The notes under the pieces are model-generated. The model saw nothing but the letters and a program-made list of their open reading frames with translations, was not told where the DNA came from and ran no database searches. A DNA stretch of 64,000 nt, taken from Botryllus schlosseri (Eukaryota). The stretch spans positions 5,396,001 to 5,460,000 of the forward strand of contig CM119372.1 in NCBI GenBank assembly GCA_051294905.1. The letters run 5' to 3'. Below, in pieces: positions 1 through 64,000 of the stretch. Position numbers and translations under genes: made by a program. How positions within the stretch are numbered: the stretch's first letter is position 1; every line of letters begins with the position of its first letter.

Positions 1-3000
1 CGCTGCAGGCAAGAACACTGAAATGATGGTGGTGCACGTGCTCTACACCGAACTCAACGGAAAGCCTGTCAATTACGGGTAACTTTTCGCTCCCGCGCAG
101 CTCGAATCTACAACTACTACGAACATACTTGTACAAACTACTGTATTCTCGAAATGCGCAACTAGAACCAGAGCTACGCATTTTTCAAAACTCGCAACTA
201 GAACTCGAACTAGAACTAATGACCTTTAAAAGTCCAGCCACTCTAAAACACAAATAACTAGATCGGATTCCGAAGCAACTCTTCATAAGGACTGGTTTTC
301 GAGTTTGAAATGGGAGCGGATTCGACCCCCTAAAAATCACCCCTTGGCTACGCCACTATCAATAGTGATGACTCTGGGCTAGCATTGGCTGGAAAAACAT
401 CACGCAACAGAACACCGGTACCGCGATTCACCCCAAACGACAACACTGGTTTCTAGTTCTGCAATTCAGTTTTTGTAAATGGGGAACTAGAACTAGAACT
501 ACTCAAATAATATAGTTGGTTGACGGCCAACTAACTTGATTGGTAGTTTGTACGAGTCTGACTACGAATCCTGTGATTGACACAGAACGCATGGTACAGT
601 CGAATGTGTAATGTATATATTTCTGATTGCGATACAAATTTGCGAAAGTAGAGCCACATTCGCGCCGCCAGTGCAACTCATAGTTTCTTGACAGATCGAG
701 TCTGGGCAACATCCAAAGCAGCGAGACGAAGCGGCTTTCCGGGATCATCAAACCTAAGGTAAGGCCGACGCTTTCGGATACGTGACCTCGGCGAGAAACG
801 TGATTTCGACTTCGTTGTTCACGATTTTCCAGTTTCCGCTCTCGTGGCAAGTCACGTTCTCCTGCAATGGAAAGCGGGTGTACCGTGATCGCGAGATAGC
901 TTAGACGGAATTTTAGGCGATGACGTGTTATAGGTAGGGCGATACATATTGCACAATGACCCGAGTACTCGAATCTGAATCGAGTATCAATTGTAATTAG
1001 GGCGATTTTTTACATAAAAACGGAAAATTTTGACATTTTTTGATCTTAAAAAACTTAATTTTGACCAAATTTTGCCCTCATGTATGTAAATTAGGTGTTT
1101 TCGCATATAATGTTGGAATTGTACTACTTATCTTCAGATCTGGTTCGAACTTGCCTGTCCTTACGAAGTAGTTTGGCCTGAAAACACTTTTTTGACTTGA
1201 AAACTGACAAATTTTTACATGAAAAAACTTTATCTTAAGGAAATCTGGACCTATCAAGAATTCTGGTAGTTACATCACGCATTATGGTAGAAATAATAAA
1301 AATTTGTTGTTGTATACTACAACAACAGCAACAACAACAATGAGAGGTGTTTTGCTCTATTATCGGGTAGAAGGTGTCTGTCCTTACTAAGTGGCTTGTC
1401 AAAATATGGAGAAAGAACGTTCAACAGCAGCATTTGTTGGCTGGCAACACTGAAGTTGTGCGTACACTGCTGGTTACACAACCGCGTTGTTTCATTCTGA
1501 CAATGTTGTCTACTTCACAATTTTTCATCATGCGCTTATTGATATGAGAACCAATGTCAACGCAGTCTTGTTTCAGTTAGGATATTGCGGTACGTTGAGC
1601 ATAACACTATCTCAACCTATTTGTTGCATTAGACCGTTTATAATTCACAATGCGCAGACAAGGGTACAACGGTAGGCATATAAATAACTATGGTCGATTT
1701 ATTGCTGGCATATGGGTACATTTCGGAACCGGGTGGTGTCGAGATTGAATGTTTCTACCCTCACTGCGGTCATTCTCGGACAAGATGTTACTGCCGTCGA
1801 TCCATTAGTCTCAGGTCTACTTGGCGACATATGCTGGGCAAAACTTGATACGTCTTGATATGCCCCGACACCACGACAAGGTTACCTTCACTACTGGCTT
1901 ATCACAAGTCACCGGTACGCAGTCTTCGCCTTCCGACGGACATTCTTTCGGCGTGCATATCTCTTGAACCTCCACCAGCACTGTCTCGTTCTTGTCGAGA
2001 GAAGTGATTCCAAATTGGCCCACGCTGCGAAAAAAAGAAAGATTCGTTTGTCGTTTTGCTGGTTGACTCCGCTTTTATCTCTCTCACGGGTCTGTGGCGT
2101 ATTCCTTATCCATCAAGTCCACGTTGACGACGTATCTTTCGTAAGCGGCCAGGCAGAGCTGCAGATCGAATTCGCCTTTCATGTTGTCGTGAATGTGCAT
2201 CCAGTCTGAAACGGCGTCGGGAAATGCATTGTTACGCCGTGTGTGTTTGTGACTATGCGCCTATGCGTACTCGCAGGAATGCAGCCCAGACCGGAGCTGG
2301 AAAACTAGGACCAATAGAATTTCTTTAGCTTATCCAAATTAGATCAGAATTGTAATTATAGCTAAGAAGTTGTTACCAAGTTCGATTTGAATTAGAATTG
2401 TCGAATTTGCAATTACTTGGAAATTGAATTCGATTTCGGATTAGAATGGAGTAGGCTACAACAGAATTCACGTCACAAGACGTTCTATCATTTTGCCCCC
2501 CCCCTATCGCCCCCTTCGAACGCCAAATGCCCCATTTGTTATTTTCGCCCACTAGGGTATGGGGTGGGGGGGGAGGATATCGCCCGCGTTGGGAGCCACT
2601 GGTCTTGACTTTTTCTCAATTACTAGAGAATGGTGCCCTGAGGATGTTAGAGTGCTTTGTGGGGTGTGCAACATACTGGGGCGGAACTATCATACTACGA
2701 CATTTTGGCACTGGCCGTAACTCCCGCCCCAGAACACGCCAAGACCTGTGATGTTTCGGTGCACAGGCGACGGCGGTTTACATTTGAACCCTAAAATCAG
2801 ATACATCGGTGAAATCTTCGATATTAATATCTCCAGTCGCTGAAATCCATGTAAGTTGTGTTGAAAACCCTATGGCGGCCCAAGACCAGCCTTTGAAGGG
2901 GCTTGCCAAAGTGCTGTTTCGATCCTGGACAGGGGTACGAGAAACATTTCATGACAGCTCAAGAGATATTAGCGCTAAAAAGTTAAGAAACACTGCTCTT

Positions 3001-4659
3001 GACGTTTCGCAAGTTGTAGACCCTTCCTCCATTATAGTTGGGATTTGGCGGGTGGGGCTTGAGGCAGACTAGCTTTGGAATCCAAATTAAACCATTGTTG
3101 CTGTGAAATGTACGACCCCTACTTTCCAAAGCCTGACTACACTTACGTGACTTCTCATTCGTCTCCGACATCAGCGTAATCCAGTAGTACGTGGTGTTCG
3201 CGCCTTTTACCGCGACCTCGCATGCCACTTCCGTGCAGTTCTTTGCTGGACTGCCGAACGACCCCAGGCCGGATTGCATCATGACCACGACGGAAACGTA
3301 AACGGCTGAAGGAAATTCAACATTTTTCAAAATCTGGTACGGCCATGGCTTTTTTTGATGCATCTGGTGTATATATTGCATCAGTGGGGACGTCATAATA
3401 ATCCACGAATATATCAGTTGGGCCGGTGTCTTGAAAACCGCGTATAGATCAGTTACTATGAAAATGTCAATGTACGAAGTAGACGACCAGACGTCCGTCA
3501 TAAAATGTGGTAAATTCGTCTATAGATCTCTTTGCTGTGAGTTATTATACAATGATTTGCCTTGTAGAAGTTTCAATGATTATACACATCTGGCGCTTGT
3601 TTGTCCGTGTGCTGTGTAGGCTACCCAGCACCATAGCTCATAAAGTATCAAGTTAACATTCATTCATTCATTCTGTTCTACATGTCGTGTCCATTGTGGT
3701 TGGTTAGCTCGTTACCAACCAACATATCTTTTTATTGACGCCACAAAACTTGCAACAAGTTTAATTCTGCTTACGAATTAGGCTGCTGTCTGTGGTATTC
3801 ATTGTGTTTTACCACTGCAATGATTATTTACACCAGGACGATATTCTTTATTATGATTCCGCATTTGCCGACTGGTAGCACGGCCTACTTCTAGGTATTT
3901 CAAGACACCGCTTACGCGGATCAGATCACGAGGCTAGATAAACCTCCGACACCGTGGAGTGGGTATTGAGGCGATATCTCGCCCGGCAACTTTGTCAGTC
4001 GGTTCGCTGACACTGTTTCGAAACTATCCGTTTCCGCAAAACTTTTAGCGTGCAACAGCAAGTTTAAAACTTACCTATTGTCAGCAAGTATCTCTCCATG
4101 GTCCCAGTGCTGTAAAAACTTGACGAAATTGTCAAGTATCCTCGCCAAACTGAAATATATATATATCATGAGAATTGCCTAAGGATGCGTCCATTCCTAT
4201 TACGGATCAACGCTCGCGGGATTACACGTCGACAGGGTTTATGTAAATCATATCGGTTCAACCAGGGCCACATTTACCGACGCTTATCCTGCAGCCTAAT
4301 CGTGCAAGCCAATCGCATAATTACACTGACATTACGTCGATGTCATCAGATCGTGTCCGCCGTGAAAAGCTTCAAGTTCACCGTCGGGGACATCGAAATC
4401 ACGCGGGTCGTTCAGCCGCCAGAGAAGAAAGGAGCTCTGTTCGGTTTCCTGCTATATTCGGACGACGTCAACAACGCCAGGGTCTGTCGAAAGTGAACAC
4501 TTCTAGTTGCCAATTTGCGATACTGATACACCTTTTCAGATCGGCGCGCAATTGGAGACGAAATCGCCGGGCAGCTTCGCGGTGCAATTGGCCAGCGCGG
4601 TCGCGAACTCCGGCGGAACTCTGCGATCAGTCCGATGTAGGCTGAAACCGTCTTTATGA
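1..4659 (+). CDS. 3' portion of a multi-exon gene of unknown function (5' end outside window; exon chain only partly resolved)
   Basis: Phase-compatible GT-AG exons 1-78 (AAGKNTEMMVVHVLYTELNGKPVNY), 695-758 (SSLGNIQSSETKRLSGIIKPK), 833-877 (FPLSWQVTFSCNGKR). Strongly GC3-biased exons 4350-4481 (IVSAVKSFKFTVGDIEITRVVQPPEKKGALFGFLLYSDDVNNAR) and 4539-4659 (IGAQLETKSPGSFAVQLASAVANSGGTLRSVRCRLKPSL*). Linkage between the two exon groups is inferred, not shown. Confidence 0.5.
998..1690. mobile_element. Truncated copy of the TAGGGCGATTTTTT-terminated MITE (family A)
   Basis: Starts tagggcgatttttt and is colinear with 9595-10270 over ~700 bp; right end missing. Confidence 0.8.
1699..4099 (-). CDS. 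Secreted cysteine-containing protein (~191 aa), 5 coding exons, antisense within the plus-strand gene
   Basis: Exons 4099-4075, 3305-3147, 2205-2088, 2024-1886, 1833-1699 join with GT-AG introns in phases 1,1,2,0. Product: MERYLLTIAVYVSVVVMMQSGLG (signal-peptide-like) SFGSPAKNCTEVACEV...YYWITL...DLQLCL...EICTPKECPSEGEDCVPVTCDKPVVK...PICQQ*. AATAAA overlaps the stop. Last exon is less certain. Confidence 0.7.
3808..3985 (-). mobile_element. SINE body fragment (same family as 50880-51114)
   Basis: Shares gccgactggtagcacggcctacttctagg..gacaccgcttac.cggat..gctagataaacct with 42413-42588 and 50880-51060. Confidence 0.7.
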
Positions 4660-4698
4660 TATATGATGTGGTTATCAGAAAATAAGACAATATATAAA

Positions 4699-4855
4699 CA
4701 ATGTTCCCTCTAAGCTGCGCACAGAAAATCGAAGCTACGCACAAAAAATCCGAAGTGATGACCTTATTTTTAGTCGTTACGCACTGTTTTCCTAAGGGTC
4801 TGCGCAGTGAGTTCATGAGTGTGCGCAGTCTGGTCAAAAATTAGAGGGAACATTG
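4699..4855. mobile_element. 157-bp hAT-type MITE
   Basis: TIR caatgttccctctaa / ttagagggaacattg, perfect 8-bp TSD tatataaa, internal tgcgca repeats. Confidence 0.9.
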
Positions 4856-7232
4856 TATATAAACCCCACCTCTAGAACAGCGCTTCTTAGCCTTTAAAAA
4901 CATGTCAAACATTAGACATCATTATAGACATGAGACTACATTGCTAATTGAAAACATGGCGAACAATAGATATTATAATAGATATTAGACTACATTACTA
5001 TGGAATACTGATACACAACCTGTGCATCAACGACAGTGTTGAAACAACAACACCAGTGCTGCCTAACCGACGGACCGCGGTCCCAATGCAGAGGTTTTCA
5101 GTGTTTAACCGGACGTTATATGTCTCAGTATTTACTTGCTTTTTTACCAAAAAACAAAATCCGTTATCGTCGATTTGCAGAAAAACAACCATTATAACAT
5201 GATTTCTAAGCAAAACAAAATGATTATAATGATGAATTCCTGCGAACCTGTATGACCGTTATTGTACGAGTCGGGTGTGTGACTAGACCTCCGCTGAACC
5301 CCGGTTAGGTATCACTGCTCTGAAGAAATAGCTGGAAGATGATGTTTGCCATTCCTGAAAATAAGTTCTGGTGCAATGATTATATCCAGGGTCGTAACTG
5401 CCGCACCCCAAACCCCCCAATTAGGGGGGGGGGTGGCGAGCTCGAAGGGGGCCCAAAATTATTTCGTGAATTAGCATAAATTATAGAGTATTTTTTGAAA
5501 ATTGATGCAACTTTTTCAAAAAAATTTCGCGATTTTAAGTTGTCAAATATCTTGATTATTGGGTACTCTTCCCCCAAGAAAAAATACGCAAGATTTATAC
5601 AAATGGGCATATCAGCGTTGGCCATTACCGCGCCATGACGCACCAATACATATAAAGTTTTAGGCCATGTAACATTCGACTCCAAGAAGTGTGCCAGAAC
5701 GATCGGCAGCTAGAAAACCTTGGCCGAAAAGGACTGCCTTTATGCTGACCGAAAACTTCGTTATATATACAGAATACGTAGGTTTAATTGTCCATAGGCG
5801 CCTAAATGACTGGCGCCGAATGTTCCTGTCTTGGCAATCTGAACCTCACAAGACAAATACCATCCGGCAGGGAAAAATTATATGCCAGTGAAGAATTATC
5901 AATCTGAAATCGTGTGATCTTTTAGTTTAGTACGTTTGGGCAATTCTATATTTTTTGATATAGCAGCCAGGAGGTCACTAAATAACATCATGTAACGAAG
6001 TCATACCAAAGGGTCCGCCGCCCAAAGATGTTCAATTACTATTCACGGGCTCTACAGTTTCAAAGACACCACATTCAGCTCTACCGGTAAATCTGATTAC
6101 GTGAGCAGAGAGGACAAGAAATTGATAGCAAGATATATGCAATTCCCGATCTTAGTGACCGATTCAGTCATGAACTATATAATTTTCCTTCCGCTTCACG
6201 CGTTTAGGCGAGAAAAGCTGACTCACTAAACGGACATCCAATGCAGATGACTAGTAGCGGTAAAGAGCGGAGGGCCTCAGGGGGTCTGGAGGCGAAGCCC
6301 CCAGAAGTACGATTTAACACCATGTGGGGGGGGGGGTTACGAAGTGCTGTTACGGCAATGATTATATCAACCATTTTTTGCTCACTACCCAATAAATTAG
6401 TTAAAATTGGCGTGAGCCAATTAACGTTCAATAGAAGACGCCAAGTTTCGAAAACATAATAAATTGATCAAATGTATATTCTCTCAAATCCAACGGAAGT
6501 GTTATTGCTGTATTGTGTCCCAAGACATTCTATTCTTGGTGCCGACTACGGAGTAGGCACTGAGCAGCGTATGTCAGTTGCGACGCCAAACCTGTTGCGC
6601 GGTTTGAATTTCATGATCAACAGGGGCGAAAATGCTTACTACCATTAGGTCATACTCATAGTGACGTGATTTCTGATATCATTTAATACCTGACCAATGA
6701 CCATATATGCTCCTTTGCCTACTGAAAACAACATGATGCGCTGTCGCCATGGCTCATGGGCTGAAAACCCCTTCCCTTGCGTCATATTTTGATGCGAATG
6801 GTTATTATGTATCATTAATCCTCGTCAACTGTGCAGACGCCACAGGATTCCTCGAGAAGATGAAAATGACCATCTCCTAGAACGCTGCGTGGTCCGAAGA
6901 CCCTGGATAGTTTCAACTGCTCAAGTCTCGCTCGTCAGATATTGTACAAATTTTCTTGAAAAAAGTTTTAATAAATGTGCTGTAATTAAACTTTGGTGTA
7001 CCACGTGAAGAAATAGCGTAACGAAGAACTACACAGCGTTAGATCACAGGACTGCAGTTAAGTCCTCTACCGAACACTGTCTGACTATAGAACACAAACC
7101 TAAGGATAGATACGCATACGCAACTCCAGTTGTTACTTGAATGAACAGTGTAAAAGCGTCGTTTTTGTCGGACCTTGTGACCTATTGCGTCGCCGCAATT
7201 GCGTATCTATCCGTAGGTCGGTAATTTAAAGT

Positions 7233-10200
7233 CTAACTCAACAGCTCGCATTTGAGCTGCGTCAACAGCTCTAGCGACTTTGACGTCGCGTCGGTCGAGA
7301 TCCGCGAATCGGATGAAGATTTCGAGTCCGGATTTTCTTTTCCACAAGCGGGGCGATTGTCGCTACATTTGCTTGAAGCCGGCGTCGATTGCGACTTGAA
7401 ACCCAACGGCATTGGCGACAAGGTCGATCCACTCGCGAACCCTGGCACGACGGAGGACGCTTGCTGGATTCCGTATTTCCTCAGGACGCGGTCGATGACA
7501 TCGTCACCCGATTCTGTGAGCAGAAACTCGGACGTAACAACTCTGCTCGAATGTGATTCGAGCACTAACTCTAACGATTCAAGTAGTTAAGGATGATCTA
7601 TTCGAACAGCGAAAAAACTCCTCACAATGCCAAATTTTAGGCTGATTTTGAGGGGTTCAAGGACGACGAGCTAAACATCATTTAGATTTTCGTAATCAGC
7701 TTTCGATTGATATCAAGTTATCAAATTTCGCCGCTCGGCAGGACAGTCTAAATAAATGGTGCCGTAAATTGCTTTTGGTCAAATGGAAATAATGACGTAA
7801 CCAAATCGCAGTGAGCCGTGAAATTTGTTTGTGTCCACACCATTGTAGGACACGATGATGGAATCCTCAAGTCCTTGATTGGTCGTACCGCACCACACGA
7901 TACATGCAGTGCAAAGTTACGCACGTTAGTAGAAACCCCACATCTGTGATGTCTTGAACAACTCGCATCATTTTCAGTGCAATGAAACAGCCATGGTCAA
8001 AAAAATACCATACCATCTTCAATGCGATATAGAAGTGGCATTACGTTCTTTGCAGTGGATCATAAAAGGGACGTATTTGACCTTTCCACATCTTTACCGA
8101 TATCACTTCACAATGAGCGATACTCGAGTAATTGACTCGAAGCCTTATACTAGATGGAAAATCGAATTACTCAGGCACTCAATTTTCCATAGCCCTAGCT
8201 AATTACCTTGATTGTCGCGTTCCGAGTCTGCGCGTGGCGATTTCGGAGGCTTGGAAGGGGGATCTTCAGCATATTTCGCTTGTGGAAATACGACACCCAG
8301 CCTTGGTTTTGTTTTTGGCTCTTAAAAATGGATAGCTCGTTAATCGGAGATATTTGAAGAGCGTGTTGGAGGTCCAGAACTTCAGAATACAATTGAATAA
8401 TATATTCATATAGAAATAAACCCGAATATTTTCGGCTGACACTTGTCAGGGGTAGTCGTCAGCAACAACTAGTAGAGAATTGAAAAAAGCATTGTATATC
8501 AACGCAAACAATCATATCGAAAAGATACCATATTTGGTGATAGGATTGTTGATGTACAACGTTCTTTTCAATTCTCTACTAGTTGCTGACGATTACCCCC
8601 GACTAGTGTCAGCCGAAAATATTCAGGATAATTATAATATAAATATATTATTTAATCGAAGGTAGGAAAAGACTTCATGGGTCTTACGTTTTCTTTGCTC
8701 CGTTTGATCTGCGTCTTCGTCGTTCATTCTGGCTGACAGACCTGCGACAAGCGAACAAGGTCATAAAGTGCTTAATGGTGTGCAGAAGTGGTCGAAGCAG
8801 TCATTGCTAGTATTCAAGAAGTAGTAACGTCTCAATTTCGACCCAAGTAGAGTAAAATGGAAGTATTCTAGGCCTAGTTTTCCCTAAAAACGGAAAACTG
8901 TCAGCTAGAATCAGAACGATAAAAACTTGCGAATGCAGTCCATGACTTCATATATACACGAAAATTTTTGTTTTGATAGTATTTTCCACTGCAGAAGCCT
9001 TAAAACCTCGATCGGTTGTATCGTAGCGTACGAAACATGTAATACAAACCACAAAGCTACAAACGTTAGTGTGAACGACACATCTGTGAAGTTGTGATCA
9101 AATTACAGCATTGTCACAAGGTGTAATGAAACCGGCTTGGTCGAAAAAATGCCTAGTATTGTTTATTGTAATGCAGAACTCGGATTGTATTCTTTGTGGT
9201 TGCATAAAAGGTAAATACTGTAACTTCCTTTCAAGATCATTCATACTGTCGTGACGTTATAATCAGCAACGGCACCATAACGAAATCTCAGTGTCCGACA
9301 ATGCCTGCTCTCGTGGCCGCAACATATATCTCTCCCATTCGATATTTTACCTTTGTCAGCATTTTCCTTGGCGTCGCGAAGCTGCGGGTGCGATGTTATG
9401 TGAGCTATCACTGTATTTGAGGCGTCCGATTCGCCCAGCGCGGATATGGCGCGAACATGGACGCGGTACTCCGTCGAATGCCTCAATCCTTCCAGCAAAG
9501 CCCGCGACTTTTCCCCGCCTACCATGCCTTTTGGGTGTCCGTTCACGTAGATTCTGAACGAGGCACAATCAGTATACAATGTAATAATAATAAATAGGGC
9601 GATTTTTTTGACCTTAAAAACAGGAGATTTTGACCTAAAAATTAGAATTTTTACATTCTTTGACCTTGAAAATCTTAATTTTGACGAAATTTGACCTAAC
9701 CTATGCCAATTAGGTGTTTTCCCACATAATGTTAGAATGGTACTACTTATCTTTGTTTAGGGTTGGAACTGTCTGCCCTTACGAAGTAGTTTCGTCTGAA
9801 AGAAAACCTTTTTTGCCTCAAAGACTGACAAATTTTTATGCGAAAAAACTTTATTACGAAATCTGACCCTATGAAGAATTCCAGCAGTCTACGCATTATG
9901 GTAGAAATTATTTAAAAAATTTGTAGTTCAACGAAAGATAGTTTTCTACAGAAAGTGTCTGTCCTTACTAAGTAGCTTGCCAAGAATGGAGAAATAACGT
10001 TCAACAGCAGCAGTTGTTGGCTGACAACACGGAAGTTGTGCGTAAACTGCTGGCGCCAAACCGTAGTTGCTTCATTCTGGCAATGGTGTCTACATCACAA
10101 TTTTTCATCATGCGGTTCTTGATATAAGAACCATGCAATGCCCATGCAGTCTTGCTTCAGTTAGGATGTTGCGGAACGTCGAGCGTAACACCATGTCAAC

Positions 10201-13200
10201 CTATCTGTTTCATTTGAATGTTTATGATTCACAATGAGCAGACAATGGGCCGTCTGTCTACAACGGTAGGCCTATAAAGTAGGCTACAAGCTGTAAAATG
10301 TCAAATGATAAGCTCATCGACAATGCAAAATGTACGATACAAACAAATTGCAGGTTGCAAAAAAGTTTTAACTTTGTAAAATATTTTGACCTAATTCTGA
10401 CTTTTTTTGACATGTCGAAAAAAATCGCCCTAATAATAATATATTGATATGGAAATAAATCCGAATATTATCGACCGACACTCGTCAGGGGTAATCGTCA
10501 GCGACTAGTGGAGAATTGTAAAGAATTTTATACATCAACGATTCTATCACTAAATATGACAGGGACGGCATAGAAAGTTTAGAAATTGAGGCCAACAGAT
10601 GGCTTACTGCACTATTTTTACACATAAACTCAGACAATTGGAGAATTAAACTAATTAGAGCCAAAATTCCCGTAATCTAATGGTAATCTAAAATGCTTCT
10701 ATGCTAATTCCAGTTCTAATCTAGTGTCTGGTTTCCTGTAAATGTTACAGAACAGAAGAACTGAATAGAGCGAAACGAGCTTGGCTCTGATTTCATGTGT
10801 ACGGCGCTTGATTACGTTGCATTTTGATCTAATTAGGGATCTTAATCAATTACTAGGTTTTTGCAAATTCAGCAATTCTGATCTAATTTGGAAATTTTAT
10901 TTTATTCAATTTTCTAGTTGTCCAAGTCTGTATACTAGGGTCGTTCAAAAGTCACTTTTTTCCCCGGATTCCGGGCTTCACTGCTTAAATTCTCGGGCTG
11001 TCTAAAAAAGGCTGCATACCAAATTTGGCTCAATTCCAACCGGCAGTCAGTTGAAATTTTATATTTATTAAAAATATTTTCAAATTGTACAGTCAAACCC
11101 ATGGAATTGTTGAGTTTGCGCACAAAAACGACGCAAAAGAAATTTTTGACGCAATTCCAACACAAAGAAGCGAAGTTACTTGAGTTTTACATCGGTAATT
11201 CAGGGATTACCCACCATTCAAAACTATTTTTGCAAAACCATAACTTTCAAACGCAACGACTTCGCTTCTACCGGTCGGAAGTGAGCAAAAATTGTTCTGC
11301 ATCGTTATTTTAGCCAACAAACTCATGGGATTGACAGTAAAATTTGAAAAAAAGATTTTTTTTTTTACTGAATTCAAAAATTTCAATTGGCTCTGCTGCG
11401 GTTTGTACTGGTTTGAATTAAGCCAAATTTGGTGTCCATCGTGTTTTTAGGCCACCTGACAATTTAATCAGTGAATGCCCGGAATCCGAAAACAAAAGTT
11501 AATTTTGAACAACCCCACTGTACACACACACTCCTCTTATTGGCACAAACTAAGTTGGCGGATTTTGATTAAACTTCGACTCCAGTACACACAAATGAAA
11601 CAATGAATGGTCACTCCAACACAACCAATTACAATATAATTTTCGAATTTCACAATCCATCCTACCTGTATCCGACAATCTTCTCCACTTTGGCCTCTTG
11701 GCCGTGTTTATCGTACATTTTCGACGGGTGCCAACGCAATATCACGCTGCTGTGTCCAGAGGAATTGGCTACCTCGCTTACCCCGGCCCGCAAGGCATGG
11801 GGTGGCGTAGGCACGCCCGGCATAGGGGCCGACGCAGGGTCTCTGGGGGTTTGACGCCTCATCACGAGTCTCATCGCCTGCAATTGTAACACGGCGATGC
11901 AAAGAGTTGGATAGTGAATGATGGTAGGGAACGGAAATTTTGTTTCTATTCTACTTCAACAGTATTTTGACGTTGAAATACTAAATTTTGCATACTTTAT
12001 ATTGTCAACATGTCAAATGAAGTATATTTTGGAAATTTGACACCACACGACTGACGCATACAGTCGATCACTTTTCGCACCTCGACTCTTCAGAATAGAG
12101 ACTTACCTTTTGATTTTTTCTTCTCTGCCCGGGAAGGATGTTCAACTTGTGAACGAGCTCCGGGTTATTAACAAACATTTCTCGGACTCCAAACACTTTC
12201 GGAGGCGAAGTCTTCTTGAGTTTGGTCTCCGACGATGCGATACCCTCCATTAGTTTCTCGTGAGGAGTTAGCGTGTCAGGCGCCGGCAAAGACAGGGTCC
12301 TCCGCGAAGCCTGTAACACAAAACAAATCATAAATAAATCGCAACCCCCCAATCGCGACAACTTACCGGTTTCAGCCTGGACCTCCATTCCTCGGAATTG
12401 ATGTCGGGAAGCACCATTTCTTTGAACTTCTTTTTGGCCACCATCTCCTGCTCCTTGGAAATCTCCCTGGCCAATTTCTTTCGACTCGCGTTCCCCGACT
12501 TGGCGAGCGTCATCGCGTCTTCCACTTCCGCGAACAGCGACGAGCACACGCACAGCGAGTTGACCCGAGTCTTGGCGTGACGGTCTTCGCAAAACTGGAA
12601 AAGAGCACATGCTCGCGAGTTTGCGGATTCGGTTAACTTTACCACCGACCATTGTTATGTTGCGTCATGTCACATGTCATATCGAGTCACAGTGTATTTT
12701 GACTTGAGCCAAGTCAAGTCGCTCGAATTTTGGGGTGACTCGGCTCAAGTAAAGTTCTTTTGGTGTGTTGAATAGCATATTCATATTGAAATTATCCCGA
12801 ATATTTTCGGCTTACGCTCGTCAGGGGTAATCGTCAGTAGATAGTTGGAAAGAACATTGTATATCAAGAATCATATCACAAAATATGACTATCATGAAAT
12901 TTTGAGTATTTGGGGCAAAGAAAGCGCTTTAAGCTAAATGGTAAACTCCTTCAAACTCCTTCTGTCGACACAGACTTGGTCGGCGTATTTTGATACAAAT
13001 CGACTTCAAGGCACACAAATGAAAAGGTGGACGACCTCTCCAGACGACGCGAAATCTGTCGTCTCTGTAATTTTTCGCACAAGCAGAATTATACAATTGA
13101 TTAGTATATTCGTATTGAAATGAACCTGAATATTTTCGGCTGACACTCGTCAGGGGTAATCGTCAGCAACTAGTAGAGAATTTAAAAGAACAGCGTATAA

Positions 13201-16200
13201 CAACAATCGTAGCACAAAATATGACGTCACCAGCACGAAATGTCGAATACGAGAGCGTTCAATGTACTATTTTTAGATGATACACGAAATCTTTTTGACA
13301 CAGCCTTGGCTGGTGTATTTCGATAAATTTGACAAGCAAAATTTTGACAAGTGTACCACCCCGTTACAGTGACATACTCACCGATATTACTTGGTCGATA
13401 TCCGCCCTTTTTTCGACGTCGTCCTGCGACATATCGACCAGAAGCGACTCCAGCTCGTCTGACAGTTGCGGGGCTTCGTCTGCGCTCATTTCCCAATCAG
13501 CTGCTGACCAGAGCACCACCGACAAGCTGAACACCGACGACTGAAACCAAGATATTATGTGTAAAGTTAGTTGTCCGAAAGCTGTTGGTCTTTGCATTGA
13601 TGCAGACCGAGTTGTCCCTGAAGTAGCTTAACAGGCGTGACGGCTTTGTAGTCGCTCAAACGAGAGAGTGACATAAGAATAGACATTGCGTAATTATTAT
13701 GCAATTATCATAGTATGCACAATGCGTAGAATGTAGGGTTACCATCAGTGTTGCCAACTCCGGATGGAAGAAAATCGCTAAAACTGGTGTCAAAAATCGC
13801 TAGATGTCGCCAAATATTGAGAAAAAAGCGCTAAAAAATAGCGCTAAATCTACATTCATTGCTAAAGGTGTTAAATTGAACCATTATTTCAATGCATTCT
13901 TCTCAGCTATATTTCAGTCGTCTGGGGCCAAAGTCACTTACCATATTTTTAGTTCATAATACGTAATATAGTCATCTCTAAGCGGGACAAAACGAGTAGT
14001 GCATTTCGATAAAGCAGATCGCTTTGCGCAATGATCGCTATACGTGACTGCTGACCAGGTTTGCAGGCATAACCGCGGAAATGCGCTTGACTTCTTTTCT
14101 AAACTGTGTTGGAGTACTTGAACACGACATGCGACTTGACACACTTATACACGACATGCGACTTGACCCGACACTACACGACATGAACCGGGTTTGCCAG
14201 CCGCTATAAGTAGAGACATTGAGAAAATAATCTGAGGACCAGCCCGGGGTATGAAATGTAATTAATCTAGTCCTGAACCAAAGCCAGTGTCACACTGATT
14301 CCGACAACACGAACTAAATTCTTGTCAAGACAATGGAACGACCTCAAAGCAGCCCCCAAAGTCTGAAAATCGGCATTGATCAGAACAATCGCTGGACGAA
14401 ATTGGTCATTGTTATATTCAATGTGTTGCAGCGGTGCCATTGTTGGAGCAATGCCGGTTCTCAAACCTTTGCCGGCTCTCAAACCTTGAGGGCTATTTCG
14501 GGGTGCATGGTTCCATTGTCCGGACGAGACCCCACTTCGTATTCTCGAAATCACCGCGAAAACTATCTTTCGATCATGGCCAATTATATTAAATTTCAGC
14601 GCTCAGGTCGCCAGATGTAGCACTGCCAATTATGCTACTCAGCAAGAAGAGACACTCTTTGCCCATGCGTAACCGCGAGGAGTTGCGTATCTCTACTATC
14701 CAAAGTCACTCAACTATGACAAATCGTCCGAACGTATTTTCATGGAGCAAGAAATGTTCCACAACTTGATGTTATGTCAGCCAAAACTTATCTTTATTGG
14801 TTATTTCCGGTAAAAAAAAGCGCTAAATAATCGCTAAATACTTTTTCAAAAATCGCTAGATTCATCGCTAGGCGCTAGATCCATATTTTTTGGCGCTAAA
14901 CCGGATGAAAAATCGCTAGATCTAGCGCTAAAATCGCTAAATTGGCAACACTGGTTACCATACGTCCTCTTTTAAGAGGATTTGTCCTCTTTTTTGACTT
15001 TTTTGAAAGTGTCCTCGGAGGACGCCCTCTAGTCCTCTTTTTTGAAAATTTAGGTCAGATTTAGAGCAAATTGCGAGTGATATGCCGTAAATTAGGACAG
15101 AAGTGACGCTCCGGCGGGTATTTCGGACTGAAAAACGGTGATTTTAGCTCTGGGCGGAAAAAAGATCTTTTTTTTTTTTTAGTCATCCACCTAGCAATGC
15201 GGAAAGAAAAACGGTATTTTGAGCTCTGAGCGGAAGAGATGACCTTTTTTTTTTTTAGCCAACCGATCACAAAGTGGGAAAAATTCACGGGTTTTTGAGA
15301 ATTCTTCTCTGGTTTTGCAAGACTCAAATTTCTGAAAAAGTGTCCTCTTTTTAGATTTTCAAAATATGGTAAGCCTGGTAGAATGTGGTATTGTAAGCTT
15401 CATAACAGATATAGCGGCGTTAACTTAAGACCATATTATGTTGCCAGCAACTAGCAACTGTAACCACTTGCGAATTTTCAGTGAGATTGGCCGAGTGGCG
15501 GTGCCGCTAAAGCCAGGCACCGTGGTGGGCAAAGTCGTCACTCTGGCACGAGCCATCAAACCCCCAAATCAGGTGTTCTTGCCTACCAAAAAATGCACGA
15601 AATTCTTAATGGTAAGATAGAGATACCATATGTGCTCTTTTAAGAGGATTTGTCCTGTTTTTTCATTAAATCAAAAAGGTTCCCCGAGGATGCCCATATA
15701 CCCTTTGTTTTCGCAATTCGCAATTCTTTTTTGAGTGTAAGGCGACTATACAGAGATGACCAATAGAGGTCGACGCCTCCATAAAATACACGTGATAATT
15801 AGCTTTATCTGGAACTGGCAAATAAAAAGGTCCACTGTCCGCGGATGCCAGATTCGAGGTTTTTTTTAGTCAATCTACCGGGTGATCAGCATTTTCACCA
15901 TATTTTATAACATATTTCCCTCTTTTTGTAACTTGAAGAAAGTGTCCTCTATTTGGACCTTAAATATGGTAACCCTATGTAAGGTAACAATTGATGCATA
16001 AATATGATTGGCACAGGTTGCGTCCATGACTGCTGCTATATCCCCTAATGCAGTGCTATTCAAAGGTTTGGTTACAAAAGTACAATTAAATAAAACACGC
16101 ACTGATTACCTTGACAGTCGCCGGATGCCTTTTGTCGAGCACTTCCGGAGCGAGATACATATCGTCAACTTCCTCCGAGTTGGTGTCTTTGAACTCAACG

Positions 16201-19200
16201 CGGCCGTCTTTCCGCAAAAACGCGTTCTCCAGTGCAAGATATCTGAGAAATGGTTAGCAGTGTTGATTTAGGAGGTATTGTATGTAGACAGGGTTACCAT
16301 ACCGTGTTTATTTTTCAGATTTGTCCTTATTTCGAAGTGCTGTGTCTCAAAAAAAAAACGCACCATCCTTATTTCTAAGATTTGTCCTTATTTTGAAGTG
16401 CGGTGTCTCAAAAAAAACCACACCAGCCTTATTTCTAAGATTTGTCCTTATTTTGTCTTAGTTTTCGACACTGAGATCGTGACTATGATTAGACGAAAGT
16501 GATGACCATTTTTTAGCCATCATCTTACCACAAAGGGGTGTGAGTAGATGATATCAGGTGGCGATTGTACACTTTTTTAGTCACCAGTTCACAAATTTCA
16601 CGATTAAACTACTGGTTTTTGGTTGACGATAGTAACCCTGCAGGTAGGTCTGATTATTCAAAATTTCATGCCGGTGACGTCATATATTGCGATACGATTG
16701 TGAACATACAATGTTCTTTCCAATTCTCTACTAGTTGCTGACGATTATCTCCGACCAGTGTCAGCCGAAAATATTCGGGTTCATTTCAATATGAATACAC
16801 TATTCAACCGTAGGGTAATATTTTTTTAACAAACAAGATACTTTCAATATTTCATTTACACTACACGAAACCTTGGTTATCTGGATCTCGGCATCGAAAA
16901 ACATGTTGCTAATATTCACGGAGAGCCCTTGCTGTCAAGTAATGATAGAACCTCACAGTGGTCTCAAAGCGCTACGAAATGGTGATGGTCCAGAAAGAAG
17001 AAATTAATTCGGATGGCGTGTAAGTGGCAACATTTTGCGGCCGCGTAAAGGTACATACTCGAGCTTTTAAATTCATTAATACTGTTACAAAGTCATATTA
17101 GGCGGTACTGGGATATTCGATTCGAAGCTTAATACTCGGCTCGGAGTTGAATCCCCAGCCGATAATTGCATGGTTGAAAGTTTGTATAAATTTACATTAG
17201 CACGGATCATCACCAGGCTACAAGTTACGTCAGGAACATATTTACAAATATAGATTTGTGTAAACGACTCACTTTTTTACTGGCTTATTCTTTATGAAGT
17301 GCCCGGCCTGCTCACAAATAGCCCACAGCTCGTTCTCCGACAGCGCGGATTTCAGTATCGAGAGAGCGTTCTGTGAAGGCACTGTAAGTAATTGGAATTT
17401 CACAATAGAAACGGAGTGTTTCACCTTTAACGATATCCTGGGCACGTCGCCTCGGGCACTAAGAGCTGGCTCAGGAGCGGACTGTAATGTCTCAATCCTT
17501 TCGATTTCGGCCAGCTTCTGGTCGGGCGACACTACTGATGCGTCCTGAAGCTGAAATTGATAAGCAATTTTGATGTTGATGGTGGTAAGTGGAAATAAGA
17601 CATGGGACCAGCACCATTACAAATACACGAAACAGATTGAATAAAATCTGTAAATATAACCTTTCCCAATGACAAAAGTAGAAACATTTTGTTTTATCAA
17701 TATCCCAAGAGCTTCTTGGAGGTACATAGCTGCAATATACAATTGAATAATATATTCATATTGAAATAAACCCAAATATTTTCGGGTGACACTCGTCAGG
17801 GGTTATCGTCAGCAACTAGTAGAGAATTGGAAATATATTGAATATATTTTGCGATACGATTGTTGATATGCAATGTTCTTTCCAATTCTCTACTACGATT
17901 ACCCCTGAAGAGTGTCAGTCGAAAACGTTCGCCTGATGAAAACGAAGAGGAGTAACTTACAACTTGGCTATCAGACGCCAATTTCAGTTCGTCCTGCTCG
18001 GAAGCGTTAAATCCGACCGGGGCCATCTTTTCCGTGAACGAAAGCATTGCTTCTTGCAATTGCATAACCTTTGAAAACGAGCGCATGTGTTAACAAAACA
18101 GTTCCGACACCTGATCAGAATTAGCGGTCGCTTGTTACCCTAATCCTAACCATCACCTAACCCGAATATATTAATGCATATATACAATATACATATTCGG
18201 CGCTAGACTGTTGATAAACATAGTCCTTTTGAATTCTCTACTAGTTGCTGGCGACTACCTGTGACAAGTGTCAGCGTAAAATATTGGGTTTACTTCAATA
18301 GGAATATAAGAAGAGCTTCTTGGAGTTAGAGGTATAGAAATTAACTGTACAATTGAACAAAATATTCATATTGAAATGAACCTGAATATTTTCGGCTGAC
18401 ACTCGTCAGGGGTAATCGTCAGCAACTAGTAAAGAATTGGAAAGAACATTGTATATCAACAATCGTATCATAAAATATGACGTCACCAGCATGAAATTTA
18501 GAATTTAAGAGAGCGTTCAATGTACCATTTTTAGATGGTACACGAACTCCTTTTGTTGACACAGCCTTGGCTGGTTTATTTTGACGAAAGTTGACTGCAA
18601 GGCATGCGGTGTGCTCATAGGCTATTCAGTGAAATTTTCATTTTAGAATATATTAATACAATATTGATGCATCACTATCATAATAATAACAGTTATTACA
18701 TTTCTAAATACCAAATTCAACATGCCGAATTTATCAAGTGCGGTATATCATAATGCACTGATAACCGCGATCTCCAGTTACCTGTTCTTGCAAGACGTCG
18801 ATGGTCTCTCTCATTTTCACGTTTTCTTTACGAACGAGAGACGAATCGCCTACTTTTCCCTGCCCGGGTTCTTCTTCCGCAGAACTATGTGCCGGATTCC
18901 TACACGGAAACCAGAAACGCTCGGTGAAAAATCGACAACGGAGCCAACCGGAAATAAAACTCACCCCTCTCCGTCAGTGACCAGGGTGCCTCTGCCTTCG
19001 TCTGTGTCCTCCGCGGCTTGATCGCGTTTGCATTCCGTAACAGGCTTCTCGTCTCGGACTTCTTTCCAAGACGCGTCAGCAATTTTCTAAGAATAATGCC
19101 TTATCAACGCGATAATGCACGCGAGATCGAACAAAATTTTCGAAAAATGTTACTAAAAAGTGGGCAGTCCTTCAAAACTTTATTTTCTGTGAGCACAACT

Positions 19201-22200
19201 CTTTAAAAATTCAAGAGATACGTTAATTCACTTGGATTAAAAATTCACCGAGACACAAATGTAATAATCGCATAATTTTCCGAGTAGATTTGCGACAGGG
19301 GTTCCCGACCAGCCCTTTTCATGATAACATTTGATAAAATTTATCATCTCCAAAAACACTAGAACAGCAAACTAATTCCCTATCCAGATATTATCAGAGA
19401 AAAAATAAGCTCAAACATCACATTAACTGAATATGCCATAACTAATTAATGTATTGTTTGTGTATTATCATGACTCGAAACGAAATTTTCAAGTCAATTT
19501 CAAGTCATCAAGTAATCGGTATCGACATGTGTGAGCAACCAGTCATGTAACTGTTGTACACAGCCTCGTAAGTCAGTAAGTCACAAATAAATTGCCCCGA
19601 AACGAAGTGATTAAAGCTTTCGTTGTAGTATAGGCTACTACTAGTACAGTTCTACCAATAGTTCAGTGCTTTCGGCTCGGTGCTAATCTTAACGAACCCC
19701 TTGCATAATTTCAATCGGATAGATATATAGTGTTATACATCTATATTGCTCGTCAACAATTGGCACAGGCTTAAAGTGTGGGTAGGTGGGTGATGGATTG
19801 TGTACTGCATCATATCAATTGGTTTCAACTTTCTGAAGTTTTATGTTTTGTTTTCTATTTGTCGGACAGTTACCGACGTGGCCTAGTAGTTTTACGTATA
19901 TGCGAATCGTACAATGCCCCGTTGAATGTGTAATTAACCCGATATTCGCAACTCGATTAACAATTAATACTAAATCAATCTGTACTTCAACTGTCTTGCA
20001 AGATGCAATGGCTTGAATCTTGCCTCTAACTTTGTGACTTGACTTGACTCGAGTCAAAATATACAATGACTCGAAGGTATTGACTTGATCCCAACACTGG
20101 CCGAAGCTATATGTATGGAACCTACACCACAGCACAGACAAAGCAGCCTCTCTTACTTTCGGTGGAGCTGCTTTTTCGTCGGAAGAATCCGCAGAGTCCG
20201 AATCCTCGTCGTAATTCAAGGCGCCGCTCTCAGACAAACGTCGCGGAGAATTTGTTCGCAACACGCTGGCTTGAGAGGACGGATTCTTCGCGTTCGCCTT
20301 CTTAACGTTACGTCTCGGAGAGCTCGACTTACTCCTCGGTCGCCTTGTAACAAAGGAGCTCATAGCAGTCGGCGTTGGTACTCAAGTAGCGAGTAAAGAA
20401 GCAAAACCGTAAATTTCTATTCGTCACAAGCAGCAGCAGAGATATCTAAGACACGTCAAAACTAATTGCAGTAGGAAACAAAATTTACACGAATTCTTAA
20501 GAAAAAGCACTGTTTTGACATATCACTGCATTAAACAATCCGTTCTGCAAGTCATGAATATATTTCAACTTACCGGTCAGACCTTTTCCGACTTCTGTCG
20601 TCGACTTTATCGTCACCTGTTCGTTTCTGGACCATCCTAGAAATCCACCCGATACAATGACATGAGTGTGCTCTCAAAATTTCATTACATCATACCGTAA
20701 CTGCGACCAGATATATCGAATCGCTTCCGTTTGCAAGTCTCTCATTTTCTTCTCGGTATCCAGACGATCTTTCAAACTTTGCACTTCGTGACATAACACG
20801 CTGCGTTACGTTTGAAACGTATTCAATCGCGGACTTGTTAAAAAATGGCGATATCACGACACAAATCGTTTTGAATACCTTATGTATTGTTCCGCTCTTC
20901 TGGACCTCAATTCCTGACGAATCTCCACCACTTTAGGGTCTAGTTTCCTCGTCTTATACCCTCTCCATATTGCCTGCGATATTCGTTCATTAGAAGACTG
21001 TCACATATAGTAACGAGTGATCTTACTTGAATTTTAGTGGCCGCTTGTACGTGTTTCAAATCGACAGGCAGCTCTGATAACAGATAAACATCATTACACA
21101 GGTCGAAATTAAGGTTAAAATTAATAATGCGAGTCAAGTGTGGAGAGATGATTTCGTGAGTACTGAAATTATACGTTCCTTGCCAGTAAAAGTTGATTTA
21201 TCATCGAAAGTTATAGTTTTGAAGTGGTTGTATTTTCCACTGTGGTTGACTTGAAAATCCGTGGTGGGTTGCACTTATTTCTCACAGGAGTTGCGGTAAA
21301 AAGTTGCACTTAATTTTCACAAAAGTTGCACTAAAAAGTTGCATTTGTGGGCAAGTTCCTTGAAATTATGAGGGTATGAGATACCCGAATCGCTCCGTAT
21401 GCAAGGCACTGTAGCAAAACTTAATGTCGGTGACTTCAACAAAATCAACAGCCTGAAAAAATTGACTTGGTGAAATATAATTTTCGGCAGTCTGGCCTGA
21501 ATGTCCGTCAAACCAGAAAGGACCTCAAATCTAAACGGCAGTGAAATAATCAAGCGGCCTATTTACATATAGTGTCAAATATTTCCAGTAAAAAGTCGGT
21601 TGCGCAAAAAATCGAAAAAACTAGCAAAAAGTACTGCGTCATGATAGGCGATACTCGAATTCGAGCAGAAGCTTAAAAACTCAACTCGGAATCAAATACC
21701 GCAGGGACTCGATTTTGATCAGGCCTAGTCGGACATAAAGAAGAAGAGATTATACTTAGGGGAAGAGTTTGCAACTTTTTTTTACAGCTTCCGCCAGCTT
21801 CCTAAATACTCGTGTGATATGTAGAATGCTGCTTTAAGCTGTTCGAAGGAATCTTATAGTTCAACTTTTGTCCATTTTTTTTTTACATGCAACATTTTGC
21901 AACTTTGTAGATTTTGGTGATGTACACGGCCAAATTCAACTGAAATTCAGTAAAATAGCACTGAAGTAACGCTCTTACGGGTATTTCGGGAGCTGAGCCG
22001 GAAAGTTGACCTTTTTTTTTAGTCAATCAATAGAGAATGCGGACGGAAAACTGTATTTCGGAAGTGGAGCTGAGAAGTTGACCTTTTTTTTTAGTCAACC
22101 GAGCAAAATGTGGTCTTTTAGCGCAACTTTTTGTGAAAAAATAAATGCAACATTTTACTGCAACTTTTTTCAAAAATAAATGCAACTTTCCACGGATTTA

Positions 22201-25200
22201 ACTGCAACAAAAACTTGCTCTAATTATGACCAAAGTGGAAGTAACCATATCATGTTCAATATTGATTACCTTTCTTTTGCTCTGTTGGAAGTTTAGGCAA
22301 GGCGTCTTTCGGGCTACGACGTACAGGCACCGGTACTGGAACAAACCCGACAAAACGACATTATCAAATGTGAATTTCAACGAAGAATTCAGCCACTCAC
22401 TCATCGTGCCGTGCCGTTTTTGATTGGCTTCCACGTTACACTGTATCTTCGACGGCTGCTTGGTCACGCTGGTTTTTGGCCTGCCTTTACTGCAACAATT
22501 ATGGTAATCAGTTATAACAATGAAGCAGATATAAGCTATAGCTTATCAGTTTGTTAATAATATAGACCTTCATCGATTCAATATTCTGAATGATTGTAAC
22601 GTAAAAACTAAAAATAACCGTTTAAAGGACTTGCAGCTAACTGCCATCCAAATCTATCAAGTGCGAACGTACAAACACAAGCTTTTATTAGAAGAGCTTC
22701 TTGGAGGTACCACTGAATAGTATATTAATATTGAATATTTTCGGCTGACACTCGTCAGCCCGACGTCACTCGTTCAATTCTCTACTAGTTGCTGACGATT
22801 GCCTCTGACGAGTGTCAGCCGAAAATATTAGGGTTCATTTCACAATGACTAAGCTTCTATTAGCTATTATTAAACAAATTCTATCATTAGATAATACTAC
22901 CACACCCGCCTATAGGTCTAATACCACTTACTTTGCTGAAATAATGGTTGTCAACATGTGAACATGTGAACCAATGAAAAACACCACCAAAACTATCCCA
23001 ACCCTGAAATTGACCCTTACATCTATCGTAACCCCAACCCTAACCTAATCCTAATCTGACCCTAACCTGAAATTCAACCTGCATGCTCAAGTGTTAGATG
23101 CCCAATTGTCGCATGCTATTATGTAGCATGCTTAATACATTAAAATTGAGATTAATCCAACTTATGTTTCTGCACCATGTCATAATATAGAGTTCATGGC
23201 CTACTTTGGAGTTAGCGTACGTCACAACGGTGCGATGATATGGCCTACAACTCGTTTATGAACAGCAAATGTACAATAATTACAGCTGTGTTGAAACATG
23301 TACTACCGCAAATAAAGTCAGAATAATCTTACCTTGATGTTGGTTTCGGTGTAGGATACGGCACGACGGAATTGTGACTTCGTCGCAAGTAAGGCCTGGG
23401 ATAAGGTTTCGGAGGAGGGCAGTCCGAGTCTTGGTCCTGTTTTTCACCGTAAAGAGACTTTTTCAAGCCATCGTCGAGAGGTTTGATCGGTCTCATGTCG
23501 TACTCCTCGTACTTGGTAGGCAACGAGCAATCCAATTTCGAGTCTACGGCGAATAGGCAAGCGCAAATTCAGTTGCAAGAGGATTAGAGCAGTACTTTTC
23601 AAGCGCAGGCCCGCGCACCAGCGATGGTTAGTGTCAAATATACTGCCAACCAGCCATACCAACAGACAACAATATCATAGCTCGATTGCAAAATGCAAAA
23701 AGTTGAAGGGTTGGGAATTAAAGAAATGAAAGATAAAATTTTAAATTGATTCGAGAGACTCTTGGAGGTACAGAACTTCAACATCCAATTGATCAATACA
23801 TATTGAAATAAAATCTGATTTTCCCACATTATGTCGTAGCCTATTAGCTAGCCTACAACTAGTTCAAGACCAGTTGTACATGAAAGCTGAAAATCTAAAT
23901 TTTCGTCAAATCTGGACAGTACCATTTAGAGACATTTGGCAGTGTAAGAGAGGCTGCAAAAAGCAAAGTTCGCAGTTCTTTCAAAAGAAACTAAACAATC
24001 AGCCTTTAACGCCTCGCAGAAACTACAATAGAACCACACATAACATGTGTATCGTGAGAAAGGCAGCAGCAAAAAAACATCATCGAATCAAAGATTCCAA
24101 TGTTGGCCTTTGAGTTGTGTGCCGAAAAGGTAGAGAACCACTGAATTAGATAGAACATCCGCTCACCATCGCAAGGATGCAGAGGTTGAAAATCCGTGCT
24201 GTTCACCAACGTGTTCATTTCCGAACGTCGCAACGAAGCAGGCGAGGGCGTAAAATTTGCGGAAGCCGGCGCGTACACATTTTGAAATCCGGTCGAGTTC
24301 TCCAGAGAATCTCGCTCGGCTGGGCTGAGAGGATACTTTTTCGTGTACGCCCGCGCGACGATTGGATCGTAAACGTAACAGTATTTGTCGCCGCCGCCAG
24401 AAAAATCTGCGGTGCGGCGCAAATGCTCATTTGATGTGCGAATGGGGATATCAGATTTTCGGAAACCGTTATCGTGTGACCTGGATCCCTTTGGAATGTA
24501 CGACACGTCGTTGCCTGAAAGGAAGAACAGCGGAGTGCAATTAGCCGGATTCAGTCAGTGGTCAGTATCTAAGTACTTCAACTTTTATGGAGTAATCCAA
24601 GCGGGTTTCGACGGCTTTCACTCCTTAACTCAAGTGTTTATGATTTTACATCACTTCCACCTCTACCTAACAGATTTAAGCGGGGTTTAATGACTTGAGT
24701 CATGATTTTTTGGTGACTCGACTTGACTCAAGTCATTTTCTCAAATGCGTAAAATGACTCGACTTGAGTCAATTTGTACATTGACGAAATTGACTCGACT
24801 TGTTCTCAAGTCATTGTGCATGACTCGAATCAAGTCATATGACTCATGACTAGGACGGCCAAGACAGTCATGTCATTGTAACTTCTAGGAATAGTAAAGT
24901 CACCATATGATTGGTATTTCGTCTATTAGTCCTGATACTTGGAAAATAGAGCCAGAAATTGTTAAGACTGAGGAAGATTACGATATGATGAATGCAAGCC
25001 ATTCTATATCACTCGAGCAGAGTTCATTCACTTGGACTCGGACTTGACTCGAGTCAAAACTATAAAAGTGAGATTGACTTGTGACTCGGAACCTTGTGGC
25101 TTGTGACCAGCTGTGTAATTAGTCAATATGCATCACGGACATACATCTTGCAGCTTTTCGAAAAGTACTCACCTTCGATCAACTGCTAGACGTATGCGAC

Positions 25201-26667
25201 CTCACGAACGAATCTACTTCTAGCAACTAATTGTTCTGGTAATTTTCATACTTTCATTATCTACTTCCACTTGAAATAATTTCGACATGTCTTGCAAATA
25301 TCAACTCGTAATGGAGCGGCGATTTATGTCGTGACTTCTACTTAATACCAACGCTGACTACTTTGACAACCTCTGTGTGGCACACAAACCGACCGCACCT
25401 GGAATGAATTCAGAATTTGAAGTCAACAGTCCCGACTCTGCATGGTCGCCTGAACCGTTTTCCGCATGAAGACCATTGTTCTTTAGCGCCGTTGAATGCT
25501 CCGCACCTTTACCCGAACAGCTCTGCAATGTGACAACCCGGTTATATTAATTTACAGGGACATAACGATGGCAATGCAGTACCATAGAATCATCCGAGCC
25601 GACTTGAGAGCCCAACCACGCGTGAACTCTTCTGCGTTTCTCTTTTCCCGATACGCGCGCGTTCACGGGGAACACGGGCGAGGTTGACCTGCGTCACAAA
25701 GACTCGCGTTGCAGTGATTTCACAAAATTGATCGTAAATTTCTAACCCGTTATCGCCGGATCCAGCCATTTTGAGATTGTTCCTGCCGTGCCGCGGGGAA
25801 TATCCGAGCGATTTTGTTTCTGTACAAAATTTTGGTACCGGTTAGGTGTTTGCTAGTAGTGCTAGTAGTAGTTTGCTAGTAACTTTTTCTTCAAATTTAA
25901 CTGACTTTTAGGTTAGCTAAAAAACACTGCACAACAAATTTGGCTCAATTTCAACTTGTCGTAGCAAAACTACAGGAGTTGGAAAATTTTTTGTATAATA
26001 AATAATAATTAAAGAATTTGCCACCATAAACAGTTATTTTATTAAAATCCAAAATTTTGTGCTCCAGTAACTTCCCTTCTACTGGCCAGAATCGCGCCAA
26101 ATTTCTTACAAATCGTGTTTTTAGACAACTGAACAATTTCACAGGATAGAAAGAGCAAAATCGGGGAAAAAACTTATTTTTATGTATTAAATTTCACATT
26201 TGTAACTCCTGTAGCTTAGCTGCTACACGTTGCAATTTAGCCAAATTTGGTGTACGGCTTTTTTTTCCAGCCAACCTAACAATTTTATCGAATAGCCAGT
26301 AAATTTTGAACAAAAAAGTTATTGTTGAGCAACCCTCCACGCTTGTTAGTGGAAATCACATATCTGTGATGTGGTGATCAGCCCACAGCATTGTGACATA
26401 GTGTGATACAATAGGCATAGCCGAAAAATACCAAACAATCTATAATGTGATGTAGAGCTGACATTACGGTACATTCTTTTTAGACGCATAAAAAGTACAT
26501 ATTTCAAATTTCCACGTGTCATAACGTGTGATACTCAATACTCCCCTACTCTAATTACGTTAATAATAAATCGTACTCATTTTTTCTTGCTCTGCATGAA
26601 ACTGATGTAGTTGTTCCTTCAGTCTTGCCCTGTCAACCCCTTTGCCGGAGTCATTGGCGAATCGCTC
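7233..26667 (-). CDS. Large multidomain protein (>=1170 aa, 24 exons): CEP97-like IQ/coiled coil, KIND domain, 2x WH2-like, FN3
   Basis: Exons 26667-26577, 24514-24167, 23543-23333, 22489-22401, 22335-22270, 21073-21027, 20973-20879, 20800-20696, 20636-20574, 20343-20157, 19086-18965, 18899-18782, 18068-17961, 17544-17425, 17370-17273, 16242-16110, 13540-13382, 12594-12367, 12310-12107, 11877-11666, 9553-9351, 8741-8688, 8320-8207, 7570-7233. All GT-AG, every junction phase-compatible, 3513 nt open to a TAG. True start unresolved: either the ATG at the end of the first listed exon or further upstream exons. Confidence 0.85.
9595..10432. mobile_element. Complete ~840-bp hAT-type MITE (family A)
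   Basis: TIR tagggcgattttttt / aaaaaaatcgcccta; flanks ataataaa / ataataat (7/8 TSD); second copy at 998-1690. Confidence 0.85.
10938..11515. mobile_element. ~580-bp MITE, probably Tc1/mariner type
   Basis: TIR gggtcgttcaaaa / ttttgaacaaccc with long imperfect internal symmetry; TA on the left flank; related partial copies at ~25880-26336 and an end at ~51540-51566. Confidence 0.7.
12190..12440 (-). other. Two tandem Spire-like WH2 actin-binding motifs
   Basis: KFKEMVLPDINSEEWRSRLKPA and TPHEKLMEGIASSETKLKKT (amphipathic helix plus LKKT-type motif), linked by SRRTLSLPAPDTL. Confidence 0.65.
12796..12827 (-). ncRNA. Putative minimal type I hammerhead ribozyme (intact core)
   Basis: Minus strand reads ccc-CTGACGA-gcgtaagcc-GAAA-atat-TC-ggg: full core, palindromic loop III, stem I ccc/ggg. 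Confidence 0.65.
13125..13156 (-). ncRNA. Putative minimal hammerhead ribozyme (intact core)
   Basis: Minus strand ccc-CTGACGA-gtgtcagcc-GAAA-atat-TC-agg; first stem I pair mismatched. Confidence 0.55.
13734..15377. mobile_element. hAT-type MITE family C interrupted by a second hAT element
   Basis: Ends tagggttaccat / atggtaagcctg with perfect 8-bp TSD gtagaatg; gtcctctttt subterminal repeats; near-identical to 61679-62045. Confidence 0.9.
13746..14953. mobile_element. 1.2-kb non-autonomous hAT element
   Basis: TIR cagtgttgccaa / ttggcaacactg, perfect 8-bp TSD gttaccat, many aatcgcta/agcgcta subterminal repeats at both ends. Confidence 0.92.
15620..15978. mobile_element. Diverged MITE family C copy
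   Basis: accatatgtgctcttttaagaggatttgtcc ... aaatatggtaacccta. Confidence 0.75.
16289..16640. mobile_element. MITE related to family C with an internal ~60-bp tandem duplication
   Basis: Ends cagggttaccat / atagtaaccctg; unit ccttatt..gaagtgc.gtgtctcaaaaaaa..cacca.ccttatttctaagatttgt repeated about twice at 16326-16455. Confidence 0.7.
17902..17931 (+). ncRNA. Putative minimal hammerhead ribozyme variant
   Basis: ccc-CTGAAGA-gtgtcagtc-GAAA-acgt-TC: N7 changed and loop III changed to another palindrome; 3' arm of stem I truncated. Confidence 0.5.
18381..18412 (-). ncRNA. Putative minimal hammerhead ribozyme (intact core)
   Basis: Minus strand ccc-CTGACGA-gtgtcagcc-GAAA-atat-TC-agg. Confidence 0.55.
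20696..21073 (-). other. IQ motif plus CEP97-like coiled-coil segment (3 exons of the large gene)
   Basis: Spliced: VQAATKIQAIWRGYKTRKLDPKVVEIRQELRSRRAEQYISVLCHEVQSLKDRLDTEKKMRDLQTEAIRYIWSQLR. Fits IQxxxRGxxxR; the downstream pattern resembles the post-IQ region of CEP97 (recalled, not searched). Confidence 0.75.
21255..22199. mobile_element. ~945-bp non-autonomous TIR element
   Basis: TIR aaatccgtggtgggttgca / tgcaactttccacggattt with multiple aagttgca/tgcaactt subterminal repeats. Confidence 0.7.
22802..22833 (+). ncRNA. Putative minimal hammerhead ribozyme (intact core, NUA triplet)
   Basis: cct-CTGACGA-gtgtcagcc-GAAA-atat-TA-ggg; inverted partner at 22733-22758. Confidence 0.6.
24690..25100. 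repeat. gactcgacttgactc-motif repeat family (MITE remnants)
   Basis: Clustered gactcga/gacttga/tgagtc motifs; similar clusters at ~12685-12750, 19470-19515, 20035-20075, 42885-42910. Confidence 0.6.
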
Positions 26668-27949
26668 CTGAAATAAAGTAGAGTTTTACAGCAATACATA
26701 TACATAAGTTTCAGCAAGGTCAAAGTTAACATTAGGCCTACTATATGCAACCACTGTCATAAACAATTACAGTACGACAATAGTGCTGTTGACCGGGCTT
26801 GCATTTTCTAAACTTGCACACCGTACTGGTTAAACCCCACAAAACCTGTATGTGTTTTACAATTAGAGAGATAATTTGTATGATGTGAATTACCCGACTT
26901 TGGTACTCTATCACACCGATTTGCATAGAAACTTTCGCAAACTCATCCAAAACATCCATATTCCGAGTGTGTCATACGCGAATGCCACGAATTTACAATA
27001 AACTACTTACTACTACTATGTGTAGACACAGTTAAATGGTCATTCAAGGGCTACTTGATATTACCAGTCAAGAGTGTCGTGAGAGATTAGTAACATCACT
27101 CACGGGGCTGTTGTATCAAGTGCGTAGGCTATTTCTATTCTAGATCACATTCACTACAACAACGGTTATCTTACTGATATAATTACGACACAATAGCCAA
27201 TTAAATAATATTTGGACAACATCTTTCACGTGTATTCATAGAGAGAGTTATAATCATAAACTTTTTTACAATATAAATAAACTGCTCACCTGGTGTACCT
27301 ATTTACAAAATAGCCTAGCCTCGTCTACCTACGGAATTCTCGCTCAGAAAGGCACAAGTAGTATCTTATCTAAACATTTATAATAATCTACAATGGAACG
27401 AGTGGCGTCGTGGAATTTAAAGAAGTTTAAATAATTTATTGATCATCGCTACGAGTAAGCTTCGCAAGCCGAGTTATTCGATAGGGAGTCCCTTTCAATC
27501 ACAATGTTGTCACAATAGAAAGTTGAGCGTTCTTTACTCTCTAGTACAGTCTGTAGTAACTAATCAAAGGAACTAAGCCGGTTTATTAGGGGTGGCATAG
27601 GCTTAACACGTCCAATTAGTCAGTTACTGCATATTATTTGCTGTCAGTCCAAAGATCAAATTACCATCTGAGCCACACACACACACACAATCAATTTATT
27701 AATTGTGGTATTTAAATCAAGTTTGATTGTGGTCAACTTGACTTACATTGAAATTGCACCAGTAACATCACAGCGTCGATTCAAGTATATGAAATGACAT
27801 ACCTTCCTTCGCTACAATTATAGTGATTTAACATCAGGCTGCATACAAATTTCAAATAAAGAGAATGCCATTCTGATGATGCTTCAATACGGTACATATT
27901 TGATATTCATATTCATGACATTCATAATAAATTTTTGAAATTACCCATC

Positions 27950-29450
27950 ATGGGAACTAGCTCTCACCATTTAACGATGATGCGATATGAAAGTTGGGTA
28001 CATTTAAATCATTCCATTTATTTCATCTCAATCAGCATAAAATTGCAACTAAAATCATTGTAATGATTGTTCTAGGTAGGATGGTGGTAAATATCATTGC
28101 GCATCAAATTTTAATAATGTATGACCATCAAACATTGTCATTAGCTAGCACCTTAATGGTTCTTCAGATCCAGGCTCCGATCATTACTGATCGATTGATG
28201 CTTCGGTGGAATTCAAGCTCTATTTCAATATCATACAGCTGGTCAGTTCGCTAATAAATTAGTCTTCCATTATTTCAAAATGCTGAATGACTGTAATGTA
28301 AAAAATTAAAATAAACGTTGAAAGGACTCACTGGACTCAGAACTAGCTGGTATCTATGTCTATCAATTGGGAACTTACAAATGCACAGGTTTATATTAGA
28401 AATCACATCAAAAACTTACACACTATCTGTAGGCTTAGTACCATTCGGCTAAAATGGTATGACCATTTTCCCCAATCCCCAGTCATCAACGTGAGAAATA
28501 GACTCTTGAAGTGATGCATGTGGCAATATAAATTTAGGTTAATCTTCCATACAAGTGCTCACCATCTTGAGCAATTTTCCCTGTGACCATTCACCGGCCG
28601 TGTAACCCGTGAGTGACCTTCAATTGATGTTAGATTTGGAGGGTCACAAATATCTGTGTCCAGTGGATTAGGGTGAAACAGAGAACCACAACTCTAACTG
28701 GGTTCGTACAGGCACGAATATGTATGCCATGTACCGTACCAAGTGCCAAGCAGTAATTCTCACAGTCCCATATTATTGGGTAACACATAATCCGTAATTC
28801 TAACGGAAGTTAGTGACATGAGGTATCGTAAATTTCTCTATAATGTGAATGTATCAAAGTGGCAAAATCTTTCCATGTTGGATATTTTCCACTGTTAAGT
28901 GATATGTTGTTGTTATGAAGTTTCACACCTGTGGGTAAAACCAAAAACGCTGGAACCCAGATCTGTACTATGGTGCATCAAATCAGTGAATTATTTGCTG
29001 CTGCTTGCCATTGCATACGTCATTTTAAATCTAAACTTTGACTACGACATCTCTGCACAAATTAAGGGACGGTAACTATAACTAACTGACAGTTCAAAAC
29101 TACAATATAGTATATGTGCTTCTGAGTTTGACTCCAACAAAGAGTCATTCTTCAGTATCAAATATTATGATATGTTACCCTGACCCTAATTTATATATTT
29201 GATAATTTCCGAATAGGGGAATATCATAATATGATATTATCATCAGGCGCGTAGAATTGAAGACAGCTCACCTCAACCCCCTTTTCATATTCGACTTTTA
29301 AAATCCCTTTCCTTTGTTTTGGAGAGATCACTCTACTTATTCATTATTCTGAATGCATTTGCAAGTTGTTCATACTCTTTCTACACAATGTTGTTGTTCA
29401 CTGTGTTAACGACCTGAATCTTCACAATTAACCATTCGTCAAACTAAATT
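27950..29450 (-). pseudogene. Decayed envelope-glycoprotein-like reading frame (tentative)
   Basis: Stop-riddled minus-strand translation gives a heptad-like stretch (VVNTVNNNIV*KEYEQLANAFRIMNK), Cys-rich middle pieces and a distal hydrophobic segment (AMIFTTILPRTIITMILVAILC); no splice structure. Confidence 0.3.
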
Positions 29451-30542
29451 ATGCACACACACTCAGTCATCAATAGCTCACCGAAATTTGTTTGTGAATC
29501 GCCTCTTCGTGAGCGAGCCATTATTCACATATCGGTAGGCCTAATTGAATAAAATCCATCTAAATCTATATTTTAATATACTGTAACTGGCATACGTTAA
29601 TGTGTATAGAGACGTTAATCAAGCAAGATTATCTGATCCTTGTTGCATTGACATTTGCATATAGATTTACTCCGAATAATCTTTCAGAATTTAGAACATT
29701 GTCAGTTTTCAAAACATCTCTACTCTCCCCATTTTGTTGCACCTTTCCCTCCTTTTCTTGGCTACGCGCCTGTATGTCACTATCAACCATAGGTAGTTGG
29801 AGGTACAATCAATATGATAAGTGTTACGGTATCACATTCAGTCGCTCAAGTCAAAATTATCACGTAAATACAGGCTATTATACCTTTTACTGCATGCCGT
29901 TTTAGGTTATTCTGACTCCATAGATCTATATTCCCATTAAGCTTACAGTATCGCATTCTCTGCTGAGATGCAACCAGTAATGATGCACATCGGCCACTGC
30001 AAAATCCATGCACCTTTAGACTCCCGGTTGGAATGTGGTCAGAATTGCTTATATCGCAAAGGCAGGGGTAGAATCAGTTTATACTCTATTCATTTTACGT
30101 TATGTACTAAAAAACTTACTTCTTGCATCTTTAACGGTGTCTCATCAAGCCAAAGATCAATATCAGAGGATTACGCAAACCGAATCCGCCACTTACCACT
30201 GAATTAATCAGTTAACTTCAGTTAGCTCAGTTTGTTTTGAACTTTACCGGCTGAACCGAAGCGATTGATGGGTGACTGACCTTTGACATTGAATAATATC
30301 GATTATAGGCCTCGTTTGAGAATGAGAAGGGTCACTTCGAAATAGATGTTTAATCACCATCACGAGATAAAAAAGATAATTTATATGCTACAAGATTGGA
30401 TAGAACCATATGGATCTTGACCATATTAAATCCAGACGGATCCCTAACGTTACAAGTCCAATGGCCCAGCCAAGGTGTGACTTTGTTCTCCATTTCCCAG
30501 GCGAAAATTAGCTAAACTGCCAAAGAAACATGCCTTCATAGG

Positions 30543-30982
30543 TAGGGTTACCATGTGTCCTCTTTTAAGAGGATTTGTCCTCTTTTTTAGATAAATTGAA
30601 AGTGTGCTCGAAGGACGCCAAAATGTCCTATTTTTTGAGAAGTTGTCATCTTTTTCTAGAAATGCGCTCAAAAACGGGACTCCGATGCAACGAGCGCCAG
30701 AGTTGGCAAGACAATCAACGAAAAATACAGCGCGAGCAGGGATGAGAAAGATGACCTTTTCTTCTTTTTTTTTCGGGAGTCGGGCAAGGTGATGACTTCT
30801 TTCAGTCACCACAGTACTATCATAGCAATTTACAACGTAGCTGCAACGTAGCTACGTTGTAAATTGCTATGGTACTATTATTGGTCGAAAATTTTTCAAA
30901 ATCACCAGCTTTCTTTTCTGATATTAGAGTTTTCATAATTTTTGAAAAGTGTCCTCTTTTTCGAATCTCGAAATATGGTAAT
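30543..30982. mobile_element. MITE family C copy carrying a 51-bp hairpin insertion
   Basis: tagggttaccatgtgtcctcttttaagaggatttgtcc ... aaatatggta. Confidence 0.8.
30821..30871. repeat. Perfect 22-bp inverted repeat (minimal MITE-like)
   Basis: catagcaatttacaacgtagct-gcaacgt-agctacgttgtaaattgctatg flanked by the direct repeat gtactat. Confidence 0.9.
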
Positions 30983-31049
30983 AGGTATAAATCTGATCTT
31001 GGATTATAACCTGAGTGATCTATTCTTTAACTTTCGATAATTTCAAACT

Positions 31050-31719
31050 GTATAATTTTTACTTTACCTTTACGTACCAATTTATCGCCTTACTACCGTA
31101 AGCATCGAATTTTGCGAGTTGATGAACTATACTATATCGCTTCGAAGTATCAAAACTTGTTCACAAATATTTTTCCAATAGTCTGCCTCCTGTGTTTGAT
31201 GACTTTTTCATACCTGCGAAAAATGTCCATTCCCATCACACGAGATCCTCGTCAAAGGGAAATATCTACATACCCCCACCCAATAGCAACCTAACTAAGA
31301 GATCTATCGACTACTCGGGACCTATATCATCTGGAATGCATTACCACCACATATCCGTAATTGCCTTATAATAGATTGAAAAAAGACCTACTTGATCACC
31401 TCCTGTCGTTATACTACTAACACTGTTGCCCTACCTCGCCCAGACATTGCTTCATTGATCATTTGCTACCATCGTTTTATTTTTATTCTATTTTCCTTTT
31501 TTAACTAAACATTTTTTACAGCCATACTGTTCAGAGTCAAGTGTAGGCTACCTGTTTGATGCTGGTGTCATCAGACTAGATGACCTTCACGGTCTTATCG
31601 ATCATTCCTATCTAATACCGAATACTGTGCATGCATATTTTCTGTACCACCATCACTGCCGTTTGTTATGGATTTTGGTTGGATGGAAATAAAGACTCTC
31701 TCTCTCTCTCTCTCTCTCT
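31050..31719 (+). mobile_element. 5'-truncated, decayed CR1/L2-group LINE 3' end
   Basis: Frameshifted ORF2 C-terminus EVSKLVHKYFSNSLPPVFDDFF...HSHHTRSS...RSIDYSG..IWNALPPHIRN, then a 3' UTR ending aataaa plus a (CT)n tail. Confidence 0.75.
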
Positions 31720-34700
31720 TACAAGATTGATGCTTACGAAATTGATGTCGCTAGTGGGCGACTACACATTTTGAATAGTCATTTGTCAGTGGTGAAAAGA
31801 AGAAACGGAGAGGTACAGGAGAATTGTTCCAAAAGTCGCACAGCTAAGTTTATAATAATCAAAGGTTCTCATATTTTTTAATATATATCTCATGTGATAT
31901 CGGCAACTTTCAGGTTTAAAAGTGTATGGATTTGGTGGGTGTACGAATATTATTCACAATTTACGTACAATGTACATGCTAATTTTGTAACAGTTCTTTC
32001 AAGCTGGAACAAGAGAAATTTTTGGCCAAATTGGACAGGATTAATTTTATTGTTCTCGCGCATTTTCTTCGATTCCAAAATCTATGTATATACGGTACCT
32101 GAATGACATCGTAATTTTCTTTATTCAGTGCTCTATTGGTTCAATTGAAGCAACAGCGACGTTGCTTAAAACTGTATGCAATGCAGCATCTTATTGATGT
32201 CAGACTTTTTGGTCAATATGTTTTAGGTTTTAATTATGCCGAAATTGAACTTTGAACTGCTATTCCATCAGCTGTTACACATTTCAAACGAAATAGTAAA
32301 CCAGGCGGGCTTCTGGTGGTCGCAAAGTGCTAGTGCATAAGTCGCAAAAACACAAATAAGAACGCAAATATTTTGATTACTCGTTTGTTTGAGCTACTTT
32401 ATCCAAACTCAGTAGTTTGATCGACGTACGAATGCTCGACTGTGTTGCTGGCCCGGTTCAAGCTCAACAGTGATCGCATACAATATATGAATTTACTAGA
32501 CAGGCTTCGCCTAAACGGCCCGAGGATTTCGCTCAGATATGTTGCATATTAATTCTCATGTTGAATGTCGGGGGGTAATCCCGACGCTGGACCTGCAACC
32601 TTCAGCATAATGGTGTATTAAAGATCCCTTGTACATGTGTTCAAAATAAATTCTATTTGATGGTGGACGCGTATTGCATACGGCCTTGTTACGTTGCTTC
32701 CGTGCTTAGTTGATCAGTGCAATTACGAAATTACACTTTTCTTTTATGATTAGACCTCGCTGCATTATGGCTGTTCCCGGCCGAGATAGGTCCTCGAACA
32801 AGACTAATTTGTTCGACACATTCGCGGCTTCTCTTGCAGTACGGTGATGTTTTAAAGTGATGAACTTGACATTGACAGTCGAATAAAAGGTTATTGTCGG
32901 TGGCGCTATAAACCTGTAATTGTCATATTCAATTGATCAGAGTTGGAGATCGCAGGAGGATGTATCCAGATGGGAATCTCTAGGAATAACCAAATAACTA
33001 ATGTATCTCACATGATATGATATTCATAGCAATTGCTTATACTCTACAGGAGCACGTGTTGAGCTGTGGAATTTTATTGTAGGATAGGCAAAGTTATGGA
33101 AAGCGATCCCGAGTACAGGTATAAATGTGGAAGCTGAAAAATGAATGCTTGAAAAATCCTTGAGTAAGTTGTTGTTGTTGTTATTGTTGTTGTTGTTTGT
33201 CAAGCAAAAATTAGATGCTTATCACATTTTGGTCTTTTCCACCACGATCAAAGATTGCGTACAAAGAAATGCACCGCAATCAATAATGAAGTACAGAAAT
33301 GAGATAGCAGGAAATAAGATTTCGGCACGATGATAATATGTATTCAGGTTTCAAATATCATAAATGCCGATTACAGGATAACACGAGTTCAGTGGTGTAT
33401 GGGGTCGTAAGAAATTGACATTCATTTCGTAACGAGGAATCTATACATTGAAATGCCTATGTTGACTAAGTAGTTGTCTCTACGTAGTTGAAGACGATGC
33501 GACATGTCCCGTATCTTGGTAATCATGGGCTTCATAGTGCGGAAAATGAGTCATTGAGTATTGTGATTATGTAAATACTTTGGATATACCCTTTCAAGTC
33601 CTAACTACAGATCCTCACTGTGTATATTATAGCTTCATTAGACGAATGTATTTTTCCACAAAATATGAGTTATGAAAACTTACTATTAATTTTGAGCAAT
33701 TTTAAAACCGAATGCCATCGTAAGTCTCATTTTGTTGCGATGAAAGTGGCAATGGTTTGGGTGTTCGACAGCCGAGTCACATATCCTGTTGGTTTTACAT
33801 TGTTACGGTGCAAATGTGGACTTTTCTGGCATGTGAGTAGATAGTGCGGCGATCCGACAGTCACCGAACTCTGCATGTGCGTGATGATCTGACGTCACCG
33901 AAAGATAACTTATATGCTGTCTTGGTGCGCCCACACGCTATCTCATTCTCGATTATAAACAGTCGGGTATAAAATAAGGTTTACGTGACGTCAATCCTAT
34001 AAATATTTACCACCTGGGAAAGAATGTGGTGAACTCGACAAGTAATTATAAATTATGTCGACGCCGCTACGAGGCATGTATCAAGAAATACGATAATCCA
34101 TAAATGCAACTCGACTTGGTTGCACCCAAGCCACTGATATATTGAAAAAGACTATAAGGGACTCGTCTTTCGTTGTTCTTCATCTTAACAGTGGTATCAA
34201 AAATCGAAGCTACGGGATTCGGAAACCTCATATAGGCCTACTGGATTCACGAATGCATCTTGATTTTTGTTACGATATGATATGAGCTTAGTTAGTTATT
34301 CGAACTTTCGATATTCCAGTGTATTTAGATGGGGTTGTTTACGCCCTATAGCTGTATAATCACGCGATGTTGGAACGACAGCATCAGATTATACAAGCGA
34401 TCTTCAATATTGAATCTACATCCAGGCAAGCAAACAAATACAACTATTATCGTAGTAAGTCAATCGTGTCATCCTGTGACTTGCGAACGCTGTCTCGATT
34501 GCTTCTGCAAATTGGCGAGTCATCAGGAAGCCGTGTGTCGAAAGTGTAGAACCCTGCGGTCACCCATAATAAACAACAACATTTTGCACTCGCTTAGATG
34601 GGGCGCCATCAACATGACCATAATGTCAACCTATCAACAGTCCGTTATGAACATTTTACTTACGTATTAACCGATTGAAAGGTGTTGAAAGTTGAACGAC

Positions 34701-36889
34701 ATAGCTTGACCTTCTATGGGTGAACGAAATGAGATCTCCAAACCTCTCCTGATATGGTTGTATTTCAAATAACTGATGTCGGTCACGATAATTACGTTTT
34801 CGCGTCCCTTGTAACGTATCGGTATGCTATACGTGAGCACTGAGCACGCTCTGATGTTTGTTGTATATAGTCACGAACGGTAATTTCCAGCTATTATGCA
34901 ATGCAACGGCGCCATGGTGACATCATAACCACAGCCAGTACATTTCAATCTGTGAAAAAGATATTGCCTATTCGTAGAAATTTTGTCCAAAGCTGAAAAT
35001 CCGCGGCTCGAATTCCTAAGTTAAAGACTGGTGCCAATATGTTTTTCACGCCTTCAACCTTACTTTGAGACCACATCGCATTTGGAGCTCAGTGCTCCTG
35101 CAATTGAATGTCTGTACCACCGACTGTCGAAGTGACATGAAGTACGGTTCGAGGTTGAAATCGCGACCACACATTACCACATTGTACGCTGTACATGAAC
35201 GTTTAAGAAAGGCTTGATAATTTGTTTAGAGGTTCGGCAGTACCTGCGATATCCGCACCTAGCATTTACGGAATGAATAGCACGTTGTTTATTTTCATTC
35301 TGATCGATGTAACCAAACTTGGTTGGTTAATCCAGACGGACGACTGACTCCTACCAAAGAAAAACCATTTCAGATTGTGTATATCAAATGACAATGTTTA
35401 GTATTTGTAAGATTTCGTAACATCGATTAATTAATGGGTGGTTATCCGAAATACTGGTGGTTAGATTCGCGCACTCCTGCTTTATCCACCTGACGCGCCG
35501 GGAATGCTCGGCTGCAGGATGCGTGACGTGGACGCGTCTACGATGCGGTTAAACTAGATTTATCATACATCTGCTACTGCTAATGTGGGCTGGCTGTTTA
35601 TATCATTGGATTACGATTGCCTGAGATAATCGCCGCGTAGAATCTGTGATAATGAAAATCATTTCCACCGAACACGACATGCTGACGACGTGGGAAACAT
35701 CTGGCTTTGAATTGATAACCTTTCCAGCTGTCATCGAATATGGAAACACCCTCCCTATTCGGTCACGGAAGTAAACTTATATATCACTAGGATCTTTGTG
35801 CAATTTGCGAGAGCTCGCTGCCTTACGTAAGCACGGTATCCGCGCAAAGCGCTGTAGTAATCAGACTTGAACAACTAGATAATTCTAGTTGTCCATGCAA
35901 TTAGACTAACTAAAACAAAATCCCGGCAATCTAATTTGTGAAATTTTACTTTGCTCTAATTTCAACTCTATAATCTAATTTCTGGTTTTCCTGAAAATGC
36001 TTCGGGAGAATTGTATTGTGCGAAACGAACTAAGCTTGCTGTAGTGTACATACATTTGCTATTCTCTATGCCTATGAGAATGGACTATGAACTGAACTGT
36101 AAGTTTTCGCGAATTCAGTAATTCTGATCATAATCTAATTTGGGAAAAACTGTAGCTATTATACTAATTCTAGTCTAATTTGGAATAACTGAAAATTTCC
36201 AATGTGTTCAAGTTTGGGAGACACAGTGGGACAAAACTGGGATAAGGATAAATTGAAAATGAAGATCTTCATTTCGATGCGACCAGTTCTCGGGTTTTTC
36301 GGACGAACATACAGGTGATAGCGAAACGATTCCGGACCAGCTTCAAACAAGTCCTTGTGTTAGTTAAGTAAACCGAGTGTGGGAGTGGGGGTGGATAGAG
36401 TAAGTTTACTCTGTAAGTGACGCATCCCTCTTGTAACTTGGTGTTGCATGTGCGATTATACGTTCAGGTTTCTTCATGACGTGTTTTCGTGAACTCTTAA
36501 CCAGCGACCAAATCTTTCAATGCAGGGGTGCAATCGATTCATTTGATGCCTAACAGGGGCATTTATGGTTGGTTTTGTCGAAAGAATATGACCCGATGAA
36601 TAATTACATCAAACAAATAGGCTACTTCCGCCCGGGTTTGCCTCCATACCGATTTGCTCACGTCCGAGCTGACTGAATAAACATACGAGCTCAATATTAT
36701 AGGTCTGTAAATAAGTAGTTACTATTGTATTGGTTTACAATTATAATTTAATATACTTTCGTCACGATGCTGTCAGATTGGTTCGTCATATGGTATTCAC
36801 GAGCCTGTTTACTATTTAATACTGCGTCACAGCGACAGACTTCTGTCTGTGTATCGAATTCACCTATTCCATTGACTTATTTTCACTGT

Positions 36890-38030
36890 TTATTAGGGTC
36901 TATACCTACGGAACTGTTGAAATCTGGAAACAGAATTGATTTAGCAACATGTATAGATATTTGCTGCATAACGAGACAAGCAAAACCAGGCTTTTCACCA
37001 TCTTCATAATTTTCCATACAACTCTGTGTCCCAACTGCAAATATACCCTTGTGGCCTGCCGGTCGAGTACCACCGTACTAGTAAATAATGTCACAGATGT
37101 TATTAAAAGGATGTGAAACACGAAATGGAATATATCAGCGATCCCTAGTTGTTGGTTACAGTGCATGGTCAGGTCACCCTCAGTTATCCCAAAAGCAGAA
37201 TGTCTATCAATTGTAAATCGATTCACTCGGAGACGTGGACATTGTGACAAAGTGGGACGGGAACACTTGGATAGTCCTCTATGTTAATCCAATCGTCCCA
37301 CTCTGTGAATTTGTCTATTAATGGAGGCAGTAGCTTTCCTCACATTCATTTATATCCAACTTGGGAGATTCTATGTTTTTTGGTGTGCAACTAAATTTAG
37401 GTCGACATAAACATTTTCGTTTATAACCTTAAACTGGAAGAATCTGGAAATCATTTCTACTCTGAAGTGTAGGGCTCTTGTCATGCTATATACGAGGACA
37501 CATAATATTATCCTTACATAGAATATGCAAATTTTATAAAGTAGATAGCCAACAATGACACACCAAAGCTAAATCAAGTATAAGGCTGGTTATTTAAAGC
37601 AACTGGTTTTGGAACAAGAGGATTATGTAAAGACAGGGAAGTAGCATTTCATGTTCGCCTAAGATATGTTGATGTTATAAAAATATCGTTTAGAAGTCAC
37701 TTTGTGGACTCTGTAGGTACTGGTAGACAAGCCCTGATAAGTCAAGCACAAGAAATGGTGAATAGGTGTGAAGTGTAACATCAATAATGGACTCACAGCA
37801 ATTCCTAGGTTTATAGAAAATGGAAATCAACCAAATTATGTTTTCGGACTTAACAAGACTTGTTTCTTATGATTGTTCTTGTAACTATCATAGAGCATAC
37901 AACACCCTCGCCAACAGGTTATTCACTACTTCATCGCAGAGTCTTAGAAACTGGGGCATGGAGCTGGTCAGCCCGAATATTACTACATAGTTTTCAATAA
38001 TGTCTTGCATATAACTAAAATATATATGGG
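36890..38030 (+). pseudogene. Decayed env-like reading frame (gypsy-type envelope resemblance, tentative)
   Basis: Frame from 37512: PYIEYANFIK*IANNDTPKLNQV*GWLFKATGFGTRGLCKDREVAFHVRLRYVDVIKISFRSHFVDSVG, later GAWSW before a hydrophobic stretch; internal stops, no introns. Confidence 0.35.
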
Positions 38031-38805
38031 AAATCTTGACTTATTAGATTCTTAAATTCACAAGCAACATGTTACTGGCGTACAACCTGAGAGAGCCTCG
38101 CGCCTCACAATTTGGGAGCCACTGATCTGAGTCCATCGATAGCGCAGACAATAATAACCATCTTCCTTCCTAGAACGGAAGGTATTCTATGCAAGATGAG
38201 GGAAGACAACGATTCGAACATGGGGCATACCGCGACGGCTCACAACCGGAGTTGAGCGTGGATATGGAATTGGAGTTTGATGCCAAAGAAAAACGATTTG
38301 AGCGGATTAGGATCGAGTTTGGATCTACGATTTTTGAAGGGGGATTTGAATTTGTACTAGGATATGGAATTTCTAATAATTGACAATTTTCATGCCACGG
38401 TTTATAAAAATTCATCCATTACCGGACTTGGTTTTGGACATGATTCGGACAGTTTTGGATTTGGATTTCTCACTTGGATTTGAACGACAAATTTGGGCCA
38501 AGAGTTGGATTTGAACTTCTTAAATCATATCAGCTACGCACCGCATCAACTACGTAAAGTTAGCGAGAGCAAGTTTGCTGCCGACCACAAGAGATCATAA
38601 TGTCACGGATGTTGACGCAAAAAGATGATAGTGTCTCTGCAACACTTTGTTTAGTTTTCGAGATTCCCGGTGCGTAAAGCCTATCGAACTTCTGTTGCGA
38701 ACGCAGTGTACAAGCTGATGTAAACAATCAAAACCATCCCACCGTGTATTCGGATTTAGGACCACACGCAGACACCTTGACATATCAAAGTCTTACGTAA
38801 TAGAG

Positions 38806-39391
38806 ATTACTCGAGTGCGAAGTGGGTGCTATATACTACGCGATTGTTCTTTTTAGCACAGGAGCAGTGTTTGTCAAATCTGCGTGTAGATTGCAGGCGG
38901 CTACTTTGTTTGGTGGAATATCCTGAGATATAGCTCGAGACAGCTTGCGAATACTCTCTTAACTCTGTACACGATGTCATTCAAACTGAAATATTCTCCT
39001 AAATGCATTCTCCTATTCTCGATCTTGATTTCGTACCGCCGTTAAAGTTATTGTCCCTTATTTGATACAACGGTCCATAAAGAGCACTATCTAATCGGAC
39101 TACCAACATATTATGGGCTACATTTTTCAGCCGCTTCAAATCTGGGTCGCTTTGGTGCGCCCGGAGACTTTTCGGTTGGTGCCGCGAAGACATTTCAAAC
39201 TTGTAGTTTTCACCTTTCTCATCACTTGCGTACTGGAATTACAAACACACCAAACTCGACTAATAGTTAGCCAATATACGACCAGGTACAAGACCGATAT
39301 TTCTTCATATCTTACGTGGAAAACGTTTAGGGGTAAGGATCGATCCGATTTCTGCCCGTAGGCTCTGGAGATCTCCGAAATATCATGCTGC
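38806..39391 (-). CDS. Possible exon cluster of an unresolved gene
   Basis: Candidate GT-AG exons ~39391-39316 (QHDISEISRAYGQKSDRSLPLNVFH), 39232-39037 (YASDEKGENYKFEMSSRHQPKSLRAHQSDPDLKRLKN...) and 38922 onward are phase-compatible, but there is no recognisable domain and competing plus-strand splice signals exist. Confidence 0.3.
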
Positions 39392-39704
39392 CTGGGGTAA
39401 GAGCAATCAAATCGAAAACCGCAATAAATTGACATCGCGAGATGCGTATTGTAATATCGAACATTTTTGCGAGGCTTGACAAGTGTGAAAATAAACAAGC
39501 ACGTGCATGTTGTTTACATTAAATGATTACAGTATTGTGCATTTTGTGAAAATAAAATTTTGTAATTCCATTGTTTCTGCAGGCCTATCTTGAAATAAGC
39601 AATATTTCTAATTCGTTATTGCGCCGCGAGTATTGAGAAGTTATCAATGGGCACAAAATAGTTTATAAACTGCGGGCATAGACAATATATGTAGTAAACC
39701 ACAG

Positions 39705-39810
39705 TGGAACAATAAAGTAATAATAATAATATTAATAATAATAATTTAAAATTTGTTGCATCTATAGATAAAAGCCAGCTAATAATATAGGTGTTAAATA
39801 AATTTCTTTG
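39705..39810 (-). promoter_or_regulatory. AU-rich element region in the putative 3' UTR of the cytokine-like gene
   Basis: Minus strand has gaaATTTATTTAac ~65 nt after the stop, followed by a (TTA)n tract. Confidence 0.45.
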
Positions 39811-39867
39811 GAAGAAGTGCAGCATATAGTAGTTTGTTGGCGAAGTGAGTGCGGAAAATCCTTATGA

Positions 39868-41812
39868 TCATTTCAGCCGTTCAATGTATAGCTTGGTATG
39901 CCTCAAAAAGTCCGATAGTAGACAGTGGTGATGTACCTGAATCAAGAAAAGATATGCATAAGAATTTTATTTCTTCGACAATACTCAAGTAAACATTGCA
40001 ATAGAGAAACACCGATCAAAATGTGCCGATTCCCAAACTACAATGCGGAGACCTTGTTCCACGGGTGAATTCGTGGTCGTTTGTTTGAACACATAACTGT
40101 CACGTAACAAATTATACTCAGCAATGCAACTACAAAACCGGGTTGCATACACGGTGAGGAAACGATGAAACGATATTGCATTGATAGTGATGGAGGAAGA
40201 GTTGGATACAGAGTACATTTATTTGATTTGTTAGCATAACTGGTTTATTTCCTCCCTAGGTGTGCTACATTGTAACATACTCTACCAATTAGTTTGCATT
40301 GAGCGTACATCATAACGTCTATCACCATTGGACCATACTATGGATTAGTAGATATTTCAGTTCTATACAGTGTTATAGTATTCAGTTCATAAACAAACAT
40401 TACCTGTCTGTGATATTCGTTCTTATGTGAAAGTGCTTGACGCCACCGATCAGCGTGGCTTGTAGCAGTTTTGCGGGACCGCCTGATACCCTGTGATTGT
40501 GATACGGAAGTTGACTTAATGCTCTCAGCAAACACACGCTTGTAAACGTACCTCGTCGCCAAGTAGTTTGAACGCGCGTTTTGTTTTGTGCAGCTTGTGC
40601 AGTAAATCATCAAAATCATTGCCGTGTATCATATGATCATTGGTATATTCCAATAATGTGGTGTAATATTCCAGTAGTTCGAGTATCGTCTCGTGTTGTT
40701 TTCTTGTCATGGAGCTCTGTAGATGAAAATAGGGGAAGATTAGAGATATGGCAATATAAATTGATAATTTGCAGCAGGTAATCTCATACCGACAGAATAT
40801 ATTCACATTAGGTTTTCAGAGTCGGTTCGGAACTCATCCAGTAGCATTCGGGCTGTACATTAGTTTGAAGCCAGCATAGATATGGTGCTTGCTACCAACA
40901 ACAACAGTTAGTCAAAATGAATAGAGTATACATATTTTACATAGAGAACGAAATACAGTGATTTATACGAGTTTATGCCAGGAAGTAAAAGGATTAAGAA
41001 GGCAATTACTCGCAACATAATGAGTTGAATACCAATGTCAATTATGGCGCTCTAGATCTTCAGTTTTTACTTATTTAATAATTTAATTCATAGTCTTAAT
41101 ATGAATAGAAATCTTACCGAAAATGTCGACGCGTAATTCTTCTGGCTTCTGGATTGAGGAATCTGAACAGAAATGAGCAATTCATTTTCTGTAATCAGCG
41201 GCAAATAATTACCGTCTTACCAGCTTCAACGCTTCCTCAGAGATTGCTTTCCTGACATCTAATATCCTATCACACTTCTCAAATGTATTTCGACATTTGT
41301 GGAAGAGACTGCTGCAATAGCGACGCTCCGCCGGATTGTACAGATGTACGGCCTCGGCGCACGACTGCACCGGTTTGAGACAGTGGAGAAAAACCATGCC
41401 TGTATAAAAGCAGTCTCAGTTAGAAATCTCTCGAAATAGTTCTCGTCTGTGAAAAAGTCCTACCTATAGTAAGTAGATTTATTTGTGAAAATCGTTCCAT
41501 TATGTAGATCTGAATAGTGAATATATCTCACCCGATCTTATATATATAGCAGTTTCCGAGTGAAGAAACTTCTTCCTCCATGTTATTTTAATTGTTTCCG
41601 TGGTTTATATCTATTGATTTCATGACAGTGCCGTAAACAACATCTGCAATATAAATTATGATTATGCATATCAGTATATAGCCACAAAAGTAAAATAATG
41701 AACCTCGTGATGCAAGGCGCCTGTTATGAATCAACATCAGATTCCTTGAACTTGCACGATGTACAAGATGGACTGATATACCTCCAAGGTATTTCACGGC
41801 GGACGTGCGCAT
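39868..41812 (-). CDS. Secreted 191-aa helical protein, putative long-chain four-helix (IL-6/IL-11/G-CSF-like) cytokine, 6 exons
   Basis: Exons 41812-41782, 41399-41221, 41162-41118, 40716-40552, 40490-40404, 39936-39868, GT-AG, phases 1,0,0,0,0. Product: MRTSAVKYLGGMVFLHCLKPVQSCAEAVHLYNPAERRYCSSLFHKCRNTFEKCDRILDVRKAISEEALKLIPQSRSQKNYASTFSSSMTRKQHETILELLEYYTTLLEYTNDHMIHGNDFDDLLHKLHKTKRAFKLLGDEGIRRSRKTATSHADRWRQALSHKNEYHRQVHHHCLLSDFLRHTKLYIERLK*. The gene model is well supported; the family call is inference. Confidence 0.7.
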
Positions 41813-42412
41813 ACACTTTACGTATGCATTATAAAAATTTGGCCCGAACCCCTCGATATTGAGAACAAAGCCATCCGTGCAAAGAATAATGCGAGTCAAA
41901 TGTGATAGGTGAAACAATGTGGCAGGTCACAAATGGTGAAAATTAGGATTAGGAGGATCATCATTGCATGAATACGTGATCAACTGATCATGAACACTTG
42001 CTACACTTGTCACGTCGCCACTCACAAAAGGTTATTTCTCCATTACGCTTTCAACTAACTTGCTGCCAACAATTCGCGAGCTCCAATAAACAACAGCATA
42101 AAGTACAGCTCATTCTCGGACTTCCGATATACAAAATCCGGTAGTTCAACGTGAAATGCAACAATCGAAATCCAATCATTCTCGAGAGTGATTTCTCCGT
42201 GAATTGAATTGAATTGGTCAATGGACAGTATTACATCTTTAGAGACTAATAGCTACTGAACATATCAGTAAAAGTGCACTTTCAGCTTATAGCGATCTAT
42301 GCTTTCTCATTGCGTTTCAGAGTTGCCGTCCGCCTGAATCTACCTTCTGCGAAATGTCCTGACTACATCGTCAGTGAGTTTGTTTGTTTGTTTGTGGTAC
42401 TCGTGGTGTTTG

Positions 42413-42588
42413 TTGACTACTGTTGTCATTTACACCAGACAAATTCTGTTCGTTTTAATTCCGTAGCTGCCGACTTGTAGCACGCCCTACTTCTAGGCTT
42501 TTATAAGACACCGCCTACACGGATGAGATAGCGAGGAGGAGCCTAGATAAACCTTCAACACGTGGGTAGGAATTCTGGAGTCGACCTC
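42413..42588 (-). mobile_element. SINE body fragment
   Basis: Colinear with 50880-51060; lacks the tRNA-like head. Confidence 0.75.
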
Positions 42589-45500
42589 GTAAGTGACTGA
42601 CAACCGTGGCAATTTCGTAGGCGTAGGCGTATATGGGAAAATGGCTATCTTTTTTTCAGGCATTACCTTTGCGTTGAATTCTTGATTCAATACCGTAGTC
42701 GCTTGAACTAAAAGCAGTTATATTATTTGCCTAAAATGTTGTGGATCTCTTTACAGTAAAGCCAGCGCTATAAAAATACTGCATTTGAATATACGACGTG
42801 GTCCATACCTTGCATTGTCTTATTCCTTGAAATTACTAGGGCTACACAAAATCGAGTACGCGAGCGCTTCGACTCTGTGCCGAGTATTCGGCTTCGAGTC
42901 AAGTCGAATTAAAACTCATTCCATAACAGGAGATACGACTTCGGAATTTTGAAATATTTACCTTTCGTACAACCTTCAAGAAGATTTTGCTAGTAATATC
43001 ATATCACAGATAACTTGGCGTTTCTTTACCATATACCAATCTTATAGTGATTTTTAGCAATGCCGTGGGTCGGTCACTATTTTCCAAAAAGGCCGTCTCT
43101 ACGAATATGCGTAAGCTTGTGTTACAGGTTTTGGATGCTGCGGTGCCAGCGATAGTGGTTTCAAGGCGCGCTTGGTGGCAAGAAGTATCGAAACGATAAT
43201 TCTCGTTGATAAAATAACTTTTAGTGAACAGGGAGAGGTCAATTTCGATACTCGTAATGTCGTTTCTCACTACTCGAATCGATTCTTTGCAATTAATACT
43301 CGATTCGGATTCGACTATTCTCGTCTCGTCCTAATTAAATTATCTGTTGGGCGACATGCTTGACGTTACATGACGTGGGCCGACTTCAGAGAATGGTTGA
43401 CAATACACATATATGATACACTCGAATTCGAAAGACTCGTACGGAATTTACTTATGCACGTATAATATTTACCATTTGGTTACGATATCTTCGTCATCAG
43501 TCCGTGAACTTTCGAATGGTTTCGTGTCAGAACATACTCCCAAACAGGTTCCAGGCTGTCAAACGTCCGAGAGGTCAGTCATTGCGTAAATGTAGCGTAG
43601 GACACGAAAACAGCGATGTCTTGAGTCATCGTTGCCTTGCTAGTCCGGTCATGTTGTACTCAAACTGTCGTGAAGGTTATTGAAAATAAAGAAAGTTAAC
43701 CTTATCATGTTTAGCTAAGGCCACTTTGCCAAAACTGTGACAACTGCTGAAATGATGCATCTGGGATTTACGTAGTAGGAAATCTAGCTCTCTCTGGGCA
43801 TAAGACCACTGTCTTTTCTACTACAATAGTGAATGAAGTCATGGATAACACCGAGATCTCGCAAATGCCATTGATTGAAGGATAATGTCTAACTTTCGCC
43901 TAAAATTTCATATTTCATATTACTCGCATGTATTAATGCCGCGAAGTTGGCCTATTTAATCCTATTTACTCGGACCATTCAATGATACTATTATTATTAA
44001 AATTGGATATCTGATTACGTATCTACAATGTGACTGCTGCATACCAAATTATCCATCTCATGTTACCATCAATTAGTTCCATTTGTGTACTCTAGTCGGA
44101 GGCAGTGAAAGTAGACAGCGTTGATACTTAGGAGTGTTAAAAAGTAAACTTAGATAAGTGGTTGTTATCGAGTGGTCGTATACTTACATTTGTTAATCAG
44201 AGAATACGTCTTTCGAAATTGGTGGGTGCATCTTTGCGACTAACGCAAAATGACTAATGACAGAAAAGTATAGCTGCAATTATCGAAAATTCATTCAGAT
44301 ACAAGAACTATTTCGCCCAGTTGTAATGAGAATTACACTCACAGGAGGGATGCAAACATCTCCGAATTGTAGTTTCTACTTGAATAAAATCCAAACTGTA
44401 AAAATTAGGTAGTTTGGCCTGAAAATACGGTTCGAGTAGAATTGCAAGTAAATCTAAATACATAATCAATTTGTATAAGTAGACCCTATACATGAGCACT
44501 CCGAAAAGTAGAAGTAATTCGATCTGACCAGATCGGACTGTGCATCATAATATGTCAAAAGCCTCTACGTTTATGGCAGAGTCTATTTCCTCGCTCTATC
44601 GAATCAAAGTAACAACCGCAAACTACATCATGAGTTTATATAGACATATGAGTTTTTCATGGCCTAACCCCCAGACAATGAAGAACAAAAACTATCCGAT
44701 CGGTGATTTCACATTATTGTCACATGATATAGCAGAGCAGCCTAAGTTGAGAACATTATCACCAGACTATCTAGATTATAATTATTTGCCCCCAACAACA
44801 CCATGACATCGGCTAGCTGTATGGGAGGATCACATTATTTATGTCATTGTTGTGATATATTGTCGCTGCATGAATGGATCTTTCCGTCATCAACCGTTCA
44901 TGTACATCACATGTGACTTGTATTTCGTCATATCCAGAATTTTACGTCCGAATTTCGATTAAAGTTCACTCCGTAATTGCCAGGTAGCGCAGTAAGCCGG
45001 AGAGGAATTTGATTAGTAGCATACATGATTAATGTCGCGTCTGATTTGCGAAGAACACCCGCTTGTCAGTGACGTAGGAATAGCTGTTTGATCAGTCAGT
45101 TAAGTTCAGGAATCTAGCTTGGTCGATTAACATCGCATGAATATGGGATTATGGAGAGTTTTAGTAGTCGCTGTAGTGCAATGATGCGCACGTACCTCAC
45201 TTGTGATGTCACGACTCTGTACAGTGTCACGTTCCGCGGTCGATTTCATTTCTCCCTACCGCTTTTAATTAATGCCCTTCCACAGTCACACAAGTCAACA
45301 AGAATCGGCCTATAATACGATCTAGCGCGTTCTTGATGTTACATCGCGAGTGGAAACTACCGATATGTTGAAATTCCTATACGGTACAACGCGCCAATCG
45401 AATTCGACACTCTCATAAATAATTCCTTTATGAGACATCGATATTTCAGTGGAACTTGATTGGTCATTCAATTGGTCAATGAACATTGAACAATCTTTCA

Positions 45501-48500
45501 CCTGCGTGCGACTTACCATATTTGAAGCCGGAAGTTACGGAGAAGTTGCCTTACTTGGTAGCGACCTATCCCAATGGTGCATGACTATTGCTAAGTTGGT
45601 TTTTTCACGTCACTGTCACGTAATACATTTGGAGATTTCGATCTACTATCTCAGCCGTCCGATCAATGATATGACCAAAGGCCCGGTAGTGAAAATTCGA
45701 CTTTCGTTATTTACAATAGATCAACTGCAGTGCCCTTGAGGGAAATGGCCCGAAAGGACAATGAGAGTGCAAACTTCGGCGATTTTCAAGTTTGAAACCA
45801 AATTTACAGAGATACATCACGTGATTCGGATACTAGTCATCTCACCTTGTGGTATTAAATCTTCTTAATCGTATTTTACATCTTATTGGCTGTTTTGCTT
45901 TCGCATCCGGTCGGAAGAAATCACAAGGGCTTTGAAAGGTAACTTACTTACAGCGTCCTTATGGATCTTGTGTCACAAATTTAATGACATAAAATAGGCA
46001 CCAGTTTTCGGATCCGGTGCGCAGCATAGGACATCTGTTTCCGAAACCGGACATCGACATCTTATCACGCGACTTAATATTTCCCAAGTAGGTGGTTCTT
46101 GACTGTGCCGGAACTTATTAATTCTCCATGCGTTCTTCTGCAACTCTGGTATGTTCATTCGATTTGTGATCGTACTTAATTTACGCCAGATGAATTCCGT
46201 TGCTATATGTTCTCCGCCAGCCCACGTGCGGTCGAAAGTATCGTAGCTGTTGATAGCTATTTTGGGGATAATGCTGATCGTGAGAGATGCTTCGCCCTGC
46301 CCTAAAAAGCAATTATCAGCGTACGTATGTATTAATGCCAATTTTATGGTATTTAGGTTCGTTTTCCAGTCCGTGACTGATGGATTGATTGAATTATGTC
46401 AAACTCCATATCCCAATTCATACTATCAAGCCTATATTTTCCTACGCCATGTTATGATTCATGTGTTTGCAAGCCGGCGGTCGTGTTTTCGATAGGATTG
46501 TTTTAGATTGATAAAAAATATGTAACATTCAACGATAATTAAGTGCATATCTACGTAAACGCTACTAAAAAAAGACTATTGACACTCCACTACTGCGTAG
46601 AGAAACTTCTTAAAAAATGTAATGCTTGGGTGACGTATACTGTATTGATGGGACTAAGCAAACTGGACTTTTATGGGAATTTGAAAATTTTGGTAATATC
46701 CGAAAGTCATAATATTAGAAAATGCACAACAACAGAGTTGTAAATAAATCCATTCCTTCCGTCTGACAAACCACTACCGAGACTTTTTCCAAGTATGTTG
46801 AGCAATATGTTCGATGGTAAGAATTTTTCGTCAGAATTGAAATGTTCTTTTGAGATTTGTATGACCGATAAGCAAACCTGATTTTTCTGAATTTCGCCGG
46901 AGTACTGTATCGATTGCCGACAATGATATACTGTACTTGAATAGAAATTCTGTTGTTAGATAGCCATATTTATCAACTGCGTAACTGGAAACCGCTGAGG
47001 GGAAATTACCCGTGGTATATAAATAAACAATCGTAGTAGTGTTACTCCACCACCCTTGTAGTAACGTAGCGCGTATGCCTAAATCAAATGCGATTACGAA
47101 TTTTGAAAACCTATCGCACCAAACGATGACGAAATATTTCATGCTCGCCAAATGAGATCTGCTTTATCAACGATCTGCTAATTCAACACACGACACACGA
47201 CATGCCGGTAATCGCCGAGGTCACCCTGCGACAAATGCATGTCACGTACAGGCGCGCAGTGAGCGATAATTCGTGCCATAAGCTTATTAAATCAAGGTTA
47301 TTTGTTTCCATCAGCGTATTGTCGTGCTATGCAGCCAATTCATTTGATATGTTTTGATGAAGACAAAACCGCGGGCGTGGTGCTTGTGTGCGACATTATA
47401 CCACCGTGATGTACCTACCTACACCATATAGATTCTTCTAGATTCAGACGTACGCTATGTCCTGTCACCGTGGACGTACATCTATTATTGTAAAAATACG
47501 AACGCGTTTTCATTGCCGGATTTAGAGATGGTACTGGGAAGACGCAACTCTAAACCAGTCAAATAAAGGTTACTTGCAGAGCTGAATCAAAGCGATTGAC
47601 GAACATGTGAACCGTGAGATTAACCTCTGCAGCTTTATGACGTGTTACGACTGAAAATGGGTGAAGTTGATAACTGTACCGTTGTTCTATGAAGGGAATC
47701 GGCGTCGAGTTGTTTTCAGTAACGATTTCGTTTGCGGCTAAAAAGGGGATATTGCATTATACGGGTGCGTTTATAGCAATGATGTGTGGACGCCCTTTGG
47801 TAAGATTCGTCTGGGTTTGACAAACTAAAATTAGGACAACACAAATCGGATTTACGATAAGATCAATTTTCGGATTTGCTTGGGATAACGCGGAATTAAA
47901 TCAAGGGGTGCCGTGGTCTCATGAAATACAAAGGCGATGTGAAATTACCTGCTTCATATATTTCACCATGACCTGCAGATATAATCGCAGTGCGCCGAAT
48001 GAAATGACGAAGTCAAAGATTAATAATCGCAGGAAACAAATATAGGCGGTATTTTAGGCGATGTTTCCGACTCATTTGGTGCTAAACAGTAGCTCGCCGT
48101 GTTTGTTTGTATTTGATTGTCGGATTTTCCACGCGATAGTGTATATATGCAAATACAGACTGTTTAGTGGAAAAATACTGTTCCTATTCCTGCATATATC
48201 GCGATGCATTGAAGGCATTTCGAACATTCGATACGCTTGGTCCAAATGCTCCGGCGTGATTTGAGTACTTTGAATTGGAACCATAATCACAATTCCCATT
48301 TTCAATTGTCATTGGAACTCCAAATTTATTTGCTGAATTTGAGACCACTAATAAAATTTGATTTTGTCTGTCACGAAACGATTTGGCGCATATATCTCGC
48401 CCCCCGAAATCGTGCTGCATGGCCTGCGGTGCCAGATTTAGACATTGCTTCAATGCACTTATGGAAGGTTGCCGAACGTGACAACACGCGTGATACCGCG

Positions 48501-49193
48501 GTATCAACCTGATGCTACAAACGAAAAAAAAACACAAGTAAACAGCCAAGAAGGTTAAATCCGAGGGGACCAAGGCTATTTAGAATTATAGTTGTCGCAG
48601 ATACAAAAATGACTCCGAATATGTTAGCAATTCGGAGTTAATATAGGCGAAAGCAAGACTTAGTTTCTATGGCTCTACATATAATAATTACGGATATTGT
48701 CTTGACATATTATAGACATTTCGAATACAAACAAAGCTACAAATGTATGCAAATCCTCGAAATGTAAGTCTGCCATAAGTTATGCCTGTGATAAATAGTT
48801 CACAATATGTTTCTAAAGCACGCCCGCGGGGTGGGTGGGTCACATTCGGCCCGCGGGTCAAGGGTTGGAACCCCTGTGCTAGTACATTTGGAATTTTAAC
48901 GATTCCTATTATGCATACCTGTACCACTATAGAGGATCATGTAAATAGTACACGGGTGTCGTCAAAGAGTCCAGATAAAGTCCGAACGCATTGGAATCGT
49001 GGAGGTAAGAGCAACCAATATCTCAGGCCCTTTTCTTTTAACAATATTTATCCTTGGTTGTGAGGTCAGATGTATTCAAATGATGCGAACCCAAAGATTA
49101 CGGGATGTTATCCAGAAGAAGGTATAACAGTGGCGACAGATCATAAACTGTATCTTAAAAGCGTAAGGCTAATTTCTTTGATGATTAGACATA

Positions 49194-49385
49194 ATGGCGT
49201 AATAGTTTCTTGAACGGCAGACCGTGAGTTCAATCCCCGGCCGGGTCAGACCAAAGACCTGATTAGTAACACTGGTATCCATGGCTTTCCCGCTTGGCCC
49301 TCAGCCTTGCCTGGATAGCAAGTAGGGGCGGTGCAAGACTTGGAAAGACCTACAAGACAATTTCTGTACATTCCTTGTTCGGTAT
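49194..49385 (+). mobile_element. tRNA-derived SINE (second family)
   Basis: Degenerate A box tggcgtaatag, B box gagttcaatcc, then ccgggtcagaccaaagac...tggtatccatggctttcccgcttggccctcagc, resembling conserved central domains of metazoan SINEs. Confidence 0.6.
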
Positions 49386-50518
49386 GGTGTATGCACAAAT
49401 CGCGTATATCTATATCATGAGTCGGTATATATATGCCTCAGAAACATCAAAGACAAAACTATATAACGTCCTATTGTTATTACTATTAATGAACATTTAT
49501 AATATGACGTGAATTCGAATGACTCAAGCCAAAATAATGTTTCTTGATTATGACTCAGTAGTCATGGAAATATAGCAACTTCCATCCTCGATGAATGTCA
49601 TTGATCAGGGCATGTCGGGGTAAATTTGGCAATGACGCGACATATTAGGATTACAGCATATCATGCGATTGTTATAAAAAGCTTTGATGGAGTTATCACT
49701 ATACGACTATCAAAGATACAGACTAAGCCTGAGCGTTGGATGCATCATACTTGAGAAAAGCGTGACAAAATGGTAAAAATGTCGCTACAGACGACCTAAA
49801 CGCGACCTATCAAATATAAATTCTTTTTGGCACATAACGCGAGAAAGGTGCGCTTGTGTCAGGCGATCTAAACGCGGTTATCGCACATGCTAGAGGATCA
49901 TAGCATAAAAATTCAATCATCACACAGCGGCAAATCGTCAGGCTGCAGAATATCGGGTCACATTTACTCACGCCATGTTTAGACGCAACTTATCATTACG
50001 TCAGTTCTCGCGAAAACGTGGTTCGGAACTATATTGTCATATTCAAAAAATGGGATGGATATGTGTGGGTCTTTAATTTACAAAATTCGAAATGACTCGA
50101 CGTGAGCCATGCAGCAGGGTCGAGCCATGCTCTACTCGAGCGGAAATTGACCACGGCACATCCGTATGTTAACTCGGGGCCCGGGTCGACTTTGTGTCGC
50201 GTCTAAAAATATGCACATTTCTACGGGATGCCGATGTCATTAGTTTTGTTGCGTCAACGATATATAGTTGTCGATATTCTCCTGCAGATGAGATTTTATG
50301 AATTCCAATGAATTTTGGGTCAAATTAGTACCCTCACCATCGTTCAGTGTTTACCAAGGAACGATTTCACTCGACAACTGTTAATAGATATGGATGATTC
50401 TAATTGTTATTAAATATAATGTCTTTCGATCGTCACAATAGAACAGGGCGAAACGTTTCAATTAATTTACAGACAATAATAACAACTCAAAGCATTGGAA
50501 GCCCCACTAACTATAGAT

Positions 50519-50826
50519 CAGGGGCTCTTAACCGGGGTTCGCACAAACCCCCGATTTTCGCTGAACCACTGTCGGGGTTCAGCGGAGGTCAAGAGACACA
50601 CCCGACTCACTCAGCAGAATTGACACTGATATGTGGGGAAATATGCATTTTATTCTTCTTGTTCTGTTTGAAGCATTTTTTAATGGTTTTGTTCTTTTAA
50701 CGCTGTTGTTGATGCAGTGTAATTTTTACCTATATTCTATAGCAATGTTGTTTTGTTACTCAGCCAAAATTTGGGGTTCGCTAAAGGCTGCAGATTAGCC
50801 AGATTAAGACAGTTAAGAACCACTGA
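50519..50826. mobile_element. hAT-type MITE
   Basis: Ends caggggctcttaac / gttaagaaccactg with ggggttc subterminal motifs; no matching TSD. Confidence 0.6.
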
Positions 50827-50879
50827 GTTGGGTGACGAGATAGCGTAGTGGTATAATTGTTTGTGTATTCATGGTGCTT

Positions 50880-51114
50880 GTCGACTACTATGGTCATTTA
50901 CGCTCGGCCAATTTTCTCCATTCTTATTCCGTAGCTGCTGACTGGTAACACGGCCCACTTCTAGGCTTTTATTTGACACCGCTTACACGGATGATATGGC
51001 GAGTAGGAGCCCAGATAAATCTCCAACACATTAAAGAAGGTATTCTGGGGTTGACCTCGGTCGGACTCGAACCCGCAACCCGTCAGTGTTGCGGTACCAC
51101 TAGGCTATCTCGCC
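50880..51114 (-). mobile_element. tRNA-derived SINE, near full length
   Basis: Minus strand ggcgagaTAGCCTAGTGGtacc...gcgGGTTCGAGTCCgacc (Pol III A and B boxes), followed by a body repeated at 42413 and 3808. Confidence 0.8.
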
Positions 51115-51389
51115 ACACCATATTAATGCGTACTGTGAAAATGCGTCCAAAGTCGAAAAATTGTTAGGTTGCTAAAAAAACACGTCGGACGCCAAATCCG
51201 GCACAAACAAAAACGCCCTGAATCGCGCGAAGCGCGAAGAAAATTACTAGGTTAATTAAAATCTCTTAAAAATTGCGAAATCAATTCGTAAATTCAATTT
51301 TCATGTCGACGGCCGCCAACATACTAATTGAATTACGTGTCCACGGGCGCACAAATTTCCTTCTACGGCCGCAGGTTGGCCACTTCTGG

Positions 51390-51526
51390 CCTAGGCCAAG
51401 ATGGGTGTCTGATTCCATAGACTACTCTAAGTCGCTTCGACACCTTCCTATCTTTTCATTGTATCGCATTTTTGTGGTGTATTGAACTGATAAAAATTGC
51501 TAATAAACCAATGATGATGATGATGA
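51390..51526 (+). mobile_element. Short 3' end of the LINE family seen at 59450-60050
   Basis: Near-identical to 59931-60045 (taggccaag..gtctgattccatag..gtcgcttcgacaccttcctatc..gaactgataaaaattgct), ending in an (ATG)n tail. Confidence 0.8.
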
Positions 51527-51572
51527 ACTGCAAATGACTAAAAAAAAGTTTTTTTAGAACAACCCTACTGTA

Positions 51573-54495
51573 GGGAGACCGGGGTTAGTTGTTACGATTT
51601 TGTCCATTACTGGCCTCACGGCTTTTCTACTCGCCTTGCGCAAATGATTTTGTTACACAGTCTTCACTTAGCACCCACTTACTTTTACAAAGTAGAATGG
51701 AACTTCAAGCTCTTATACGTTTGGAACTATTTGCATTTTAAACAGGTGAGTTTTCTGTCATAACTTACCCCGAGATGGGGGTAAGTTGTGACTGGAGAGG
51801 AGGCAAGTTGTTACATTGAAATTGTCAGCTGAAAACTCTATATCCACAATAAAAGCATTATTGTAACCATGTGTATTGAGAACGAAACGAAAGAAAAATC
51901 AAACGAAACAGCAAAATATGAAAAAAGTCATTCAGTCCTTGCAAAAATCACACACGTAGGGTGTAGAGCGATCACTGCATGCTTCATGCGCCCACTTTTG
52001 ACATTCATTGCATTTGACCCATACTTCCTCAGACCTAGAGTTGTCATAGGTGTCATGGCACAGTAGGCAATGATTGTTACTAGCATCTGTGTTTGTTTTG
52101 TCAGTGAAAGCTAGGTTTCTTTTTGTTTCTTTTTTTGTTTTCTTTTTGTCAATCTTAGAACTTTTTGCTTCCTTCGCCAAGTGCTCCTCTTGGAGGCGAT
52201 GTCGTTCAGGAGTGCTTGTTAAGATGGAGGAACGGCGCCTCTTTCTCCCACCAATTTTTTTCTGCCTGGGTGCGGCTTTGTTGAAAGGCCAAATCATCTC
52301 CGGTGTCGTCTTGATACCAGTGGGAAAACTCGGCACTGTATCCTCCATTGATCTTGGTGTACCAACTGCATTACTTGATGTGGCAGGCTCTCCAGAGTTT
52401 TCTGGTGCGCATGCCTTGCTGTTTGAAGTAGAAGTCTCTGCCGATTCTCCTGGTGCATTTACAGCGCTGCTTGAATCAGCAGAATTCTCATCAATATTTG
52501 CTATTGTTGGCATATTTTCCTCTTCTGGCATGGGTCTGTCGGTCGTGTAGCTTGGAAGAAATTCATCATCAGCAAATACATTATCATTGAATGGGAATAT
52601 CCCAGCCACTTGGAACCCTTTTTGAATATTGGCTGGGGTTGTTGCCAATGGAAGCGCCTGCTTCACAATTTCTGGGATATCAAGCATTGTCATTGGACGA
52701 CCCCGATTGGTCTTCAATAATGCCCCACAAGCAGCATTGTAGTACTTCTTGAAGGGTCCGTAAACACTCCTGTCCAGAGGCTGCAACTTATGAGAGCAAT
52801 GAGGAGGAAATGACAGCAACACAACTCCATTATCCCTGCAGTAATCAATCACATGTATGGACGTATGCGAGTCATGATTATCAAGTAAAAGTAACACAGG
52901 ATTTTCTTTTGTACATCGAACAACTTTGATAAAATGTTTGATGAAAACCATAAAATTTTCTCCAGTCATCCACCCTGATCGATGGGCTGTGCCAATGCAT
53001 CCAGGTGGACCATGTTTTATGAAATGCGGTTTGAAATTCACCCGTGGAAAAACAAACTGTGGCGGAACAACGTTTCCACTCGCACTCACAGCTAGGCACA
53101 TGGTTATCAAAACACCTCGCTCTGCTGATGTTATTGCGCCAACCTGTTTTGATCCCTTTTTTGCCACAATTCTGTTGGGTCTCTGAACTGTAGTGATACC
53201 AGTCTCATCACAATTATAAATGTCCTGGCATTCAAATTGATACTTATCCAACACCTGGGATAAGTTTTGAAAAAATAGTGCCACATTGCTGCGGTTAAAG
53301 CTCGTAGCTCTGCCCAGGCTCGTTGCTTCAGGTGTACGAATAGATAGGCTGGAATGTCTTTGTAAAAAGGAGGTAAACCAATCTGGTCCAGCTTTTTTGT
53401 TCGTGAGCCAATTTTGTGGGACTTGAACACTGTTGATTGATGCATATTCATATGCCAACTTCCTTACATCATCAGGTGTTAAACCATAGTACAGCTCGGA
53501 TGCTCTTTTGATGTACTTAACCAGAAGCTGCTCTTGGTCATTACGAAAAACAGCTCTTGGTTTTGCATAGCCAACAGATGGTTGTCCTCCAGAGCGTATT
53601 TTGGTACAAAATCTTTGCAGTGTCATAAAATTGATCTGCAATTATATTAAGTCATTGTAAGTCAAGTTGACTGCAAAAGAATAAACAAAATACCCACTAG
53701 ATACTTACATCAAATTCAGTGGCGACAGTGCGAAGAGATTTTTTTTCATTAATCACTCTTCTTGCAGCTTCTTCCATAACCATCATAGATGTAGTGCCTC
53801 TATTGGTCTTCTTTTTGTAATGCCTCACCATAATCGCAGAGAATATATAGTTAAGCAACAGAATCAATCTACATGATAGGAGCAGGTTAATGAATACATT
53901 TTCATAAGTAATTGCAGAAGAATCCAAGCTGTCTTCAACTTTTTCATCACTTAATCAGTGTAGTGTAGGTCTAGTGTGGCTTTCAATGTCACTGCACAAA
54001 GATTTTGGTTGAAATATTGCTAAGCCTATGAGGATGGATGAAATTCCATTAATAAATAATGCCAATCACACATCATAAATATTCAAGCAAATAATGAGGC
54101 TAGTTGTTACATCCGTAAAAATGTGCCCCCGCCGAATATGGGCTGTTTAAGCTTACTTGCCGCCTTACATAACCAACAAACAGCACAAAGTCAACTGTGA
54201 AACTAAACTTCAGGTCGTCCCCTTTCTATCGATGTAAATTGAACATATATAGGTCGCACGCAACTACTGATGCACCAGCGACACTTGATAAGTAAAAGTT
54301 TTACTTTATAGCCCTCAATATACCTTTTCCTGCATAAAACTTTATGCAAGCACAGTTCGCAAGCCAGGCTTCGTTAGAACGTACTCTCCAACCAGCCGAG
54401 TAAACTGTGTAAAAATGGTGCGCCATCTCCCGGCAAAAGAAAAATCATTGATGTTGTAACAATGGTCCCCCATAACAACTAACCCCGGTCTCCCC
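51573..54495 (-). mobile_element. Full-length pogo-superfamily (IS630-Tc1-mariner group) DNA transposon, ~2.9 kb
   Basis: TIR gggagaccggggttagttgtta / taacaactaaccccggtctccc(c), TA on both flanks (51571-72, 54496-97), encloses an intact transposase. Confidence 0.95.
51932..53831 (-). CDS. pogo-type DD35D transposase (608 aa): HTH_psq, CENP-B-type HTH, DDE_1, PHD finger; 2 exons
   Basis: Exon 1 53831-53709 (MVRHYKKK...SLRTVATEFD), 73-bp GTAAGT..TGCAG intron, exon 2 53635-51932 (INFMTLQR...). Catalytic YNCDETG, LLLLDNHDSH, QPLD (35 residues between D2 and D3); C-terminal C-x2-C...WVKC-x2-C-x2-WAH-x2-C...C-x2-C. Confidence 0.93.
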
Positions 54496-56583
54496 TATGT
54501 TGTAAAATGTTATGTACAACTTGTGCGTAATTTTCCACTAATCGATACTGATTAAAGTCATTATTGCATCACCATACACGCCATTGCATCAACGCCGAAG
54601 TGCTCATAATCCGCGAGCCAGATAAAAGACGATTGGTTTCACGCGGTCGTTTCCGTACTACGAACCAAAACCGCGTGTTCTCTTCTCTCGGATTGGGCTA
54701 TGATCGCGTGATAATCCCACCGCGCCATATTCGACGGCGATATCGCGGCGATAAAAGTGACGCACAATCCCTTCGCGAAGCATCACGAACTGTCAAAGTC
54801 CCGAAGATTTTGGTTACAACCGTGTGACAGTGTCGGATTTGTGACGTCGACGCAAATCAGCATGATAAATTGATTACATATTGCGCAAGTTTCCTCTGTA
54901 CTCATGTTGAAATATTTCAAAGATGACAGGCGCATGATCTACTGCATTCCAATGCCACGTTGTGATCTCTATCTCGAAAACTAACAAAGAAGTAACACAA
55001 TCAACTGTATCTATCCTATGCGATGTTAACGAGTGTGACTATTAATTTGTGTCTTCGGTTAGAAGATCGGTTCACAAACTTTTTTTTAATTCGTCGCCCC
55101 TTATCAAGCATTGACATCGCCCCATAAAATTCAGAGATCAGCACTGACGAAATATATTAACGTTTTCTGGATACTCAAGCAAGTTAATACCCTTATATTG
55201 CTTACTCAACTAGTCTTGTTTAACTACTTCTACTTCAACAACGGTTTTTGATGCTGAAATATTAGAATATTTGCATGAATAATTTTGTGTGTACTTCAAT
55301 CACTTTTACGAGAGAATGACTTGCACAGAGGCTATATATTATATATACGTACATAGTTCATGTGTTTCGCTATGAAGATTAAATCTCGCGTGGTGAGAAT
55401 GCAAGAGAGCCTGATATCGTGCAGTCTGAAACTTCGCCAAAGACTGTCATATATACTTCTGTACATTAGGATTGCGGGTACTCTCGTGGAAATCAACTTT
55501 GGACCGGTTAGAAAATCCGCGAGGCTCTGAAATATGTTCAGGTTCAATAACTTCTGACGGAAGATATTTTTGTACTGACGATATGCAAATTATAAATTTC
55601 AAAAATGGACACCGGACGCCGGACAGGTTATAACCGCCTCCACGCTGGTGTTCGAAGTAGGTATTCCAGTAAACTGTTTATAATGCTCAGGCGCTCTGGT
55701 CAGCATTGGTAGCGGGTCATTTTATCACGGCAAATAATTTCACGTTAGATAGATAAACCACTAGAATAAATAGAGTATCGGTAAATTTTGGTAATTTTGA
55801 TATATTCCTCGAAGCTATACACGCTTCAGCTATCATGCGTATCTTAACTACCTCGAAACTTCATCACCCTAGTCAGATATTGATTTTGCGTTCTGGCCTC
55901 GTTCTGATACTGGTAAAGATTCCGAATCGAATGATTCTGAAAAATGTAATTGTATGATATAGCTATAGAAATTAAGTCGACTAACGATTTTAATAAAATT
56001 GGTACACCTTAAAAGCTGCGATTATACTCATACAGTGATGCTGTCCAGTGAACGAAAGATCCTGTCCGTGTGATACGGGGTACACTCATACATAAAAGCA
56101 ATAGCGATAACGCCTGGTGCATGACACAAAATAATTGAACGGGGTAATGTTCAAGACAACATGTAGGCCTATAGATATTTCATCTTTTGCGATAAAATAA
56201 CACAAATGGTTATGCATTTTCTTGGCTATGTGTTTGAGGCCACCGCTATCGCGGGGCCAAATATAATCGTTAAGGTAACAATACGATGTAACGAGTAACA
56301 GTGGCACCATCCATGATATTGTCGGGCGCATCGAGCATGTTCATTTGTTCAGTTGTTCATTATACAACAGGATATCATTGAATCCGGTTAGCATTACAAA
56401 ACTGAAAGTAAAAGCCTGACGACTTGGCAATTTCGACGTTCTTACCGCCGCTTTGATTTTGTCGCCACATTAACCTGCAATCACGCCAGCGATGAAATCG
56501 CCCGCGTTGAGAACCACTGGATTTAACGTTAATTTCGTGAGACATAAACGAAGTTGAGACGATGGTAATAGCACTAGCTAGAC

Positions 56584-58284
56584 CAGGGGACTGCAACCTT
56601 TCGCATGAAGCGTGCCAAAGTGTCAAAATATTACGAACTGGCGTGCCAAACATTTTTTATTATGTCATATTTATCGTTTCAAGCAAGGAAGCCCACCAAC
56701 CGCACAACTGTAGCTGGAAATTCATCGGTTACGCCAGTGAATGGTATATATTGTGGTCGCTACCGCACTAGACCCACCGCTTTTATGTACGTAATATTTG
56801 CATCATTTATTTTTAGTCGCGCTGTGATCGATATTCTGTGGTTGCTTTGGTCGTTTCCAAGTCCACTGTGATCGGTACCATAGCCAATATACGACAGGTC
56901 CATCAATGTTGTTACGGTGATATGGCCTGATGATGAAAGATGTGCCCACCCCTGTATCATACAAGTCGGGTTGATGTCACATTAGGGTTGGTCTAGCACT
57001 AGATTATTCTGCAAATCTCCAAAGGTCGAAGTAAAGGCCGTTTCTCCAGATGTATAATTGGAATCGCTTACACGTACTAGATGAAACTAAAACAATATCT
57101 TCTTTCGTGAGACGAACACGATTCCAAATTCTCACCTCAACACGGGGCTTGTCATTTTCCTCGGCAGGTCTTATTTGATAAGTGAGGCTCAAGCTGGGGC
57201 GCTGGAATATTCGGCACTGGTCATTTCAGCGCCTGGAAAGTGACCATATGGGGTTACCAACATGGGGAGTGGAGGTTGTTTTATTCGGGGTTTTATCGCC
57301 GCCAGTCATTTTGGCAGCGCACACACCGCACGGAGACGCATGCGTCTGCGTATACATGTTTCCCCGAATCGTTATATCTAGGACTCTAGGTCGTGTCTCC
57401 TAGGATGAAAATGCCCAGCGCCGAAATGCCAGTTCATGTACTAGTCACGCTCTCGCAGGCTGCATGAAAGCATCAAAACGGATTCATACGATATTACGTA
57501 GCCGTTCTTTCATAATTGCTAATACGAGTGGACTCATTTCTGTACATTATGTATATTTATTTCTATGTCCTGTTTTTTAAGCAGTTGGGCGTCAATTATC
57601 GCCAACAGAAGGAGACAAGCCAGGAGACTGAAAATCTCTAGATTGGTTTTGAAATATCGATTCCGCCGGTGGTCACTGGTGATTAGCAGTTTTATATCGC
57701 AGCGTTTAGAATATACAAACACACACGAAATGTCCTCCAACTGCGGTCGACCTAATTTTTTTCAACTTTCTCAATACCTAATAGACCATTCAGTGGACAT
57801 TGGATACTTAAGGAGACGAATCGCCATTTTGAGTGACCATGACAATGTCCATTACCGAGCCAAGATGAGCATTATCGTCGTAATATATGTTAAGGGTAGA
57901 GAACCACTTCCGACAAAGGAGTCATACGAGAACCCACATTTTCAATTGTACTTCCCAAGGAGTCATATACCGATGACAATCCATTTTGACGTCACTATTT
58001 GAAATCCACGACGTCATCGTTGTACGATATCGATGGTCACTATATAGAGTTCGTTGTCTGCGCCATATTTTGCGTTTAAAATCTGCCCCAAAAGACTCTA
58101 TTTTATATTGATTTAGGAAATTATTATGGGTGGCCTGCGAGCTATGTACATTTAAAAAACTTCTGTTTCACTTTTTGCAAAAACAGGATTATAATATGTT
58201 GTGTGCGTCAAATCATTTAGCGTGCCATGAAAAATCATCTCGCGTGCCACAAATGGCCCTCGTGTCGGGGGTTGCCGACCCCCG
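56584..58284. mobile_element. ~1.7-kb decayed non-autonomous hAT element
   Basis: Ends caggggactgcaacc / ggttgccgacccccg, gcgtgcca subterminal repeats at both ends, TSD agctagac / aggtagac (7/8); a further small element lies at ~57190-57435. Confidence 0.65.
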
Positions 58285-58379
58285 AGGTAGACCGTATAGT
58301 ATTTTCAATTGTTTAGATTTCCGTTAATGCCAAGCACCACATTATAGCGATGCAATGGATCGAGTGGATGCGTCGAAAC

Positions 58380-58790
58380 GATATCTTTTAAGAGGATTTG
58401 TCCTCTTATTTTACTTTTTTTTTAAGTGTCCTCGGAGGACATTTCAAATGTCCTCTTTTTGAGAATTTGTCCTCTGTTTTGAAAGTTTTGGTTAAAATTA
58501 TGTTAAAATCCGACTGAGATATACGAAATCAGTACTCAAGTTACATTCCTCCGGCGGGTATTTCGGGAGTTAAGCCATAAAGTTGACTTTTTTTTAGTCA
58601 ACCAACGGAGAATTCAACAAAGTGTACATTTTCTAGAGTCGAGTCGGAAAATGACCTTTTTTCTTTTTTTAGTTAACCAACTACAAACTCGGAATAAATT
58701 TATCAATTTTCCGGATTCTATTCCGGTATTGTAAGTCTGAAAATGTTGAAAAAGTGTCTTCTTTTCAGATTCCTAAAATATCGTAACCAT
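58380..58790. mobile_element. Diverged MITE family C copy
   Basis: ttttaagaggatttgtcctc...gtgtcctcggaggac...cggcgggtatttcgg...aaatatcgtaaccata. Confidence 0.8.
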
Positions 58791-59449
58791 ACCATAACGG
58801 ATATATCGAGGCCGGAATATCGGGTCCTATTGTAGGGATTCAATAACAACAGGATTATTGCGACCCATTCATAGATCTTCTACTTAAGCTACCATGTCCT
58901 TGCGTAGGCTACCAGGCCGTGCCAGCGAATATTTAGTGTAGCCTACGCGGCCAGCCGTAGAGTGTGTTCGTACATTCGTACAATTTTAGGCTACTGCGTA
59001 TCTGTATCTGCGGGCCTGATCTCGCAGGCATTACTACACTTGCTTTTATACTTCAACAGGTACGTTATCCAGACAAAAGAACTGATATTAATTAGAACTC
59101 AAAGTATATGATATTGGGAATTGAAAGTGCAATATAAATACTACTTCTAAAAGCGGAGAACGCATTTAATGTCATTCTGGACTTTACTCAACTTTCAAAA
59201 AGATTAAATGTTGATACTCCTTGAAAATAGCCCCGAAATTCCTCAGGCTATCTTCCTGATTGGAGGATTAAACTACTTTTACTTGACAAACTGAAATTAG
59301 CGAAAAGTAAGTGAGTAGATCACAAAATATTACGAAGTAGAAGTAGCGAAAATCAGATCTACTTGAGTAAGTACCAGAAGTAGAGAAAAACTACCTGAGT
59401 ACTTCGAAGAAGTAGAAGTACTTCGTTACTGACCACCTCTGTCCGTATC

Positions 59450-60050
59450 ATAGCTAGGGCCTGGTTGTCCATCCAACAAGTCTCTGCTGAACAGATTCGG
59501 TGTCCTAAACATAGAAGATATGCAGAAACTAGAGATCGCAAAGTTTATGTATCAGTTCCACTGCGGTAACTGCCCCGAATATTTCAATGACTTTTTTTAC
59601 CTCTGAATCAAAAGCGCGCAAGTACAACACACGCGCGTCCACGTCGTCCAAATATCATATGATCGACCGAAAAGATCATCGCTCTATCAAATATGCCCCA
59701 CCTGACGTGTGGAACTATCCCACCGGCCATCCGACAGTCGACTAGCATGTCCACATTCAAGTCGAAATGCAAGCAATTACTACTAAATAAATACTAGTCC
59801 ATCCTCAAGATTACCGGAGCCCGACCTGACCTATCGATCTCGCCTTCCATGACATGCCACCCCATTTTTTGTGCCTTGCTTTTTTTCCATTTCCGTCCTC
59901 TTTTACTTGCATGCCTCCTCTTTACATCGCATAGGCCAAGGTGGTTGTCTGATTCCATAGTCGCTTCGACACCTTCCTATCTTTTGATTGTATCGCATTT
60001 TTGTGGTGTATTGAACTGATAAAAATTGCTCATAAACCAATGATAATAAT
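59450..60050 (+). mobile_element. 5'-truncated CR1/L2-group LINE
   Basis: ORF2 C-terminus VLNIEDMQKLEIAKFMYQFH...PEYFNDFF...YNTR...RSIKY...VWN...PAIRQSTSMSTFKSKCKQLLLNKY* with frameshifts, then a 3' UTR shared with 51390-51526. Confidence 0.85.
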
Positions 60051-61405
60051 AAATAACAACTATATCAGTAAGTCAGTGGTACGCGAAGGTCTTCCTGGTG
60101 GTACGCGAGTAGATTGTTTTTTTTTCGATCGAAGTGAGTTATTAGTTCAGGTGAGGTTGATTTTGAGTTTTTTGAAGACGTCGTCTCACGCTATTCCCCG
60201 GCTGCTAATTTTCCCTCATACGTGGGAATGCGAGCAAGGATTTTCATACCTGATGACTATCAAGTCGAAGAAACCAAACCGACTTGTTGCGCCCATACAT
60301 GACTTTCGATGCGCTGTAAGCAAACGTATGCCACACATCGACAAGCTAGTGGAAAATAACAAATGAAGCCATCGCATTGAATAAACTGACTTTTGTTGTG
60401 TGTTGTTATTTCATTACGCTGTTCTTCTTGTGACTGGTGCTGAAAAAAAAAACAATTCCATACATCCCATCAAACCTGGCTGATAATGCCTAGTTCAGGG
60501 GTGTCAAACTCAAATGGCATCGCGGGCCGGATCAAAGTCATGAAATCGCTCGCGGGCCGGACCAGTCAACGGAATCCAAAATGTTGCCTCGTGCCATTGC
60601 TTCTCGCTGGAATACTTTATTATCAAGCATATATAGATAATACACGGATCGTAGGGGCTTCATTCTAGCGAGTCGCAACACCATTATTTGCGAGCAATGC
60701 GAAAATACGATGTTTTTTCGGTTGAATAGAGTTAAGAACCGCTAAAACAATGGCATTACTAGCGATACAGGTAGACAGCATATTTAAGTGTTCCCTTTGC
60801 TTCAGTCCAGGGGTGGCCAGCCTGCGGCCATAAGAGGGAATTTGTGTGGTCGTAGACACGCAACTCAATTAGTATGTGTCGGCGGCCGTCGACATGCAAT
60901 TCGAATTTACGAATTGACTCCCGATTTATTGAAAGATTTTAATTAATCTTGAAATTTTCTTCGCGCTGCACGCGATTCAATGCGATTACATTTTTTGATT
61001 TTAATATAGTAGCACCCTTTGCAATCAGAGCCCCACAATACAGATGCGAACATCAGTGGAAAATGATGCGCCTCACATGGAAATATCAGCTCGGAATCGT
61101 GTGCTCCTCACTATACTAACAATCCTGATGGGAGGTCAAGAAATAACAGCATGCTACAAAGTGACTAATACCAATTGGCCCACCCGAAGATGCATCATTT
61201 AGGCTATAAACTTGCTTATTCGAAAACACCCCTACATCAACTCTATACCACTGAATCAGCTGATCACACGGGATGAGAAAGGATAAATGTTTGAGGGTAA
61301 TATGTAAAACTACTAATATCAATGACGAAATTCAATGGTGAATCTGAATTTTTTTCGCGCTTCGCGCGACTGAGAACTCCCTTCCTTAACTTTACCAGTG
61401 ACCAC

Positions 61406-62417
61406 TAGGGATGGTGTGAACCTCTAAAAGGTTCAGGTTCGTGTGAACGCGAACCTTTTTGAAAGGTTCTGTGTGAACACGAACGTGAACCTCATGACGT
61501 CACGTGACCTCATATTGCCAATTTCAACCCTACATTTCAGTGAAGTGATATATATGAATGTACGTACACGATACCTAGTGACGACTTGGGCCACATAATG
61601 CCACAATGCTGAAGTACATACTGACTTTTTAAGCGTCGCCAAATGTATCAACTGGAGCAATTAAGTGATATAATATTCTAGGCTTACCATACGTCCTCTT
61701 TTAAGAGGATTTGTCCACTTTTTTGAAAGTGTCCTCGGAGGACGCCCTTTTGTCCTCTTTTTTGAGATTTTGTCCTCTTTTTTGAAAATTTAGGTCAGAT
61801 TTAGAGCAAATTGTGAGTGATATGCCGCAAATTAGCACAGAAGTGACGCTCCAGCGGGTATTTCGGAGTGAAAAACGGTGATTTTAGCTCTTAGCGAAAA
61901 AGATGACTTTTTTTTTTTTTTTTTAGTCAACCGCTCGCAAAGTGGGAAAAATTCACCGGTTTTGGAGAATTCTACTCCGGTTTCGCAAGTTGTAAATTTC
62001 TGAAAAAGTGTCCTCTTTTTAGATTTCCAAAATATGGTAAGCCTATAATATTCCCATAAAATCGGAATCTTTCGTCTCTGCGGGTCAAGCTCACAGCCGG
62101 GTCACGAAACATTCACAAACAGAAAGCTAGATATTTCGAGAAAACTTTTGTAACAAAGCAGGTAAAATTTTAATGAGATTGTCGAAGTGCATGCTCGTCT
62201 AGTGTTTATTTTTATGCTGCCAGCGCCATGCGTAGAGTGGCCCGCAGTTTAAATGCAATAAATTTCAAGAAAGATATTATAATGACGTAAAAATTGTAAT
62301 AATGAAAAAGGTTCACAGTGCAGAACCTACCAAGGCTCGTTTGTGAACGTGAACCTCTAAATTTTCGAGGTTCACACACAGAACGCGAACGTGAACCTCA
62401 CGTTCACACCATCCCTA
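61406..62417. mobile_element. hAT MITE, nest level 4
   Basis: TIR tagggatggtgtgaac / gttcacaccatcccta, perfect TSD gtgaccac, gtgaac subterminal repeats. Confidence 0.93.
61679..62045. mobile_element. hAT MITE family C, nest level 5
   Basis: TIR taggcttaccata / tatggtaagccta, perfect TSD taatattc. Confidence 0.93.
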
Positions 62418-64000
62418 GTGACCACTCGCGATTTTGGTGCGCACAGTAAGCCTATCATCAAATAGATTAGTCCGGAGTTCACCAGAAATGGACGGACATA
62501 GACACTTTAACCTGGGTATTTGGCGTCCAGCAGCTCGTTCATTACGACTCTGCCCTGGAATGCGGCCGTAGGCTACACCAGTAGTCGAAATGCGACCGTG
62601 AATGGCAAAAAGGTTGGCCACCCCTGCTTTAGTCATAATCTGGCGTTAGCCCTGCGTATGCGTTGTGATGAATACAAGACGCGGACGTTGTAATTTGGTT
62701 TATCACTGTGGATGTGATGGATAATATAATCTGTTTTCAATGTACTCAGAATTGCTATGCGGGCCGGATCCGGCCCACGGGCAGTATATTTGACGTACCT
62801 GGCCTAGTTCAATAGAATTTGTTAATACACCTCGCATAGGTCAAATACGTGAGTATGACGTCATAAATGGTGGAAACGCGCGTACCTTATATAGGTGGTA
62901 CGCGAGCACTGCATAAAACCTTAAAATGGTACGTATGGGTGGAAAAAGGTTAGGAACCACTGCAGTAAGTGAATGAATTCGTTCTGCATTACATGTTGAC
63001 CGTCGAAACTACAAGTTTTATACTACATCGTCGGTTTGCGAAGTCGAGACAGCATTGTACCACTGCGCTGCGATTGTTAGTCAACAGTGAGGCAAATCCA
63101 TATGTGCCTCACCCGGTCTATGCGCTGTTATCGTACGTAACAAAGCGGAATTCCACATTCCCTGGCGATTTAGTGCTCCGACGTTAATTAAGTTTAGATT
63201 TTCGGAATCAGTACCACAATAGCATTCGATTATTATTAGCAGTTATTATCAATCACGAGCTGTTCATGATGAATTGTGCTATCATCACAGGTGAGGCTTG
63301 GCCCGCGTCTCTGCCTCACCAGTCACTGCTTTCGCGCTATATTTTTGGACAATAAGTAGGCCTAAGCAAACTCCCGAATTTTGTGTTGAAATATCTGAAA
63401 TACGTTCATTCAGAAATATCCAAAGAAAATGCCTAGAATTACTAATTTCATAATAATTGAAGGTTTCATAATTTTCTTATTAACCCTGACGACAGGTGAG
63501 GGACTGCTTCCCTTGACCGCACGTCACTGATCAGTTATCATAGCCTCATCTATATGGTAGGCCAACAGCTAGAAATCGAATATTGTGGGGGTTGCAGACG
63601 CTAATGCGTACTCTGTAACAAATTAGTCGTAGTGATTGTTTTAACAGCTTTTGAGCCGCGGATTCCATTGGTTCGGTTTCCTATTCTTCGAAGATATAAT
63701 GAAATCCCTGTCTTGACCGTGCGAAAGCAAATTTCCGCGTCAAAAAAACGACCCGATTCACCCAAAAATCGCGACTCGAGTCGTTACACCCCATATGGAA
63801 TTTAATAAGTTATGCCATCACCGTTATCAATTCTTGTTTGGATCATGGCTCCTGTGACTGCAAGAAAGCATACATGAACGACCCATAGTACTGTTATACG
63901 GTACGCATGGCAAAAGGATTCCATATTTCTGCGTGAGCATTTTCATCGACATGTCATTACAACTTCTAAATTAGCAAGCTAGAAAGTAACTCTATTAATT

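Follow-up and report, generated by a model that had tools for sequence, protein, structure and literature searches.

The 64-kb stretch of the Botryllus schlosseri genome analyzed here (hereafter the window) raises the question of why a dozen hammerhead ribozyme-like motifs crowd in and around a single gene, and whether they act on its transcript. A fuzzy search of both strands (up to 6 substitutions) recovered 12 copies of the 25-nt motif, 7 on the minus and 5 on the plus strand, at the same sites as in the first-pass annotation and, again as reported there, none in the other ~49.6 kb (Table 1). The loose pattern CTGANGA-N5-30-GAAA matches the window 20 times compared to 4.76 +/- 2.13 matches in shuffled sequences, with 0 of 100 shuffles reaching 20. 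The core boxes (CUGANGA, GAAA, UH) are intact in 7 of the 12 copies, and 5 of these are on the minus strand, that is, sense to the host pre-mRNA, as originally noted. The host gene encodes a protein with KIND and FN3 domains, and its exons were mapped with an 807-aa homologue (KIND, PF25523 and fn3 domains). The initial impression that the motifs are confined to the introns of this gene is correct for 10 of the 12 copies (units A to H, 8 of the 9 motif-bearing units); the pair at 22758/22805 (unit I) is located upstream of the first matched exon.

The 12 motifs reside in nine 5'-truncated insertion units of a Penelope-like element (PLE), namely, six solo arms and three head-to-head fold-backs. 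All arms map to positions 2382-2762 of the full unit, with truncation points that differ from 2382 to 2658, and are 75-95% identical to a young copy of the element. The 3' ends of units G and H abut each other. A BLAST search of the window with the full element added just two pieces, a motif-less tail fragment (unit J) and a weak 77-nt piece at 11524-11600.

Table 1. Host gene and PLE-derived features in the window (motif positions are box starts; unit, position in the full element)
Feature	Position	Strand	Unit position, identity, tail	Motif and remarks
Host gene, KIND + FN3 protein	7236..19086	-		exons by tblastn with homologue P0001
Host exons, set 1	19086-18964, 18898-18779, 18071-18003, 17544-17293, 16253-16110, 13555-13379	-		
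Host exons, set 2	12603-12355, 12310-12104, 11880-11665, 9558-9349, 8318-8223, 7535-7236	-		
Unit A, fold-back of two 5'-truncated PLE 3' ends	8345..8656	both		
Unit A minus arm	8345-8503	-	2607-2762, long tail	8449(-), core boxes mutated
Unit A plus arm	8529-8656	+	2588-2715, short tail	8599(+), core boxes mutated
Unit B, solo 5'-truncated PLE 3' end	10435..10560	-	2586-2711, 80%	10488(-), GAAA -> GATA
Unit C, oldest copy	12768..13096	-	2382-2714, 74.7%	12824(-), boxes intact, spacer altered to GCGTAAGCC, stem I 3/4; includes C-terminal EN coding remnant
Unit D, youngest copy	13090..13327	-	2481-2721, 94.6%	13153(-), sole difference from family motif G1.1 -> A; adjoins unit C head-to-tail
Unit E, solo copy	16655..16807	+	2562-2714, 86.9%	16751(+), box mutated (CCGACCA)
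Unit F, fold-back	17699..17931	both		
Unit F minus arm	17699-17833	-	2624-2758, long tail	17799(-), loop change
Unit F plus arm	17844-17931	+	2589-2684	17905(+), match ends at predicted cleavage site
Unit G, solo copy	18192..18307	+	2588-2705, 80.5%	18261(+), heavily mutated
Unit H, solo copy	18303..18603	-	2466-2758, 86.7%, long tail	18409(-), sole difference from family motif G1.1 -> A
Unit I, mini fold-back	22708..22855	both		upstream of first homology-supported exon
Unit I minus arm	22708-22758	-		22758(-), truncated inside motif, without stem I 5' strand
Unit I plus arm	22770-22855	+		22805(+), stem I 4/4, loop-II/upstream complementarity 6/6, unique among window copies
Unit J, fragment matching only PLE tail/5' region	23760..23813	-	9-60	without motif; outside range of first-pass annotation

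The link to PLEs drawn in the first-pass annotation is supported by the identification of a master element: the arms are colinear with the 3' end of an element that encodes a reverse transcriptase (RT) and a GIY-YIG endonuclease (EN) and shares this terminus. The full unit of 2,683-2,692 bp (2.68 kb) contains a single frame of 857-863 aa with the DKG motif, the RT and the C-terminal GIY-YIG domain, and is arranged in tandem arrays (periods of 2,683/2,692 bp) and head-to-head inverted pairs across the 495-Mb genome, with 9,483 first-look candidates in a protein search. The protein matches RVT_1 (E=1.1e-7); a Pfam search of the ORF at E<=0.01 yielded no match for the GIY-YIG domain, and PF01541 is annotated in 2 of the 120 listed homologues (mostly 600-870 aa; 888 homologues at E<=1e-10). 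D282-K283-G284 and residues of the GIY/YIG region are invariant in 11 sequences. Within the junction between tandem units (pLTR), the motif follows the stop codon by ~105 nt and precedes the first ATG of the next unit by 14 nt; in one locus (L069), it occurs at 159 and 2842, on either side of a frame at 163-2733. Positions 13215-13340 of the window are 96% identical to many genomic copies, which in two other loci (L061 and L062) continue into head-to-head frames with YVDD and VVYEFKC..YVGRT motifs. The solo arms, initially taken for a non-autonomous family, are copies of the autonomous element that were 5'-truncated at differing points. Local amplification, also proposed, is not supported: genome-wide, there are 4,294 exact copies of the 26-nt motif, at least four similar clusters (at least three exact matches within 15 kb) are present in the first 20 Mb listed, and the identity of the window copies to a young copy varies from 75 to 95%. 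Very probably, the 12 motifs represent nine dead-on-arrival, 5'-truncated units of one abundant PLE family, and the motif is the pLTR hammerhead of this clade.

The ends of the units conform to the same origin. Past the predicted cleavage site, the window arms continue for 31-38 nt (short tail) or 75-79 nt (long tail), and the same two end classes were found in 13 other copies and 18 sampled fold-backs; since insertions stop at one of these two fixed points, the motif is present in every truncated copy. PLE insertions are described as 5'-truncated, arranged in partial tandems and accompanied by an inverted truncated copy next to them, with a tail of 30-40 bp and a hammerhead in the pLTR (PMC8557442; PMC11167929; PMC4209133), and the end points observed here match the published tail. 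By extension from Frangieh et al. 2024, the tail would arise by internal initiation of reverse transcription on an uncut, longer-than-unit RNA. The overall organization resembles that of the canonical endonuclease-positive PLEs (Penelope/Poseidon type) as characterized in PMC8557442 (Craig et al. 2021, which refers to Evgen'ev & Arkhipova 2005 and Arkhipova 2006 for the insertion units), with one ORF containing the DKG motif, the RT and the C-terminal GIY-YIG domain in a unit of ~2.7 kb and partial tandems that form pLTRs. In both, 5' truncation is heavy, inverted 5'-truncated copies lie alongside, a tail of ~40 nt is optional, and the pLTR contains a hammerhead motif. By eye, this PLE lacks the CX2-5CxxC linker of Neptune/Nematis; it differs from the canonical PLEs in that stem II of the hammerhead is much shorter than published.

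We compared the motif among five lineages, namely, the window PLE family (O), a second family from the same genome (Z) and metagenome relatives with 47-67% amino acid identity (X, Y and V). The family O motif combines a complete hammerhead core with a 4-bp stem I and the palindrome AAUAUU in place of stem III, which would pair only with a second copy of the motif. All lineages share U4-G5-A6, A9 and GAAA; N7 is variable, H17 can be C, U or A, and positions 3/8 are C-G, U.G or U-A; by our by-eye count of the first 100 listed places of family Z, these positions are U..A in 53, U..G in 31, C..G in 15 and C..A in 1. Stem I (4-6 bp) changes but stays paired (ACCC/GGGU, GCCC/GGGU, UGUCCC/GGGAUG, CAUACU/AGUAUG, ACAG/CUGU), and the stem III word (AAUAUU, AAGCUU, AAAAGCUUUU) is a palindrome in lineages O, Z, X and Y and, in V, an imperfect one, a 3-bp stem with a 2-nt loop. 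C3-G8, stem I and the stem III palindrome covary among related lineages: in an alignment of six sequences, 95.1% of the cells pair, compared to 27-47% with the partners slid, and three pairs change on both sides, with 7-11 of 500 shuffles reaching the observed values. Stem II consists of just 1-3 bp in this clade (G10.1-C11.1 plus 0-2 pairs), and in the window motif, a single pair, which is outside the published PLE hammerhead descriptor. Judging from these sequence comparisons, the interpretation of the motif as a PLE hammerhead core holds, cleavage being putative.

The role of stem II may be taken by a pseudoknot, as suggested by the complementarity of loop II to a 5-6-mer upstream of stem I that always ends 8 nt before the core (GCUGAC/GUCAGC in O and Z, UCUGAC/GUCAGA in X, GCAUU/AAUGC in V). 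Shuffle tests lend this pairing slender support: such complements arose in 341 (O), 370-449 (X), 1720 (V) and 5710 (Y) of 20000 shuffles, where O, Z and X are homologous and hence not independent, and the predicted minimum free energy (MFE) structures of the lineages, which differ from one another, do not include the proposed helix. Pseudoknotted hammerheads were reportedly discovered by Breaker and co-workers in 2015. In the crystal structure of one (Zhan et al. 2024, PMC11300833), stem II is likewise cut to the G10.1-C11.1 pair, and the loop forms 6 bp with a sequence 5' of stem I across a short linker, the same order of parts as in the PLE motif. As described there, the solved ribozyme works as a monomer and has a normal stem III, a 5-bp helix IV whose loop provides the pairing partner, and a triplex formed by an A-rich linker. 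In the PLE motif, the pairing is a prediction, the best candidate for helix IV is a weak 4-bp AGUU/GAUU, and GAUU or GA serves as the linker.

Minimal PLE hammerheads were reportedly also the subject of work by Lunse, Weinberg & Breaker in 2017. Precisely the canonical minimal form is found in 22 of the 80 fetched loci of relatives. As described by Cervera & De la Pena 2014 (PMC4209133), these ribozymes share with the window motif the type I topology, the short stem I, G10.1-C11.1, a palindrome that replaces stem III and implies dimers, U3-A8 core variants, and thousands of copies from truncated PLEs, scattered singly or as inverted pairs. In published PLE hammerheads, however, stem II is 4-8 bp long and one nucleotide between A9 and G10.1 is unpaired; the window clade departs in both respects, with an 8-10-nt stem-loop II of 1-3 bp in which GUGUCAG is conserved, and no additional nucleotide after A9.

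Given these departures, it is possible, if doubtful, that in this clade the motif no longer works as a ribozyme, or never did, and that its conserved words serve the pLTR in another capacity, for example, as promoter sites (TGACG half-sites beside a full TGACGTCA) or as hairpins recognized by the RT or EN, the likeness to hammerheads being a relic. Besides the near absence of stem II, several observations are compatible with this possibility. An Rfam search returned no hammerhead match, even at E<=10 on a 121-nt stretch. Under nearest-neighbour folding, the hammerhead pairing is at +0.1 kcal/mol compared to -16.2 for the MFE fold, so that other hairpins are favoured by ~16 kcal/mol; in these small hairpins, both the box and the cleavage site are hidden, and no pair of stem I has a probability above 0.001. 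In four RNA-seq runs mapped on the tandem junction, no position with many molecule starts or ends was listed, the predicted site included, and the depth does not fall across that site (in X17, it rises from 46/45 to 68/77 per strand); of the reads, 97-100% run on into unlike sequence and hence come from embedded copies. Furthermore, hammerhead mutants of an anole PLE are reported to insert in vitro unaffected, with no reads starting or ending at the site (PMC11167929), Naiad PLEs are described as thriving without canonical hammerheads, some retaining only core words (PMC8557442), and PLE promoters are placed in the pLTR (PMC6765202). A relic, though, would not be expected to retain all 11 core nucleotides while N7 varies and G is avoided at 17, to switch from C3-G8 to U3-A8 with almost no C..A, or to preserve the pairing of stem I and of the stem III palindrome despite two-sided changes in four to five lineages. 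The hairpin that competes in family O (box 2 with GUCAG) is not kept in X or Y.

A different question concerns the fold-backs. Units A, F and perhaps I could belong to a non-autonomous fold-back family that is mobilized by PLEs and copied as whole units, rather than arising independently as by-products of each insertion, a scenario that appears rather unlikely. The 18 sampled fold-backs share a layout with arm starts at ~2580-2590 and ~2595-2608 of the unit, and in 9 of these (L002, L003, L005, L007, L010, L017, L023, L024, L026) as well as in unit A, the further-reaching arm (~2578-2592) carries the short tail and the shorter arm (~2592-2607) the long tail; the sampled copies are 73-84% identical to unit A over the full length, but were picked by likeness to it, so the shared layout is partly built in. 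Repeats of ~10 nt resembling target site duplications (TSDs), read by eye in L012, L016, L017 and L018, flank whole fold-backs, and either strand of a fold-back would provide a valid 3' end. Animal non-LTR retrozymes (PMC7229834; Li, Clavereau & Pollet 2026 preprint, 10.64898/2026.07.22.740005) are likewise PLE-related non-coding repeats bearing hammerheads, which the preprint argues to derive from PLE pLTRs, and the fold-backs might similarly be mobilized in trans. Retrozymes, however, are head-to-tail tandem monomers giving circular RNAs, whereas the window contains truncated 3' ends, either solo or head-to-head, and no tandem monomer array. Moreover, the fold-back junction coincides with the palindrome TGACGTCA at unit positions 2582-2589, a likely recurrent snap-back or template-switch point, PMC8557442 presents inverted truncated copies as a usual by-product when PLEs insert, all six solo arms are simple truncations, and in an informal look, no diagnostic substitutions private to the fold-backs were noticed in comparison with autonomous copies.

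Hammerhead cutting of host introns by the window copies is unlikely, and its co-option by the host, whereby sense-strand copies would cut the pre-mRNA co-transcriptionally, is highly improbable. Five minus-strand copies do retain the core boxes, and those at 12824 and 13153, only 329 nt apart in one 775-nt intron, could permit dimer pairing. Nevertheless, none of the five keeps the whole motif: G1.1 -> A in 13153(-) and 18409(-) is adjacent to the cleavage site, and 12824(-), 17799(-) and 22758(-) are altered in the spacer and stem I, in the loop, and by loss of the stem I 5' strand, respectively. Together with the absence of RNA end pile-up in the four runs, this leaves the cis-dimerization and intron cutting envisaged in the first-pass annotation unsupported. 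Copy orientation is mixed, and retrozymes are depleted from introns according to the above preprint. In 36 old arms picked by likeness to unit A, core and flank decay equally, the core being barely better preserved (93.7%) than the remainder (92.0%), and only 16 of the 36 retain the boxes. Finally, our initial reading of the units as miniature non-autonomous DNA transposons (MITEs) with ~150-nt terminal inverted repeats containing chance hammerhead-like words, inspired by the near-perfect ~200-300-bp palindromes (arms 8392-8472 and 8576-8656 of unit A are 84% complementary), thousands of copies (3,744 first-look candidates) and TSD-like flanking repeats seen by eye, was rejected and has almost no chance of being correct, given that the arms extend inward through the C-terminal coding region to the complete RT-EN frame, solo arms show graded 5' truncations, the ends fall at the two fixed 3' positions characteristic of PLE tails, and in the window no frame for a transposase was noticed between separated arms, which also eliminates the DNA-transposon case raised in the first-pass annotation.

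Thus, the window motifs are the tail ends of dead PLE copies, a known kind of genomic debris, which would have entered the introns of the KIND-FN3 gene at different times and undergone neutral decay since. The sole unusual trait of this debris is a hammerhead in which the second stem is almost missing.

A fuzzy search of the whole 64 kb with the 25-nt hammerhead-like motif, on both strands and with up to 6 substitutions tolerated, returned 12 copies (7 minus, 5 plus), exactly the sites reported in the first-pass annotation, all of which are real, and none beyond them. A loose hammerhead word pattern is enriched in the window (20 matches vs 4.76 +/- 2.13 in shuffles). The Rfam covariance models detected no hammerhead family in the window at the gathering score, nor at E<=10 on 15.5 kb or on the 121 nt around the best copy; the Rfam matches to other families (a mir-2513-like hairpin, snoZ119, sR55 and sR11) are all weak.

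The motif copies reside in nine 5'-truncated insertions of a Penelope-like element (PLE), denoted A to I, and an additional fragment, J, consists of tail sequence only. All arms map to positions 2382-2762 of the element, and all nine motif-bearing units begin at positions 2382-2658 of 2683, with no reverse transcriptase (RT) coding sequence within the window. The spread of identities to a young copy, from unit C to unit D, indicates that the units arrived at different times. In the plus arm of fold-back F (17844-17931), the match to the element ends at the predicted cleavage site (unit position 2684) rather than at the end of the tail; the stem III word of this arm is AACGUU, so that the palindrome is kept despite two changes.

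Insertions of the element in the window, located by BLAST with a query of one unit extended 90 nt into the following one
Unit	Window positions	Form	Identity to young copy
A	8345-8656	fold-back	
B	10435-10560		
C	12768-13096		74.7% (lowest in window)
D	13090-13327		94.6% (highest in window)
E	16655-16807		
F	17699-17931	fold-back	
G	18192-18307		
H	18303-18603		
I	22708-22855	mini fold-back	
J	23760-23813	motif-less tail fragment	

At both 8.4 kb and 22.7 kb, a plus and a minus copy form the facing arms of a near-perfect palindrome, and the 206-bp palindromic unit has 3,744 first-look candidates in the 495.5-Mb, 219-contig genome. These palindromic arms and their thousands of relatives initially suggested a MITE, with the arms as terminal inverted repeats of a DNA transposon, the very case that the first-pass annotation had named as refuting its own reading. 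This possibility was dropped once the inner arms were found to run into coding sequence. In the window, the sequence common to the solo arms extends further inward; this inner piece (13215-13340) is 96% identical to many genomic copies, and in two loci with arms 1.7-2.6 kb apart, the intervening DNA consists of two head-to-head open frames that carry RT (YVDD) and GIY-YIG-like endonuclease (VVYEFKC..YVGRT) motifs. The arms are therefore the 3' ends of an RT-endonuclease retroelement, not transposon termini, and no transposase was found between them. The description of the family as non-autonomous is not supported.

The search of the genome with the protein of this element yielded 9,483 first-look candidates, with open frames of 857-863 aa. 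The element forms head-to-tail arrays with a period of 2,683 or 2,692 bp as well as inverted pairs of arrays; in one tandem array, the motif is found at 159 and 2842, flanking a frame at 163-2733, that is, ~105 nt past the stop codon and 14 nt ahead of the first ATG of the next unit. The 857-aa frame matches Pfam RVT_1 (E=1.1e-7), and 888 database proteins match the element ORF at E<=1e-10; the 120 homologues listed are mostly 600-870 aa long, with many encoded on contigs of ~2.7-3 kb. In an 11-sequence alignment, the D282-K283-G284 motif and the residues of the GIY/YIG region are invariant, and the DKG motif is described as diagnostic of PLE-type RT (PMC8557442). The C-terminal region contains, by eye, a GIY-YIG signature (VVYEFKC..YVGRT..R..R...H plus a later E). 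PF01541 gave no match to the element ORF at E<=0.01; among the 120 homologues listed, it is precomputed for 2, and PF26215/PF28514 for most. The signature given for endonuclease-positive PLEs in PMC8557442 and PMC4209133 comprises tandem pLTRs (the junctions of tandem units), inverted truncated copies next to them, heavy 5' truncation and a pLTR-borne hammerhead. The family under study, hereinafter family O, has in common with canonical members of this group the DKG-type RT, tandem pLTRs, inverted 5'-truncated neighbors, heavy 5' truncation and an optional tail. The first-pass annotation was right in its interpretation of the repeat as a PLE with a hammerhead core, and an RT plus GIY-YIG-like element sharing this terminus is indeed present genome-wide.

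The exon-like frame at 17269-17616(-) matches one 807-aa protein with KIND, PF25523 and fn3 domains, and tblastn with this homologue places 12 exon blocks between 19086 and 7236 on the minus strand. The proposed confinement of the cluster to the introns of one gene holds for units A-H, which lie between exon blocks (C and D fill ~560 of the 775 nt of one intron); unit I and fragment J are located upstream of the first exon block that matches the homologue. Genome-wide, there are 4,294 exact matches to the 26-nt motif (2,170 + 2,124; reversed control, 0), a rate that predicts 0.125 matches per 14.4 kb vs the 3 observed in the cluster. Among the 100 matches listed first, which span 20 Mb of contig 1, at least 4 groups of 3-5 exact matches within 15 kb were counted, and reviews describe a tendency of PLEs to insert within or next to existing copies (PMC6765202). 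Given that the family is clumped throughout, this insertion habit and the spread of ages, the cluster is better explained by repeated insertion than by the local amplification that had been proposed.

The window contains several further features. Another dispersed repeat family, unrelated to the PLE, is present at 14953-15376, 30540-30981, 58384-58786 and 61684-62044 (66-86% identity), with one copy in an intron of the host KIND+FN3 gene. A separate long fold-back element, made of ~600 bp of nested inverted repeats (pairs I10, I14, I15 and I18), occupies 10926-11527 in the intron near unit B, and the intron upstream of unit E contains a local tandem duplication of ~88 nt (16308-16455, 91% identity). 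Inverted repeats ~800 nt apart, at 21255-21346 and 22137-22208, with AAAGTTGCA-like subrepeats (I7, I9, I22), are possibly the ends of a small DNA transposon. A weak C/D-box snoRNA-like match to snoZ119 (19230-19355(-), 23.7 bits, E=1.9) lies on the strand of the gene, a short way upstream of exon block 19086-18964, the first one mapped by homology; it could be an intronic snoRNA or a chance match.

The insertions end at two fixed points beyond the predicted cleavage site, +31-38 nt or +75-79 nt, about 40 nt apart, a pattern that holds in the window, in 13 other copies and in 18 sampled fold-backs. Every fragment carries the motif because the insertions end beyond the site and not at it. The two 3' end classes match the optional 30-40-bp tail of PLEs. 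In vitro work on an anole PLE describes the tail as the stretch between two internal RT start sites, on RNA uncut by the hammerhead (PMC11167929); by analogy with that element, internal RT initiation at two sites on uncut RNA would explain the tails of family O. Family O thus cleanly documents, in nature, the pair of fixed 3' ends predicted by internal RT initiation, and its inserted copies would derive from RNA uncut at the hammerhead.

In four of the loci (L012, L016, L017 and L018), ~10-nt repeats, identified by eye, flank the entire fold-back, indicating that each fold-back is the product of one insertion event. The 18 fold-backs, sampled by likeness to unit A, show a recurrent layout, in which the two arms begin at ~unit positions 2580-2590 and ~2595-2608, respectively. 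For 9 of these 18, as for unit A itself, the short tail is on the further-reaching arm and the long tail on the shorter one. The fold-back junction coincides with the palindrome TGACGTCA at unit positions 2582-2589. The layout could reflect a repeated snap-back point at the junction or could belong to a fold-back family that is copied as a unit. The palindrome in the PLE 3' UTR, where many fold-back junctions fall, is a perfect CRE-like sequence, (G)TGACGTCA(T), with 4 matches in the window vs 0.17 expected: 13221-13230(-), 16674-16683(+), 18477-18486(-) and 61494-61503(-), the last of these outside any recognized PLE piece. Both CTGACGA boxes also contain TGACG half-sites.

The motif of family O reads GCUGAC-GAUU-ACCC-CUGACGA-G-U-GUCAGC-C-GAAA-AUAU-UC-GGGU and includes all core nucleotides of the hammerhead, with G10.1 and C11.1 present and a 4-bp stem I. 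As in the minimal PLE hammerheads described by Cervera & De la Pena in 2014 (PMC4209133), there is a CUGANGA...GAAA...UH core with G10.1-C11.1; the published stem I of 2-6 bp and palindromic 15.x-16.x/loop 3 are matched as well, here with a covarying stem I of 4-6 bp and the stem III palindromes AAUAUU, AAGCUU and AAAAGCUUUU. Since AAUAUU of family O is a 6-nt palindrome, two copies could build stem III together. The departure from the published form lies in stem II, which in PLEs has 4-8 bp and is accompanied by an extra, unpaired nucleotide between A9 and G10.1 (PMC4209133). In family O, stem II is a single pair, and in three metagenome lineages of relatives, X, Y and V, it has 2-3 bp; the spacer is 8-10 nt throughout.

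Nearest-neighbor folding favors small hairpins over the hammerhead by ~16 kcal/mol, and minimum free energy (MFE) folding recovered neither the hammerhead nor a structure common to the lineages. A descriptor scan of the whole unit revealed no second, canonical hammerhead, and the genome-wide search for a subfamily with a longer stem II returned just 35 sporadic indel variants, with no stem in any. The pattern scan of viral contigs yielded 119 stretches, of which 4 passed a loose hammerhead filter and 0 were PLE-like.

For comparison, we analyzed 80 metagenome loci that encode relatives of the element ORF. Canonical PLE hammerheads, scored as stem II of at least 4 bp, the extra nucleotide and a palindromic stem III, were detected in 22 of the 80, with 21 of these 22 at 28-40% protein identity, and provide a positive control for the descriptor. 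The short-spacer form was found in seven loci at 47-65% identity, with degenerate copies in two loci, L135 and L099. The L135 contig carries a canonical PLE hammerhead (both strands) together with the short-spacer motif, apparently through the nesting of two PLE families that differ in hammerhead type. The B. schlosseri genome itself harbors a second PLE family, denoted Z, with 409 motif matches (for example, G000:C1:12450770-12458909) and a tandem spacing of ~2.7 kb. UUGAAAA (U3-A8) predominates in its core, alongside subfamilies with UUGAAGA and CUGAAGA; the spacer, GUGUCAGCUC, is 10 nt long, and the palindrome is AAGCUU.

In all five lineages (O, Z, X, Y and V), the core is the same, with N7 variable and C, U or A at H17. 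Changes at positions 3 and 8 are coupled, the pair being C-G in O and Y and U.G or U-A in X; in family Z, the combinations among the first 100 places listed, counted by eye, are U..A 53, U..G 31, C..G 15 and C..A 1, under a search pattern restricted to Y at the first of these positions and R at the second. Stem I differs by lineage yet is paired in each of the five, and the stem III word is palindromic in O, Z, X and Y, with V having a 3-bp stem and a 2-nt loop. In a pairing test on a small sample, six aligned sequences from the two lineages O and X, 95.1% of cells pair vs 27-47% for slid partners; the upstream helix, stem I and stem III each show one both-sided pair change, and 7-11 of 500 shuffles reach the observed values. 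From this comparison, we conclude that the motif is under hammerhead-like constraint in active elements of the clade, with a stem II of only 1-3 bp.

A word ending 8 nt ahead of the core is complementary to the loop of the mini-stem II: GCUGAC/GUCAGC in O and Z and UCUGAC/GUCAGA in X (6 bp, with the sixth pair U-A vs G-C in O and Z). In V, the 5-bp complement GCAUU/AAUGC consists of wholly different letters with the 8-nt offset kept, and in Y, it is 4 bp (CGAC/GUCG) at an offset of 11. When the upstream 30 nt were shuffled 20,000 times, the observed run was reached in 341 cases for O, 370-449 for X, 1,720 for V and 5,710 for Y. MFE folding did not recover the pseudoknot helix. In the pseudoknot hammerhead, as presented with its 2024 crystal structure (PMC11300833), helix II is replaced by a 6-bp pseudoknot, with G10.1-C11.1 alone left, and the order of parts along the strand, as outlined by Zhan et al. 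2024, is the same as in the PLE motif, a resemblance that we regard as a lead rather than as proof. The helix IV and A-rich triplex linker of the solved structure are not evident in the PLE motif: the sole candidates, by eye, for a helix around the partner word are a weak 4-bp AGUU/GAUU in O and CAUU/GAUG in X, and the linker is not A-rich. We tentatively consider, at slightly less than even confidence, that this clade (two families here plus three or more metagenome lineages with 47-67% protein identity) possesses a hammerhead in which stem II is the single G10.1-C11.1 pair plus a loop, the loop is engaged in a 5-6-bp pseudoknot with the word 8 nt upstream, and the stem III palindrome needs a dimer; this would make it a eukaryotic retrotransposon counterpart of the pseudoknot hammerhead, missed by published PLE descriptors and by Rfam. 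The full-text literature searched, which includes few subscription journals, contains no description of a PLE hammerhead that is pseudoknotted or whose stem II has 1-3 bp; this is weak evidence, and Lunse et al. 2017 may already cover the form.

Four RNA-seq runs, chosen by species label, were aligned to a tandem junction of the element (locus L072). The depth over the ORF body is near zero, and that over the last ~400 nt is 40-77, on both strands; 97-100% of the reads continue into unlike sequence and so derive from truncated copies embedded in other transcripts. In these four runs, there is no place on L072 where many molecules begin or end; cleavage thus gains no support, though the test is a weak one because monomeric copies are not expected to cut. 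One run contains 6 reads with adapter directly after the presumed C17, to which no weight is given, as three other places in that run show such junctions with 4 reads each. The anole PLE study, in its account of RNA ends, likewise reports none at the site (PMC11167929).

The core boxes are kept in 7 of the 12 window copies. The copy at 22805(+) alone retains stem I (4/4) and the upstream complement (6/6), and it is antisense to the gene and upstream of it. The sense copies are damaged throughout: those at 13153(-) and 18409(-) have G1.1 changed to A beside the predicted cleavage site, 12824(-) has an altered spacer and stem I of 3/4, 17799(-) has a loop change and 22758(-) has lost stem I on its 5' side. 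In a set of 36 old arms outside the window, the core is kept at 93.7% vs 92.0% for other positions, a negligible difference that is expected of dead copies and signifies neutral decay. The long intramolecular hairpin of the fold-backs would, in addition, compete with any ribozyme fold. With the sense copies all damaged, the core decaying like its flanks, this competing hairpin and no pile-up of RNA ends in the four runs, the cutting of host introns suggested in the first-pass annotation is unlikely, and the data do not give evidence that the ribozymes regulate the host gene. The mir-2513 match at 8472-8579(+) (36.3 bits, gathering score 89, E=5.8e-4) corresponds to the central hairpin of fold-back A; intronic fold-backs could give hairpin RNAs.

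The family described here is a new one of a known kind, and adds a further genome to those where truncated PLE copies, in their thousands, scatter hammerhead motifs through introns, a phenomenon described in 2014 (PMC4209133). The single feature that deserves attention at the bench is the short-stem-II, possibly pseudoknotted hammerhead: a very successful clade of canonical PLEs keeps every constraint of the hammerhead core with almost no stem II. Should the upstream word and loop II truly pair, animal retroelements would contain pseudoknot hammerheads, and PLE ribozymes would be more numerous than current search descriptors indicate; otherwise, the clade offers a natural experiment on the minimal stem II that a hammerhead can keep.

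Follow-up and report, generated by a model that had tools for sequence, protein, structure and literature searches.

The grip of centrioles and basal bodies on cortical actin is usually explained by chains of adaptor proteins. CEP97 is described as capping the distal end of the centriole together with CP110 (PMC12620543, PMC3744162), and in Xenopus its knockdown was reported to impair both basal-body docking and apical actin, with the block directly after the IQ motif binding Dyrk1a and Plk1 (PMC8719716). An FN3 domain has been published for nematode CEP97 and is given as absent from the insect and vertebrate proteins in the account of PMC9020716. A second described system is the actin nucleator SPIRE, of which a choanoflagellate form bearing KIND plus a pair of WH2 motifs was reported to nucleate actin 20-fold more weakly than the mouse protein (PMC11231147).

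The locus described here lies on the minus strand, at 7233..26667 of the window, by which we mean the whole 64-kb stretch of Botryllus DNA that was analysed. A minus-strand reading guided by a relative, P0004, yielded a coding model of 27 exons with a 3759-base frame (1252 aa), one terminal stop, no internal stops and GT-AG boundaries at 26 of 26 introns. A preliminary description had counted 24 phase-compatible exons; their strand, order and end points stand, while the count does not. The 3′ limit is the stop at 7233 and the 5′ limit is the splice acceptor at 26667, leaving the 5′ end open; since exon 1 begins at an acceptor, a further upstream exon is still to be accounted for. The start of the last exon, 7513, is taken from a contig joint. 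The coding model is as follows.

Exons 1-5, minus strand: 26667-26577, 25819-25747, 25688-25583, 25522-25399, 24514-24167
Exons 6-10, minus strand: 23543-23333, 22489-22401, 22335-22270, 21073-21027, 20973-20879
Exons 11-15, minus strand: 20800-20696, 20636-20574, 20343-20157, 19086-18965, 18899-18782
Exons 16-20, minus strand: 18068-17961, 17544-17425, 17370-17273, 16242-16110, 13540-13382
Exons 21-24, minus strand: 12594-12367, 12310-12107, 11877-11666, 9553-9351
Exons 25-27, minus strand: 8741-8688, 8320-8207, 7513-7233

The window holds other coding-like DNA on the same strand. At 38800-41400 there are coding-like exons of one or two upstream genes, three of them with no Pfam match; at 1874-3294 there are coding-like segments of a further downstream gene, again three without a Pfam match; and at about 52000-53950 there is a long ORF, which we take to resemble a DDE transposase of the pogo/Tigger type that ends in a zinc finger at its C-terminus.

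The domain order first proposed for the protein (a Pro/Ser-rich region, an IQ motif with coiled coil, KIND, a WH2 pair, FN3 and a Ser-rich tail) is found again, in one frame, in P0004. The features map to the window as follows.

26577..26667, minus strand: exon 1, matching by eye the helix after the LRR region of Phallusia, Ciona and mollusc CEP97; 70% identical to P0004 2-24
22270..25819, minus strand: exons 2-8, Pro/Ser-rich region of low complexity; its short conserved motifs are common to other ascidian proteins
20624..21062, minus strand: CEP97 IQ motif and coiled coil, aa 374-456, exons 9-12; 87% identical to P0004 and 86% to Styela
18009..18829, minus strand: second coiled coil, aa 600-635, also in invertebrate CEP97s without KIND; helix 126-164 of the P0001 model
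12514..17442, minus strand: KIND domain, aa 686-848, exons 17-21, from Pfam, Foldseek and relatives
12287..12456, minus strand: first WH2-like motif, degenerate, with a Spire-type linker, aa 868-905, from alignment and profiles
12203..12280, minus strand: second WH2-like motif, canonical, aa 908-933, from profile and PDB match
12122..12208, minus strand: conserved box after the WH2 pair, common to invertebrate KNDC1
9391..11823, minus strand: FN3 domain in exons 23-24, aa 984-1090, an orthologue of the invertebrate CEP97 FN3
7233..9390, minus strand: Ser-rich tail in exons 24-27, containing two short motifs seen in the tunicate set only

When 19 Botryllus exon stretches were scanned singly against Pfam, KIND (E 1.1e-4 at 13382-13540), fn3 (E 1e-4 at 9352-9552) and IQ (E 0.11 at 20881-20973) all fell below the cut-offs, WH2 was not matched in any stretch, and exon 21 in frame had no Pfam match at all. 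The same three domains pass in P0004 (IQ 22.2 versus a cut-off of 20.3, KIND 38.6 versus 26.7, fn3 31.8 versus 25), a scan in which WH2, LRR, FYVE and RasGEF gave no match, and their earlier assignment is upheld. Within the KIND stretch the HRD and DFG kinase motifs are absent and only an APE-type motif is present. The P0001 fold model is of low confidence overall (pLDDT 60.6, pTM 0.37), with KIND and FN3 alone confident; its six top Foldseek matches are Spir-1 KIND structures, and the top ESM Atlas clusters carry only KIND and KNDC1 names (0.93-0.94).

Perhaps the first question to settle is whether these parts belong to one gene. A search with one KIND exon returned a single protein among 206 candidates, with a cluster that includes P0004, a 1360-aa protein on a 4413-base assembled contig. 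P0004 is 66% identical to the Botryllus model (810 of 1234 aligned positions) and colinear with it over the whole span, and it carries IQ, KIND and FN3 in one frame and in the same order; the Styela protein P0005 is also colinear. A metagenome locus, L001:3552-6140 (+), holds a genomic ORF, 863 codons long and free of introns, in which IQ-coil, coil, KIND, WH2 region and FN3 occur together. In Botryllus itself, contigs from two runs guessed to be RNA include at least 6 of the 26 junctions among the joints and pieces listed, either as contig joints (7513/8207, 8320/8688, 8739/9349) or as adjacent contig pieces (9553/11666, 12309/12366, 23543/24167). None of the contigs among the matches listed bridges IQ to KIND or box to FN3, and the former gap is what speaks for two adjacent genes misjoined, or for a prediction artefact; since P0004, P0014, Phallusia, Styela, Ciona and Clavelina each have the parts in one frame, as does the intron-free L001, such an error is highly improbable. 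The Botryllus locus is one real gene, as had been supposed at the outset.

Raw reads at the locus are swamped by intron repeats. The runs listed as holding the locus include none on record as RNA. From two runs that are on record as RNA, of which 6% and 13% were read, three exon-dense bins had zero depth and one joint was covered by two reads. The introns are full of high-copy short repeats (e.g., 9669-10335, 13004-13670, 14338-15671 and 18340-19006), where contig depth runs to thousands versus below 25 in the exon-dense bins. As for the L001 ORF, the 3.5 kb upstream of it contains no LRR, and it is either a retrocopy or the product of massive intron loss; P0008-P0013, which come from long assembly contigs, are of similar size and may be of the same kind.

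The identity of the gene emerges from its relatives. Of 8000 proteins scored in a search with P0004 430-1180, 14 were returned, including Styela clava LOC120342643, Phallusia mammillata ‘Centrosomal protein of 97 kDa’ and Ciona intestinalis LOC101242116, along with unnamed relatives and mollusc and amphioxus proteins. The three ascidian proteins (for Phallusia, A0A6F9DJ80) are 41-57% identical to the Botryllus model, and the layout IQ-coil-KIND-WH2-FN3 is common to Styela, Ciona, Phallusia and Clavelina lepadiformis (LOC143465086). In 13 scanned relatives, Pfam matched fn3 and IQ in all 13, KIND above its cut-off in 10 and LRR in five; WH2 was matched in one (P0014, 17.7 bits, below the cut-off of 23.1). 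No FYVE match appeared in P0004 or the 13 relatives, in keeping with the first reading that FN3 stands where Spire proteins continue with Spir-box/FYVE. Residues 66-1251 of the Botryllus model align with Phallusia P0006, which is LRR-bearing and CEP97-named, and a search with the Phallusia LRR ranked a Ciona CEP97-like protein at the top, followed by vertebrate CEP97s. In a tree of KIND domains the model groups with P0004 and Styela at 100/99, which most likely makes it a stolidobranch protein.

The CEP97-type IQ/coiled-coil block proposed earlier is likewise confirmed, with exon 10 showing 39% identity to a primate CEP97 and a match to primate CEP97 P0230 at E 1.4e-17. The Botryllus FN3 is 40% identical to the mollusc CEP97 FN3 (E 3e-24). 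Judged by these alignments, the Botryllus gene is the ascidian (tunicate) CEP97 orthologue. The IQ-coil block occurs in 90 of the stored proteins, isoforms and the Botryllus model counted. Of these, 25 have the KIND and WH2 region, and FN3 is present in all 25; another 22 have FN3 without KIND, and the vertebrate-type proteins have neither. A complete intron-bearing CEP97 locus, L003:2966-12175 (+), reads LRR-IQ-coil-FN3, and its coil and FN3 are not separated by a KIND. It follows from the KIND-less FN3 proteins, from L003 and from the published nematode FN3 that IQ, coils and FN3 are CEP97's own and that the KIND-WH2-WH2-box block is an insert. In terms of comparative architecture, then, the ancestral bilaterian CEP97 is LRR - IQ/coiled coil - coiled coil - FN3, with FN3 an old component also present in mollusc and amphioxus proteins, and the tunicate lineage has a block of about 280 residues that follows the second coiled coil and precedes FN3.

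The same FN3 also occurs in divergent relatives at L002:227-1357, L005:1-1407 and L007:3667-5227, which are possibly appendicularian, though this is a guess. L002 and L005 carry the first tunicate tail motif, and L002 and L007 a box-like stretch upstream; no KIND or IQ profile match under E 0.1 was found upstream of FN3 in the three.

A separate matter is that of the LRRs, the best-conserved feature of CEP97, whose absence had been remarked on from the start and is borne out for the 64-kb window. An LRR profile run over 3430 six-frame segments of the window reached a best E of only 4.1; the profile found 8 of 10 control pieces at E <0.1 and eight LRR segments in L003. By tblastn with five relatives, the best E in the window was 0.49 (28619-28693), and no LRR exon was found in the 37 kb upstream of the gene. 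One explanation is that the stolidobranch protein lost its LRRs, left the centriole and became a cytoplasmic or cortical adaptor for actin or microtubules. This would fit the lack of LRRs in the window, in P0004 and in 6 of 6 Styela cluster members, the lack of an LRR-only Styela protein in the best 120 of 298 matches under 917 aa (most of them vertebrate), and the presence of another gene on the same strand about 13 kb upstream. Against it, the Ciona models now current are without LRR, yet an older one has the LRR joined on to that same gene (94% over 374 aa), and a model without LRR can thus be a short form; moreover, the IQ-coil block is kept at 86-87%, and the acceptor at exon 1 calls for an upstream exon. 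We regard departure from the centriole as unlikely; between LRR loss in stolidobranchs and a distant or unannotated 5′ part, the sequence evidence is about evenly balanced.

Turning to the source of the insert, a search of 1.84 billion proteins gave amphioxus KNDC1 as the top non-tunicate match (E 3e-47), covering KIND and the next 120 residues, and the insert is 32% identical to the amphioxus KNDC1 second KIND region over 290 aa. With a tunicate KIND-only profile, the second KIND of amphioxus KNDC1 scored 143 bits and that of Saccoglossus 136, compared with 90 and 72 for unicellular KIND-FYVE proteins, which we read as SPIREs because of their layout and the account in PMC11231147. Human Spir-1 KIND scored 34 bits with profile A2, and Saccoglossus KIND2 140 in a separate comparison. 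A post-KIND profile gave 56-59 bits for amphioxus KNDC1, 54 and 50 for two annelid proteins and 28 and 13 for two unicellular KIND-FYVE proteins. The box is found at the equivalent position in amphioxus KNDC1 (21.3 bits) and in three other second-KIND proteins (9.0, 8.6 and 1.8; shuffled top 1.3), with no match among those listed for two SPIRE-like proteins. In the KIND tree, built from 50 domains hand-picked among the matches of the 1.84-billion-protein search with near-identical isoforms and fragments excluded and no animal Spire row, 11 tunicate rows nest among 20 KNDC1 second-KIND rows at 95/97. These data make it likely that the insert is a copy of the KNDC1 second-KIND region.

A truncated KIND-WH2-WH2 copy of Spire itself would be the obvious alternative, and the preliminary description had called the module Spire-like. 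In fold and motifs this holds, while by score the nearest relative is the second KIND of KNDC1 and not Spire. The phylogeny leaves some room: AU tests on trees without animal Spire do not reject a clade of tunicate and unicellular SPIRE sequences (p 0.13 and p 0.44), a longer-module tree, also with no animal Spire row, does not decide between the donors (52/70), and the second WH2 is nearest to SPIRE-like proteins (27 and 15 bits versus at most 9 for KNDC1). The top PDB matches are also Spire, in lists with no KNDC1-named entry to compete. The much higher KIND scores of KNDC1, the distribution of the box and the report that tunicates possess a SPIRE of their own (PMC11231147) weigh the other way and make a Spire origin distinctly unlikely. 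KNDC1 is thus the likelier donor by sequence comparison, though not proven. Although the insert is flanked by phase-0 introns in the Botryllus model, in our judgement this carries no weight as an exon-shuffling signature, because L003 lacks a corresponding phase-0 intron between coil and FN3.

Spire-like WH2 pairs were also observed after the second KIND in amphioxus KNDC1 (P0034 707-803), which has RasGEF domains, and in the annelid proteins P0035 (665-751) and P0041 (232-320), which have no RasGEF match and are assigned to KNDC1 by the tree only. The first WH2 motif of the two annelid proteins is more canonical than the tunicate one.

Of the two WH2-like motifs originally noted, the second is canonical and matches Spire in the PDB, whereas the first is degenerate, with a conserved proline in the helix and longer spacing in the alignment, and Pfam WH2 did not exceed its cut-off in any protein scanned (P0004 and 13 relatives). 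A 10-sequence profile ranked Drosophila Spire WH2 constructs 1, 4 and 5 of 41 PDB matches (E 1.3e-13 to 2.5e-5), in an alignment that takes in the last part of motif one, then the linker, and motif two in full; the matched construct is presumably WH2-C/linker 3/WH2-D, regarded as Spire's minimal nucleating unit. Exon 22 alone had Spire DDD as its sole PDB match (E 0.27), over the second WH2-like motif. From this resemblance, the second motif probably binds an actin monomer. It could instead be argued that, in the same fusion, the WH2 motifs are passengers and that the protein is a CEP97 scaffold with KIND-box and FN3 as docking surfaces, for instance for a microtubule-associated protein, given that the second KIND of mouse v-KIND is reported to bind MAP2 (PMC2064798). 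KIND, box and FN3 are indeed more conserved than either WH2 (identity to Styela is 72% for KIND and 79% for FN3, 63% for the first WH2 and 35% for the second), and the sub-threshold Pfam scores and atypical first motif point the same way. Inert motifs would nonetheless sit poorly with a linker core, LKP...R.L.P, that varies little or not at all across 13 of 13 aligned proteins (P0004 L980, K981, R986, L988 and P990) and matches the actin-bound Spire construct, and we consider the passenger reading unlikely.

We tentatively propose the following mechanism for a tunicate CEP97 with an actin-binding insert. The IQ/coiled-coil part, in which the post-IQ block is among the best-conserved portions of the Botryllus protein, may well retain the centriole-scaffold contacts of CEP97, and we lean slightly towards a centriole location. 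The calmodulin regulation first suggested for the protein likewise stays putative. KIND would act as a non-catalytic docking domain and the second WH2 would, with fair probability, hold an actin monomer. Together with the linker and the degenerate first WH2, and possibly as a coiled-coil dimer, it could sequester actin locally or, more doubtfully, support weak Spire-type nucleation. In this way the protein would tie cortical actin to the centriole or basal body, a task that vertebrate CEP97 influences indirectly; the basal-body part of the proposal is tempered by a report that GFP-Cep97 was at centrosomes and not seen at basal bodies of Xenopus multiciliated cells (PMC5045295). The N-terminal LRR exons would have been lost in the Botryllus lineage or lie far away. 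Taken as a whole, a tunicate CEP97 whose KNDC1-derived insert links the centriole to actin is, on balance, the explanation we favour. A bolder version, which we hold to be doubtful, has tunicate CEP97 as a centriole-tethered Spire-type nucleator by way of the KNDC1 module, with the LRR dropped afterwards by stolidobranchs and invertebrate KNDC1 RasGEFs being unrecognised actin binders; if true, the centriole tip would have a direct molecular connection to actin.

A CEP97 equipped with a WH2 pair of its own would represent a one-protein version of the centriole-actin link in the sister group of vertebrates. The gene is also a clear example of domain shuffling that has affected a conserved centriole gene, and it directs attention to the WH2-like motifs of amphioxus and annelid KNDC1; should the WH2 motifs be inert, what is left is a lineage-specific annotation correction. 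Neither a KIND-bearing CEP97 nor WH2 motifs in KNDC1 were found described in the literature covered, supplements and most subscription papers aside; tunicate sequences may figure in the supplementary Cep97 orthologue table that accompanies PMC9020716 and among the SPIRE alignments in PMC11231147. The initial view of an unplaced CEP97/Spire chimera needs revision in part: it is undescribed in that literature, but the tunicate CEP97 orthologue was already in databases and its FN3 is ancestral. What is new, on the alignments, is the KIND-WH2-WH2-box insert in tunicate CEP97, in proteins already deposited under automatic names. In passing, nine contigs from viral collections (L008-L016, seven of them named GVMAG) were seen to carry intron-free actin genes, one of which matches solved actins at E 8e-199.

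The Botryllus protein can thus be set beside four known groups. The Phallusia, Styela, Ciona and Clavelina proteins, uncharacterised automatic annotations, share its layout, with LRR inside a single record in Phallusia only. With CEP97 (vertebrate CEP97, C. elegans CCEP-97 and the LRR-IQ-FN3 forms of Potamilus, Branchiostoma and Aplysia) it shares the order of IQ and coil, second coil and, for the invertebrate forms, FN3; it differs in the insert, in tail motifs confined to tunicates and in having no LRR exons within the window. SPIRE has an N-terminal KIND and, behind it, two to four tandem WH2 motifs; the tunicate insert has a KIND, a degenerate and a canonical WH2-like motif and a linker that matches the Spire one. 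However, the tunicate KIND is internal, is followed by FN3 and a Ser-rich tail with no FYVE match, and is far less similar to SPIRE than to KNDC1. Finally, KNDC1/very-KIND is built as KIND-KIND-RasGEF, while the Botryllus protein has one KIND, lacking the first, and P0004 has no RasGEF_N/RasGEF match; yet it is the second KIND regions of the amphioxus and annelid proteins that carry the same KIND-WH2-WH2-box series as the tunicate insert.

Follow-up and report, generated by a model that had tools for sequence, protein, structure and literature searches.

A genuine, transcribed and spliced gene lies on the minus strand of the 64,000-nucleotide stretch of Botryllus schlosseri DNA analysed here (hereafter the window). 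It is a single-copy, TATA-driven gene of six exons that extends from about 41526 to about 39425 or 39281 and yields an mRNA of roughly 1.0-1.2 kb, and it is an orphan, matching no protein in the databases searched. The encoded protein is probably secreted, and we tentatively regard the product as a plausible candidate for a secreted signalling ligand of the helical cytokine/hormone type. Membership of the IL-6 family, in whose direction the first-pass annotation had pointed, is unsupported. The locus serves as a concrete expressed candidate, with exact exons, for what activates the tunicate cytokine receptor. If it were a true ligand, IL-6-type signalling ligands would predate vertebrates and would be present in the vertebrates' sister group. 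Should its product have no cytokine role, the gene is still well expressed and without a match in those databases, and it illustrates that exon-fragment open reading frames conceal real, probably secreted proteins in this genome.

Transcript structure and the corrected first exon

The first-pass annotation had assembled six minus-strand segments (41812-41782, 41399-41221, 41162-41118, 40716-40552, 40490-40404 and 39936-39868; intron phases 1,0,0,0,0). Splicing these segments from the letters of the window rebuilt an open frame that spans 576 nt and encodes 191 aa, with GT donors at 5/5 and AG acceptors at 5/5 of the introns. Parts of the stretch are present in 19 of 24 listed runs, from six studies, and none of these 19 is catalogued as RNA. 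Junction evidence was drawn from four public runs over window positions 38000-44000, namely the contig runs X1, X4 and X15, which belong to three studies, and the raw RNA run X22. The kinds of runs X1-X19 are guesses, and the weight rests on the spliced contigs themselves. The junctions 39936|40404, 40490|40552, 40716|41118 and 41162|41221 are carried by one contig each in X1, X4 and X15, and all four end CT..AC, which corresponds to GT..AG on the minus strand. Because the four junctions recur in 3/3 contig runs, the listed coordinates hold exactly for exons 2-6 and introns 2-5, and the gene is spliced as had been proposed at 4/5 of the junctions. Around the spliced contigs, which derive from three runs of three separate studies, the flanks of the gene are silent. 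Run X22, of which about 6 in 100 was read, displayed 1-2 reads per bin over the gene and neither supports nor opposes the model.

The remaining segment of the original model did not survive this analysis. Depth was 0 across 41618-42220 in 4/4 runs and no junction joins the proposed first exon (41782..41812, minus strand) to the others, placing it outside the observed transcript. In X1, a GT..AG junction at 41399|41464 (64-nt intron, depth 63.7) leads instead into a further 63 letters reaching 41526. The loose end of X15 at 41463 represents the same joined form as the X1 junction, and the X4 contig ends at 41374 and is uninformative on exon 1. The new exon supplies an ATG at 41500-41498 in a strong start context (A at -3, G at +4), with an in-frame stop just upstream at 41530-41528. 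X15 also displays a strand-switch loose end at 41518. A single STAT-type TTCN3GAA site is located upstream at 41750 and was given no weight. The corrected coding sequence measures 582 nt and 193 aa, keeps the intron phases 1,0,0,0,0, and is of a length that remains open for 193 codons in 1/20000 mononucleotide shuffles. The features of the corrected gene are as follows.

about 41537..41548, minus strand: TATA element (TATATAT at 41548, by pattern scan), ~12-30 nt upstream of the contigs' 5' end
41464..41526, minus strand: true exon 1, ~26 nt of 5' UTR and 37 nt of coding sequence (12 codons and 1 base); beginning of the putative signal peptide; donor GT at 41463-41462
41400..41463, minus strand: intron 1, 64 nt, phase 1
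41221..41399, minus strand: exon 2, 179 nt; remainder of the putative signal peptide, predicted cleavage region, predicted helix A (residues 35-71), Cys41, Cys48 and Cys55
41163..41220, minus strand: intron 2, 58 nt, phase 0; junction in 3/3 contig runs
41118..41162, minus strand: exon 3, 45 nt; Ser/Thr-rich portion of the AB loop
40717..41117, minus strand: intron 3, 401 nt, phase 0; junction in 3/3 contig runs, with low-depth unspliced contigs too
40552..40716, minus strand: exon 4, 165 nt; predicted helix B (92-115), 4-residue turn, predicted helix C (120-141)
40491..40551, minus strand: intron 4, 61 nt, phase 0; junction in 3/3 contig runs
40404..40490, minus strand: exon 5, 87 nt; basic CD loop with RRSR motif, first half of presumed helix D
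39937..40403, minus strand: intron 5, 467 nt, phase 0; splits presumed helix D; junction in 3/3 contig runs
39281..39936, minus strand: exon 6, last 22 codons and stop (39936-39868), then 3' UTR

The 3' UTR ends in a poly(A)-like stretch at 39425 in X15 or reaches 39281 in X1, and contains an (AAT)n microsatellite at about 39707-39754. An AU-rich 3' UTR, of the kind often carried by IL-6-type genes, had been suggested for this transcript. The observed frequency of ATTTA is at chance level (4 copies against 2.2 expected, with 369/2000 shuffles reaching 4), the 3' UTR holds no UUAUUUA(U/A)(U/A) nonamer, and Rfam returned 0 matches over the window.

Comparison of the window with the contigs revealed three coding differences, all of them protein-changing (S25A, L101I and stop to Cys). 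The last of these is a T>G change at position 39868 on the plus strand, 72 letters from the contig end, where the window reads the stop TGA and one contig each in X1, X4 and X15 reads TGC. The TGC allele continues with Cys, Ser and then TAA, resulting in a 195-aa protein with Cys194 near its C-terminus. Divergence in the coding sequence (3 in 582) is not below that of the introns, these being very small numbers. The differences between window and contigs thus give no sign of purifying selection, on tiny counts.

Predicted secretion, helices and composition

The signal-peptide-like N-terminus recognized in the original model is present, and by hydropathy and rule of thumb the corrected exon 1 improves it. 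Mean Kyte-Doolittle hydropathy exceeds 2 around residues 11-16, and the -3/-1 rule (again a rule of thumb) together with hydropathy favours a predicted cleavage after residue 25 or 27. The first 25-27 residues, which open with charge and continue through a hydrophobic stretch of 14 residues to small residues at -3/-1, would act as a cleaved signal peptide, and the mature protein would be about 166-170 aa in length, basic (pI about 9.4) and His-rich. Cysteines are located at positions 19, 26, 41, 48, 55 and 176, and additionally at 194 in the allele of the contig runs. Those of helix A (41, 48 and 55) are spaced i, i+7, i+14 and may be tied to Cys176 of helix D, and to Cys194 in the contig-run allele.

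AlphaFold2 was applied to single-exon translations, and the helices are accordingly predictions for exons folded separately. Exon 2 alone was predicted to form a 37-residue helix at residues 35-71 (22-58 in exon numbering; pLDDT about 87-90). Exon 4 alone was predicted to form two helices at residues 92-115 and 120-141 (5-28 and 33-54 of the exon; mean pLDDT 88.4, pTM 0.67), connected as a B/C hairpin by a turn of 4 residues. Of the four amphipathic helices claimed by the first-pass annotation, A, B and C fall inside these AlphaFold2 helices, and the amphipathicity score itself, a crude measure, is marginal, being reached by 59/1000 shuffles. Proline and glycine are confined to the proposed helix ends (35, 74, 119, 140 and 143), and neither occurs from residue 144 to the C-terminus. 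From this composition, helix D would span about 154-193 with its N-terminal half in exon 5. Over residues 175-192 the presumed C-terminal helix is basic and, with a moment of 0.49, strongly amphipathic. Class I helical cytokines form an up-up-down-down four-helix bundle in which AB and CD are long crossover loops. The claimed pattern of long AB and CD loops around a short BC turn holds for AB (~20 residues) and BC (4 residues), but a CD loop of ~12 residues would offer little length for a crossover. In the proposed structure, the four long helices (35-71, 92-115, 120-141 and about 154-193) would pack as a bundle with an AB loop of roughly 20 residues, a BC turn of 4 and a basic CD loop of roughly 12.

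The same features allow for a different kind of secreted product. A lineage-restricted helical protein that is not a cytokine, such as a precursor cleaved at its basic sites to release cationic, His-rich amphipathic helices with antimicrobial or metal-binding activity, an apolipoprotein-like protein or a matrix/tunic component, would agree with the pI of 9.4, the 15 His in 193 residues, the six dibasic pairs, the RRSR motif in the CD loop and the basic amphipathic C-terminal helix (0.49), as well as with the failure to find relatives in the databases searched. The clavanins of styelid ascidians are an example of His-rich helical antimicrobial peptides. Typical antimicrobial precursors are, however, about 80 aa, and the Botryllus protein is far longer. 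It is also without the Gly-Lys-Arg amidation sites and the anionic pro-piece relevant to an antimicrobial precursor, and its four proposed helices, long-short-medium loops and helix-face cysteines look more like one folded domain. We consider a non-cytokine secreted protein unlikely, and the helical signalling ligand is retained as the working interpretation.

Similarity searches and genomic context

Searches for relatives were conducted exon by exon. Pfam returned 0 families at E<=1 for exons 2, 4 and 5, each scored singly, and 0 families at E<=0.001 for exon 6. A six-frame search of the genome at E<=10 using the IL6 (PF00489) and LIF_OSM (PF01291) profiles produced 2 and 3 weak matches, respectively, none at the locus and all far from it. 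The two best LIF_OSM matches, near threshold on C3 and C10 (20.3 and 19.5 bits), were judged from their translations to be long, hAT-type transposase-like open frames and were discarded. Among PDB sequences at E<=10, no cytokine chain was matched by exons 2, 4, 5 or 6, with exons 5 and 6 matching no PDB chain of any kind. Exon 4 matched one SAM-domain chain (E 0.59) and exon 2 matched five ENPP1 chains (E 0.36-0.7), both attributed to chance.

These results bear directly on the full claim of the first-pass annotation, that the gene is an IL-6/G-CSF member by descent, with site-III-like residues and six exons as it listed them. Descent of this kind would agree with the intron phases 1,0,0,0,0, with introns that interrupt the signal peptide and follow helices A and C, with a length near 190 aa and with the helical segments. 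Against it, the listed exon 1 is without run support, PF00489 and PF01291 miss the locus at E<=10, no IL-6-family PDB chain appears at E<=10, the cysteine layout appears unlike that of IL-6, and the 3' UTR shows no AU-rich enrichment. We consider this claim very unlikely.

Larger databases gave a similar outcome. A word search with exon 4 against a 5.8-billion-cluster database identified no relative in either its 'longer' or its 'near' mode. A phmmer search with exon 2 over 1.84 billion representatives returned 4 matches, whose best E value (1.5e-9) is inflated by 4-12 repeat copies, the pairwise similarity amounting to 20-27 bits per repeat. Three of these are bacterial MopE-repeat proteins; for the fourth, matched over 12 stretches, Pfam offers no informative family. 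All four were rejected as chance similarity inflated by repeats. The ESM Atlas matches to exon 4, phage hypotheticals with a low best score of 0.80, were likewise rejected. No homologue was detected though Styela clava proteins are present in the databases searched. Paralogues were found neither in the window, where E=1.0 was the best value of any stray tblastn match, nor, for exons 4 and 2, in the genome.

Such isolation might also be expected of an orphan gene that is young or under weak constraint and has no conserved extracellular signalling role, whose product could be intracellular or membrane-anchored through the N-terminal hydrophobic stretch. The gene is single-copy, no homologue was found in the 1.84 billion representatives or by word searches, 3/3 coding polymorphisms are non-synonymous and include a stop loss/gain, and the Atlas recognition score is low. 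On the other side stand the canonical splice sites of the six exons, the TATA promoter, the strong start context, substantial contig depth across studies, helices confidently predicted from single sequences, and a 193-codon frame beyond chance. Moreover, orphan status is equally expected of a cytokine, because cytokines are notoriously fast-evolving. A young or weakly constrained gene appears unlikely to us, and we return to the helical signalling ligand.

Profile searches of the genome located STAT_bind exons on C2 and C8 and a Jak1_Phl match on C12, indicating that JAK and STAT genes are present in this genome. The receptor profiles PF09240 (IL6Ra-bind) and PF06328 (Lep_receptor_Ig) gave no match in an exon-by-exon search of the genome that is insensitive by nature. 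Profiles for the insect odorant receptor, COX1, MHC class I and arthropod cuticle were also without a match in the genome, and all but COX1 were silent in control genomes too, making those three weak negatives. Separately, a neighbouring exon displays 80% identity to a Styela clava protein, which points to an ascidian host akin to that species. Ciona maintains one GP130-like class I cytokine receptor, for which no ligand is named in the available text of the report (PMC1963337). The available text of a further source describes IL-6 as confined to vertebrates in sequence screens (PMC13203501), and our literature search returned no account of a tunicate ligand of the helical cytokine type. The proposed receptor would be the single GP130/Domeless-like class I receptor of ascidians, signalling via the JAK and STAT of this genome. 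The most specific form of this proposal, in which the gene is a founding, sequence-orphan class I helical cytokine that is the ligand of the tunicate GP130/Domeless-like receptor and has kept ancestral 1-0-0-0 phases, is in our estimation improbable.

Comparison with known ligand systems

In the genes for long-chain class I cytokines and hormones (IL-6, G-CSF, EPO and GH), the intron phases are 1,0,0,0. The short first coding exon of the Botryllus gene, ending in phase 1 and followed by phase-0 introns, matches this pattern with two departures in position. Likeness to the long-chain class I group (IL-6/G-CSF PF00489, LIF/OSM, CNTF, EPO and GH) extends to the ~190-aa precursor, the predicted secretion, the long AB loop, the very short BC turn, the predicted long helices, the phase-1 intron within the signal peptide and the introns placed right after helices A and C. 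In contrast, the Botryllus gene has six exons instead of five, encodes helices B and C in one exon and carries an intron inside presumed helix D, while its product lacks sequence or profile similarity to the group and has a CD loop of only ~12 residues. The arrangement of its cysteines (41, 48, 55 and 176) also appears to differ from the IL-6 disulfide pattern.

The bacterial MopE-type repeat (PF11617), a putative metal-binding motif, provides a second point of comparison, having the same C-x14-C-x6-C spacing and an Asn-Pro-Ala motif as residues 26-48. Exon 2, however, gives no match to the 30-residue PF11617 profile at E<=1, the acidic Asp-Asn-Asp-Cys-Asp-Gly half of the repeat is missing, the region is predicted to be helical, and the first MopE-like Cys falls in or at the putative signal peptide. 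We judge the resemblance to be chance.

An accepted way of finding divergent helical cytokines is to screen for intron phase, signal peptide, size and predicted fold, as described in the available text of a recent study (bioRxiv 10.64898/2026.05.30.728932). The lancelet and lamprey interferon homologues presented there followed the same discovery logic and are similar in their length of about 200 aa, signal peptide and conserved phases (bioRxiv 10.64898/2026.05.30.728932). In the same available text they are class II proteins with phases 0-0-0-0 and five helices, whereas the Botryllus gene opens with a phase-1 intron. Nothing from other invertebrates is reported in that portion of the study, whose structural database includes a Styela clava proteome (bioRxiv 10.64898/2026.05.30.728932).

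Among the systems compared here are also the Unpaired proteins. Drosophila Unpaired (Upd1-3) are the ligands of the GP130-like receptor Domeless, and they are about twice as long as the Botryllus protein. According to the available texts of two reports, Upd1-3, which the predicted Botryllus product would resemble in this, are basic, secreted, helical and fast-evolving, and are missed by searches beyond close relatives (PMC6996930, PMC12419797). The logic is common to both cases: an orphan GP130-like receptor accompanied by JAK/STAT needs such a ligand.

Structure and transcription of the minus-strand gene

The six minus-strand segments (39868..41812) that the first-pass annotation proposed as an IL-6-type helical cytokine gene join into a 576-nt frame of 191 aa, with GT at five of five donors, AG at five of five acceptors and intron phases 1,0,0,0,0. 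Four public runs were compared over positions 38000-44000 of the window, three of them contig runs from three studies (X1, X4 and X15). Junctions 39936|40404, 40490|40552, 40716|41118 and 41162|41221 were each carried by one contig in each of the three contig runs, every junction showing GT..AG ends when read along the minus strand, and exons 2-6 are thus exact. Depth was 0 below 39206 (X1, X4) and over 41618-42220 in all four runs; given these silent flanks around the gene, the run contigs represent transcripts and not genomic sequence. Introns 3 and 5 are also crossed by colinear contigs of low depth (6.5 and 11.4, with spliced forms at 85-120), which represent unspliced precursor. We regard the gene and its splicing as established.

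Five of the six proposed exons were therefore borne out by run contigs and the first had to be replaced, as its location (41812-41782) falls inside the stretch of zero depth in 4/4 runs. An X1 contig instead carries junction 41399|41464, which removes a 64-nt GT..AG intron and continues for 63 letters, reaching 41526; the same joined form is seen at a loose end of X15, and the X4 contig ends short of this region. The new exon 1 contains an ATG at 41500 (A at -3, G at +4), preceded on the minus strand by an in-frame stop (41530-41528) and a TATA element (41548-41537). The corrected coding sequence spans 582 nt (193 aa) and retains phases 1,0,0,0,0. Its open frame is beyond chance, staying open in 1 of 20000 shuffles.

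The 3' UTR has a poly(A)-like end at 39425 in X15 or extends as far as 39281 in X1. The AU-rich character claimed for it did not hold up: ATTTA occurs 4 times versus 2.2 expected, a count reached by 369 of 2000 shuffles, and an (AAT)n/(ATT)n microsatellite at 39707-39754, skipped as a repeat in the run comparison, accounts for most of the AT-richness. This lack of enrichment in AU-rich elements speaks against a cytokine-like reading.

Within the same window, a minus-strand KIND-domain exon (13367-13627) is 80% identical over the exon to an uncharacterized Styela clava protein (KIND + fn3, 1467 aa) and belongs with a minus-strand fn3 exon (9244-9756) to one neighbouring gene. Profiles of arthropod and jawed-vertebrate markers had no match in the genome, although these negatives are weak; the genome is thus most likely from an ascidian related to Styela. 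In all runs, stretches 42422-42622 and 43025-43225 were covered at very high and uneven contig depth, reaching thousands, and showed numerous variant letters and loose ends; they behave as a dispersed, transcribed, SINE-like repeat. Their loose ends bear a tRNA-like GTCGGACTCGAACCC tail; neither ARAGORN nor Rfam detected a tRNA in them.

Features of the encoded protein and its alleles

The corrected N-terminus combines a charged beginning with a hydrophobic core of 14 residues and, near residues 25-27, small residues at -3/-1; by rule-of-thumb judgement, the signal-peptide-like N-terminus noted earlier is improved by the corrected exon 1. With a pI of about 9.4 the mature part is basic; it has six dibasic pairs, carries RRSR in its CD loop and lacks an N-glycosylation sequon, and 15 His occur in the 193-residue precursor. 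Another secreted helical role, for example that of His-rich cationic peptides, is rather unlikely. Cys 41, 48 and 55 share one face of helix A, with a further Cys at 176 and another at 194 in the common allele, a layout that looks foreign to the IL-6 family and counts against a cytokine-like protein.

AlphaFold2 without alignment modelled exon 2 alone as one helix (residues 35-71, pLDDT about 90) and exon 4 alone as a hairpin of residues 92-115 and 120-141 around a 4-residue turn (mean pLDDT 88.4). The proposed helices A, B and C and the short BC turn are thus predicted exon by exon, and we take these helical segments as demonstrated. Pro and Gly are confined to residues 35, 74, 119, 140 and 143, and their absence from 144 onward to the C-terminus makes a long putative helix D plausible, one that would be split by intron 5. 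The hydrophobic-moment score of the best four windows, equalled by 59 of 1000 shuffles, is only suggestive of amphipathicity. Beyond the single-exon models, the four helices would form a bundle of the proposed topology, and the protein would be secreted and serve as a ligand.

Comparison of the X1, X4 and X15 contigs with the window revealed three coding differences common to all three runs.

Coding differences in the minus-strand gene between the contigs of three runs and the window
41364, minus strand: S25A, in the putative signal peptide
40677, minus strand: L101I, in predicted helix B
39868 (stop codon 39870-39868), minus strand: stop change TGA to TGC, adding Cys-Ser and then TAA

With TGC at the stop codon, the common expressed allele is therefore 195 aa with a C-terminal Cys. 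The window allele is 2 aa shorter and lacks this Cys; its stop at 39868 may reflect either polymorphism or a mistake in the assembly. Each of the three coding changes affects the protein, and divergence in the coding sequence is not below that in the introns, a pattern which, over few sites, gives no more than a hint of weak constraint or rapid evolution. The absence of apparent constraint counts against a cytokine-like protein; a weakly constrained orphan is itself unlikely.

Searches for relatives and for a receptor pathway

Word searches with exon 4 against a 5.8-billion-cluster database, at longer and near lengths, gave no match. An exon 2 phmmer search of 1.84 billion representatives returned four matches, three being long bacterial proteins rich in MopE-type repeats and the fourth, also long, being matched in 12 stretches and lacking an informative family. 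In exon 2, residues 26-48 (about 41300-41360 of the window) have the C-x14-C-x6-C spacing of these repeats, and an Asn-Pro-Ala motif also mimics the putative metal-binding repeat. MopE kinship was rejected as repeat-inflated chance, the Pfam MopE model giving no match to exon 2; the spacing would matter if Cys26 stays in the mature protein. Pfam matched none of exons 2, 4 and 5 at E<=1, nor exon 6; PDB sequences searched with exons 2, 4, 5 and 6 (E<=10) yielded no cytokine, and an Atlas search scored no higher than 0.80. A search of the genome of the organism itself (219 contigs, 495.5 Mb, the window lying at C2:5396001-5460000) showed exons 4 and 2 to be single-copy.

IL6 and LIF_OSM profiles run against this genome (E<=10) had no match at the locus. 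The two best LIF_OSM matches, near threshold at 20.3 and 19.5 bits (cut-off 23), sit in near-identical long open frames at C3:26805300-26807600 and C10:20180000-20182400; they were discarded as cytokines, since by their translations alone the frames read as hAT-type transposase copies, a pitfall when this genome is screened for cytokines. A separate transposase frame lies in the window at 51935-53641 (minus), an uninterrupted 569-aa pogo/Tc5-type DDE_1 frame that carries an HTH_Tnp_Tc5 domain and, at its C-terminus, a weak PHD-like zinc finger; the element may have been active recently or may be domesticated.

STAT_bind exons are present in the genome, and its only Jak1_Phl match (C12:7664011-7664130) lies inside an uninterrupted 1152-aa open frame, so that the JAK gene may be intronless or nearly so. 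Receptor-domain profiles (PF09240, PF06328) had no match in an exon-wise genome search, which is of low sensitivity. For Ciona, PMC1963337 reports two class I receptors, one GP130-like and the other CLF-3-like, and PMC13203501 states that IL-6 is, by sequence, confined to vertebrates. A preprint (bioRxiv 10.64898/2026.05.30.728932) describes a hunt for divergent helical cytokines in basal chordates that combined intron phase with signal peptide, size and predicted fold and used a structural database that took in a Styela clava proteome; among invertebrates it reports no interferon homologue outside the lancelet.

Comparison with helical cytokine genes

A helical-cytokine or hormone-like ligand, a category that includes true IL-6/G-CSF descent, is a serious possibility, if somewhat short of an even chance; such descent taken by itself is very doubtful. 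Against a cytokine-like ligand, similarity to cytokines was absent in the searches made, the CD loop is short, and an intron interrupts the putative helix D with none between B and C. In favour of a cytokine-like ligand are the protein size, the loop pattern of 20, 4 and about 12 residues, the TATA promoter and a receptor pathway orphaned of its ligand in the host lineage. The locus is a good, concrete cytokine candidate. Its intron arrangement also speaks for a cytokine-like ligand: a phase-1 intron interrupts the putative signal peptide, only phase-0 introns come after it, and introns fall behind helices A and C, as in the IL-6, G-CSF, EPO and GH genes.
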